Assembly (NCBI GenBank): GCA_002269645.1
Contig: NIVC01001367.1
Coordinates: forward strand, 240,533 to 304,532
Reading direction: 5' to 3'
From: Macrostomum lignano
Lineage: Eukaryota
Length of the DNA stretch: 64,000 nt
Shown: positions 1 through 64,000 of the stretch, piece by piece
Layout: each line of letters starts with the position of its first letter
Position numbering within the stretch: the stretch's first letter is position 1
Program-made: the position numbers and the translations under genes
The notes under the pieces: model-generated
The model's input: the letters and a program-made list of their open reading frames with translations, nothing else
Databases searched by the model: none
What the model was told of the DNA's origin: nothing

Positions 1-279
1 TTGACCAAATGACTAGGGGAGGGGGGATGCCACAGCAGCCACATTGCACGTTGCCCACCTAATCAATCATGCACTTAGACTAGTCATCCTAGCCCCAAGG
101 GGGGAGACCACATGACCCACATGTCTTCACATTTCATTTAGATTTTTATTTTTTATCTGTGTCTTACATCATAAATAAAAGTATAAAACAAACATGACTG
201 ATGACTCACACTTCATTGCTCAACTTTTCCCAGTTCCCACAGACTCCAAGACCCACAGTAGATGTGTTGACTGCCGACT

Positions 280-1170
280 GTTGTCCATCAAACAATGCAG
301 ATGGGATTGCTGTTCGTTGGGAGTTGGGATGTGAAATTCAATGCGAATTCAATGTGGCACAACACACCACTTGACACCATTGTCGCGCAACGTGACACCA
401 GGAAAATCTGAAAATGAGATGGAAGGTCGTCTACATTTTGTCAACTTATTCCAATAGGGGTTTCTACTGTCTGGTTTCCAAATGCCCAATCCAAAGAGAA
501 CAAGACTACTTGTATCAATTGTGTATAACAAATTCGTAGGCTTTTTTACAAGGGCATAGAAAACTTTTGTGACAAGTATGTGGTGAAAGATGAGATATGG
601 GTGTACCTGATCAATACTGGCACAAAGCAAAACAACAGGTGCTGGCTTGGCCAAGGGGATCATTGACCCCAGGTTGTTAGGCACTCAGTTGGCAATGCAA
701 AAGACAATGCTTCTAGTTGCTTTTACTCCTAACAAGTGCTTCTCTATTGAATCCACAGCCCCAAAGCAAACTATTGATGCAAATGGCATAGTTGAGTTCA
801 TTTGGCACACTGGAGACCTATGGCATACTCTCAGGTCAAGGCCAATTCATCTTTTGGATGTTATTTGGCAGTGGGACAATATGCAACCTGATGTGGCTCA
901 TTCTGTGCAATAGTGCATAGAGTCCTATAGAGTTCAGCTGGTGTTTCAGAGTCCTTACAGCCTAGACTTCAATTTGTGTGACCATTTTTTCAGTTGGATG
1001 AAGACTGATTTTTCTAGGCAAGTGTTCAGTGACCACAATGAAGTTTGAGAAGCTACATTGCAATGGGCAAGAGGCCTTGATGAAGATTGCTTGAAAAGAG
1101 AGGTTCAGTGACTTGTTGACCATTTCCAAGCTATAATCAATATAAGGGGAGATTACATTACCAACTAGTA
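280..1170 (+). mobile_element. Degenerate mariner (DD34D) transposase relic
   Basis: Motifs VVKDEIWVY (D1-like), WQWDN (D at 875) and PYSLDFNLCD (YSPDL-like, D at 980). D2 and D3 are in frame, 35 codons apart (D34D). Several stops, e.g. TAG at 911. Confidence 0.8.
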
Positions 1171-1925
1171 TGTTATTGTGTTTTCTGATAGTTCTGACTG
1201 GTTTTCAAATACATTCTCACAACTTTCTGGATAGCCATATTCTAAGAATTCCTGTTTTTATTATTATTCCTATGATCCCATGCAGCTATATGCCTAGAAT
1301 CAAAGTTTTTCTGCGTGCTTGATAAAGTGTCTAGGCTCATCTATTTTTAGGTTTATTCTAATATAGGGTGCAGACTGCAGATTATCAGAAAATCTAATGT
1401 GCAACATAAGCCAAATAAGAAAAAAAGATATGAGACAAAAGTTAAAAAATATAGACTTTGTCAACTTTTGCTTTTTCTAGGCCTAGTAGACAACTTTAAG
1501 CTTGGGGTTAACATTTTTTGGCCTAAAACATTAAAGCAATTCCGGTTTATGCTTGTAAGCCAAGGTAGATATACTTGTAAAATCAGGCAGTTATAGATGC
1601 CATGCTTTGTATTTTCAACATTCAGAAAGCAGAAAAGGTTTTTTTATTTCCATTTAAATTTCCTTTTGAAGCTCCAAATAATTAATTGATTTCACCATAC
1701 CTAAAATACCACATAGGGAGATATGCTTCTAATAGATACTACTAACAGTAGCATAGCTTCAGTTTAGTTGTAGGGTCTAGGGATGTTTGCCTTTTTAAAT
1801 AAGCAGTCTATATATGCTCGTACTAGCTAGCAACTTGTATACTTACCATCATATTAGAAAATTAATTCCAACTACAACATAATTTGCTAAAAGTACATTC
1901 TTTGGCTCCCAGCCTCCCATGCAAG

Positions 1926-3015
1926 CAGTGTTGGGCACAATACTAAAAAAGTATCGATGAAAACCAATACTCCGATACCCTTTCTGAAAAAAGTATCGCC
2001 AATACCTGAAAGCCCGATACCCAAATTTGAGTATCGGCAATACCCTAATTCCGATACTCAATTCCAATACCCATTTTTTGCAAAAAGAATGCTTAATGAA
2101 TATAGATGCATATTATTTAAGCCTCTCAGACCTTCTCCTAGATTTTAAAGGCAAATAAAGCAAGCTTAGCATTGTTTTAAATCACAAAGCCTTCAGTAAA
2201 AGAAATAGAATAAAATTAACGAATGAAAACCAACAGTTGCAGTTGCCACTTTAGTCGATCATTAACTATTTACTACCCTCTGTAGTCATTCTTCTTTAAA
2301 TCTTTACACCTATTAGCACTGTCATTCTTTTAGTATAGTGTGGCGGCCTGTCAGTCTGCAATTGGTGCACCCATACACTTAGCCTCAGCCTTGTTTTTTG
2401 GATTGAGCACACTTACATGTACACATGTACTCAGCCAGCCAGACCGAATGCTTTAAGCCGAGGTAGAGACTTTAAAGCCTTACCTCTGATTGGGCAACAC
2501 ATCGCCCCTTCACTCTCTATACATGTAAACCTAAGTAAATTGCGTCACTTCTCTTCCCTTTACTCAACTTGTGGTCTCCTAAATATATTCTTCCAAAATA
2601 GTGGATTTATTTATTTATTGCTGTATGCAAATACGCATGCACATATGTTTGTATGTACGCATCATTCACTAAATTGCTTGAGTTACTAGTGTAGCACTAG
2701 TGTATTTGCTTACTTTAAGAACTTACTTTAAGATCGAAAGTATTAATTGTTTCAGCTTCATTGGCCTAGAAGTGAAGTATTTACCAGGTATCATTACTTT
2801 CTGTAAAATTACGCAACTGTTTCATTCATTTTAACTAAATTTTGATTGTTTGCATACTCCAAATTTTAAAAGTATCGGACTATCGAACTATCGGGAAAAT
2901 TTGAAAATTGTATCAGAAGTTACCGAAGTCCGATGCCGCCAAAAAAAGTATCGACTTCCGATACCCAAAAGGTATCGCCGATAGTATCGGAGCATCGTAA
3001 TTGTGCCCAACACTG
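1926..3015. mobile_element. Non-autonomous hAT-type TIR element
   Basis: 16-bp TIR CAGTGTTGGGCACAAT / ATTGTGCCCAACACTG. 8-bp TSD CATGCAAG (1918-1925) vs CATGCGAG (3016-3023). Clustered GTATCG/CGATAC subterminal motifs at both ends. Confidence 0.85.
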
Positions 3016-3069
3016 CATGCGAGCGCAGTGCAAGTCAAGCTGTTTGAATTTCAGCAGCACTCTGCCATC

Positions 3070-4762
3070 ATGCTGCTTCAACGCAGCTTGCTCCCATTGC
3101 TGCCTGTGCTGCTGCTGCTGGCTGGCGAAGTCCCGCTTGCTGCTGCCCGCGGCGGCATGCGGGTGGACATCGACGAGGAGACCTGGCCGGAGGTGCTGGC
3201 TGGCGGCCGCTGGTTCATCAAATTCTACGCGCCCTGGTGCGACGCCTGCCGCAGCCTGGCGCCCACCTGGCAGAACCTGGCGGCCAGTGAGGACCTTCCG
3301 CGGGATGTCAGCATCGCCCAGGTGGACGTCACCAGGAACGAGGCCCTGGCTGGCATGTTCCTGGTCACCGGCCTGCCTTCTCTGTACATGCTGCACGATG
3401 GCCAGTTCTGGCAGCACAGCGGCGACCGGTCACTGCCTGCGCTGCTGCGCTACATCCAGCAGGTGACTGCCGGCTGTGTGGGGCTGTGAGCGCGACTGCT
3501 CAGCTGCTCATGGGGTATGGGATGGCGGCCTGGGCTCAAGGTGTAATGGATCACTAAGTAAACTTGAAGTTGTCCAGAGATGGTATCATGATGAGGGTGG
3601 ACTCTAATCTGGATAAGATGGAATCATGATGAGGATGGACTCAAATCTGGATGAGATGGGATCATGATTAATGTGGACTCAAATCTGGGATGAGATGGGT
3701 TCATGATGAATGTGGACTCAAATCTGGATGAGATGGGATCATGATTAATGTGCACTCAAATCTGGGATGAGATGGGTTCATGATGAATGTGGACTCAAAT
3801 CTGGGATGAGATGGGATCATGATTAATGTGCACTCAAATCTGGGATGAGATGGGATCATGATTAATGTGGACTCAAATCTGGGATGAGATGGGATCATGA
3901 TGAATGTGGACTCAAATCTGCGACGAGATGGGATCATGATGAGGGTGCACTCGAATCTGGGATGAGATGGGATCATGATGAAGGTGGACTCTAATCTTGG
4001 ACGAGATGGGATCATGATGAGGGTGGACTCTAATCTGGGACGAGATGGGATCATGATGAATGTGGACTCAAATCTGGGACGAGATGGGATCATGATGAAT
4101 GTGGACTCAAATCTGGGATGAGATGGGATCATGATGAGGAGACTCAAATCTGGGATGAGATGGGATCATGATGAGGAGACTCAAATCTGGGTTGAGATGG
4201 AATCATGAGGAGGCTTAAATTTGGATGAGGTGGGATCATGATGAGGGTGGACTCAAATCTGGGATGAGATGGGAACACTGACTCAGCAAACGATTCTACT
4301 ATGAGTAGGCAGTTGCGGCTAATACTTGCCACCCGAACTCAGGCCGAGTACGCCCGCCTGCCGCCGCTGCCGTGGTACCGGGTGCCCACAGCTCTGCACA
4401 TGCGCTGTCTCGGCCGCCTCATTCAGGCCGCCGTCCGCCTGAAGAAGCTGCACACTCACCTGGTGGAGGAGCGCGGCCTGCCCTCCCCGCTGGCCTATCT
4501 GGTGCTGGCGCTGGCCACCCTGGTCTCCGGCCTGGTGGCCGGCCTCGTCCTCGTCTGCCTGTGCGACCTGCTGAGCGCCAGGCGGCGGCACCGGCAGCAG
4601 GAGGCGGCCGCAGTTCCCGGCGACGCGAAAGGCGACTCGGCGAAGGTGGACAAGCCGGATGAGGCCAGCGGCGAGGACTCGGACGAGCTGGCCGAGAGTC
4701 CCCGTCCGGCCACTTCCGGTCAGCAAGTGCGGAAACGCGGTGTCAGGAAGGAGACGTCCTGA
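3070..4762 (+). CDS. TMX1: Thioredoxin-related transmembrane protein (TMX1/TMX4 family), 2 exons: 3070-3462 and 4343-4762
   Basis: Signal peptide, then KFYAPWCDAC thioredoxin fold. Phase-0 GT (3463) / AG (4341-4342) intron. Exon 2 has a TM helix and an acidic/basic tail. Family is confident, exact orthologue less so. Confidence 0.85.
3575..4275. repeat. 39-bp minisatellite filling the TMX intron
   Basis: Unit GGGATGAGATGGGATCATGATGAATGTGGACTCAAATCT, about 17-18 copies. Confidence 0.95.
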
Positions 4763-5269
4763 GCTGCTGCGGTGCCAGCGTCTGCTTGGTGACATTGAAT
4801 GTTGCCCTCAGTGACTCCAGTGCCGGCCCAGGCTGCTGATTTTATAAGCTCCGGTCCCGGCATTTCCCCTGTTGTCAGTCAGTCAGCCTGCATGCTGCAA
4901 TTACCAGGTGCTTTAAATAAGTTCATTGCTTGTCGAGTCAGTGTAGATCGCCTTGGGAGTTCCTCTTCAGCAGCCAAAAAATTTTTCAAAATAAACAAAT
5001 TGAATAATTGCCAAACCTGCTCTGTCGGTGCGATTTTGCAAATTTTGCGATTGATTGCGCAATTCTTCTATTTCATTTCTGTGCACACTGTCTGCTGCAG
5101 CTTGAGTCGTCACCCAACAGGTTGGGATACTTGATAAAGTTTATGAAGAAATGTTTCTTTCAGTTCCGTCCTTCAACTGGTTTTACGTTTCGAATTGGGC
5201 ACTCGAAATGGTCGTTGCCGATAGGATTTTCAGCTTTAGAAGTATGACAGTTTTGCAACCAATGTGTTC

Positions 5270-5825
5270 TGTGCCCGTCTGCCACTTTCAACTGGCTTTG
5301 ATCTGTGACAGTGCGGTGTGCCAGCAACAACAGAGATGGCTGCCAATTTCAACTGGCTTTGATCTGTGACAGTGCGGTGTGCCAGCAACAACAGAGATGT
5401 CTGCCAATTTCAACTGGCTTTGACCTGACAGTGCGGTGTGCCAGCAACAACAGAGATGTCTGCCAATTTCAACTGGCTTTGATCTGTGACAGAGCGGTGT
5501 GCCAGCAACAACAGAGATGTCTGCCACTTTCAACTGGCTTTGACCTGACAGAGCGGTGTGCCAGCAACAACAGAGATGTCTGCCACTTTCAACTGGCTTG
5601 ATCTGTGACAGTGCGGTGTGCCAGCAACAACAGAGATGTCTGCCAATTTCAACTGGCTTTGATCTGTGACAGTGCGGTGTGCCAGCAACAACAGAGATGT
5701 CTGCCAATTTCAATTAGCTTTGATCTGTGACAGTGCGGTGTGCCAGCAACAACAGAGATGTCTGCCAATTTCAATTAGCTTTGATCTGTGACAGTGCGGT
5801 GTGCCAGCAACAACAGAGATTTCTG
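5270..5825. repeat. 59-61-bp tandem repeat
   Basis: Unit GTGACAGTGCGGTGTGCCAGCAACAACAGAGATGTCTGCCAATTTCAACTGGCTTTGATCT, about 9 copies. Confidence 0.95.
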
Positions 5826-6940
5826 CTCATCAATATAAATCAATCATATCAGAGATGCGCCCTAATAACAAAGTAAACTCTATAACAATAACGAGGTCCT
5901 CTAGAAAAAGCGTCTTCTAGAAATAACGGAATCGGAGTCGTATGCCCCTATCGGTTACTCTAGGGTATCAAAATTAATCAATCAATAATCCTCTAAGTTT
6001 GTCGGAATCGGTCCGCAGATCCTATCCAATCCCTTAGGAATAGGGAGGCCTCAAATTCAATAGACTCAGTAAAATCAACTGATCAGTAACGGCCGGCAAT
6101 AAAACCGCTCTCAATAATCAAATAACGAAGACTCAAACAAAGGCTCACTAATTAGTTTACTTCTCCCTCAGAGATATAGCCTCGCTTAGCTGCTTCGGCA
6201 AGCTCAAGATCTTTGGAGGCTGTTCTGAGTCTGAGATCTCAGCTAGGATTTTGGCTTGTATTTATTGGCAAGTTTTTCGACATACGACATACGTATTAAT
6301 AGTAACATGATTTCTCTTTTGCTGTAAATAGTAAGACGATTCGTCTTTCATCATAAGTAGTAACATGATACATCTTGCTATAGCATGCTTCATAGTTTCG
6401 CTGCGCATGTTAGAGTTCTTAACTGGTGATTGAAGACGGCAATCACTTTACTGGAACTAAAGTACTGGAAAGGAAGAGATGCGAACGGAGAAGCCAGCTT
6501 GCCAAAGTTGTCCGGCTCAATGGCTTTGTATTTACACGACTAATCGAAGTTAAATTGAAATTCGGATCGCATCAGCAGGCAGCTAATTAGGGATTTTGAA
6601 ATTCCATACCGGGGTTTTCATTACTCGATCTCGCCAATTCTGCGCTGCGTTGACAGCGGATGGAGATCTGCATCAAAGTATCTGCCAATTCTTCAAATTG
6701 GCACTCATTTCTTGAAACTGGAAGCTGGGCTGCTGCGATGCGGAGGCGGCTTTCGGGATCGAACCAGTGCGAGATTGGCCTGAAGCATCTGAAGCATCAA
6801 ATTTACCGCCAGCCCCAGCCGTGGTTCCGATTTCAATTTGCCGAATTGCTTCGATAAAAGGATTGAAATTCTGCTTTCGAAAACCATCGGTGGAGCCTTA
6901 CACGCCTCTAGTCCCTACCAGATCATTTATTAGCTGGAAC

Positions 6941-7505
6941 ATGCATTACCGGCGCCTTCTCACCGTTCTGCTAGTGTCGGTGGCTCTGGCATGCTCTGCG
7001 GCAACTCAGGGTGCGTCTGGCGTTTGTACTTGACGTACTGCTTGATAGCGGCTCTCGAGGCAGTTGAGACCAGCCTCCCAGATCCTCAGGCTTGGCCAGC
7101 CTCCCAGATCTTCAGGCTTGGCCAGACCCAGATCCTCAGTCTTGATCCCCCTCTCAGATCCTCAGCCTTTGGCCCTACCAGATCTTCAGGCTCAGGTAAA
7201 ATGGTTTTTTGCTGCTCAAAAGAGAAATCGCTCAACCCACAGAAGACAGCTATTTTGTGAGGGTCAGCGAGTCCGAGCTGCAGTTCATATGCGGCATCTG
7301 CCAGGAGTGCCGCCTGTGCAGGCAGCTGCCCGCAAGGCCGATTGACGAGGCGCTGCCCGGCCACAAGTTCGAAATCCACGTGGTGGACATGGACCCGAAT
7401 CCGGTGAATCGGAGCAAGCGAATCGTCGACCTGACCAAGCCGGCCAGGTACCACTGCGGCAAGTGCCCCACCTGCTACTGCTACTACAGGGCCTGGAGGA
7501 AATAG
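6941..7505 (+). CDS. Small secreted Cys-rich protein (~110 aa), exons 6941-7010 and 7243-7505
   Basis: Exon 1 encodes the signal peptide MHYRRLLTVLLVSVALACSAATQ with a phase-1 donor GTGCGT at 7011. The acceptor CACAG (7242) restores the frame into EDSYF...CGICQECRLC...RSKR...CGKCPTCYCYYRAWRK*. Confidence 0.75.
7070..7195. repeat. Short degenerate copy of the CAGCCTCCCAGATCCTCAGG minisatellite in the intron
   Basis: About 5 diverged units with the same core as the arrays at 15.8-22.9 kb and 40.5-41.1 kb. Confidence 0.85.
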
Positions 7506-7902
7506 GGGCCACGGGTCGCCGAGTCAGCGTGATTTAAAAAAAATCAATCGACAAACTCTCGCGATAACTTACTCAAGTGACAGTCGTTAAAATTTCGGAT
7601 TGCCAGTTAATGTCAGGTTGCATGTATGGGCCTGAGTCTACATTGCTGTATGAAATATTGAATTCCAATACATTGACTCAACTTCACTTGGAGTGGCAAT
7701 ATAGATGGTGAAAGAATGAAAAAGAAGGCAAGGTGTTTTTTGCGAGAGTTACAAGCGCATTATTAAATAAATGTCAAGATGTTATTTGAGCATACATGTA
7801 TCTAATAGGGACCAGAATAAAGGAAATTATGAACAAAGTGTCGGTGACATTCGTGAGTTTGTTCTTCAGGGCAGTTCTGAGAGAACCAGAACTCGCACTG
7901 TG

Positions 7903-8122
7903 CCACACGCCATGCCAAACATGTTTGTAATCATGCAACATCACGCCATGCCAAACATGTTTGTAATCATGCAACATCACGCCATGCCAAACATGTTTGT
8001 AATCATGCAACATCACGCCATGCCAAACATGTTTGTAATCATGCAACATCACGCCATGCCAAACATGTTTGTAATCATGCAACATCACGCCATGCCAAAC
8101 ATGTTTGTAATCATGCAACATG
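7903..8122. repeat. 36-bp tandem repeat
   Basis: Unit CACGCCATGCCAAACATGTTTGTAATCATGCAACAT, 6 copies. Confidence 0.95.
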
Positions 8123-8619
8123 CAACAATATACTCGTAATCATACAAAATCGAGTTCGTGCACACAAGGTTGAAAATTTGCTGTCTATTTTTGCTGATAT
8201 TGGAAAACAAAGATTTAAATGGACAACCGCTTCAATTGGACAACCAATCAATTAAATAGAAACCTACATGTACTCCTAATCAACTAATTCAGACACGCTC
8301 TAGTTATCCTTCTTCACGACAGATTTTGATGCAGATTTCGATCCATACTTAAGAATGCAGAACGCATTCAATTGACTGTTTCCAGACACAATTTGCTCGG
8401 TGCGAGTTGGAAAGTGCATCCTACTGCTGTGCTCAAGCTTCGCCCTGGTGTTTAGCATATAGCAACCAGCTATCTTTGGTCTTGAGATCGGGCAGAAAAT
8501 TGGCCTGTTCGAGCCCGGCAATATGAGCGGAATTCGCTCTTGGAGCAAACGAGGCGCGTTTACTAACAGCAGTTTGACGCCAGTTGGGTGGGCCTTCACC
8601 GCCTGGATGGCGATCTTTG

Positions 8620-11315
8620 GTTCGATGTATACATTTATCAGGGAGTGGGGTGGGTGTTTTGCGGGTTCGATATATACATTTATCAGGGAGTGGGGTGGGT
8701 GTTTTGCGGGTTCGATATATACATTTATCAGGGAGTGGGGCGGGTGTTTTGCGGGTTCGATATATACATTTATCAGGGAGTGGGGTGGGTGTTTTGCGGG
8801 TTCGATATATACATTTATCAGGGAGTGGGGTGGGTGTTTTGCGGGTTCGATATATACATTTATCAGGGAGTGGGGTGGGTGTTTTGCGGTTCGATATATA
8901 CATTTATCAGGGAGTGGGGTGGGTGTTTTGCGGTTCGATATATACATTTATCAGGGAGTGGGGTGGGTGTTTTGCGGGTTCGATATATACATTTATCAGG
9001 GAGTGGGGTGGGTGTTTTGCGGGTTCGATATATACATTTATCAGGGAGTGGGGTGGGTGTTTTGCGGGTTCGATATATACATTTATCAGGGAGTGGGGTG
9101 GGTGTTTTGCGGGTTCGATATATACATTTATCAGGGAGTGGGGTGGGTGTTTTGCGGGTTCGATATATACATTTATCAGGGAGTGGGGTGGGTGTTTTGC
9201 GGGTTCGATATATACATTTATCAGGGAGTGGGGTGGGTGTTTTGCGGGTTCGATATATACATTTATCAGGGAGTGGGGTGGGTGTTTTGCGGGTTCGATA
9301 TATACATTTATCAGGGAGTGGGGTGGGTGTTTTGCGGGTTCGATATATACATTTATCAGGGAGTGGGGTGGGTGCTCTGCGGGTTCGATATATACATTTA
9401 TCAGGGAGTGGGGTGGGTGTTTTGCGGGTTCGATATACATTTATCAGGGAGTGGGGTGGGTGTTTTGCGGGTTCGATATATACATTTATCAGGGAGTGGG
9501 GTGGGTGTTTTGCGGGTTCGATATATACATTTATCAGGGAGTGGGGTGGGTGTTTTGCGGGTTCGATATATACATTTATCAGGGAGTGGGGCGGGTGTTT
9601 TGCGGGTTCGATATATACATTTATCAGGGAGTGGGGTGGGTGTTTTGCGGGTTCGATATACATTTATCAGGGAGTGGGGTGGGTGTTTTGCGGGTTCGAT
9701 ATATACATTTATCAGGGAGTGGGGTGGGTGCTCTGCGGGTTCGATATATACATTTATCAGGGAGTGGGGCGGGTGTTTTGCGGGTTCGATATATACATTT
9801 ATCAGGGAGTGGGGCGGGTGTTTTGCGGGTTCGATATACATTTATCAGGGAGTGGGGTGGGTGTTTTGCGGGTTCGATATATACATTTATCAGGGAGTGG
9901 GGTGGGTGTTTTGCGGGTTCGATATATACATTTATCAGGGAGTGGGGTGGGTGCTCTGCGGGTTCGATATATACATTTATCAGGGAGTGGGGCGGGTGTT
10001 TTGCGGGTTCGATATATACATTTATCAGGGAGTGGGGCGGGTGTTTTGCGGGTTCGATATATACATTTATCAGGGAGTGGGGCGGGTGTTTTGCGGGTTC
10101 GATATACATTTATCAGGGAGTGGGGTGGGTGTTTTGCGGGTTCGATATATACATTTATCAGGGAGTGGGGTGGGTGTTTTGCGGGTTCGATATATACATT
10201 TATCAGGGAGTGGGGCGGGTGTTTTGCGGGTTCGATATACATTTATCAGGGAGTGGGGTGGGTGTTTTGCGGGTTCGATATATACATTTATCAGGGAGTG
10301 GGGTGGGTGTTTTGCGGGTTCGATATATACATTTATCAGGGAGTGGGGTGGGTGTTTTGCGGGTTCGATATATACATTTATCAGGGAGTGGGGTGGGTGT
10401 TTTGCGGGTTCGATATATACATTTATCAGGGAGTGGGGTGGGTGTTTTGCGGGTTCGATATATACATTTATCAGGGAGTGGGGTGGGTGTTTTGCGGGTT
10501 CGATATATACATTTATCAGGGAGTGGGGTGGGTGTTTTGCGGGTTCGATATATACATTTATCAGGGAGTGGGGTGGGTGTTTTGCGGGTTCGATATATAC
10601 ATTTATCAGGGAGTGGGGTGGGTGTTTTGCGGGTTCGATATATAAATTTATCAGGGAGTGGGGTGGGTGTTTTGCGGGTTCGATATACATTTATCAGGGA
10701 GTGGGGCGGGTGTTTTGCGGGTTCGATATACATTTATCAGGGAGTGGGGCGGGTGTTTTGCGGTTCGATATATACATTTTTCAGGGAGTGGGGTGGGTGT
10801 TTTGCGGGTTCGATATATACATTTATCAGGGAGTGGGGTGGGTGTTTTGCGGGTTCGATATATACATTTATCAGGGAGTGGGGTGGGTGTTTTGCGGGTT
10901 CGATATATACATTTATCAGGGAGTGGGGTGGGTGTTTTGCGGGTTCGATATATACATTTATCAGGGAGTGGGGTGGGTGTTTTGCGGGTTCGATATATAA
11001 ATTTATCAGGGAGTGGGGTGGGTGTTTTGCGGGTTCGATATACATTTATCAGGGAGTGGGGCGGGTGTTTTGCGGGTTCGATATACATTTATCAGGGAGT
11101 GGGGCGGGTGTTTTGCGGTTCGATATATACATTTTTCAGGGAGTGGGGTGGGTGTTTTGCGGGTTCGATATATAAATTTATCAGGGAGTGGGGTGGGTGT
11201 TTTGCGGGTTCGATATACATTTATCAGGGAGTGGGTTGGGTGCTTTGCGGGTTCGTTGTATAAATTTATCAGGGAGTGGGGTGGGTGTTTTGCGGGTTCG
11301 ATATATACATTTATC
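8620..11315. repeat. 43-45-bp G-rich minisatellite, about 60 copies
   Basis: Unit GTTCGATATATACATTTATCAGGGAGTGGGGTGGGTGTTTTGCGG. It explains all the long repetitive ORFs here. Confidence 0.98.
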
Positions 11316-11907
11316 CTCACCCACATGACACCAAAACAACAGACTTGCGTGTTGTTCGCCTTGGCTGTCAGCTTGGCTGTCGCTCTGTCCTCGTCCTACT
11401 GCTGGCTGTATCCTTGGTGTTTTAACTATTTGAAGGGGCTAATTGTTAACTGATGCGATGAAACCAAACTGAAAGGTAATATCAGTTTTGTTCATCTCGT
11501 TTCACTGATTGACAAACGGTGCTTAGCTTGAATTTGGTCAAAGTGGGGTGTCGCAAGCTGTTATAAACAATTGTTCCGCAGTGCACATCCTGCAGTCAAC
11601 TGCCCTGCAAGCTAGACTTCAAATACCAAGACATAAGGCAGAAGAGAGTGTGCGAGGACCAAATTTGACTTTAGATCGTTTAATATAGTAGATGCCACGT
11701 CATATTTAAGGGCTAAAGAAAGAGAGAGAGAGATCCGCCTATAGAAGTCATATACTGCGGGGCGAAGAGATAAGCAATTGTTGCTGGGCCTACATCTTGC
11801 ATGCGAGATCATTCTGGATGATTCGTGAAACTGAGGTTGTCGCAACGAGGCTGCACCACTAGATGCATGTCTGATACGGGGGCAATGCAGATGTTAATTT
11901 GATGTAA

Positions 11908-13419
11908 CAAACAACAACAACAAACAACAGAGTACGCTGCCGGTTCGCAAAAGCAGCGTCAGATGGCGCGCTTCGAGGCTTGGGCGCGAACAAAGGCCGC
12001 ACCGCCGGCAGAGTCCGGGGCGCCGGCGTCAGCCAGCAGACAGTCGACGTAGCGCCGTGTCCTCGCCTGTCCCCGCCGGTAGGGTGCCTGCAACGTAAGT
12101 AGCAGCACCTCCTGCACCGGCTCCGGGCAGTAGGCCTCGGCGCGGATGACGTGGCCTGCCAGCTGGAGTCGCCGACGGCGCAGCAGATCGCTAGGACGGG
12201 CCAGGCCGGCGCGATGATAGAGCGCCGTGTTGGTGACTCGCTCGTTGCCGATCTTGAAGGCGGCGCGCAGCAGGCCAGCGTGCGCCGCGTCGACTTGAGC
12301 CTCGAGCGAGTCTGTCAGCGTCCAGGTCTCGGCGTTGTATAACAGGACGGTTTCGATCACCGCCTGGAACAGCGCCGCCCTCTGGCGGTCCGTTAGGGCC
12401 TCGGACTGCAGGACTGACCTTATAGAACGAAAGGCAGCCCAGGCAAGTCCTCGGCGACGCCGCAGATCCTCGCGAACGTCGGGAACCAGACCGCCGAGGT
12501 AGACGAACTGCTGACATCTTGGAAGCTCACTCGCCTGTCCGTCAGCGCCTCGGCAGAAGATTGCAGCCTCGGTGTCATCCGGCACGCATAGCACGACGGT
12601 CTTCTGCGTGTTGACCACCAGGCCGACGCTCGCCGCAACGGCAACCAGCCTATCCAGTTGTCGTTGGGCGCCCTCGACGGTTGAGGACAGCAGGGCGAGG
12701 TCATCGGCGTAGCCAAGCACGCTGAGCCGTCTCTCCGGTTGGCGTCGACCCACGCGTCGCCGCAGCAGGAAGCCGTCGTCGTTGGAAGGCAGAGCAGTCC
12801 GTAGCACCCAGTCAAGCACCAGAATAAATAGGAACGGCGCTAGCGTATCTCCCTGGAGCACCCCGGAGGATGTCTCGAAGAAATCCGATAGGCCGTCCGG
12901 TGTTGAGACAGCAGCCGTCGTGCCGTGGTACAGCGCCATGACAGCAGAAATCAGCAGCTCTGGCACGTTGTACGCACGGAGCACCTCTGGGAGCGCGTCC
13001 CTCACGACCGAGTCGAAGGCCTTCCTGAAATCGACGAAGATCAGGATCAGGGTCAACTGGCGGATGCGCGCCTCCTCGATGACTCGCCGGAGCCAGGATC
13101 TGCGTCACTGTGCCGCGATGGGGCCGGAATCCGTTCTGCTCAGGCCGCAGGTACGGGTCCAGCACAGGCTGTAGCCGCGATAGCAGCATGCGGTTGAACA
13201 GCTTCGCGGCGCAGGACTGTAGGCAGATGCCTCGATGCTCCTCGAGCTTGGTGGTGCCCAGCTTCTTTGGAATGGCGACGATGTGCGCCGTGGTCCATTC
13301 GTTTGGCGCCACCTCACCGGAAAGCACGCGGTTCATCACTCTGACGACCTCAGTGGCCTCGCAGTGGATCCGCAGCGCCTCGGTGGGCACCTCGTCCGGA
13401 CCAAGCGCTTTGCCGCCCG
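11908..13419 (-). mobile_element. 5'-truncated RTE-clade non-LTR retrotransposon
   Basis: RT motifs KALGPDEV, EQNGFR, FVDFRKAFDSV, GVLQGD, GYADD. Frameshift near 13095. (TTG)n 3' tail at 11908-11929. Flanking GATGTAA direct repeat at 11901-11907 and 13420-13426. Confidence 0.9.
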
Positions 13420-13585
13420 GATGTAAGCACATGTAAGTGATGTAAGCACTCGCGACTCCACAAGTTGCCTGGCACTGGTCCGCCAAGTTCAGGCTCACCT
13501 GGTTACAACAGAAAATAAATGCCATAAGCGAGCTTCCTCTGCGTACGCTTTGCACGAACAGCCAGCATCGAGGAGAACAGGCAAA

Positions 13586-14422
13586 ATGGGCAGCGTCTTC
13601 TCAGTCTGCATGCAGCCGCGCACGGGCGTCTCGCCGGGAAACGCCGAGACTGAGCTCAACAAGTCGACCGCCCGGCCAGCAGACCGCAACGTCTACATGG
13701 CGATCCACAACTTCGTGGCTACACAGCCAGACGAGCTCACTATCTGCAGAGGCGACATGATCGAGTTGGAGTTCACCGCCGAGCAGTGCCAGAGTAGTCA
13801 GTGGTGGAAGGCGCGCAACCTTGAGACAAACAGGAGCGGTCTGGTGCCCTTCAACTACATCACAAAGTACAATGGCCTGCCGTGCCACCTGGATGGCTGG
13901 ATGGATTGCAACCGGATGGACGCCGATCGGATGCTGCTGCGCGCCGGCCTGCAGGCTGGCACCTACATCATCCGGCCGTGCGCCAGGCAGAACGCTGGCT
14001 TGGCCAAGCTGGAGCTTTGCGTTCGAACTCCGCACCCAAGATGCGAGAACAACTTCTTAGTGGAGCACTACCAAATCAAGAACTCGGCAAATGGAACTGT
14101 GTTCTTCATCAACAAGTCGAAGACCTACCCGACTATGCAGAAGCTGATCGATGAATACAAAAGTGAATGAAAAAAGCTACTTCAGTATGAGACTAACAAA
14201 GTACAAAGTAAACAAAGTATTTTAAGGACAATTGATGCGTATAAACTCCATTTGTTCTTCTGCTCACCCAGACGGTGGTCTCTGCTCGCCATTGACCGAG
14301 CCTTGTCCGATCGACCCACCGCGTGTGCTGGGGGGGCCCCGGGTGCCACGTGTGCGCCATCGAAGTCTCCCGCCAGACTCTCAGCATGGTGCGAAAACTT
14401 GGAGCCGGAAGCTTCGGCGAGG
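13586..14422 (+). pseudogene. Src-family tyrosine kinase, N-terminal part only (myristoylation-type start, SH3, SH2, linker, P-loop)
   Basis: MGS start, SH3 (AIHNF..QPDELT..WWKARNL..GLVPFNYI) and SH2 (TYIIRP). A phase-1 intron 14163-14271 leads to GGLCSPLTEPCP, then a 1-nt shift into IEVSRQTLSMVRKLGAGSFGE and a donor at 14423. No downstream kinase exons were found in the window. Confidence 0.8.
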
Positions 14423-15656
14423 GTAAGAGTTCCTGATACTGTCTGTGCCGTGGAGAGTTACGGCTTGAGTTGGGTTAAAACAGCCTTTTTTGATCACTGG
14501 ATTCAGGGTGGAAACTTCATCATGTTGCTGAGTATATTACATTTTCGTCTGCGTCAACATAGCAGAAATAGCGTGCAAAAATATGCTTAAATTCTCTGAC
14601 GACCATCCAATTATTATCTGTGAATTCTTCGCATGCTGGCCTCGCACCTGGTGAAAGAGAAGTAAACTATAACTAACCGTCTTCCGATAATAATACTCTC
14701 GATTTGCATGACTTTTACCTTGTACGTCAAGGTACTTGCGCTCATAAGTTTGGCAATATGATTTAATTAGTATCCTAACCCGGGTCGGTTTGGGTGCCCA
14801 GCCCAAGTACAATACGGTGCTACCTGCAGGCGAATTGTGACGCTCTGCCAATACGAGTATGATATCACTGCTGACAGGGGTCATGACGCTCCATACTCCT
14901 GAAGATGCCGTTTTGTGGGGAAAATTCTCGCGTGCAGCAAGGTCTCAGGCAGTCTAATACCGCGTGCACGGCGTGCATCAAGAAGTCGGAAATGTTTTTG
15001 GCGTGTTTTGCGTAACAGCGCCATGTTTAAAGTTGTTTGGCGTTCGACCACTATCAGAGCTATGCACTATTGTCAGTATAGCCTGTGCTTCATGAGAAAT
15101 TTTTTGGCTTTTAAAACATTATCTGATATTTTGTAAAAATATTGTTCTACAATATCGATAAAATATACAATGTTTTTATTACTAGAAGGTAATATATTTA
15201 GTTCAGTACAATATATAAGCATTTCTATAAGTGTTGTTTATCTGCTATCTCTCATTAAAAAAATTGAATACTTCATTGGACATTCTTTCATAGAATCAGA
15301 CGTCATTGACGTTCTGAGTACCAGGTTGCTCGTTCTGGCGTGATGACGCTGAGAACTAGCGTTGCTCCCAGAGGTGTTGCGACCAAGGACGACTTAAGTA
15401 GAAGGACGGGAAACCTCGTTTCTTGGAGGTATTCTCCACGTACGTACATTTGCACGTGCCTTGTGCCTAAAAACCATTAAAATTGCACAGCTCCGCCTTT
15501 TAGTTTTAGGAGTCTATTTTGTCTTAGGAGTCTCTTTTTATCAGAAATGATAAAATTGATATTTGATAAAAGGATTGAAACTCTGTTTTGGACCAGCGGT
15601 GGAGCCTTCCACGCCTGTAGACTTTAGTCCCTACCAGATCATTGATTTGCTGGAAC

Positions 15657-15726
15657 ATGCATTGTCGGCGCCTTCTCACCGTTCTGCTAGTGTCGGTGGC
15701 TCTGGCATGCTCTGCGGCAACTCAGG
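15657..15726 (+). pseudogene. Paralogous signal-peptide exon of the 6941 gene; exon 2 missing
   Basis: Encodes MHCRRLLTVLLVSVALACSAATQ with the same GTGCGT donor. About 100 bp upstream (from 15560) and the intron start align to 6855-7100. Confidence 0.85.
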
Positions 15727-15784
15727 GTGCGTCTGGCGTTTGTCTTGACGTACTGTACTTGGCGGCTCTCGAGGCAGTTGAGAC

Positions 15785-16628
15785 CAGCCTCCCAGATACT
15801 CAGGCTCGACCAGCCTCCCAGATCCTCAGGTTTGACAAGCCTCCCAGATCCTCAGGTTTGACAAGCCTCCCAGACCCTCAGGTTTGACAAGCCTCCCAGA
15901 TCCTCAGGTTTGACAAGCCTCTCAGATCCTCAGGCTTGACAAGCCTCCCAGATCCTCAGGTTTCACAAGCCTCCCAGATCCTCAGGTTTGACAAGCCTCC
16001 CAGACCCTCAGGTTTGACAAGCCTCCCAGATCCTCAGGTTTGACAAGCCTCCCAGATCCTCAGGTTTGACCAGCCTCCCAGATCCTCAGGTTTGACAAGC
16101 CTCCCAGATCCTCAGGTTTGACAAGCCTCTCAGATCCTCAGGCTTGACAAGCCTCCCAGATCCTCAGGTTTGACAAGCCTCCCAGATCCTCAGGTTTGAC
16201 AAGCCTCCCAGATCCTCAGGTTTGACAAGCCTCCCAGATCCTCAGGTTTGACAAGCCTCCCAGATCCTCAGGTTTGACAAGCCTCCCAGACCCTCAGGTT
16301 TGACAAGCCTCCCAGATCCTCAGGTTTGACAAGCCTCCCAGATCCTCAGGTTTGACAAGCCTCCCAGATCCTCAGGTTTCACAAGCCTCCCAGATCCTCA
16401 GGTTTGACAAGCCTCCCAGATCCTCAGGTTTGACCAGCCTCCCAGATCCTCAGGTTTGACAAGCCTCCCAGATCCTCAGGTTTGACAAGCCTCCCAGATC
16501 CTCAGGTTTGACAAGCCTCCCAGATCCTCAGGTTTGACAAGCCTCCCAGATCCTCAGGTTTGACAAGCCTCCCAGATCCTCAGGTTTGACAAGCCTCCCA
16601 GATCCTCAGGTTTGACAAGCCTCCCAGA
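15785..16628. repeat. 26-bp minisatellite, left part
   Basis: Unit CAAGCCTCCCAGATCCTCAGGTTTGA, about 31 copies, interrupted by the LINE. Confidence 0.97.
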
Positions 16629-16876
16629 GCACGCGAAGGCGTATTCAGCACGCCAGTGAAGTATGAGACAGACCAGGCCTATGGGCTACGGTCTGCGATG
16701 CTTCACGCCTGCCCCTATCTTCAGCAGGTCAAGGCTGGAGGGAGGTATGCCCCCGCTATTTACCGCTGGCAGCCGCAGACCCCCCCTCCACGCTGTCTCG
16801 CAAGTCGACCCAGGGTACTCGTCCCCGCGTGTGTTCAAGGCAGACCCTAGGGCTGCTGGACAGACTGGGCTCCGAC
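16629..16876 (+). ncRNA. HDV-like self-cleaving ribozyme at the LINE 5' end
   Basis: P1 GCACGCG (16629-35) / CGCGTGT (16826-32) with a G1-U wobble. P3 GGG/CCC. L3 T-AC-TCGT. P1.1 AC/GT. P4 16835-60. J4/2 CAGAC with C16861. P2 GTCG-A-CCCA / TGGG-CTC-CGAC. Confidence 0.85.
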
Positions 16877-17097
16877 GCTGGCGACCCATCCAGTGGCTTC
16901 GGCCGAACTTGGGTATGCGGGTCTGGCTCGCCAGCCTGCAGGCCGTGGTACTGCTTAACGTACCCTCTAATGCCTAAGGTTTTTGACCGTGCCGATGGGC
17001 TGGAAGGCCGGGGGGTTGTCCGGTCGCTAACGGTCCTTTTCTTTTTCTTCTTTCCTCTTTCTTTTGTGACTCAGCTCACTCCTTCCCGCTTTCAGCT

Positions 17098-18541
17098 ATG
17101 GCGTCATCCGCCTCTTTCAACCCCGCTGAAGCCGGGGCCCCGGCAACTCCGGCCGGTGACTCTGGCACCAGCGCCGCCCCACCGGGGGCAGATGGGCTTG
17201 CCGCCGGCTCGGCCAGTGACATGCCCGCACGCGCAACCGGGCCCTCCACTGAAGCCCGACGCGCCCGCAACCAACGCCGCAACGAGCGGCGACGACGGCG
17301 ACTGCGGGATACTGCGGGCCGGCCACCGGCGGAGGGGGAACCTAGGGAGGGCGAGGCTGCTGTTGGGCCGAAAGGAGCCACAGCAACCCCTGCCCCCCAG
17401 GATACAACCCCCGCTGGTGAGCCACCCAGTAAACCTGCTACAAGCGCGGCTGGGCCTTCGGGAACCGCCGCCACTAACTACGCCTCAAAGGTCAAGCTCC
17501 AACCGGCGGTCATCGTCTTCGGGGAAGAGCAAGACCTCACGGCCGAGGAGCTCGACAGTGCCTGGCGCACCATCGATGCTGCGCTCATCGACGAGCTCCT
17601 GGCGGGCCGCCCTGTGAGCGTGGTCAAGTCTGCCAAGACCGACGGCTGCATCTTCATCTGGTGCAGCTCGGAGGAGAGCAGCCGCAGTCTACGCGAGCTT
17701 CTGCCAAAGCTGAACTGGCCCAAGAAGCTCGGCAAGCTCGTCTTCGCCAGCGAGGGCGAGCGACAAAAGACCCAGCGCTTTCGCGTCTGGATCCCGGCCG
17801 GTAATGCCATTAAGTTCGGAGATCAGCTTAGGCAAATATTGCTAAAGCTGCACCCAGACCTTGAGGTCAACGGGCTCTCCTACACCACGCCACTTCCCGC
17901 AAGGAGAAGGGGGCTACGGTGATCCTAGGGCTCTCTGATGACTGGGCTAAGCGCTTGCCGCCTAAGTCCACAATCCATATTGGTCTGACTCAGCTGACCA
18001 TCCTCCGTTGCGAGGAGCGGAAAGCTGATGAAGCCAAGAATGCCAAGGCTTCCGAAACCGGAACTGGGGCCCAGGCTCCTCCGGCAAAGAAGCCGAGGCA
18101 AACGGCCGATCCTATGCCCGGTAAGGCAGTTCGCGCTGCTGAAACCGGAAATCGCAATCGCAGACCCGCCAGGAGCACCCGGAGGTCCGGGCGTATCTTC
18201 GGGCGTATCGTGAGCGGGCCCGCGCTTCTCACGCTCCACCCCAACAGCCAGAAGGCCAGGCTGTAAGCGGGGAGGCGCCGACCGACTGGTTCGAGTCTGT
18301 GATTCACCAGGAGGCTGGCGCCACCTGCATCGACCTGACCGACGAGGCAGAGGGGACGGGCAGTGACAGCACCGAAGCACGCAGGGGAGGCGACGGTAAC
18401 GTCCACGCTGGGCTCACGACCGCGGAGGACTCCACAGCCACCATAACTGCCGAGGACGCTGAAACTCCCATGGAGGTCTGCGGGTCACCCACCACTGAAA
18501 AGGAGGACGTTGACCTGCTCAACGATTCCCCAACTGCGTGA
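17098..18541 (+). pseudogene. LINE ORF1 (frameshifted)
   Basis: Pieces 17098-17922, 17919-18266 and 18299-18541 read as one frameshifted ORF. It includes the NYASKVK motif, similar to the YA..V motifs common in ORF1 proteins. Confidence 0.7.
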
Positions 18542-18543
18542 TT

Positions 18544-21500
18544 ATGATCAGCAATCAGGGAATCCATTGCTTGCAGATTAATCTGCAACACTGCGTCGCA
18601 GCCTCGGTCAACCTTATGCGTTACGCCGAGCTCGACAAGCCGGGGCTCATCCTCGTCCAGGAACCCTGGACTCTCAATCATGCAAGCCTCAAAACATCCC
18701 TGCCGGCTACAATTGTTTTAATACTTACCCTCGCGAGACCAACCAGCCTCCCAGAGCTTGCATCTTTGCGAGCAAAACGCTCAGTGCGTGGCTCAGATAG
18801 GACCTGTCGAAAAGGGACATCTGCGTCATCCAATCCGAGGACCTCCTTCCTGGGAAGACCACCCTCATTGCCTCGGTTTATTTACCAGGTAATGCTGCGG
18901 TCGTCCCCAGAGCCCTCGCTACGCTGGTAGAGCTCTGCTCTGCCAAAAACTACGAGCTCATTGTTGCCGGCGACGTCAACGCCCACCACACTCACTGTGG
19001 CAGCACTGGCACTAATCAGAGAGGCGAAGACCTCCTAGCCTACGTTGCCTCTACGACCCTCGAGTTCTGCAACTCTGGGTCCACCCCTACCTTTGACAAC
19101 GCACGGTGGTCGGAGGTGATCGACGCTACGCTCGCAACGCCCAGACTCTACCAGAGTATTGGGGCATGGGGGGTGCTTCCAGTGTTCTCACTCTCGGATC
19201 ACAAGTTCATCTCCTTCAACCTGATGGCCGCGCGTAGCGCTACTCGTGTTACGTGGAAACGGAACGCCAGAAATACTGATTGGGAAACTTTCGGGCTCGC
19301 CCTGAAGGAATTCCATCGGTCTTCTGGCCAACCATCCACGATCACGTCGTGCCGAGAGGCGGATGAGTGCGCGACTGTTTTGACAAAGACGCTAACCGCC
19401 GCCTTTGAGGCGTCCTGCCCTTTAAAAGCCTATAAAGGGAAAAAGTCCGCGCCGTGGTGGAATCCCGAGCTCGGCAACCTCCGTCGCAGGGCTAAGAGAC
19501 TCCACCGCAGAGCAACTAAAACTAAGAGCCCAGCGGACCAAACAGCCTATCATGAAGCAATTCATGAGTTTAAAAGGCAGGTTAGGAATGCAAAGGCTCA
19601 AAAATGGCGACAATACTGTGAGGAGCTAGAGGGCTCACGCCCCACCTCCAGAGTTGTGAAAGCGCTCACGCTGGACAAAATGTCTAAGCTCTCCTCGGTC
19701 AAACGCACCGACGGTACGTCCACGGACAACCCAGGGGAAACGCTTGCTGTAATGCTCACTGCGTTTTTCCCCAACGAGCCAGCTAACCCTACCACTCCGG
19801 ATCACTCGGAGGGAGGTCACGCGCTGGCTGCCTCTATCATCACGGAGGACCGCATCGTGAGAGCGGCTAATTCCTTCAAGCCTTTCAAAGCCCCAGGACC
19901 CGACGGCATTGTACCGGCCCTCCTAAGAGAGGCAGTTAAATGCCCAGGCTTCCTACGCAAACTTTGCAGCCTTCTTCGGGCATGCATTACGCTTGGTTAT
20001 GTCCCACAGGCATGGACCGAGGCAAAGGTGATTTTTATCCCTAAGCCAGGCCGCCTGGACTACCATTCTATCAAATCCTTCAGACCGATCAGCTTGACCT
20101 TCTCCCTGGTCAAGCTGATGGAGAGACCGGTGCTTTGGCGCCTTCTCTCTGTTGAGCTGAAGAACAAACCTCTCAGCGAGAACCAGCACGCTTTTCGGGC
20201 GGGTCGCTCCACTGAAAGCGCGCTGCACGTCCTGGTCGATAAACTCGAGAAGGCCGTGCTTGGTAACGGCTTTGCTCTGGGGATCTTCCTGGACATCATT
20301 GGCGCCTTCGATAACGTCCTCTTCGAGGCGTTCCGAAGAGCTCTTTGTGAGAGGCAAACGCACTCACATCTCACCAGATGGATCATGTACATGATCAGCC
20401 ATCGCACGGCCACCGCCAGTCTGCTGGGCTACCAGAGGACGGTCCCCATCTGCAAAGGTAGCCTGCAAGGTGGGGTGCTGTCTCCAGTTCTCTGGAATAT
20501 GGTCATCGATGAGCTCCTCCGGGATGTTCGGCCTGACCCCATTCTGAAAGTTGGATATGCGGACGATGTCACCGCGGTGGCATCTGGTCCGTCCCCTGAT
20601 ACCCTCAGGGACCTTCTTCAGAACTTCATCTACGCCGCTGAGCAATGGGTGGATCACTGTGGTTTAAGGCTCTCTGAGACTAAGACCGCAGCGATCATGT
20701 TCACTAGCAGGACCGAGTGGCAGATTCAGCCGCTCACGCTTTACGGAAGGGAAATCCCCGTCTGCAAGCAGACTAAATGTCTAGGTATTACCCTGGACCA
20801 CAGGCTGAACTGGTCACCCCACGTTCAAGCAAAAGCCAAAAAGGCCTTCGCAGTCCTCGCGCAATTGCGCAGGGCTGTCGGCACCACCTGGGGGCTCACC
20901 CCCAAGCGCCTCTGGTGGATCTACACTGCAATGGTTACGCCCGCTATCTCGTATGGCGGCCTGATCTGGGCTAGCGCCCTGCAGATAAAGACCTGTCTAA
21001 AGACTCTCAGGAGAGCGCAAGGGCGCGCATGTCGCATGATCATGAGCGCCCCTCCGCCTGCTCCTTTCGATGGCCTCAACGCCTTCCTCAACATTCCTCC
21101 GCTGGGCATCTTTGTACGCAGGGAAGCGGCTAAGACTGCCCGCCGTCTAGCTGACGCTGGCATTCGAATCCAGCCCCATAGGGCCATGGCTAAGCGCAAG
21201 CTTCTGCCCCACGCTGACCTCTGCCTCAAGGACTTGAGAGACAGCGGCGGGCTCCACGTCCTATCTGACGGCGAACCCCGCACTCTCAACCTCTTTCAGC
21301 GCTACAAGGTCACCATCCCCTCTAGGGATGCTGCCAATGACCACTGGAATTTCCAGGAGGTCCATTGCTACACGGACGGATCCATCAAAGACGGTCGCGC
21401 CGGCTTTGGGGTCTGCATCATCATCAACGGCCGCGTAATTGCCACGCATGCCCAGCACACTGGTAGACTCTCCACAGTCTTCCAGAACAAAGTCCTTGCC

Positions 21501-22250
21501 ATCAGCTCTTGCACTGCAGAGCTGAACGCCAAGGGTACGAGAGGAAAGACTATTGTCATCCACTCCGACAGCCAAGCGGCCTTACAGGCCCTTTGCCACA
21601 CCACAACGAACTCCCGGACAGTCGCCGACTGCGCCCGGCAGCTCAACCTCCTGGCCAGTAGCAATACTGTCAGGCTGAAGTGGATCCCAGGGCACGCAGG
21701 GTTTTCGGGGAACGAGCTGGCAGACACCCTCGCCAAGAGGGGCGGCTCTGGCTCTTTCTTCGGCCCTGCCCCCTGGTCCCTATGCCCTTGACAGTCATCA
21801 ATCGTCAGATCGATGACTGGGCTGACTCCCTCCACAGGGACAGATGGGCGGGCACCAAAAACTGCTGGCAATCTCGTGCCGCGGTTCCTTGCCCGTCTCG
21901 CAGGCTCAGAAACGTCCTTCTGAACCAGAATCGGAAGGATATTCGAGCCCTTGTCATGACCCTCACCGGCCATGGCTCACCTCGCCAGGCACTGCTTCCT
22001 CCGAGGTGACCTCGAGTGCGAACTTTGCCCCTTTTGCGAGCACGACAATGAAGATGCTCAGCACTTTGTTTGTCACTGCCCTTTCTTTAACAGAGACCGG
22101 CTACGCTACCTCGGGCCGAACCCGTCCATCGACGAGGTCTGCCAGCCCGACAGCATCTCACGGCTCATCCAGTTCCTTCGGGCGACTAGACGAGCCAGTT
22201 TCTTCCCAACGGAAGATCACGCTGCAGGACGGACCGGCGGACCACCCTGA
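18544..22250 (+). pseudogene. LINE ORF2: APE endonuclease, RT, RNase H, C-terminal CCHC (several frameshifts)
   Basis: APE: LQINLQH, LVQEPW, AGDVNAHH, SDH. RT: KAPGPDGI, ENQHAFR, LQGGVLSP, GYADD. RNase H: YTDGS, WIPGHAG..GNELAD. Zn knuckle: CPFCEHDNEDAQHFVCHC. Confidence 0.92.
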
Positions 22251-22349
22251 CGGCCCCACGCCTCTGCGGGCCTTCAGGGGCTAGCGGAATGGGCGACCCT
22301 CGCCTCCCCGCTGTGTCTACGGACCACCCTGCAGCTAAGTCAAGTAAGT

Positions 22350-22915
22350 CAAGCCTCCCAGATCCTCAGGTTTGACAAGCCTCCCAGATCCTCAGGTTTG
22401 ACCAGCCTCCCAGATCCTCAGGTTTGACAAGCCTCCCAGATCCTCACGTTTGACAAGCCTCCCAGATCCTCAGGCTTGACAAGCCTCCCAGATCCTCAGG
22501 TTTGACAAGCCTCCCAGATCCTCAGGCTTGACAAGCCTCCCAGATCCTCAGGTTTGACAAGCCTCCCAGATCCTCAGGTTTGACAAGCCTCCCAGATCCT
22601 CAGGTTTGACAAGCCTCCCAGATCCTCAGGTTTGACAAGCCTCCCAGATCCTCAGGTTTGACAAGCCTCCCAGATCCTCAGGTTTGACAAGCCTCCCAGA
22701 TCCTCAGGTTTGACAAGCCTCCCAGATCCTCAGGTTTGACAAGCCTCCCAGATCCTCAGGTTTGACAAGCCTCCCAGATCCTCAGGTTTGACAAGCCTCC
22801 CAGATCCTCAGGTTTGACAAGCCTCCCAGATCCTCAGGTTTGACAAGCCTCCCAGATCCTCAGGTTTGACAAGCCTCCCAGATCCTCAGGTTTGACAAGC
22901 CTCCCAGATCCTCAG
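22350..22915. repeat. 26-bp minisatellite, right part
   Basis: The same unit continues for about 22 copies after the LINE. Confidence 0.97.
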
Positions 22916-22916
22916 C

Positions 22917-23215
22917 TTAATCAAGTGACAGTCGTTACAATTTCGGATTGCCAGTTGTCAGGTTGCATGTACTAGTATTGGCCTGCCTGAGTTTACAGTG
23001 CTGTATGAAACATTGAATTGAATTCAAATACATTGACATCATCTTTATTTGGAGTGGCAATAAAGACAGTCAAAGAATTAAAAAGAAGTCAAGTCGCTGT
23101 CCTGCGAGAGTTACAAGCGTATTATTGAATAAATTTCAAGATGTTATACATGCATAGAATAAGGACCAAAATATAGGAAATTATGAGCAAATTGTCGGTG
23201 ACTGCATTCGTGAGC
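22917..23215 (+). repeat. Duplicated 3' flank of the secreted-protein locus
   Basis: Aligns to 7573-7860, from TCAAGTGACAGTCGTTA.. to ..GTCGGTGAC..ATTCGTGAG. Confidence 0.85.
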
Positions 23216-23402
23216 AACCAAAAATACCAAAATACACCCGCTATATGCCACGGAGCGTGCTACGGTCTACGGAAAGCGAAATCAGTTAAAATGTAGGAAG
23301 GTGAGCCATACAGTACAGTCGGGCACACGATACGTTTTGAAATTTCAAATTGTATTCCAAAGCATTTGTTTTCGTGCACCTCAGACAGTCAGCTTTTATC
23401 GA

Positions 23403-24452
23403 TTAGACGTGGCCGAGTAGCTTAAGCCTCTTTTCCAGCTCTGCAATTTTCGCGTCCCTAGCAGCGATGACTCCGTCCTTCTCCAGATCTCTTTTCACGA
23501 ACTCCAGCAACGTCTTCAGAGCCTCTGTGGCCGACTCGTCCAGCTGGATGACTCCGGCTCTGTCGCTGCTGCTCTTCAAGTCTTTGGCAATGACTTGCAG
23601 TTTTTTAGAGCTGTCGCAGATGCCCTCGGCCAGGTCCCGCATCGCCTTCACGTCAATCACAGTCTTTCTCCCGACCACACCGGCCACGACACCGCCGGCA
23701 ACGCCTGCGATGGCGCCCAGGGCGATCCAGGCGGCTCCGCCAGTAGAGATACCGAGAGCCAGGAGACCGGCGCCTCCTATCACCAGGCCGGCTGTCCCCA
23801 CGGCTCCGCGTATCGTTGCGCTGCCGGCCTTCCGCTCCGCCTCCTCCGCCTTCTTCTGCAACGTATCAGTCAGATTCCTGGCGACTTGCTGCGAATTACT
23901 CAGGTGGCTGATGAAGCGCTCGAATGCTTTGTAAAAATAGGTCGCCATTTCGTCCGTTTTTATCAGTTTCCTACAGAACTCCTTCATCGTCATCGTGTTT
24001 TGTGGGATCCTGTTGCCTACAATATTGGTCTCCACAAATTTCTCAAATTCGATAATCTCCTTTTCGAAGTTCTCGAGCCAGACCTCCAGCTTGGACTCGG
24101 AGTCCTGCACCTTCTTCAGCGATTCTTTCAGCTCCTCCAGCTGCGGCTTCAGCTCCTTTAGTTGCGGCTTGTCCGGCAGGTCGAGTTTCTCCACATCGTT
24201 TGCGCTTTTCTTCGTCAGTTCAATAACTCGAAAAAGCTCGCCGTCGCTGTCCCTCATGCGCTTCATCGTCTTGACGGCAGAGTCAATGTGTGACATGACC
24301 TTGCCAACTGCTGCCAACTTCTCGGTCATTGCGAATCCGGTCCTATTCAGATTGATACAGTTGGATTGAGACTGAGTCAAACTCTGATAAATCCCGGCGG
24401 AACCTCCGCAAAGTTTAAATATCCTCGGGACAAAAGCCATATGTGCGTACAT
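23403..24452 (-). CDS. Intronless coiled-coil protein with a Gly/Ala hydrophobic hairpin (ApoL / ClyA-HBL-like architecture)
   Basis: Open 349 codons; the likely start is MTEK at 24329. Long heptad helices, then GAVGTAGLVIGGAGLLALGISTGGAAWIALGAIAGVAGGVVAGVVG. Confidence 0.7.
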   Translation of the reverse strand: MYAHMAFVPRIFKLCGGSAGIYQSLTQSQSNCINLNRTGFAMTEKLAAVGKVMSHIDSAVKTMKRMRDSDGELFRVIELTKKSANDVEKLDLPDKPQLKELKPQLEELKESLKKVQDSESKLEVWLENFEKEIIEFEKFVETNIVGNRIPQNTMTMKEFCRKLIKTDEMATYFYKAFERFISHLSNSQQVARNLTDTLQKKAEEAERKAGSATIRGAVGTAGLVIGGAGLLALGISTGGAAWIALGAIAGVAGGVVAGVVGRKTVIDVKAMRDLAEGICDSSKKLQVIAKDLKSSSDRAGVIQLDESATEALKTLLEFVKRDLEKDGVIAARDAKIAELEKRLKLLGHV

Positions 24453-24904
24453 TCAGTTCAAGTTGAATTAGTCATTTACTTCATTGAGCACAAGGCCAGT
24501 GCGCGTTCTTGTATATAAGTTCCTTGTTGGTTGACGGTTTCTGCGAGCTTTCTTGTGCAATTGTACCAGTTAGTGTCTATATATGACAGGACTATAATAT
24601 ATGTACAGTTAAGTATGTACAGTTAGTTCATGCGTCAGAGGGGAACTTCCCCAAATTAGTGGCCTGATTGTAATTGCTCCAGTTTATCACTTACCACAAA
24701 TATATGCTAGTTAATTGTTGGGCGTACTAATTTCAAACATATGGGACGTTCCCTGCAGAGCAGTCAATAACTTCCGTAAAAAAAGGAATCTTTTTTTCAC
24801 TTTCGAAGTTGAATTAGATGTTAGTATAGGGTGGGTATAGTGTTAACAGCTTGATTATACTTGATTATAACTGATTATACACCTGCCCAATATCGGGCCA
24901 GATA

Positions 24905-25177
24905 TGCAACCGACGGCTCGCAGCAGCAGCTATTACGCGGCGCATCTTAAGGCTGCGTACGGCTGGTCAGTCCAAGGACTTTGGGGCCGGGGGTCTCCAC
25001 ACACACGGTCCTCTCCACACCACAGCTATGCTGGTGCCCATTTTTACAGCTGGGGGACTACTGAAAGCAATGCAGAGTTAAGTGTCTTGCTCAAGGACAC
25101 AAATTGTTCCAGTGGGATTGGGAATCGAACCTCCAGACCTTCGATTCGTAAGTCCGATTCTCTAACCACTAAGGCTA
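24905..25177 (-). mobile_element. tRNA-derived SINE with a CORE-like body
   Basis: Minus strand has A box TAGCCTTAGTGG and B box GGTTCGATTCC, followed by TGTGTCCTTGAGCAAGACACTTAAC, which resembles CORE-type SINE domains. Confidence 0.7.
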
Positions 25178-25357
25178 AAATTAAATTAAACACGTACGTG
25201 AATTAAGTTGTCTTTCTAATAAGGTTCTTTAGTTTAAAAAATGGTTCTTTTCACTAGCTGTTCTGTGCTTTAATTGTGTTTGTTGGGCAGTATTTAGACG
25301 TCAAATCGCCATTGATGCCATATTGATACTGTTGTTATGCTATGGGTACATGTAAGC

Positions 25358-25402
25358 CAAGGACGACTAAAGTAACGTATATATCTACTTAAGTAGTCCT
25401 TG
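25358..25402. mobile_element. 45-bp minimal TIR element with 8-bp TSD
   Basis: 17-bp TIR CAAGGACGACTAAAGTA / TACTTAAGTAGTCCTTG (15/17). Perfect TSD ATGTAAGC at 25350-25357 and 25403-25410. Confidence 0.75.
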
Positions 25403-26889
25403 ATGTAAGCCCCATGACTGTCTGTGCTTGTCCATGTATATGCATGATTTTGTTAAATATTGACTGCGGTTGTTATGTAAGGAGCAGAAACTAAATAGTA
25501 AAAGTTGGAGCAGGAAAAGTATTAGACAAAAATAACAAAATGTCACTATGCAATGAATAAATTCATTAAATAGTGAAGAGCGTATGTGTAATGTCGGCCG
25601 GCAATTAGAACAATTGCAATACTCATATCCTGGACGAATTAACTCTAATTATAATCATTTTTAAAAAACTATTGTAAAGGCCATAATTACAAGATTTCAC
25701 TTCAACGAGTATAACATACAATTCACGTTCGTATCATTTTGTTTTGCTACGTTTTGAAATATTTAAAGATTCAATGGCCAATCTTTTCAAAAATCGTGAC
25801 GATTTCCTCGAAAGTTCTGTCTTGTACGCGCGTTTAACGCATAGATAGCCACTTATAACGCATAGCATAGTTTTATTGGTGGTTAGTAATTAAATTAGTA
25901 TGTTTGTTAGTTTAACCTAATATCATTGTCACTAGGCCCTAGTTGAATTTCTATGCCCGAAAGTTCATAATAAACCAAAAACTTAATAGGCCTATAATAG
26001 GCATACACAGATAACGAGTGTGTATTAAAAAAACTTTATTTCTAACTTGAATCTAACTATTTCCAAACCATTTAAACATTTAAAAGATATACACATCATT
26101 TAGACTAGTGCCACATCATCTACTTACTTGAAAATGAAATTTTGACTTTAGTTAGGCCAACTAAATTGCCAATATTTAAGGTTTAAGCTTTGATGCATTG
26201 TAAACTTAATTCATAATTGTCAATTGTGCAGCTTCAAAATCGCATGCAATTAAATTTTTTTAAGAGGATTGACATTTATGCTTTTATTTATGCTTTTATT
26301 CTTTTATACTTTTTATATACTTACAAATTGTTTAGTTCATTTAAACCCAGGGTCACACCATAGTTTAGAGTATGCCCTACTCTATTAGAGCCCAACCAAG
26401 ATAGGAAAAATCTGGTTGGGTGGGATTGGGCAAGATTGAATTCATAAAAGTCAGGACTTGAGATTGGTTGGGATCAAAATCAAGGTCTACCATTGGCATC
26501 CAGACTTATTTAGGTATAGGATAGCTAAGAATATATTTATATATATATATAAGCATATGTGTTAATTAGTATTTGTAGTCAAGTGATATTACTACTACTA
26601 CATTCTATTAGCCTAACTTGTAGTTTAGTAGAGCTGAGTAGGGCCTATTCAAGTCAAGTTTTATTGAATAGTTTAGTAGAATGAAAATTTAGTAGTTAGT
26701 AAATTCATTTCAAGCCTCAACCTTATTCTATACCATAGTCAGGAAGATGGCATTTTATTTAGAAAATTCTGGCATACACAGGGAAATTTTGGGCCAATTT
26801 CGGTGTATACGGCATACTATGGTTTAGAGAAAGTACCCCATAGCATACAATGGCATGTCACGACACACAATTATATGCTGCGCCATCAT

Positions 26890-27085
26890 GGGCATAGGAC
26901 CCTCATACATGCGCAACTTTGGGAATCACCCGGCCATTTCTATTGGCAACACACATGTAAGTCGCTATTGGCTGAGAGCAGTCACGTGACTGCTATTCCG
27001 TCCAATAGTGACTTACATGTGTGTGTTGCCAATAGAAACGGCCGAGTGAATCCTAAGGTTGCGCCCAAGCATGAGGACCCTACCC
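26890..27085. repeat. ~195-bp fold-back (long imperfect palindrome)
   Basis: Arms 26931-26971 and 27002-27044 are near-perfect, and outer arms extend further. The centre is an 18-bp palindrome AGCAGTCACGTGACTGCT. Confidence 0.85.
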
Positions 27086-27617
27086 ACCCACAACATCCTA
27101 AATCCTGATGCATACAATTTATTTATTTTTTGTTTTTTAAAACTGAAAAAGAAAGAAAAAAATTTTTTCTAGTGCTAATTTTCTTTCATTAAAGTCATTA
27201 AAATTTCAACACAAATGAAAAATTTGTTAAAGTTTGACTTTTATATTATTTTAAACTTCCATTTTAGTACATATTGTAATGTTAACTACATTACAGAACT
27301 ACATTGATTGTATACAAGTACATGGCAGCCTTGCCTCTGAGTGTGAACCCAGTCAATATTAATGACACAGCCACCTACTGTGTCTCTAAGTGTGAACTCA
27401 TTCAATATTAATGACATGGCTGCCATGCAAGTTTTATTGACATGGCCACCATGTTTATAAGTTTTTGCATTATAGACACAGTTGCCATGTCTCTAAGTGT
27501 GGCATAAAAACTAATAATATATTAAAGTCATAAAGATCTAAATTATTAGTTTTGAAGCTTTCCTACTACTGGACTTATGATTTTTTGTTTAACTGCAGCT
27601 ATGGGGCAGTTCAAAGA

Positions 27618-27885
27618 TGTGACATAGTGACACAGTGGACTTTCAAATAGTTTGTGTGTACTCGTACTGAATGTTGACTCACTAGCAGTGGCGATTGCTA
27701 TTGACCAGCTTAATGATTTGAATGGTATTGTATTCAACCCCCACCCCATGCGCACACGATTGAATCTGTCTGCACCCACCACCTCATTGCTAACTAATAA
27801 ATGTTGTCAGCCTAGCTCTCAAGCGAGCACCCTTTTTTCACTCCTTCAATTCCACACTTCTGCCTCGCTTAACAAAGTTATCACA
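27618..27885 (+). repeat. 5' LTR
   Basis: TGTGAC...ATCACA, 268 bp; roughly 92-94% identical to the 3' LTR by eye. Confidence 0.92.
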
Positions 27886-30800
27886 ATGGCGACGAGTCTG
27901 CCCACGCTGGGCCAGCTGCTACCATCTACAAACATCGAGATCTTCCTAGAGCGTCTCGAGCAGTACTTCATCTGCAAGGAGGTGAAGGATGAGGCAAAAG
28001 TGGCAACTCTGATCACGTCGATTGGAGAGGAGGCTTACATCACACTGCGGAGTCTGTGCCAGCCGGTCCTAGTGGCGCAGAAGTCTTACGCTGACCTGAA
28101 GAAGCTGCTGACAACGCACTTCGCACCCAAGCCTTCAGAGCTAGCTGCGAGGTTCCGTTTCCAACAACGAACTCAGCAAGCAGGCGAGAGCTTCACGGCA
28201 TTCATCGCGGGGCTCCAGGCTCTGTCAGCTGACTGCAACTTCGGTGTGTCGCTAAATGAGCGGCTCCGAGACCAACTCGTGTTCGGCCTTCGAAGCGACG
28301 CCTTCCGAGCCAAGCTGCTGGAAGTCGTTGAGCCGACTTTCGAATCCCTGCAAGAGAAAGCGATGTCGCTCGAGTCTGCAGAGCGTTCGTCCCTGGAGAT
28401 GTCACAAAGGGCATCGGAGTCTGTTGCCAATCTGCAATTTATCAGCGAAAGAGGAAGCCGCAAACAGGCGACACCATCAGCGCACCACAGAGGGCATCGG
28501 TTCAGCGGCAATGGCGGCAGCGGCAACGGTTCAACAGATCCCACGAGCGTCATCTATGCAAGTTCAGGGACGCCAAGTGCCATGCATGCGGCAAGGTCGG
28601 CCATATCCGCAAGGTCTGCCAGTCTACCAAGCAGGCCAAACTGCACATGCTACAAGAGGAGCGGATGGCACCTACTGTCGAAGGCGCGTGTGACACCCAG
28701 GTGCCCATCTTCGCAGTCCGACCAACAGGCAGCAACGCTGGACCGACAGTCATGCTGCTCGTCAACGGCCAGGAATGCCAGTTTGTCATCGACACCGGCT
28801 CTGCAGTCACGCTGATGCCGCAGCAGCTGCAGCAGAAGTTGCTCCCTCAGCTACAACTGGCTCCATCGGCTGCAGTTGTGCGAACCTTCACCAATGAACG
28901 CTTTCATCCGCGAGGCCAAGCCACAGTCTGCGTCCAGCACAACGCCCAGCAGCTACAGCTACCACTGCTTGTAGTCGACAAAGGAGACACGGCGCTGCTG
29001 GGACGAGACTGGCTGGCTCACCTTCGGCTGGACTGGCCGACAATATGGCCCAGGTGCACGCCGTGTCGACCGATAACGACATCAGCGACCTGCATGAGAG
29101 ATTTGCTGCGGTGTTCGAGGACGACTTGGCGAATATCAACACGGTAAAGTGCGGCTCAACGTCGTCGACGGTGCCCAACCTCGGTTCTTTAAAGCCCGCC
29201 CGGTTCCGTATGCACTACGAGAGCGCGTGGACGAGGAGCTGCAGAGACTGGAGGCCAACGGCATATTTCGGTGGTTAAGCACAGCGACTGGGCCTCTCCG
29301 ATTGTTCCGGTGGTGAAGAAGGATAGCGGCGTCAGGATTTGCGGTGATTATACGCAAACTTTCAACCCGGGGTGCCTGACCGAGCAGTACCCTCTACTCA
29401 AGATCCAGGACCTGTTTGCCAAGCTGGGAGGCGGCTGCAAGTGGACAAAGCTCGATCTGTCCAATGCCTTCCTGCAGCTTCCGCTCGCCGAAGACAGCAA
29501 AGCCTTCGTCACGATCAACACGCCGAAGGGACTCTACCAGTTCAATCGCATGCCTTTTGGTTTTGGCATCAAGTGCGCCACTGCGATCTTCCAACGGACG
29601 CTGGACACTCTGCTAGGAGATCTCGACTCTGTCCAGGTGTTTTTCGATGACATCCTGGTCACCGGGAAGACGATGCACCAACATAAGAAAAACCTGGAAG
29701 AAGTTCTGCAGCGCCTCCGTGAGTCGGGACTCAGGCTGAACAAGCAAAAGAGCCAGTTCTTCATGGACTCTGTCGAGTATCTGGGTTACCGCATTGACGC
29801 ATGTGGACTCAGCCCGCTGACGGACAGGGTGGCCGCAATTCAAGACGCCCCAGCGCCGAAGGACATCAGCCAGCTGCGCTCGTTCCTCGGCATGCTGACT
29901 CAGTACGGCCGGTTCCTGCCTAACCTGTCCACCGTAGTGGCGCCGCTCAATCAGCTGCTGGCCAAGGACGTTCGTTGGACGTGGGGACAAGCCGCAGCAA
30001 ACCGCCTTCAGCGAAGCTAAGCGTCTGCTGCTCCATTCACCTGTGCTGGTGCACTACAATCCGGATCTGCCGCTGCGGCTCGAGTGTGACGCTTCACCAT
30101 ACGGAGTGGGCGTGGTGTTGTCCCATCGCATCGGCAACAAAGACTGCGCAGTGGCATTCGCTAGCCGCACCCTGAACGCAGCACAGCGGGGCTACTCGCA
30201 GCTCGACAAGGAAGCGCTGGCCATAATGTTCGGGCTGCACCGCTTCCATCAATTCCTCTATGGCCGTCGATTCACGATATTCACTGATCACCTGCCGCTA
30301 CTCGGGCTACTGGGTGAGCGGAAAGGCATCCCGGCACACGCTGCAGCCCGCATGCAGCGGTGGGCGATCCGGCTGGCGAGCTATGACTATGCGCTCGAGT
30401 TTCGGCCGACGGAGAAGCACGCCAACTGAGACTCGCTGTCCCGGCTGCCATTGCCGCAGCAATTCGAGGAGGAGACAGCGGTTAACTCGCTGCTGATCGA
30501 CGAGAGCGCAGGTTCGGCCGCCACTGCAGCGACGGTGGCGCGGCTCACCAGGACGGATGCGGTGCTAGGTCGCGTGCTGCACTGTCTGCAGACGGGTTCG
30601 ACCATCTGCGCCGACCTGACCGACTTCGCCAGGCGCCAGAGCAAGCTGTCCATTGACCAGGGCTGCGTGCTGTGGGGCGCTCGAGTTGTGGTGCCAGCCG
30701 CCTTGCGACAACAAGTGTTGAACGAGCTGCACCAAGCCCACCCTGGCATCAGCCGCATGCGCGCCCTCGCGAGAAGCTACGTTTGGTGACCAAGTATCGA

Positions 30801-31792
30801 CAAAGACCTGGAGGCCGCAGTAAAAGCCTGTCGCACCTGCCAGCTCAATCAGGCGGATCCATCCAAGGCCCCGGTGCAGCCATGGCCATTCCCGACTGAG
30901 CAATGGGAGCGGTTGCACATCGACTTCGCGGGACCCGTGGACGGCCGCACTTACCTGGTCCTGGTCGACGCACACAGCAAGTGGCCAGAGGTGCACAGGA
31001 TGAGCAGCACCACTGCAACTGCGACGATCAGCTGCCTGCGAGAAATCTTCGCTCGTCTCGGCCTACCGAGAACCTTGGTGTCGGACAACGGGCCTCAATT
31101 CGCTTCAGCCGAGTTCGCTGAGTTCGTCAGTTCCAACGGCATCCGGCACATCTTCTCGGCGCCATTCCACCCGGCGACCAACGGCCAGGCCGAGTGCTTC
31201 GTCCAGGTGCTGAAGCGGCATCTGAGTAAGTGCGGTCACTCCGACGCGCAACTTCAACGACTGCTGATGGCCTACCGCAACACTCCGCACAGCGTCAGTG
31301 GCACCGCGCCAAGTCAGCTGCTCATTGGCCGCCGGCTGCGCAGCCGGCTGGACCTCCTGACACCGTCGTTGACTTCGGCCATGCAACAGCGACAGCAGCT
31401 TCAGCAGCAGCGGCCAGCGCGCCAGTTCCAGCCTGGAGATCGCGTGCTCTACCGCGATTTCAGCACTGCTGCTCGTACTGGAGAAAGCAGCCGCTGGGCC
31501 GAAGGTGATATCGTCAATGCCGGCACTCGCAACTGCACAGTCGATTCTGGACGCGGTGTACAAGCGCGACACGCTGACCAGCTGCTGGCGGCTCCCGCTG
31601 GGTTGGCCGAGTCGAACAGCAGCACTACCCCGACCGAGGACTGCGCGGCATCTGACGCTGGCGGCACGCCGGCCTCGCCACAGGCAGACACGGCTGACTC
31701 TGCTAACGAGGCACCCCGGCGCTACCCGAATCGAGTTCGAGCACCATCTGACAGATTGATGCTGCAGTGAGGGCGTTATCTAAGGGGGGAGA

Positions 31793-32056
31793 TGCGACAT
31801 AGCGACACGATGGACTTTCAAATAGTTTGTGTGTACTTGTACTGAATGTTGACTCACTAGCAGTGACGATTGATATTGACCAGCTTAATGATTTGAATGG
31901 TATTGTATTCAACCCCACCCCATGCACGCGATTGAATCTGTCTGCACCCACCACCTCATTGCTAACTAATAAATACTGTCAGACTAGCTCTCAAGCGAGC
32001 ACCTTTTCTCACTCCTGCAATTCCACACTTCTGCCTCAGTTAAAAAAGTTATCACA
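31793..32056 (+). repeat. 3' LTR
   Basis: TGCGAC...ATCACA, directly after the PPT. Confidence 0.92.
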
Positions 32057-32466
32057 AAAGTAGACTTATAATACTAGTGATTTGGTTTTTAAATTTAAAG
32101 AAGACAAAACTAAAAAGTCAGAATTCTATTTGTATAGCATTTTATATATATTACAATCATCTATAAGTTTGTTTGTTTCAAACTTGTTTGTTTCAAATAA
32201 AGACATTTTGTAAAAATCCAAAGTGCTTACCTTATAAAGAACATGGAAATCTGTTTTGCAATTTATTAATTTTTGAATTCTATAATTATATAGCCTATAT
32301 GCATGGATGGGACAACTATTATAACTAGGCCTACAACTATGATGACTTGTATTGTCATGCACATACTCTAAAATTTTATATGTGTATGCTAAAACCTAAA
32401 TTTAGCCTTATTTAGCTACTATATAAGCTTTGTAGCTACTATATTTAGCTTTATATTTAGCTACTA

Positions 32467-32731
32467 TACTCAGCAACGTTGAAAAGTGGCCACTCTATGC
32501 GCCAGTGAGCAATTCCTCTTGAACTATTCTGAAATAAAAGATTTGAGAAAACTGATCAGGGTAGCTTTGATCCGTCCAACCCTCGCACACTGCTCCCCCC
32601 CACTTCATTCCTCAACTCAAGTCTGCCGCAGCGTAGCTGAGTTGCGTCACTCGCAAAGATTGAGAGACTTTACCTGCCACCCTCGCAAAAAGGAATGTTC
32701 TGTGATGGCAACTTTTCGATGTTGCTGAGTG
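32467..32731. mobile_element. Tc1/mariner-type MITE
   Basis: About 27-bp imperfect TIR (T/C)ACTCAGCAAC..GAAAAGT.GCCA, flanked by TA on both sides. Confidence 0.7.
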
Positions 32732-34309
32732 TATATAAGGCTTAAAATAAAGCTATTAGTTGTTCATATGTGTAGAATTGTTGGGTGAAAATTTCAAGTT
32801 CATACCTTCATCCAGTCAAAAGTTATAATAAAATTCTCATTACTTTTAAAACACCTCTCGTACATATAAATTTTACAAGTTGGGACTTTTTAAGGTTATG
32901 TACCTTTTCCTGGTTATAGAATCTAAATCTAAATCTAGAAAATAAATCTAGAATCTATAGAATCTAGAGTTTGCTAGCCTAACCCTTGATCTAGGCCTAT
33001 TGATTTGTAATAGTTTATTGTCTTAATATCCTTTCACTTAATTGTTAACTAACATTTCTAAAGCTAGAAGATCCAAATAATGATCATATTGTAACATAAT
33101 AGAGCAAAGACAAAAATTGAAAGTTTTCTAAAGTGAATTACACATTGTGATATACCTATTCACCAAAAATCATGTCTATATATATTTCCAAACAGTAAGA
33201 ATCAACATACTTTATAAATCAGCCTTCAAAAGTTTTTCTATGAATCATGAGCATAGCATCTTGATATACTACTAGTTGTTATATTCTAAAAGTTTTTGTT
33301 AATTCACAAAAATGATATATATCACTTTTATTTAAGGAAGGCCTAGAATATGTTTAACTATAGAGTATGTTTAATGCCTATTAGGCATGTTATTTGTTTT
33401 TTACAAAGTTGTTTAAGCATTTTTAATTTATAATTGTAAAAAACATATCTATTCACTAATATTTTTGCATCTATTGCATAAATTAAGATACCTTTATACT
33501 TTAACGATAAGCAACATAATGTCAATGACATGAATATATTACACCTTACATACAAGTTATGGTAGTAAAATGTGTATATTTTGATTCATAGAAAAACTAT
33601 ATTAGGAAAGTTAAATTGGTATTTGGTTTTACTAATTAATTTCTTTTTACTTATATCCAAAAATATTTAAATTAAAGTTGAAAATCAAATCAAATACCAA
33701 TATATTTAGCTTAACTATTGCAAAGCTTTAGCTAGTATAAATCTGATATACTAATTTATTATACAAATACTATTTTAATGCAAATCTTTGCCTTTATAAA
33801 AAAGAAAAATCTGCTTGTTCTAAAAAAGCATCATGCTACTTTTTATAGGTTGTAGTAGTATGACAAGAACATTTGCTCTTATATTATATCCGTGTCTCTA
33901 TCAACATTGGCCTTGAATTTCAATTTTCTGTTTACTGGCATGGCTGCTCTGCATAGTTTTGATGGGCCTGTCTGATTACTTACTATAACTTGGTAACCCA
34001 ATGATGGTTGCTGCTGTCCATGGCTGTGATGTACAATCACCCCAGTGTCTGCAATTCAATTATTCAGCCCCTTTCACAACCGCCATGATGCCTATCTGCA
34101 TCTCACTAACTGTATTGTATTATCCCTCTGTCCACTTTAGGTTTTTCAGACTGTTGTTTAGGCTAGGAATTTTCGCGCTTTTTGGCACTCAGCATAATTC
34201 ATAATAAATGACCTGCCTGCGTCCTCACTCATGCGCCTTTTCTGTGGCAGATTCACTTGGCTCTACTTTTTAACGATTTGTTATAATGCGTCTAAACTGG
34301 CAGCTTTAG

Positions 34310-34685
34310 TCTTGCTTGTCTTGTCTTCACTGGCAGCTTCACTCTCGCTTGTCTTCACTGGCAGATTCACTCTCGCTTGTCTTCACTGGCAGATTCACTC
34401 TCGCTTGTCTTCACTGGCAGCTTCACTCTCGCTTGTCTTCACTGGCAGCTTCACTCTCGCTTGTCTTCACTGGCAGCTTCACTCTCGCTTGTCTTCACTG
34501 GCAGCTTCACTCTCGCTTGTCTTCACTGGCAGATTCACTCTCGCTTGCTTGTCTACACTGGCAGCTTCACTCTCGCTTGCTTGTCTACACTGGCAGCTTC
34601 ACTCTCGCTTGTCTTCACTGGCAGCTTCACTCTCGCTTGTCTTCACTGGCAGCTTCACTCTCGCTTGTCTACACTGGCAGCTCCA
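34310..34685. repeat. 28-bp tandem repeat
   Basis: Unit CTTCACTGGCAGCTTCACTCTCGCTTGT, about 13 copies. Confidence 0.95.
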
Positions 34686-35382
34686 TAGCCTGTTGCCACG
34701 GCACTAGACAGTCCAGTCTTTGTCTCCACTTAATGTCGTATCAGGCGTGCACTGCGTCTCAATTGCATGCAATCGGTACGAGCCTAAGAGGTCTTCTGAT
34801 TTGGGCTAGGCATTGCGTGACTGAGAGTCCATCCATAATTTGATTTGCTTCTCGGAGGTGCCGCACTCTGGCGGGCAATGTTCTCAATAAAATTGAATGC
34901 TTATAATAGTCTACTGATCTGAGAACAGTGGGATGTTAAACTGGTGACAACTGCTTATTGAGCTCACTGTTTGTGCACCTGTCATCTGCCCCGCTATCTC
35001 TGCTGCGCTGTTGACTGACATTATTGTTTATTTGCTTGGGCCGTCATGCGCAGCTTGTGTGCTCCCTCGTGCCGAGTCCCGTCTTTCCATCCGGGGCTTC
35101 CTGCCTCCTTCATAAGCCTTGGCTTTTTATAATCGGGCCGCTGTGTTTGCGGCGTGTCTGCAGGATGCCGGGCTAGCGGCTTGCAAGGAACGGGAGTGAG
35201 GGGACTGCGCCAGTGCAGGGCAGGACCGCACGGCTTTGGCATTGGCTCTGCCGGCCTGGCATGGGCAGCTGGCTGGGGTTGAGGAAGCGAGCGTATTTGC
35301 ATACATGGCGTGAGGACCCAGGGCTTGCTGCGCCCACGGGAGCTGACAGCCGACGATCTCCCAGTCTCGCTCAGTCACTCAG

Positions 35383-36964
35383 GTTCTCAGCCTCAGCTGT
35401 AAAATTCTCCGCGGCAATTCACCTGGTTGAGCGGGCCGCCACCCTGGACGAATCCGCTGTGGTTCGAACTGTGCAGGCGGTGCTGCAGCGCTGCCTTGAC
35501 TCGGACCGCCTCACCAGCGAGCTCTTTCTGCAGCTCGTGCGCCAAACAAGCTGCGAATCGTCAGGTAGTCATCCGACCACAACGCCTCGACCGCACCAGC
35601 TCCTCTGCGCAGCCTGTGCCATCCTCAGACCGGCCTGGGAGCCAGTCCTGCGACTTCTCCGCTGCCACCTGGCTCACCTGTCTAGGCAGCAGCCGTCAGG
35701 TGACCCGGCTCTCTGCGCGCAGTTTTGCCTCGCCTGCCTCGCCAGACCTGCCCGGCCTGCCAGGCGGAGATTCCCGCCCTCGGCTTCGGAGCTCGCAGCC
35801 ACCTTCGCTCGCGCCAATGCGCGCGTCAGCGTCCACCTGTTGAACGGGGAGACACGCCAGCTCGAGTTTCACTCCTACCTGACTGGCGCGGAGGCCTCAG
35901 CCGCGGTCATCGCTCAGGTGCCGCTGCTGCCCGGCGCCACCGGCTGGTCTCTGTTTGAGCAATTTCCTGGCGCGCCTGAGCGCTGCACGGGGCCGGCTGA
36001 GTTCATCGGCGACACTCTGTTCCGCTGGGAGCAGCACGGCCAGCTCAGTGGCAGCCTGATGCTGGTCCGCTTGGTGCTGAAGAAGCGCCTCTTCATAGAG
36101 CCCTATGTCGACGAGTCTGATGCTGTGGAGGTGTCACTGATGGCCTACCAGTGTCTCACTGACGTGTTTGAGGCCCGCTTGCCGCTCACGCTGGACCTGG
36201 CGACCAAACTTTGCGGCCTTCAGGCAGCCCGGGAAGCCTCCGCAGCCGGCACCGACCCAAGCCTCGTGCGCCGGATCCTGCCCCGACGCTGGCGCAACCG
36301 CGTCCCACTCGACGCTGTTCTTGCAGCCGCCACTGCTGCCGCCTCTGAGGCGGCCGCCGCCGCCCCTGAAGATGGCCCGGACCGCCGACGTGCCCTCGAC
36401 CTGCAGCTCCTGGCCGCCTGCCGCTCCGCATCTCCGCTGTTTGGCTGCACTGTTTTTCCCACCCGCCTCCACAGCCCGCTAGCGGCGGCCACTGCGGCCA
36501 TTGGAGACTCCTGCGCTCTCGCTGTCGGCGAAGCGGGCTTGCAGCTCCTGCCGGAGTCTGCCGTTGCCGGCGCTGATGACAACGATTGCGATGTTGTCGA
36601 AGCTGACTGGCGGCGGACGACACCGCTAGCCGCATTCTCCTACCCAGACCTGCTCGGATTTGGCTCCGACAGCCGCGCTCAGCTGTCCCTTCAGCTGCGT
36701 GGTCAGGGCCGCCTGTCGCTGCACTGCCGCCAGGCCAACCAGGCGGCACACCTCATTCGCGACTACCTGCTAGCAGCGCGCCAGCAGATCGCTTCTGCTT
36801 CGGCCTCCGACTCCGCCGCGTCCACCTCGGGTACCAGCGCTGCTTGCGCTTCCTCCGTTGTTGTGCACCGCAGCGGCAGCAGTCGCCGGCGGCGTCCCGA
36901 CAACCGGCTTGGCAACGGCAGCAGCAGCCAGAAACAGCTGCCGGAAACTGAAACGCAACTGTAG
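35383..36964 (+). CDS. MyTH4-FERM domain protein (PLEKHH/myosin-tail-like); 5' end uncertain
   Basis: MyTH4-like LTSELFLQLVRQT..RRFPPS, followed by FERM-like VHLLNGE..GWSLFE..LVLKKRLF..LCGLQ..FGCTVF. Candidate acceptor CACTCAG at 35382. Confidence 0.8.
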
Positions 36965-39674
36965 AGTCTTCAGTGTGCCTATGACTGGCTAATGACAGTT
37001 GATGGACATGTTTTATCATGATAGACATCGCAACCCTGTGCTCTGAGATTACTATGAACTTCTCTGTACGCTATGGAGGAATTTTCTGACGCAAATTTTT
37101 CGCATTTCTACTCCCCCGTCTGTCTCTCACATATCCCCATTTTGCTGATCCATGTAAAAAGAACAGAGAGGAATATTAGGGGGTTAGTATGCACTTTTTG
37201 GTTGGGGCCTTGGATCTGGGATGAATATAAAGGTCGAAGGGAATGCTAGCGAGAGCCCGGCCTGCCCTGGCGACAATTACACCGTCACAGCAGGAAGCTG
37301 CACCTGATCCAGCCTGCCTACTGCGGCTGGCATTCGCCTTTGCAATTCGTCCCTGGGCCAGCTGTTTGACGGGTCCCGCGCGCTCACCGCCGCGGAAAGA
37401 CGCTCTCCCTCCTGTTCCCGCTGTCCTGTTAGCCGTCCCCATTGATTTCTGCTGCAGTCTGGCGCACTTGCCCGTCTGCGCACTCCGGTCAATAGCAGGC
37501 GCGCCTCGCTCGGCAGTGATCGCCCCCTCCCTGCCGACACCTCCCAGTCTGTCTCACTCGGGATTTCACTTCGCAGGGTCGATGCCTGTCAATCGAAGGC
37601 CTGCGCCCTCCTTGTCTTGCGCCTCAGCTCCTCACGGTATAGTAGAAATACCGGGATGCGGCCCGGCAGCATGGGAGCTGGCAGCTGGGCTTCCATGCAT
37701 GGGATCCGGCTTTCCCTGCGTCATGGCGCATGTAGCACTGGGGACTGGCGAGGTATTGCCCGGGTTTCACTGTCGGGTGGGGGGATAGACACGACTAGGG
37801 ATCTCATTATCCTCGCTGGAGTAGGGGACTCGGAATGGTGATGGATTTTTGTCTCCATGCATGCAAACATTCTCGATGAGACATGGATTAGCCAGCGCAA
37901 ATAAGTGTTTGTCAGCTTGTAGACCGGTTGTATTGGTCAAAGCTTTTCATCAATTTTCTGCTCATATTTTTAACTGTGGCTATCTTGCCGCGCATTGCCC
38001 GGCCTCTATGCTGACGCGATACTTGTTCTGTGCATCTCCGGTCGCTTACCTTCATCTGCATAGCCTAATGAGTCCTGCGTGAACCTCGGGAGGGGTTGCA
38101 TTGCATGCTCACAGTTTGATTGTTTGCTCCGTGTTGGGAGAGCAAATTGGTGTCCCATCATGAATTCCCTGTAGTCAAATCTACAAATGAGATCCTGTGC
38201 TCACCGCATCCCCGGACCTGCATTGGCAGCCCGCATTGTAGTCGCCACAGGTGCCTCGCTTGTCTCTCCCAGTTTTGCCCGGCTCCTGTTGCAACTCTCA
38301 TCGTCATTAAAATGCTAAATGCCAATCATTTCTATGCACAAATAGACGCGTTGCCCCTGCGCAGCGGATTCAATTTCAACTCTTGACTACTTGATCACTG
38401 GCTGCATTGGCGTCTCCAGTCCAGTTTAACCACTGGGGAGGCTGGGGTTGTGCAGCAGCCGTTGCCAAGAGCTGATTGATTTTATGCTTTGTGCGGCATC
38501 TGGGTTGCTTTGCCAAGCTCGTTAGCCAACGATGGCCGAGGGTCAGCTGCTACCGCCTATCCAAAGCCTTGGTAACAATAGGAAGTACCAGTGATGAGCA
38601 ACTGGACTAGCATTAATCTCTGCTTAGTTGCCTCTGCTTTGAGATTCTTGCTTTGGTAATTGCTGGCGGCTGACCGCGCCTCCTATTTCAACTCCTGTTG
38701 CCTCGGCGTCTCGCATCTCTGCGCTAATGTAGTTAGCGACAATAGGATGGGAGGCAGCTGCAGTGTTTTTTATAACTGACTGCGTGGGCGGATTTGTAAT
38801 TTGATGCTCTCCCGATGCCCTCGCCCATGCAGCTACCTGGTTCCGCTTCCCTGCGTAGCCTTCATGCGCCGTCTTTTAGTTGCTTTAGGCCGGCCTTGTA
38901 TTGCCTTGTGCTCCCTTCATCTGTGCGCTGATCTTGAATTTGCGTCTTGGACTCGCTGTCGGGCCTGTGTTGGCTGTCTGTCTGTCCATCTTGGTGTCGA
39001 GGTGAATTGTGTCACATCGGAGCAGTGTCTCAATTCCATATACTAAATGCTGCATCGGTTTGTGGGCGTGGCACATGGATGCACATGGGCGGTTTATGGT
39101 CTGATATGAAAGTCTGGAAGGAAGGCTTTGATCGGTCAAAGCGAATATCGTCAGGAATCGATCTCTTGTTTTGTCTACCTTCTTCTGTAGCCTACAAGTA
39201 TAGGTCATCTCGTATTATTTTATACAGCCGTTTGACCAACCCTTTCCCAATGTAATTCAAGTCTCAGAGATTTATCCTGTCTGTTTGATACGATGCTTCC
39301 TGCTTACTGGAGCATTGCATCCATGAGCTTACGACAAGGAGATTTAGGAGTCCATTAAATATTATTGTAGCAGTGAGAAACACGGGGTCGGACTTGCCCC
39401 GAATGCGTGATCGGCTGTGGGTTCTGGCTCAGCTTCTGACTAGGTTCGACCCACAGCTAGAGCACACATGTCAGACAAGTACAGTAATCTGGAGGTTGAT
39501 TGGCCCTTCCTTGTGTGCATAAATTTTGCATGCCTCAGAAACCCGGGAACGTTGTCCGGATCAATGACAAAGAGTAGCTGTGACTGTCTAAGACTGTTTC
39601 TATTATCGCAATCTGCTTTGAAATCTTATAATCTTGCAATTTGACTTCTCACTGCCTCGGTTGCAGAGAAGCCA

Positions 39675-40442
39675 ATGGCGCAGCAGGAGAGCACAGCAGG
39701 CAGCATGTCCTTCAAGTTTCTGGTGGTGCTGTTCACACGGGTGCCCTTCGCCAACGCCCTGACGCTGCTGATGCTGTTGAGCGAGCGGGCCAAGCGGGAG
39801 TCTGAGCCGCCGCTAGCTCCCCGCCTCATCTACGTGCTGGTGTTCGGCTGCGTGGCCCTGGGCTTTGCCGTCTCCCTGAACATCCGCAGGCGGCAGGCGC
39901 TGCTTATCTACTGCGGCCTGCTCATGTACATGGCCTACCTCACCGTCACTGCGCCCGCCCTGCGCTACAAGTCCTGGGTTCGAGCCCGCCTCGCCCTGCC
40001 CAGCCTGGGCTGCTGCGCCGTCTTCCTTTACTTCGCCGCCATCTGCGACACGCTGGCCTCGACCTCCGGGCAGCTGCGTCAGGCCGGCCGCTCCCTGCTT
40101 GGCGTCTTCGCCATCGGCTCCGCCTACGCCTTCGCCACCGTGCCTGAGGAGGCGGAGGCGCTGCGCCGCAATATCGGCGACTTCGTGCCGCAGGCGCACT
40201 GGGTCGTAGCCATCCTCTACTGCATGGCCGGCCTGGCGCTGCTGTCCAACGTCAGCTTCTACGGCGCCCTCAAGCTGCTGGCCTGCACGATGCTCTGCCT
40301 CACCCTTGCCAACGATATGCGGCCCAACTACTGGCTGTACCGGGTCGGCATGGACTTCTGGTGCCACGCCAGGCTGCTGGTAGACAACCTGACTGTGCTG
40401 CTAGGCATCGGCATCGTGCTGCAGCGCAAGCGGCTGGGCTGA
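39675..40442 (+). CDS. TMEM101: Transmembrane protein 101
   Basis: 255-aa multi-pass protein. The pattern LFTRVPF..LML.SERA..RRR..Y.SW.RAR..YW...DFW matches TMEM101 as I recall it. Acceptor TTGCAG at 39666. Confidence 0.85.
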   Translation: MAQQESTAGSMSFKFLVVLFTRVPFANALTLLMLLSERAKRESEPPLAPRLIYVLVFGCVALGFAVSLNIRRRQALLIYCGLLMYMAYLTVTAPALRYKSWVRARLALPSLGCCAVFLYFAAICDTLASTSGQLRQAGRSLLGVFAIGSAYAFATVPEEAEALRRNIGDFVPQAHWVVAILYCMAGLALLSNVSFYGALKLLACTMLCLTLANDMRPNYWLYRVGMDFWCHARLLVDNLTVLLGIGIVLQRKRLG

Positions 40443-40544
40443 CGGCCTGGCTGACCCGTCTGACTGAGACTGCCTGTTTGCGCTGGGGTCCCCTGCTATA
40501 TAGGTCCTTTGCTTTCTTTAGCCTTTCGTACTGTCAGAATAAGC

Positions 40545-41070
40545 AGCCAGCCTCCCAGATCCTCAGGTAGAGCAACTACCTCCTCTGCAGATCCTCAGGC
40601 TGAGCAGCCAGACTCCCAGATTCTCAGGTAGAGCAACCACCCCCTCTACAGATCCTCAGGCTGAATAGCCAGCCTCCCAGATCCCCAGACTGAGCAGCCA
40701 GCCTCCCAGATCCCCAGACTGAGCAGCCAGCCTCCCAGATCCTCAGGCTGAGCAGCCAGCCTCCCAGATCCCCAGACTGAGCAGCCAGCCTCCCAGATCC
40801 TCAGGCTGAGCAGCCAGCCTCCCAGATCCCCAGACTGAGCAGCCAGCCTCCCAGATCCTCAGGCTGAGCAGCCAGCCTCCCAGATCCTCAGGCTGAGCAG
40901 CCAGCCTCCCAGATCCTCAGGCTGAGCAGCCAGCATCCCAGATCCTCAGGCTGAGCAGCCAGCCTCCCAGATCCTCAGGCTGAATAGCCAGCCTCCCAGA
41001 TCCCCAGGCTGAGTAGCCAGACTCCCAGATCCTCAGGATGAGCAGCCAGCCTCCCAGATTCTCAGGCTGA
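40545..41070. repeat. 29-bp variant of the CAGCCTCCCAGATCCTCAGG minisatellite
   Basis: Unit GAGCAGCCAGCCTCCCAGATCCTCAGGCT, about 18 copies. Confidence 0.95.
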
Positions 41071-41889
41071 GTAGGCCGTACTACTTGCCCATAAACTGTA
41101 TTGTTTACAACACGAGAAGACCGGGCGGCATCCCCAGGCAGTATTGCAGTGTCTGTGTGACTGATTCGCTCACACGCTTCAGTTAGCTAATTTAGCTGCA
41201 TGCTAACCATAAAGTACAATAGGTGCAATTGTAACCTGCAAAGATGTTTCTTTTCCAGCAGGCAGCTGTAAGCAAATCACATGAATTGCAATTCAGCATT
41301 TCTGTTGCAATCGGTCTGCTTCTCTCGTCTCTCTGACCACAAAAAAACTTTTAAAATGTAAAATGCCATCTGCCAAAATTGGCAAAAGAGCTTCTGTTTT
41401 CGCTAGCGCCTCATGCACTCACCACGCAGTGCTAGAAGTGCCCCGGCCCCCGCTGCGCCTGCAGCTCACAGTTGGCCAGTGATGCAGCTGAACTAGCTTC
41501 CTGCATGCAGCGGCTCAGCTGCTTGACCCCGCATTCACTGCTCCGCCGGGTCCGCAACTTGTCAGTCATGACTAATTGATGACTCCCGGCATTGTTCCCC
41601 TGCTAACGAAATTGCTGCTCCTAGTAGCAGCAGGCATGTGTTCCGGAGAGGTCCGCAGTCTCCACCCTTCACCCGTGTTGCCCAGCCAGCTCTGCGCCCT
41701 CTGTGTAATTTTGTCGAGGCAGCTGGCTGTCTGTACAGCAGCCGCACCTTTGCTTTCCGTGCCTGAAATGCGGCTGTCTGGCTCTGTTTATGCGCAGCAG
41801 ATATAAATTGAATGGCAAATATGTAGCCAAGATGAGCAAAGTCTTCTAATCGTTCCTGGCTTTCGCTACTTTGTTCCTTTCGTGTTTGT

Positions 41890-42385
41890 TCAGACTTCTG
41901 GAATAGCTGTCTGGATTGGAAACTCACCGATACTTGTGCTGGTGGGATGGGGATCATGGACTTCTAGAATAGCTGTCTGGATTGGAAATTCACCGATTTA
42001 TCTGCTGGTGGGATGGGGATCATGGACTTCTAGAATAGCTGTCTGGATTGGAAACTCTCCGATTTATGTGCTGGTGGGATGGGGATCATGGACTTCTAGA
42101 ATAACTGTCTGGATTGGAAACTTACCGATTTATGTGCTGGTGAGATGGGGATCATGGACTTCTAGAATAGCTGTCTGGATTGGAAACTCACCAATACTTG
42201 TGCTGGTGGGATGGGGATCATGGACTTCTAGAATAGCTGTCTGGATTGGAAACTCACCGATTTATCTGCTGGTGAGATGGGGATCATGGACTTCTAGAAT
42301 AGCTGTCTGGATTGGAAACTCTCCGATACTTGTGCTGGTGGGATGGGGATCATGGACTTCTAGAATAGCTTTCTAGATTGGAAAC
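41890..42385. repeat. 66-bp tandem repeat
   Basis: Unit GACTTCTAGAATAGCTGTCTGGATTGGAAACTCACCGAT...GGGATCATG, about 7.5 copies. Confidence 0.95.
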
Positions 42386-42595
42386 TTACGGGAATCGAAC
42401 CCAGGAACCTAGGGCGCGTGTAATCGGAGTTTCCAATCCAGTTTTTGTAAAAAGACTCCATGTTTTTATGACATCAATGAGCCAATATGAGGGTAGCTGA
42501 TGCTTTTATTATTTACAAATTGCATGGTCCACGCGACCGCACTGCACTACTATTACTACTGCCAGTTGTGAGTAGTCTGCAGAGCATCAGCAGCG

Positions 42596-42865
42596 ATGTG
42601 GTATGAAATTATTCCCTCGGCGGCCCTCGTGTTCATCTGTATGAATGCCTTCCAAGTGCTGCACTGGGCGGGCAACTACACCCTGCGGGACCGGCGCTGG
42701 TACCAGCGCGCCGTCCTCAACGACGCCTACGACTTCCCGCTGTTCGCCCGCGACCAGCGCCTCGTCCACCAGGCCGGCTACCGCAACCTGTTCGGCGGCG
42801 CCCTGTCCGGCAACAAGGCCATCTACAAGACCATCTCACTGGAGGGCATCCCGGATCAGAAGTGA
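42596..42865 (+). CDS. NDUFA1: Complex I accessory subunit MWFE
   Basis: MWYEIIPS start, an N-terminal TM segment, RD.RL and a C-terminal SLEGI. Acceptor CTGCAG at 42582. Confidence 0.88.
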   Translation: MWYEIIPSAALVFICMNAFQVLHWAGNYTLRDRRWYQRAVLNDAYDFPLFARDQRLVHQAGYRNLFGGALSGNKAIYKTISLEGIPDQK

Positions 42866-43189
42866 ACGCTGACTCATCTGACTCATCTATATTTTAAAAC
42901 ATATTTAAACTGCTTCTTTGCCCTGTAGCATAGCCGTGTAGTGCAGCCAGTGAGCTGCTGGGTCTTAACAGCGTCTGGAATGAGCTCAACATCTGAGCTG
43001 CTTTGTTAATTTGTAAAACTTAAGTAATTGGGACGGAAATATTAAATTAATATAATAAATATAATGACTGCACTGTAGCCCCTGTACTCTTAGCCATAAT
43101 TAATCGTTGCAGTCTTTGCTTCATTATTTGACTTCAGCTTACACATCTGGCTTGGACTTTCAACAGCTCTGTGAGGACACTGAAGCTCT

Positions 43190-44145
43190 AGAGATGGGAT
43201 CTACCTCGAAGAGTAGGGATGGGGTCTTTCTTGGAGGAGTAGGGATGGGGTCTTTCTTGGAGGAGTAGGGATGGGGTCTTTCTTGGAGGAGTAGGGATGG
43301 GGTCTTTCTTGGAGGAGTAGGGATGGGGTCTTTCTTGGAGGAGTAGGGATGGGGTCTTTCTTGGAGGAGTAGGGATGGGGTCTACCTCGAGGAGTAGGGA
43401 TGGGGTCTCTCTTGGAGGAGTAGGGATGGGATCTATCTCGAGGAGTACGGATGGGGTCTCTCTTGGAGGAGTAGGGATGGGATCTACCTCGAGGAGTAGG
43501 GATGGGGTCTACCTCGACGAGTAGGGATGGTATCTACCTCGAAGAGTAAGGATGGGGTCTCCCTTGGTGAAGTAGGGATGGAATCTCCTTGGAGGAGTAG
43601 GGATGGGGTCTCCCTGGATGAGTAGGGATGGGGTCTCCCTGGAGGAGTAGGGATGGGACCTCCTTGGAGTAGTAGGGATGGGGTCTCCCTGAAGGAGTAG
43701 GGATGGGACCTCCTTGGAGTAGTAGGGATGGGGTCTCCCTGGAGGAGTAGGGATGGGGTCTCCCTGGAGGAGTAGGGATGGGACCTCCTTGGAGTAGTAG
43801 GGATGGGGTCTCCCTGGAGGAGTAGGGATGGGGTCTCCCTAGAGGAGTAGGGATGGGACCTCCTTGGAGTAGTAGGGATGGGGTCTCCTGGAGGAGTAGG
43901 GATGGGATTTCCTTGGAGGAGTAGGGATGGGGTCTTCCTTGGAGAAGTAGGGATGGGATCTCCCTGGAGGAGTAGGGATGGGATCTCCCTTGGAAGAGTA
44001 GAGATGGGGTCTCCAGAAGGAGTAGAGATGGGATATCCTTGGTGGAGTAGGGATGGGATCTTTCTGAAGGAGTAAGAGATGGGATCTCCCTGGAAGAGTA
44101 GGGATGGGATCTCCATTGGATAAGTAGGGATGGGATCGCCCTAAG
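43190..44145. repeat. 26-bp G-rich minisatellite
   Basis: Unit GAGTAGGGATGGGGTCTTTCTTGGAG, about 36 copies with graded divergence. Confidence 0.95.
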
Positions 44146-44345
44146 GTGCTTGAGTATTAGCTAAAGGATTAGATGTTCCCAAATGGACTAGAAACTCCCT
44201 GAAAGTTACTCTAGCATCTAGCATTACTCTAGCCTGATTCCCATGCGTTACCTAAATAGCTCTCGAACCCGGCCCCGCACATACTGCAGCTACCGGGCGG
44301 TCGCGAGGTCCATAGCGTCAGTTCCTGACCGGCCTGCTTCCTCCG

Positions 44346-45404
44346 ATGGACCAGCAGCGCCTGGACACCCGGCCGAAAGCCGCCTGGGTGTCCGGCCTGA
44401 GGGAGCCCGACGCCGCCAGCCCTGCGGCCAAAAAGCGACAGCGGCCGGCGCAGCCGCAGAAGCAGCAGCTGACAGAATCTGCGCCGCCCCCACAACCTCC
44501 CCAGCAGCTCCGGTCTTTTGCCGACCTCGGCCCCGCGGAGCGGCAGCGCTTGGCCGAGCTGGTGTCCGAGCTCGGCCACCTGGCCGAGGCGAAGGCGCGC
44601 GCCGAGAAGGGACTCGCCGAAGAGCGCCAGCTGCGCCGTCGCGAGGTGGACAGCCTGCGCGCCGACCTCGAGCGGCAGCGGCGCACCCTGGCGGAGCTGG
44701 AGGCCCGCCTGGCGGCCGATACTGAGCGGCGGCGGGGTCCGCGCAGCGTCGCTAGCCAGTGCGACGAGTCGACAAAGCCATCGCCATCGCCGCCGCCGCC
44801 AAAGCAGGCCCCTCCTGTGTCGTCCGGCGGTCGGCGGCGCGCCTTTACAGAGCGGATCGACCGAGAAATCGGCGCTGCCCCGTCTGGCGCCAAGCCGCAG
44901 CCCGGCGAGGATGACGACGCCATCTTGGCGCTGCTGCGGCAGCAGCTGCGGCTCACCGACCGGACCCAGCGGCACCTCTGCCGGCAGCTGCGCGAGCTCA
45001 GCGGAGTCAGCGCCAAGAAGCTGCCCGACAACGAAGGCCCGCGGGACCGCGGCGCCGCAGCCGCCGGTGGCCGCAGCGGAGGCAACCGGATTCTGCGCCA
45101 GCCGCACGCCGACTCCGCCGACGAGTTCTTCGTCCTGCCGGAGGTGCTCGGGCCGCCGCAGCCGCCGGCGCGGTCGCGGATTCGGCGAACCCCAGTGCGG
45201 CCGCCGCCTCCCAGATCGCCGTCGCCGCGGCCGGACTCGCTGCTGGACATCGTCGAGTCGCTCGACGGCCCTCAGTTCGACGATGAGGAGGAGGAGATCG
45301 ATGGCGAGGCCTTCGGCGGCTTCGGCGACGCTGACGAAGGCGAGGGTGACGAGTCTGGCGATGACGACTCCGGAGTGCTGGAGGACCTGTTCTTCCTGTC
45401 CTGA
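44346..45404 (+). CDS. KIAA1328: Hinderin/KIAA1328-like coiled-coil protein
   Basis: SFADLGPAERQRLAELVSEL..coiled coil and the C-terminal LEDLFF resemble hinderin's conserved blocks (from memory, not searched). Confidence 0.6.
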   Translation: MDQQRLDTRPKAAWVSGLREPDAASPAAKKRQRPAQPQKQQLTESAPPPQPPQQLRSFADLGPAERQRLAELVSELGHLAEAKARAEKGLAEERQLRRREVDSLRADLERQRRTLAELEARLAADTERRRGPRSVASQCDESTKPSPSPPPPKQAPPVSSGGRRRAFTERIDREIGAAPSGAKPQPGEDDDAILALLRQQLRLTDRTQRHLCRQLRELSGVSAKKLPDNEGPRDRGAAAAGGRSGGNRILRQPHADSADEFFVLPEVLGPPQPPARSRIRRTPVRPPPPRSPSPRPDSLLDIVESLDGPQFDDEEEEIDGEAFGGFGDADEGEGDESGDDDSGVLEDLFFLS

Positions 45405-46234
45405 GCGCTTGCGTCTGCCAGACTCCTCCAAGATGCCATTTCATTGTGTTATTAGGGTTTAAAAATTAATCTTTTGCAGTTGCTGGAACATCTGTACTGT
45501 TGTTATGTGTAGCTGCTTAACTATTGATATGCAAGTCTGTTTCACAAAAAAACTGCACTGCGATTTAACTCCGTCCTTTTTTATAACATTATAGCAGATT
45601 TTCTTTGCAATTGAGTTTTCTTTTGTACTGGACTAGTAGGTCTGATTAAATTTATCATTAGCTAATTTCGGGGTTTTAAACTTTTTGCCAGGGAACCCGC
45701 TAAAAAAGATACCATGACAAAAAACCATTCTGCGGCTTCTGTTATGACTTTTTAACGACTCAAACGTGTCTAATGCGACGGAGTTGCGTCACAAGCGCGT
45801 CACGTGAGTTGTAGAAGCGTGAAAGAGCCCTCCAAGAATCATTGAGTTGGCGCTTAACTTTCCCATAGAGATGTAACGCTTCAAGCACAACTCAGTGACT
45901 CTGCAGCGACTCCAGCTCGCCTCAAATACGACTCTACGGCCACAGAGTCGATGTGCCGTCGCCCCAGAGTAAAACGCTTTAAAGTTACTCTTAGGCGATT
46001 TGTACCGTGACATCATATGTCCTATTTTACCTGTCATCTGCAACGATTCTGAAACGACTCTGGAGCGACGCAAGTGGCTCTGGGACGCTTCGCTTAGGTA
46101 CCGTTTTCATGGGGAACCAAAGTCTGTATACCAAAGTCTGTATATATAGTCTGGGTACGTACACTGCCTGGTAGGCCAGCTCATTATCACCTGATTGCCT
46201 GCCTGTCGGTTTTGCAGCCAGGGCCGCGCCGCCG

Positions 46235-47863
46235 ATGGCAGAGCTCGGCCATTTGTGCGACATCGGCGACTTTCTGGTCTGCCGCCTGCCCGATGCGGCC
46301 AGTCCTGAGCCTGCGGCCGCGGCGGAACCCGCCAACATCAAGGATGAGTACGTGATCCGGCCATCAAGGATGCCGAATAGTGCGGATCAGTTGGTGGACG
46401 GTTTGGAGAAACCTGATGCCGAAGGGAATCGAGAGGACCCACCGACCTCAGCTGAACTTGCTGGCGGGGCCGGTCAGAGAAGCTCAAAGCTGCTGGTGCA
46501 GACAAAGAAGCGGCTCGACTGCGAGCACTGCAGCAAGTCGTTTACCTACCCGACCGGCCTGAGGCGGCACCGGCTGGTGCACAGCGGCGAGCGGCCCTTC
46601 CAGTGCCAGCACTGCGACCAGCGCTTCCGCCAGCTCAGCACCCTCAACACCCATCTCCGGGTGCACAGCGGCGAGCGGCCTTTCAAATGCGACCGTTGCG
46701 ACAAGTGCTTCATCCAGTCCACCCACCTGAGGAGACACCTGCTGGTCCATCACGTCAAGGAAAAGCCGCACAGGTGCCAAAATTGCGGCAGAGGCTTCTG
46801 GGAGCTCTACACTCTGCGGGCGCACTGCAGGTCGGCTCAGTGCGGCGTGAAGGCTGCCAGCAGCGAAGGCTCCGACGGGCCCAGACAGTGCCTGGTGTGC
46901 TGCAAGCTGCTCCCTACCTACCGCAGCCTCCGTCTGCACATGAGGGCCCACAACGGCGTCCAGGCGTTCAGCTGCGACGTCTGCCAGCGAACCTACGCCT
47001 CCAAGTCCGCTCTGTGCCGGCACCGGGGCGCCAAGCACGCGTCAAGGATGCGAGTCTGGCGCGACATGGCCAACTGTCCGGACTGTCCTGTCTGCTGCCA
47101 GAGCTTCGGCCAGCTGCGCCTGCCGCTGTACCTGGAGCACGTGCTCAGCCACGTGATGAAGAGCGACCCAGACTCGCCAGGAGGTCATCAGGGCGCGGGC
47201 AGCGGTCCAGACTCGCCGGGAGGTCATCAGGGCGCGGGCAGCGGTCCAGACTCGCCGGAAGGTCATCAGGGCGCGGGCAGCGGCCCAGAATCGCCAGGAG
47301 GTCATCAGGGCGCGGGCAGCGGTCCAGAATCGCCGGGAGGTCATCAGGGCGCGGGCAGCGGCCCAGAATCGCCAGGAGGTCATCAGAGCGCGGGCAGCAG
47401 CCCAGACCCGCCAGGAGGTCATCAGGGCGCCGGCAGCAGGGCCGCCCCAGTGCCGGCGGAGGCCAGCTGTGAGCAGTGCGGCAAGGTGTTCAGCAATCCG
47501 TATAAGCTGAAGCGCCACCTGCTGTGCCACGCCAGCACGCGGGCCTTCGCCTGCGAGCGCTGCGGCCTGCTGTTCTCCCGACTCGACCACCTGAAGAGGC
47601 ACTCGCTGACCCACGCCAGGGAGGCTGGGAGGCCGGGCGCTGGCGGGGCCGAGCCAGCAGCCGCCGGCACAGCTGGCGGGGGGAGCCGCTGCAGGCACTG
47701 CGGCCGGGTGTTCGCCAGCCCGGCCTGGCTGCGGCGCCACCTGCCGTCCCACGCCGGCGACGGGCCGTTCGCCTGCGAGCTCTGCGGCAGGCGCTTCCTT
47801 AAGAGCAAACACCTGAAGAGGCACTCGCTGCTCCACGCCAAGGAGGCGGCAGCTGGTCATTGA
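46235..47863 (+). CDS. Multi-C2H2 zinc-finger protein with an internal 13-aa repeat
   Basis: About 11-12 CxxC..H..H fingers with HSGERPF linkers. About 7 copies of GPDSPGGHQGAGS. Acceptor TTTTGCAG at 46217. Confidence 0.92.
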   Translation: MAELGHLCDIGDFLVCRLPDAASPEPAAAAEPANIKDEYVIRPSRMPNSADQLVDGLEKPDAEGNREDPPTSAELAGGAGQRSSKLLVQTKKRLDCEHCSKSFTYPTGLRRHRLVHSGERPFQCQHCDQRFRQLSTLNTHLRVHSGERPFKCDRCDKCFIQSTHLRRHLLVHHVKEKPHRCQNCGRGFWELYTLRAHCRSAQCGVKAASSEGSDGPRQCLVCCKLLPTYRSLRLHMRAHNGVQAFSCDVCQRTYASKSALCRHRGAKHASRMRVWRDMANCPDCPVCCQSFGQLRLPLYLEHVLSHVMKSDPDSPGGHQGAGSGPDSPGGHQGAGSGPDSPEGHQGAGSGPESPGGHQGAGSGPESPGGHQGAGSGPESPGGHQSAGSSPDPPGGHQGAGSRAAPVPAEASCEQCGKVFSNPYKLKRHLLCHASTRAFACERCGLLFSRLDHLKRHSLTHAREAGRPGAGGAEPAAAGTAGGGSRCRHCGRVFASPAWLRRHLPSHAGDGPFACELCGRRFLKSKHLKRHSLLHAKEAAAGH

Positions 47864-48254
47864 TAGGCAGACTGATTGAGAAGTTTTGAATTAATATTTT
47901 CTGCGATTTTTATGCGGAATCAGGTAGTTGGCTCTTGTTTGCCATGCATTAATCGGTATTCTCCTGAGTTACAGTTTTCTGCTCTGCTTCTGCTGGTCAT
48001 TTTTTACAGCTGCAGTGTGCGCCGCTTTCCGTCATGGCATTTTGTGCTTTTGTGTTGCTTTCACCTGCTATGCAGCGCTGCTTACAAGATTTACAAAATA
48101 TGCTTTATTTTCTGAGAATCACACCTGACAATCGCACTTGAGAAGCACATCTGTGAATTGCACCTGTGAATCGCACCTATGGATTGTATCTGAGAATTTG
48201 TGAAGAATCCTGCGATAGGGGCCCTCGGCCTGATTGCGGCGCCTACGCCCCCCC

Positions 48255-48715
48255 CCCAGTGGTACAGCTCTGAGAATCACACCTGAGAATCACACACGAG
48301 CATCACACCTGGGAATCACACACGAGCATCACACCTGAGAATCAAAGTCTGAGAATCACACCTGAGAATCACAGCTCTGAGAATCACACCTGAGAATCAC
48401 ACCCGAGCATCACACCTGGGAATCACACATGAGCATCACACATGAGAATCACAGCTCTAAGAATCACAGCTCTAAGAATCACAGCTCTGAGAATCACAGC
48501 TCTGAGAATCACACCTGAGAATCACACACGAGCATCACACCTGGGAATCACACACGAGCATCACACCTGAGAATCACAGTCTGAGAATCACATGAGAATC
48601 ACAGCTCTAAGAATCGCAGCTCTGAAAATCACAGCTCTGAGAATCACACCTGAGAATCACACACGAGCATCACACCTGAGAATCACAGCTCTGAGAATCA
48701 CACATGAGAATCACG
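48255..48715. repeat. 13-15-bp GAGAATCAC-based tandem repeat
   Basis: Interleaved units GAGAATCACACCT, GAGAATCACAGCTCT and GAGCATCACACCT. Confidence 0.92.
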
Positions 48716-49014
48716 CTCAGCCTCATGCTTAAAATAATTCGCGATTCCGCCTTGTATTCCCTATGGGTGTCCTTCCAGATATAAACAAGTATAAATTCCT
48801 ATTTATCTTTTTGCAATTCCTATCCAGACATTGTCGTTGTTTTACCCACTGAAATCAATAGCGTCGTGGTGAAATATGGCGTTTTCAATGCATCAAATTC
48901 CCTTTTTATTGGTTTGCAATATTTTTTCTTTCTACGATTTCATAATAGAAAAGTTTGTTACTGTGTTAACGAATTTATTGGATTTGCGAGATTTCTTTGT
49001 CGATTCGTTAATCA

Positions 49015-49365
49015 TCAGCTGCATCAGGCCAGTCCCCAGCATCCTCATCTGCATCAGGCCGGTCCCCAACATCCTCATCTGCATCAGGCCAGTCCCCAGC
49101 ATCCTCATCTACATCATGCCAGTCCACAGCACCCTCAACTGCATCAGGCCAGTCCTCAGCATCCTCAGCTGCATCAGGCCGGTCCCCAACATCCTCATCT
49201 GCATCAGGCCAGTCCCCAGCATCCTCAACTGCATCAGGCCAGTCCTCAGCATCCTCAGCTGCATCAGGCCGGTCCCCAACATCCTCATCTGCATCAGGCC
49301 AGTCCCCAGCATCCTCAACTGCATCATGCCAGTCCTCAGCATCCTCAGCTGCATCAAGCCAGTGC
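49015..49365. repeat. 30-bp minisatellite
   Basis: Unit GCATCAGGCCAGTCCCCAGCATCCTCATCT, about 12 copies. Confidence 0.95.
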
Positions 49366-49398
49366 CCAGCCTCCCAATCCCCATCGCCTCGTCCGCAG

Positions 49399-50114
49399 AG
49401 ACTCGCAGCCGTCACATTCGACGCGTGGGAACGCTGGTCCGGGCCCGCAAGTCGGTGGGCTACCAGTACCTGAAGTACGCCAAGAGCTACGGCATCGATG
49501 CCGTCAGCCAGGAGCGGCTGGACGCCGCCGTGCCCTCCACGCTGTCCACCATGCTGACGGAGCGGCCGAATTTCGACCGTGCCAGCGGCGCGGCCACCGC
49601 CGAGGCCTGGTGGAGCGAGTTCATCCGCCGCCTGTTCGTGGCAGCCTCCGACGGCGCCCTGAAGCCGAAGGACGTTCCCGAGATCATGTGCAAGAATCTC
49701 AGGAACTTCTACAAGACTCCGGGCGCCGTGGAGCTGACCGAGGGCTGCTCGGAGACGCTGGAGGCGCTAGCCGCCCGCTCCCTGAAGCTGGGCGTCCTGT
49801 CCAACTTCGACGACCGCCTGCCGGACATCTTGGCCTGTCTGGGCGTGGCCGACAGGTTCGCCGCCGTGGTCTCCAGCTTCGAGGCCGACCTCGTCAAGCC
49901 GGACCCCCACATCTTTGCGCTGGCCGCCAAGCGGCTCGGCGAGGAGCCCGGAGCCATCCTGCACGTCGGCGACGATCGGCGCAACGACTTCGAGGCCGCG
50001 CGCGCCTGCGGCTTCCGGGCGCTGCTGCTGGACCCAGCCGGCCGCGAGGCCGCCGACGTCCCCCAGGAGCTGCGGATTGAGCGGCTGGACCAGCTGATGC
50101 AGAGGCTGGACTAG
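49399..50114 (+). CDS. HDHD3: HAD hydrolase HDHD3/REG-2-like, with an apparent 1-nt deletion in motif I
   Basis: RLAAVTFDA (49399-49424) shifts into VGTL. Then motif II LSNFD, motif III KPDP and motif IV HVGDD..ND. Confidence 0.85.
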
Positions 50115-50195
50115 CGGGCTGATGAGGCTGGACCAGCTGATGCAGAGGCTGGACTAGCGGGCTGATGAGGCTGGACTAGCGGGCTGATGAGGCTG
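50090..50195. repeat. Tandem duplication of the HDHD3 stop-codon region
   Basis: CTGGACCAGCTGATGCAGAGG and CTGGACTAGCGGGCTGATGAGG units are repeated. Confidence 0.85.
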
Positions 50196-50949
50196 TACCT
50201 CCAAAAAGATGGAGCTTTTTGCTGAAGCTGGAGTTTTTGAAGTTGTGTTTCGCCTTTTGTTATCTTTTCTGAACTTGTTTTTATATCCACTCTCACCCGA
50301 TTTTGTAACGCAATGAAAACAATTCACCTGCCAATTAAATATTCTCGCGCTGAATCCGAAGGTCATTCAAAACTCAGCTCTGCTCTGGTTGGACCAACAA
50401 TCACAGTTTAATTCTTACTGCCTTGAATACATGCAAGTGCGGCTGCTCAGCACCCTTCATTTGTCTGTTGCAGCAGATCTGTGCACTGATTTTGTAAAAA
50501 TCAGACTTGCCTACGAGCTTCATCTTTTATTTGCTGCATTTTTTATCTTATGAGATTGACTACTGATGAGTAGCATGAATAGGATGACAAGTGGATCTCT
50601 TGTAGGCTGGCATGCTAGCGATCTTGGCCCCATGTACATGTAATCTACATGTAAAAGCCGTGCATAGTCACAATTGTTTATTTAGAGATTAAATTTTGTT
50701 TAGAGCTGAAGAAGCAACAACACGCCCGATACCAAGCTTGGACAGCGCCAAGCATTCCACACTAATCAATGGAATCTCAGTGACTTTTCTCAAGCCATGG
50801 CATCGTTAGAGTTAGGCTGGCAGGTGCAAAATTTTTATTTTAACCAAATTCTTTTGACTCAATAAAATTCGCCACTGAAACCAGAAACTGAAAATAAATA
50901 TTGACAGCGAACCAGCGCAAAAGCATGGCATACAGCAACCAGGATAGGG

Positions 50950-52200
50950 CAAATAATTGGTCAGCAACGGGAGAAACGACAAAAAATTGTCAGAAACAGA
51001 AGACACGATAAACAATTGATCAGTGACAAGCAAAATAACAAATAATTGGTCAGCGACAGAAGAAACGACAAATAAATTGGTCAGCAAAAAGAAAAAACAA
51101 ATAATTGGTCAGCAATTAAAAAGCAAAAACTAATAATTGGTCAGCAAAAAAGCTAACAACTAATAATTGGTCAGCAAAAAGCAAAAAACTTATAATTAGT
51201 CAACAAAAAAGCAAAAACTTATAATTGGTCAACAAAAAAGCAAAAACTTATAATTGGTCAACAAAAAAGCAAAAACACAAATAATTGGTCAGCAAACAAG
51301 CAAAAACTAATAATTGGTCAGCAAAAAGAAAAAACAAATAATTGGTCAGCAAAAAAGCAAAAAACAAATAATTGGTCAGCAAAAAGCAAAAAAACAAATA
51401 ATTAGGCTGCAAAAAAGCAAAAAAAACAAATAATTGGTCAGCAAAAAGCAAAAAAACAAATAATTAGGCTGCAAAAAAGCAAAAAACAAATAATTGGTCA
51501 GCAAACAAGCAAAAACAAATAATTGGTCAGCAAAAAGCAAAAAACAAATAATTGGTCAGCAAAAAGCAAAAAACAAATAATTGGTCAGCAAAAAAGCAAA
51601 AAACAAATAATTGGTCAGCAAAAAGCAAAAAACAAATAATTGGTCAGCAAAAAAAGCAAAAAACTAATAATTTGTCAGCAAAAAGCAAAAGACTAATAAT
51701 TGGTCAGCAAAAAGCAAAAAAACAAATAATTAGGCAGCAAAAAAGCAAAAAAAACAAATAATTGGTCAGCAAACAAGCAAAAACTAATAATTGGTCAGCA
51801 AAAAGCAAAAAACAAATAATTGGTCAGCAAAAAAGCAAAAAACTAATAATTGGTCAGCAAAAAGCAAAAAAGCAAAAAACAAATAATTGGTCAGCAAAAA
51901 GCAAAAAACAAATAATTGGTCAGCAAAAAAAGCAAAAAACAAATAATTGGTCAGCAAAAAGCAAAAAACAAATAATTGGTCAGCAAAAAAAGCAAAAAAC
52001 AAATAATTGGTCAGCAAAAAAGCAAAAAAACAAATAATTGGTCAGCAAAAAAAGCAAAAAAACAAATAATTGGTCAGCAAAAAGCAAAAAACAAATAATT
52101 GGTCAGCAAAAAAGCAAAAAAACAAATAATTGGTCAGCAAAAAAAGCAAAAAAACAAATAATTGGTCAGCAAAAAGCAAAAAACAGATAATTGGTCACGG
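50950..52200. repeat. ~28-30-bp A-rich minisatellite
   Basis: Unit AAAAAGCAAAAAACAAATAATTGGTCAGC, about 40 copies. Confidence 0.95.
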
Positions 52201-52615
52201 AAACGGCAAATAATCGGTAAGCAAGTTTTGCTGTTAGCTCAAGAACTCTTCAGCATTGGCCATAATTTTGATCCATCTAACTGTATAAAAGTCCAAGTGC
52301 AAGTGTTAAAACTTTTCATCAGCCATTTATGGGCCTCAAATAACTGACTTGAAATTAGCATATCATGAAAACAAGGAAGCGCTAGCCATGTCATCAACCT
52401 TATGCATAAAATTTTGATAGATGCCTGCATGTTAAATTTCAAAGCTACGCCATGATGGATTCGATTGCATGTCGAATCATGTTTGGATTCGATTTTAATT
52501 TTGCTCAAGACTGTACCTATGAGCTAATTAGAAAAAAGCTTATGGCCAATGGAACATGTTAGTATGAACATAAAACTGCATAATCAGTGTCATCTGTGCT
52601 CCAAATTCATTGCTC

Positions 52616-57330
<4,715 letters not shown>

Positions 57331-58056
57331 TTTGGTTACTGAAATCGATGGAAGTTTAACGCATAATGAATGAATGCTATTAGTAGTAAAAGTATATACG
57401 AGCTACTCAGAAAACATTGAAAAGTCGCCTCCCTTTGTGCCAGTAACTGAAACGTTGCTCCCTATTGCTCAGCGTGGTGATTACGGAGTGAATGCCCCCA
57501 CGGTAAAGCGAGAGAGTTTTCAACTTGCAAGGGAGATCTAAGAGAAGCTGCTGACTGGCGCAAAGGATGGCGACTTTCAATGTTGATGAGTATATGTAAA
57601 ATATAAATGTATTTTTAATTACAAAATCCATCGCATATGAGATAACACACTTACCTCGACTTGCCGATTACTTATTGTAGTATTCTCCAATCTCCATCTT
57701 AATTTGCATTGAAAAAGAGATGGCTAAAGTCCACAGGGAGCTCTGCTCTTCTATGACTACGCTCAGCGCGGTCTTAGAAACGGAACTTGTCTAATCCAAT
57801 CCAGACTGTTTAGAATTTATGCCCTGAAAGCCCGAGTGCACACCACTATTTTCATACATTTGTTTGGGAAGGAAAGAATTGAGTTGAGAAAAGAGCTTAA
57901 TTTTCTACGCGATTGCGCACGTTAGCGTACCGATGGGAAGGGTTGGGCTGGGGGCTGGATCTGGTTGTTGGTTGGTTGTTGCATCTTTTCCGGAGGGGAG
58001 TGGCGACACGCGCAGTTTATGGCAGCTTATGGCCGCCCGCTATAGCGGAGCCAAGG

Positions 58057-58327
58057 ACTTCTTAAGCTAGCACTGGGACACGCAAGGTATGGACATGAGT
58101 CACGGTTTCCCTGCAAGATGAGGCCGGTTTTTTACAGGAGTCCCTGGATGAAATGCACAAACTGACAAACTTGCTTGCTTTGTCTGCTTAAAAACCTTTT
58201 AAAATAACCACTAGCGTGCGTATCACTTCTGTTGAAATCAGCCACACACATGACACAATTGGCCAAAACCGGCCTCATCTTGCTGGGGGTAAAAAACCTT
58301 GCGTGTGTCGGTGCTAGCTTAAGAAGT
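58057..58327. mobile_element. MITE-like element with ~65-bp imperfect TIRs; third TIR copy at 58795-58860
   Basis: ACTTCTTAAGCTAGCAC..CAAGG..GCAAGATGAGGCCGGTTTT occurs as + (58057), - (58265-58327) and + (58795). Confidence 0.65.
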
Positions 58328-60849
58328 ACCTGGCGGAGCCCATCCCTCGCTAAAAAAGCCCGTTAGCGGGGTCCGCCCCACGGTGGGGTGGGCTCCCGCT
58401 AGCGCGGGCCAGCCCACAATGGTTGAGATATGCCATTGTGGGGCTGTGGAGAAGCAGACGCCAGAACTTGACTCGCATTGGTTGGTTCGCAAGATACATG
58501 GCACTAATTCGAATAATAAAAAAAACTTTTTTCGGCTCCAGTGCGTGAGCGCTGATTGTCTTGACCTTGCCAAGGCGCTAAAATAGGCGCCGAGAAGCTG
58601 AAATTGGGGATCCTGGCGCCAAAATCGGCTTCTTTCGTCAATTCGAGCTTTCCTGTTTGATATGATATTAGTCCGACAGTTTTTCACAAGATTTTAGAAA
58701 ACGTAATTTTTTATATCCAAGTGGCGAATTCAGAACTTAATGCTGTTTTATTTGTCAATAATCTGCGGCTCCTCTTTACTCGCAATTCATGTATTTCTTA
58801 AGCTAGCATCGGGACAAGGATTTTTACCCCAGCTGCAAGATGAGGTTTGAGCCGATTTTTATGCGGTTTTTTATAAAATGCTGCTTTTGCTTTCCAAAAG
58901 TGATTATTTGTAAAAAGAAGCTTATGCGAGGATAATTTTAGAATCCCTCTTATTGATTTATTTAGTAGAGTTGTTAGTTACTAAGATAAAAAAGTTTCAT
59001 TTCATTTCAGAGCAAGTAAGCATCAGTACATTTTATAGCAATTTTATTCGCAACGCAGTTTTTACTTTATCAGTATAAACATCATCTATCGAGCAACTTT
59101 GTGGTGACTATGACTAAAATTTTAAAAAAATTATTCAACATATTAGTAGAAATGCGCATTGAGAAACATAAAGCTACGAGCTGTATACGGTAATATAACA
59201 CAAAAAATTCTGGGAAACATTGATGCATTCAGATATGCGCACAAGTGCATAAGTGCCACAGTGCATGAGATAATTCCAGGTAGCTCAGAGTGAGACTGAC
59301 GGTTTTTTGTCGAAGGCTCAATTCTCGATCGCGCACCCATGGAGATCAAGGCATTAGAGATCAGAGGAGAGCCGACCTGTTGGAATTCACACCAGCATAT
59401 GCGACTTACATGCCGGAGCCAGTCTGCCGGATCGCCTGTTCCATCTGCATTGATTCCGATCATAAAGTCTCCATCGGTACCAACGGCTCCCCACTGTCAA
59501 AAGACAAGGTGGCCGATGCTGCTGGTAGCAAAGGCTTGATTTCTACTGTGGGCTGCTGAATCTTATGGAAAATCTTGTCGGCGCCCTGCAGTCCGACAGC
59601 ATCGGTTCGGTTGGCTTCGCCAGCTATCATGCATGCCGCTGCAGAAAAAGTCACGGAAATAGCGAGGGGCCTCTAAACGTCAATGAGAGAACATGCATAT
59701 GGCATGGACTCTGCTCCTGGACTTAAAATAATTTACATTGCATCGAACCGCATAGAGTGAGAAGTTTAGAAACTTTCACATTTACATTTACCTATAGCTT
59801 TCATCTCATACTCTACTTTATGCATACTCTACTCTACTCTACTTTTAGTAATACCAGTAATATTACGCAAACAGCGAGTGACTATGCTATTGTCCGAAAA
59901 ACCGGTTCTCAACCGGTTCTCATTCTTTAGAACTTCCAAATATGGTAAATGTTAACCTGAATGCGACCCAAGTCTCACCCTTTTCTAGTCAAAAACGCAG
60001 ACTCTAATTTATTTACTCTAAATAAACAACAAATAACCTTTGAGATGGTGACGTTTAGTCATGAGTGCCATCGAATTCAAGTAAACTAGCTGGACTGAAT
60101 TTGTTGTGAAGGTGAGCTTTGGTGAGCGCTGTTTATTTCCTTGTTATTGACTTTGTTGGTGCTTCTGATTTTTTTTGGCAGCGGGGAAGTGCCGTGGCTG
60201 TCTTTAATACGGGAACACGAGAATTTCCTTCAGGAAGTTTTCCCGCCGAGAGGTTTGCCCGCGTGATTGCGTGATCCAATGTGCAGGAGGTTTGCATAAC
60301 TGCAATATAAGCCGACTCGGTGGGTTAAAATCCTATGAGCACACTGCTCGTGACACCTGCAGTATCACCAGCTGGCTAATCTGCTACGAATGTAAATCTA
60401 TAGAACTCTTCACGGCTAGAAGCCCATCAAAAAGACATTGAAGCCATGTTATCGTTAATTGAAACTCGGCTGAGGATCGGGAGCAAGCCCGCATCAAATT
60501 GTTTTGTACTCCTCGATCTCGTAGGTGGCAGAGCAAGAAGAGGGGCACAGAGCTGCTGAGCGAATTCGAGAACCTGTGAACCACTTAGCCAGGTGATCTC
60601 AAGTGTATGCGGACGGTCATCGATAATGGTCACCGCTGAGCTGCCTGCCTCTGCTCCCACCGATCACAGCAGTGTTGTGCGGGAACACTCGGTTGACCTA
60701 CGGGGGTAACTATCGAATCCGACTTAGCAACTCATAATTTTGCATTTTCTTTCTCATTTAAAAGATTTAGTGTGCCATCTAGCGGTCATCAATCGGTGGG
60801 CAGCTATATTTTGTAGCGTTTAATGTGCAATGTGTACAGCCGTAATGTG

Positions 60850-61330
60850 CCAATAGAGCGCCGCGGGCCCCACCACCTGCAGTGGGTCCCTGGACACTGC
60901 GGGCTTCAGGTAAATGAGCTGGCTGACGCCCTGGCAAACGAGGCTGCCGCTGCGGGGATCGCCCCCCCAGCCGCTCCCGGTCACCTTCAACTGTGCCAGG
61001 ACGTTCATCAGCCGCTGTAGTCTGAATATGGCTATCGCCTATTTCGATCACTCGGAAGAACGAGAGCGACGCGAGTTTCCTGTCGCCGGGACGCCGTCCT
61101 CATCGCCCGCATCAGAGATAGCGGGCCACTGCAGCGCCCTCCACCCATACAGCCAGGTTTGTCAACCCAGCTGAGGACCCCACATGCAAACGTTGCGGGG
61201 AGGCGCCCGAAACTGGGGAGCACTGGCTGGCGGAATGCTCAGCACTGCACGCTGTCCGTGCGGCTGTTTGAGACGTGGGTGTCTCAGAGTAAAGTGTGTT
61301 AACCCCACCCCTCCCCTTGCGCCCTCCTCT
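60850..61330 (+). mobile_element. 3' fragment of an RNase H-bearing LINE
   Basis: LQWVPGHCGLQVNELADALA (RNase H) and DPTCKRCGEAPETGEHWLAEC (CCHC-type), broken. Confidence 0.8.
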
Positions 61331-63249
61331 CCTCTGCCGCGTGCCAGGGGGGGGGGGTTTAAACCCTGGCCTTGGCGCTGCGTGCAATTGCTCCAATTTT
61401 TACTCCCCTCCACTTTTCCCTTCTCGTCGCCGTTATTGAAAATATATCGTTATTACCGGTTAATCAGAGGTAGTCAGCAGGTGACATTTCAGCGCGAGAT
61501 TTTATAGTCATATTTATACCCTACTGCGCTATCGCACTGCTGTGCCGGTCCCCAAAAAACGATGTCTCCCCATGCAGTGATCCACAACCATGCACCAGCT
61601 TCCCGTACAACTGAAATCGGTCTTCAATAGAATTTACAGGATGGACTGAGATCTAAGGAAAGCGATTGTTGCAGGTGAAACCAAGATATCACTAAATTAG
61701 AGAAGGGAATTCGCGAAATTTCTCACACGATTACTAATACTAACAAAAGGAGAATTTGAGAATGCGGTATTACGCAAGGGTGAGGAAGAAACGGGGGAAG
61801 CTTGTAAAGCATAAAACCAACGCCAATGGGAATGGCAGGCGAGTGTTGGGGCGAGAAACAAGCACGGAGCTCTCGAACGTGGGTCCACTCAGCGCCTAAA
61901 CACCCAGGCTAGCTAAACAAGAAATTAAAATAGCCTATCCGCGCCGCATAGACGGTGGTTAAAAAGTATAAAGAAAAGTGCAAAATAAGCAATACAGTGA
62001 AAATAAACAATTATATATAGAATTTAGCTATATAATTATAAATAAGTTTATTATTCGTTTTATCAAATCTATTATTGAAAATTGATGATACAGTATTCAA
62101 TCCATTATGAGGCAAAAATAAGAACAAACAATGAACAGAATCACAGGTCGTAAAATCACAGGTAAGAGCACTGGAAATGATATAGGCGAGAGGCGTTTCA
62201 AAAGTTCATAGAGAGCGTTACCCTTTCAAAAGACAGCACAGCACAGCACATGTGTGCAGCACAGCACATTGAGGCTACTGGCCTCAAGCTGGTGGGTGTT
62301 CCTCCATATTCACCTGGCACTGTGCAGTTTCTGGTTGTTTCCAACAAAATCAATGAATAAGCAGTTGAATTTTCTCAAAAAGCCTATTTTACCAGGTGCT
62401 TCAATAGCTGTGTGCAGCGCATCAGGAAGTGCGGATCGTATTCGATGGGGATTACATTGAGAGACTGGATTGGAGTGCTGATATCTGAGGCACTGCCCAC
62501 TTATTTCTGCTTACTTACTAACACTTTCTACAAACGTTAAAAACACCACTCGGACTGCATGTGTAAGTAATAGTCATTTTAACAACTACGCAACAATCAG
62601 TATAAAATATTTTAACCAGACTTTATTTTTTAAATATTGGAATGGATACGAGCGTATAATATCTAAAGACAAAAACACAATCACGAAGCCAAATACGAAT
62701 CCGGCAGTTTATTAAGTTAAATTTAAAATTCTAAGGGGGGCTGCAACAGGAAAGTGCGTGAACGTGTGTGATCGGAGTAGAGGCACAAAGCAGTGGTCTC
62801 CCTATCTAGCTAGTTTGTGAGAATGGCGCAACTTTTCCAGCATGCGCTGCGGAGCTATGGAAAATCAATAATTGAATGGCAGCTGGGCTATGATTTTTTA
62901 GCAGACATGCGAGTGTTACAAAAATAAAGAGAATTTTGTTATAAATTTCGACTGAATATACATATGAACTCGACATTTAGGTAAAAAATGTCACACATAT
63001 GCCTAGACAACAAACTTAATTCTGAGCTTTATCAATGCAACTGTGTTATCTTATATGAAAGTCCAGGACTCCACCTTAAGATAAAAAATTACGATTTTTG
63101 ACGACGATTTTTGTCTTAACTTCTTAAAAGTTCTTGAAAAAATCTAAAAATGTCTGCTGTTTACTCCGTTAAGAACACCTAACTTCTGATAAGAGCCCCT
63201 CTTTTTGCTTTCTACGAGCTGTGGGCAAAATTTCCTGGAAATAATTTTG

Positions 63250-64000
63250 CAGGAACGTCCGAAAAGTCGTTCAGATGTTGGATCGAAGGAAGGGCAACGG
63301 AAAGGGCATTTTACCGCTGGTCTGCTTCAACTAGGAGAGAAACCGTGCGATATTGCTCAGGACCTGAATCAGGCATTTGGAGAACAGGCGATATCGCAAG
63401 CGCGGGTTCATGCTCACTGCAAGGCATATCGCGAGGTCATGGTCGCCCTCGCATGTCAGCAGACGAAAACAGCAAACGTTTTCCGTGACTGTCTCAGCGC
63501 CAATCTTTCTTCCACAGTGCGTGAAGTTGAGGAGGTCTGCGGCAACTGCATTGCTTCTGTGAGTCGCATCCTCAAGGTGATAAACTCGTCAAGAGTCTAA
63601 CGACGACTTAAATGACTTCTAATCAGCATGGATGACACCACTGTCAATGTTTAATTAATGACTAATCAGCAGTCATGCAGTGCAGCGGAGGCTCAGATTC
63701 CGTAAGCCACACACAAAGCCAATGAAGTCGGCGTGGACATGCAACACCATGTGCACTGAGTGGTTTGACGCCTTCGGGGTACTGATGGCCGACTACCTGC
63801 CAGAAAGGCCACCATCAATCCCCACCTATGTGCAAGTAGAGGTTGTCCTCAAGAAGTGCTGTATTATACAACCAAGCCATCATTTTGTTGGACAACGCTC
63901 GCCTTCACGCTGCCTCGGCCACCACAATAAAAGTGCAAGAGCTCGGCTTTCGGCAGCTTAGTCACCCACCTCATTCACAAGACCTCGCCATCACTGATTT
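63250..64000 (+). mobile_element. Second degenerate mariner (DD34D) transposase, running off the window
   Basis: N-terminal HTH LGEKPCDIAQDLNQAFGEQAIS. LDNARLH (D at 63891) and HPPHSQDLAITDF (D at 63996) give D34D spacing. Confidence 0.85.

Follow-up and report, generated by a model that had tools for sequence, protein, structure and literature searches.

The 248 nt that open a non-LTR retrotransposon (LINE) of Macrostomum lignano (positions 16629-16876) are probably the DNA copy of a self-cleaving ribozyme of the HDV family, which would form the 5′ terminus of a Macrostomum-like flatworm LINE family. The element is 5,721 bp long (16629-22349) and interrupts a 26-bp satellite array in the window, that is, the whole 64,000-nucleotide stretch of DNA that was analysed; no further copies of it were found within these 64 kb. 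Ribozymes of the HDV-like type cleave directly before the first nucleotide of helix P1 and need nothing upstream of it, and in retrotransposons this site is the element's own 5′ end. The scission is Mg2+-dependent and yields 2′,3′-cyclic phosphate and 5′-OH ends. The insertion is delimited by the following features.

15782-16628, no strand: host 26-bp satellite array 5′ of the insertion, unit GACAAGCCTCCCAGATCCTCAGGTTT (TRF)
16616-16628, no strand: 5′ copy of the target site duplication (TSD), 13 bp, CAAGCCTCCCAGA, identical to 22350-22362
22350-22362, no strand: 3′ copy of the TSD, 13 bp, CAAGCCTCCCAGA; the satellite picks up again here and the array continues to 22915

In silico removal of the element together with one TSD copy rebuilt the 26-bp satellite without a single mismatch across 78 nt. 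Because the TSD is perfect and the satellite is restored on excision, the 5′ boundary can be fixed to the nucleotide, with G16629 as element base 1. The original prediction, made from the letters of the sequence, had taken the first base after the TSD as G1 of a 7-bp P1 that opens with a G1·U wobble, and the identity of the TSD copies and the restoration of the array bear this out.

From this base onwards, the RNA can be folded into the nested double pseudoknot of HDV-type ribozymes, with the elements in the order P1, P2, P3, P3′, P1′, P1.1, P4 and P2′. The components are as follows.

16629-16635, plus strand: 5′ strand of P1, GCACGCG; G16629 is G1 and the predicted cleavage lies 5′ of it
16636-16803, plus strand: peripheral domain J1/2 of 168 nt, with a closed fold of several hairpins
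16804-16812, plus strand: 5′ strand of P2, GUCG, a bulged A and CCCA (distal 16804-16807, proximal 16809-16812)
16813-16825, plus strand: P3, GGG/CCC around L3 (GGG at 16813-15 pairing with CCC at 16823-25)
16816-16822, plus strand: L3, UACUCGU, of which A16817 and C16818 are the 5′ side of P1.1
16826-16832, plus strand: 3′ strand of P1, CGCGUGU, pairing with 16629-16635 (G1·U, then six Watson-Crick pairs)
16833-16838, plus strand: 3′ strand of P1.1, G16833 and U16834 (pairs A16817-U16834 and C16818-G16833), then J1.1/4, UCAA
16839-16857, plus strand: P4 hairpin, 8 bp with loop CUA and one A16844·G16852 mismatch
16858-16865, plus strand: J4/2, GGACAGAC, including C16861, by its position the putative general acid
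16866-16876, plus strand: 3′ strand of P2, UGGG, CUC and CGAC (proximal 16866-16869, distal 16873-16876), leaving an internal loop A/CUC

Every helix of the original prediction (P1, P2, P3, P1.1 and P4), as well as L3 and the J4/2 cytosine, was found where it had been placed and in HDV order. When the whole 252 nt were folded by nested free-energy minimization, P2, P3, a P4-like hairpin and the J1/2 domain were recovered and P1 was missing, as expected, because P1 forms a pseudoknot with P2.

The probability of finding such a fold by chance was estimated with an HDV-type descriptor. In this descriptor, P1 must begin with G and comprise 6-7 bp, J1/2 is left free up to a length of 300 nt, P2 has 4 bp or more and P3 has 3 bp, L3 must read U...CG., P1.1 consists of two pairs, P4 is a hairpin and J4/2 contains a C. 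With its anchor at 16629, the descriptor was matched by 1 of 60,000 dinucleotide-preserving shuffles; since it was drawn up after the sequence had been viewed, this and the other statistics derived from it are somewhat optimistic. Unanchored, its specificity is low, with 0.375 false positives per shuffled 64-kb window on both strands. This rate explains the extra match on the minus strand of the window (17833-17640), which is at chance level, is missing from the relatives described below and was rejected, as well as the many matches in GC-rich bacterial metagenome contigs. Covariance models offered no independent detection. At gathering score, no Rfam family matched the window. Models of the HDV family (HDV, CPEB3, drz-Agam and others like them) were absent from 16300-17300 with E values of up to 10 allowed, and from six related loci (L001, L002 and L125-L128) with E values of up to 1; these scans gave chance-level matches only. 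It is plausible that these misses are attributable to the 158-168-nt insert in J1/2.

Two relatives of the element could be compared with the window, making a set of three sequences, in two of which (the window and L002) P1 is present. L001, a contig from a JGI metagenome, has an ORF1 with 76% identity to that of the window. It begins inside J1/2 and retains the 3′ two-thirds of the structure, sharing with the window the layout of P2 (GCCG-A-CCCAAA with UUUGGG-CAA-CGGC), P3 (GGG/CCC), L3 (UUCUCGU), P1.1 (C-G plus U·U) and P4 (a perfect 8 bp); its P1′ strand is CGCGAGC. L002, a Logan contig from ERR14788467, carries an intact ORF1 and an intact ORF2 of 1,232 aa, the latter 61% identical to that of the window. 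The 5′ strand of its P1, GCCTGC, occupies nucleotides 1-6 of the contig and aligns with 16629, and the contig extends about 530 nt past the conserved 3′ terminus of the element. A contig start at G1 combined with 3′ read-through is the pattern expected of a ribozyme-processed transcript, although this is only suggestive. Base 1 is thus the start of P1 in two independent elements, as defined by the TSD in the window and by contig nucleotide 1, a positional kind of evidence, in L002. The original prediction had proposed running a descriptor on other copies. On L002, which is out of sample, the unanchored descriptor gave a single match, with P1 at contig nucleotide 1 and with P1 and P1.1 covarying with those of the window.

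Among 21 core pairs compared between the window and L002, 13 are identical, one differs on one side only (P1 pair 1, G·U in the window and G-C in L002), seven show double compensatory changes and none is broken. Two of the double changes are in P1 (pair 3, A-U to C-G; pair 4, C-G to U-A), two in P1.1 (A-U to C-G and C-G to U-A), one in a distal P2 pair and two in proximal P2 pairs. All 42 core cells of the two sequences (42/42) pair, as against 13-20/42 after a shift of the 3′ partners by 1-3 nt. The distal U-A pair of P2 in the window is C-G in both relatives, and proximal P2 differs in sequence yet stays paired. Likewise, P4 of L002 is 11 bp long and wholly different in sequence, but is still a hairpin. 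The exact boundary, the shuffles and the covariation in two relatives together support the central claim of the original prediction, namely that the LINE has G1 as its first base and opens with a double pseudoknot of HDV type in which no part is missing. The same prediction had described the AC/GU form of P1.1 as a compensatory and rare variant. The covariation stands, the same two pairs being C-G and U-A in L002; the rarity does not, since weaker, non-GC forms of P1.1 have been published (PMC13635239).

More remote relatives do not allow the comparison to be extended. Searches with the window ORF1 and with an ORF1 profile returned only one JGI contig, the ORF1 of L002 and M. lignano UniRef entries, and an ORF1-based scan of metagenome contigs found no family members. 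At the DNA level, the pattern GGGTNNNCGTCCC...GCNNCGRCGC was too loose and produced only GC-rich bacterial noise, and a tighter pattern matched genome contigs three times, in bacteria and by chance, and viral contigs not at all. As for more distant ORF2 relatives (34-46% identity), L123, L124 and L133 are without 5′ ends, and in L125-L129 the 5′ UTRs are unrelated and yielded no convincing match to the descriptor. For this reason, a clade-wide ribozyme is not claimed.

L3 reads UACUCGU in the window, UUCUCGU in L001 and UCUCCGU in L002, so that its first U and the CG are invariant; the U and G of L3, which form a reverse wobble, and the C are conserved positions of HDV-type ribozymes (PMC3774820, PMC13635239). 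C16861 is the only J4/2 cytosine common to all three sequences, and in HDV-family ribozymes the J4/2 cytosine acts as general acid, together with an Mg2+ ion (PMC13635239). By analogy, C16861 may be assigned this function. A ‘CAA’ in the internal loop of P2 was considered as an alternative J4/2 and rejected, being too distant from P3 and P1.1. The three sequences differ next to the cytosine. For R2 ribozymes, the adenine 3′ of the catalytic C has been reported as ‘constrained’ (PMC3774820), and in a crystal structure this residue contributes the single base triple with P3 (PMC13635239). The window possesses it (C-A-G-A-C), but L001 (C-G-U-G) and L002 (C-U-G-C) lack it. Either the family tolerates the loss of this adenine or the relatives are poorer catalysts. 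The G1·U wobble is confined to the window, L002 having G1-C and the P1′ strand of L001 ending in C. The window also differs from its relatives in a J4/2 that is one nucleotide longer, a proximal P2 of 4 bp instead of 6 and the A·G mismatch in P4, where L001 has A-U.

The other conspicuous feature is J1/2, which measures 168 nt in the window and 158 nt in L002 and folds independently into the same closed multi-hairpin architecture in both. Its minimum free energy corresponds to z = -2.76 in the window and z = -2.77 in L002, none of 200 shuffles folding as well (0/200), and the two-sequence consensus computed with alifold contains seven compensatory pairs. The long, structured J1/2 pointed out in the original prediction is therefore real as a conserved multi-hairpin domain; its length as such has precedents, silkmoth R2 ribozymes having a J1/2 of 216-498 nt (PMC3774820). 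In drz-Agam-2, a J1/2 closed by a helix, P1.2, pinches P1 and P2 together and makes cleavage up to ~1000-fold faster (PMC4908430). The J1/2 domain described here probably brings P1 next to P2 in a similar manner (PMC4908430).

The remainder of the element has the organization of a two-ORF LINE.

16877-17097, plus strand: what follows of the 5′ UTR, containing blocks that L001 and L002 have conserved, as well as a polypyrimidine tract (17036-17065)
17098-18266, plus strand: ORF1, with weak, sub-threshold similarity to DUF4780 and a frameshift near 17877
18568-22250, plus strand: ORF2, encoding apurinic endonuclease (APE), reverse transcriptase (RT), RNase H and a Cys/His tail; frameshift at ~18672-18684 and in-frame stops at 18798, 21789, 21921 and 21957
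22251-22349, plus strand: 3′ UTR, ending ...CTGCAGC TAAGTCAAG TAAGT; no poly(A); L002 has the same terminal motif

The 5′ UTR totals 470 nt and contains conserved blocks throughout, also beyond the ribozyme. Pfam identified RVT_1 and RNase_H in ORF2 of the window, and Exo_endo_phos in addition to these two in P0002, an intact relative. Two ORFs, with ORF2 combining APE, RT and a C-terminal RNase H, are the layout of the LOA / R1 / I group, and among solved endonucleases the best match is TRAS1, a member of the R1 clade (1.5e-13); the label LOA/R1-group given in the original prediction is consistent with this architecture and with the endonuclease match. The proteins nearest to ORF2 are Macrostomum lignano UniRef entries, with up to 95% identity across part of ORF2, and the relatives of ORF1 are almost all from M. 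lignano. With four in-frame stops and two frameshifts, one in ORF1 and one in ORF2, the window copy is a dead insertion. The suggestion that it is active or recently active consequently fails for this copy; an intact relative exists elsewhere, in the form of L002.

If, as is likely, the mechanism is analogous to that of R2, R4/Dong, Baggins, RTE and L1Tc, the element would be transcribed either by read-through from upstream DNA, here the satellite, or from a promoter of its own. In the nascent RNA, P1, P1.1 and P4 would stack beside P2-P3, with the J1/2 domain holding P1 and P2 together, and C16861 in J4/2, with a bound Mg2+, would catalyse scission directly 5′ of G16629. The upstream RNA would be discarded and the RNA of the element would start at its own first base with a 5′-OH. 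The released RNA would keep the ribozyme, which would thus pass to every full-length copy.

Several other explanations must be weighed against an HDV-family ribozyme. The window copy might be a relic, in which the active HDV-like ribozyme of an ancestor has been inactivated by mutation like the ORFs. Though unlikely on balance, this deserves serious consideration, given the stops and frameshifts. The mismatch in P4, the shorter proximal P2 and the longer J4/2 would fit a slight decay of a dead copy. However, P1, P1.1, P3 and L3 are intact in the window, its J4/2 has the canonical C-A-G-A and, of the helices in R2 ribozymes, P4 can be dispensed with most readily (PMC3774820). Moreover, this explanation applies to the window copy only and is compatible with a ribozyme in the family as a whole. 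Alternatively, the 5′ UTR may be structured but non-catalytic, functioning as an internal promoter, a translation or IRES-like element or a binding site for proteins of the element; the similarity to the HDV fold would then be no more than a resemblance, and the 5′ end would be set by transcription initiation. We regard this as improbable. A DNA promoter needs no covariation in P1/P1′, P1.1 and P2, where seven double changes and no broken pair were seen, and the U, C and G of L3, the 3-bp P3 and the conserved J4/2 cytosine all lie at HDV active-site positions; in addition, P1 opens at base 1 in two independent elements. In its favour, the canonical J4/2 adenine is missing from the relatives, conservation does not extend to the G·U wobble, Rfam has no match in the window region or the relatives, the conserved blocks span the whole 470-nt 5′ UTR, and L1Tc is known to combine promoter and ribozyme functions (PMC3383444).

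Within a ribozyme, P1 could conceivably be formed by a second GCACGC at 16648-16653, in which case the cut would fall 19 nt into the element and some other process would determine the end at 16629. The descriptor does accept a P1 there too, but of 6 bp as against 7 bp at 16629; L002 is without a second candidate, its P1 aligning with 16629, and 16648-16653 is paired locally with 16638-16642 in the J1/2 fold. This candidate was rejected, and the corresponding explanation appears highly improbable. Least probable of all is a chance match of a loose pseudoknot descriptor, with its free J1/2, in GC-rich DNA. The unanchored false-positive rate, the minus-strand match and the abundance of matches in bacterial contigs give it a certain appeal, but the descriptor is anchored here at a first base defined by the TSD, and an equal architecture, with covariation, occurs at nucleotide 1 of the independent L002. 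A chance match is effectively refuted by the shuffles, the L002 match and the covariation.

It is tempting to speculate further that the HDV-family ribozyme of this LINE represents a divergent subclass undetected by covariance models, in which a junction domain of ~160 nt in J1/2 is more than a linker and J4/2 can do without the canonical adenine, and that the start of L002 at G1 reflects cleavage in vivo. This extension is rather doubtful. If it were true, J1/2 might be an activity switch or ‘pinch’, a platform for proteins of the element or an internal promoter like that of L1Tc.

Ribozymes at the exact 5′ ends of non-LTR elements have been described for R2, R4, Dong, Baggins, L1Tc and RTE (PMC3774820), with further precedents at LINE 5′ ends (PMC3185411, PMC4035085), and in flatworm LINEs the published cases are a predicted planarian R2 ribozyme (PMC3774820) and twister variants in Schistosoma (PMC8501958). 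For other elements, work cited in PMC4908430 has suggested a role of the ribozyme in the translation of ORF1. As a P1.1 without two G:C pairs and a long J1/2 have both been published (PMC13635239, PMC3774820), neither the ‘rare P1.1 variant’ nor the ‘long J1/2’ of the original prediction is new in kind. What is new is the host lineage, the element family and the particular conserved J1/2 junction domain; our literature search found no paper tying Macrostomum to any ribozyme. With the ribozyme described here, the use of HDV-type 5′ ends would extend to a lineage of free-living flatworms and to a LINE family of the APE/RT/RNase H type. Ribozymes with a long J1/2 are probably missed by Rfam-style scans and hence under-counted in invertebrate genomes. 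The three sequences also provide a natural set of variants for the requirements of the HDV core, with G·U versus G-C, three forms of P1.1, and J4/2 with or without adenine, and the repeat family gains an exact, mechanism-based 5′ boundary for its annotation.

A close parallel is R2 of Drosophila, silkmoths, planarian and others (PMC3774820), a non-LTR retrotransposon that, like the element described here, carries at its 5′ terminus a ribozyme folding as a double pseudoknot. In both cases P1 is 6-7 bp long with compensatory changes between lineages, and the P3/L3/P1.1 core is conserved while P4 is variable. R2 of Drosophila is cleaved at the exact 5′ junction, and parts of the long J1/2 of silkmoth R2 are required for activity (PMC3774820). 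R2 differs in having a single ORF and a restriction-like endonuclease, in its specificity for 28S rDNA and in being co-transcribed with rRNA; the present element has two ORFs, encodes APE, RT and RNase H, lies, in this copy, in a satellite and does not conserve the J4/2 adenine within its family. In coding capacity, it is closest to Baggins/LOA and ingi-type elements. The ribozymes of Baggins1 (LOA clade), RTE and L1Tc/ingi cleave at the first nucleotide of an APE-encoding LINE and free its RNA from a co-transcript (PMC3774820, PMC3185411, PMC4035085). The L1Tc ribozyme, which doubles as a promoter, is a compact 77 nt, in contrast to 248 nt with a structured insert of 168 nt in the window, and the host is here a free-living flatworm. 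With drz-Agam-2 (PMC4908430) our candidate shares a helix-closed J1/2 domain between P1 and P2, although this is a conserved multi-hairpin junction of ~160 nt and not a single helix. The CPEB3, C. briggsae and Ackermannviridae ribozymes (PMC13635239) likewise have a two-pair P1.1 other than G:C/G:C, and fast, crystallized members of the HDV family have U:A plus C:U or U:A plus U:U at this place (PMC13635239). The C-G plus U·U of L001 resembles these weakened forms, while P1.1 of the window, whose pairs A-U and C-G are both standard, deviates less than the crystallized variants do (PMC13635239). Finally, the non-LTR elements of Schistosoma mansoni (PMC8501958) also carry self-cleaving ribozymes at flatworm LINE 5′ ends and rely on them in their life cycle, but these are twister variants, found in different element families and in a parasitic host.

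The 5′ strand of P1, which begins at G16629 of the window element, can also pair locally, both in the window (16629–16653), where it may fold as ACGC-GAAG-GCGU and where a second GCACGC lies at 16648, and in L002, the intact related element on a Logan contig from ERR14788467 (1–19), where the hairpin reads CCUGC-AAUG-GCAGG. Such a locally paired strand could represent an alternative, inactive conformer in competition with P1. The first nucleotide of the L002 contig coincides exactly with the predicted ribozyme cleavage site. At its other end, past the 3′ end of the element, the contig extends for ~530 nt (5960–6492) into unrelated sequence, which carries opposite-strand ORFs.

Downstream of the ribozyme, the 5′ UTR of the window element (16877–17097) retains blocks conserved with L002 and with L001, a related element on a metagenome contig, for example GGCTTCGGCC and GTCCGGTCGCTA.CGGTC. 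It also contains a polypyrimidine (CT-rich) tract at 17036–17065, which replaces ~100 nt found in both L001 and L002. The structural descriptor returned a second match in the window, at 17833–17640 on the minus strand, antisense to ORF1. This match has no counterpart in L001 or L002 and fits the chance rate of the descriptor, and was accordingly rejected as a second ribozyme.

The 3′ terminus of the element (22331–22362) bears a tandem 9-mer, TAAGTCAAG TAAGT|CAAG, in which the opening four bases of the target-site duplication supply the end of the second copy. This arrangement suggests that reverse transcription is primed through a short match of the 3′ end of the RNA to the nicked target (microhomology). 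The 3′ end of L002 carries a ...CTGCAGCTAAGTCAAAG motif identical to that of the window element.

The repeats, mobile-element remnants and genes of the window include the following.

15782–16628 and 22350–22915: 26-bp satellite hosting the element, GACAAGCCTCCCAGATCCTCAGGTTT
40542–41071: 29-bp satellite, a relative of the host satellite
3577–4274, 5277–5826, 8619–11315, 43189–44134 and 51028–52197: examples of minisatellite arrays
11959–13056, minus strand: reverse-transcriptase fragment, a mobile-element remnant a short way upstream of the satellite
30874–31770, plus strand: integrase-core ORF, a mobile-element remnant
35213–36964, 39675–40442, 46235–47863 and 48876–50114: long ORFs with host-type domains

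The two satellites, 18 kb apart, have the core GCCTCCCAGATCCTCAGG in common. Minisatellite arrays are unusually abundant across the window, with more than 15 arrays of 13- to 66-bp units. That at 8619–11315, a 45-bp unit repeated 60 times, accounts for spurious long ORFs at 8523–11175. The host-type domains lie in long uninterrupted ORFs and comprise MyTH4/RA, TMEM101, a multi-C2H2 zinc finger and a HAD hydrolase, a set indicative of a metazoan genome. The TMEM101-like ORF has no entry in the public gene collection.

Two copies of a distant relative (37% ORF2 identity; loci L127 and L128) diverge from each other upstream of the heptamer GGGATAC. No HDV-type P3/L3 core was found ahead of GTATCCC, the exact complement of this heptamer, which lies ~185 nt downstream in both copies (199–205 and 386–392 in L127; 119–125 and 304–310 in L128). 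Judged from these sequences, the heptamer pairing could reflect a different 5′ structure, or could have arisen by chance.
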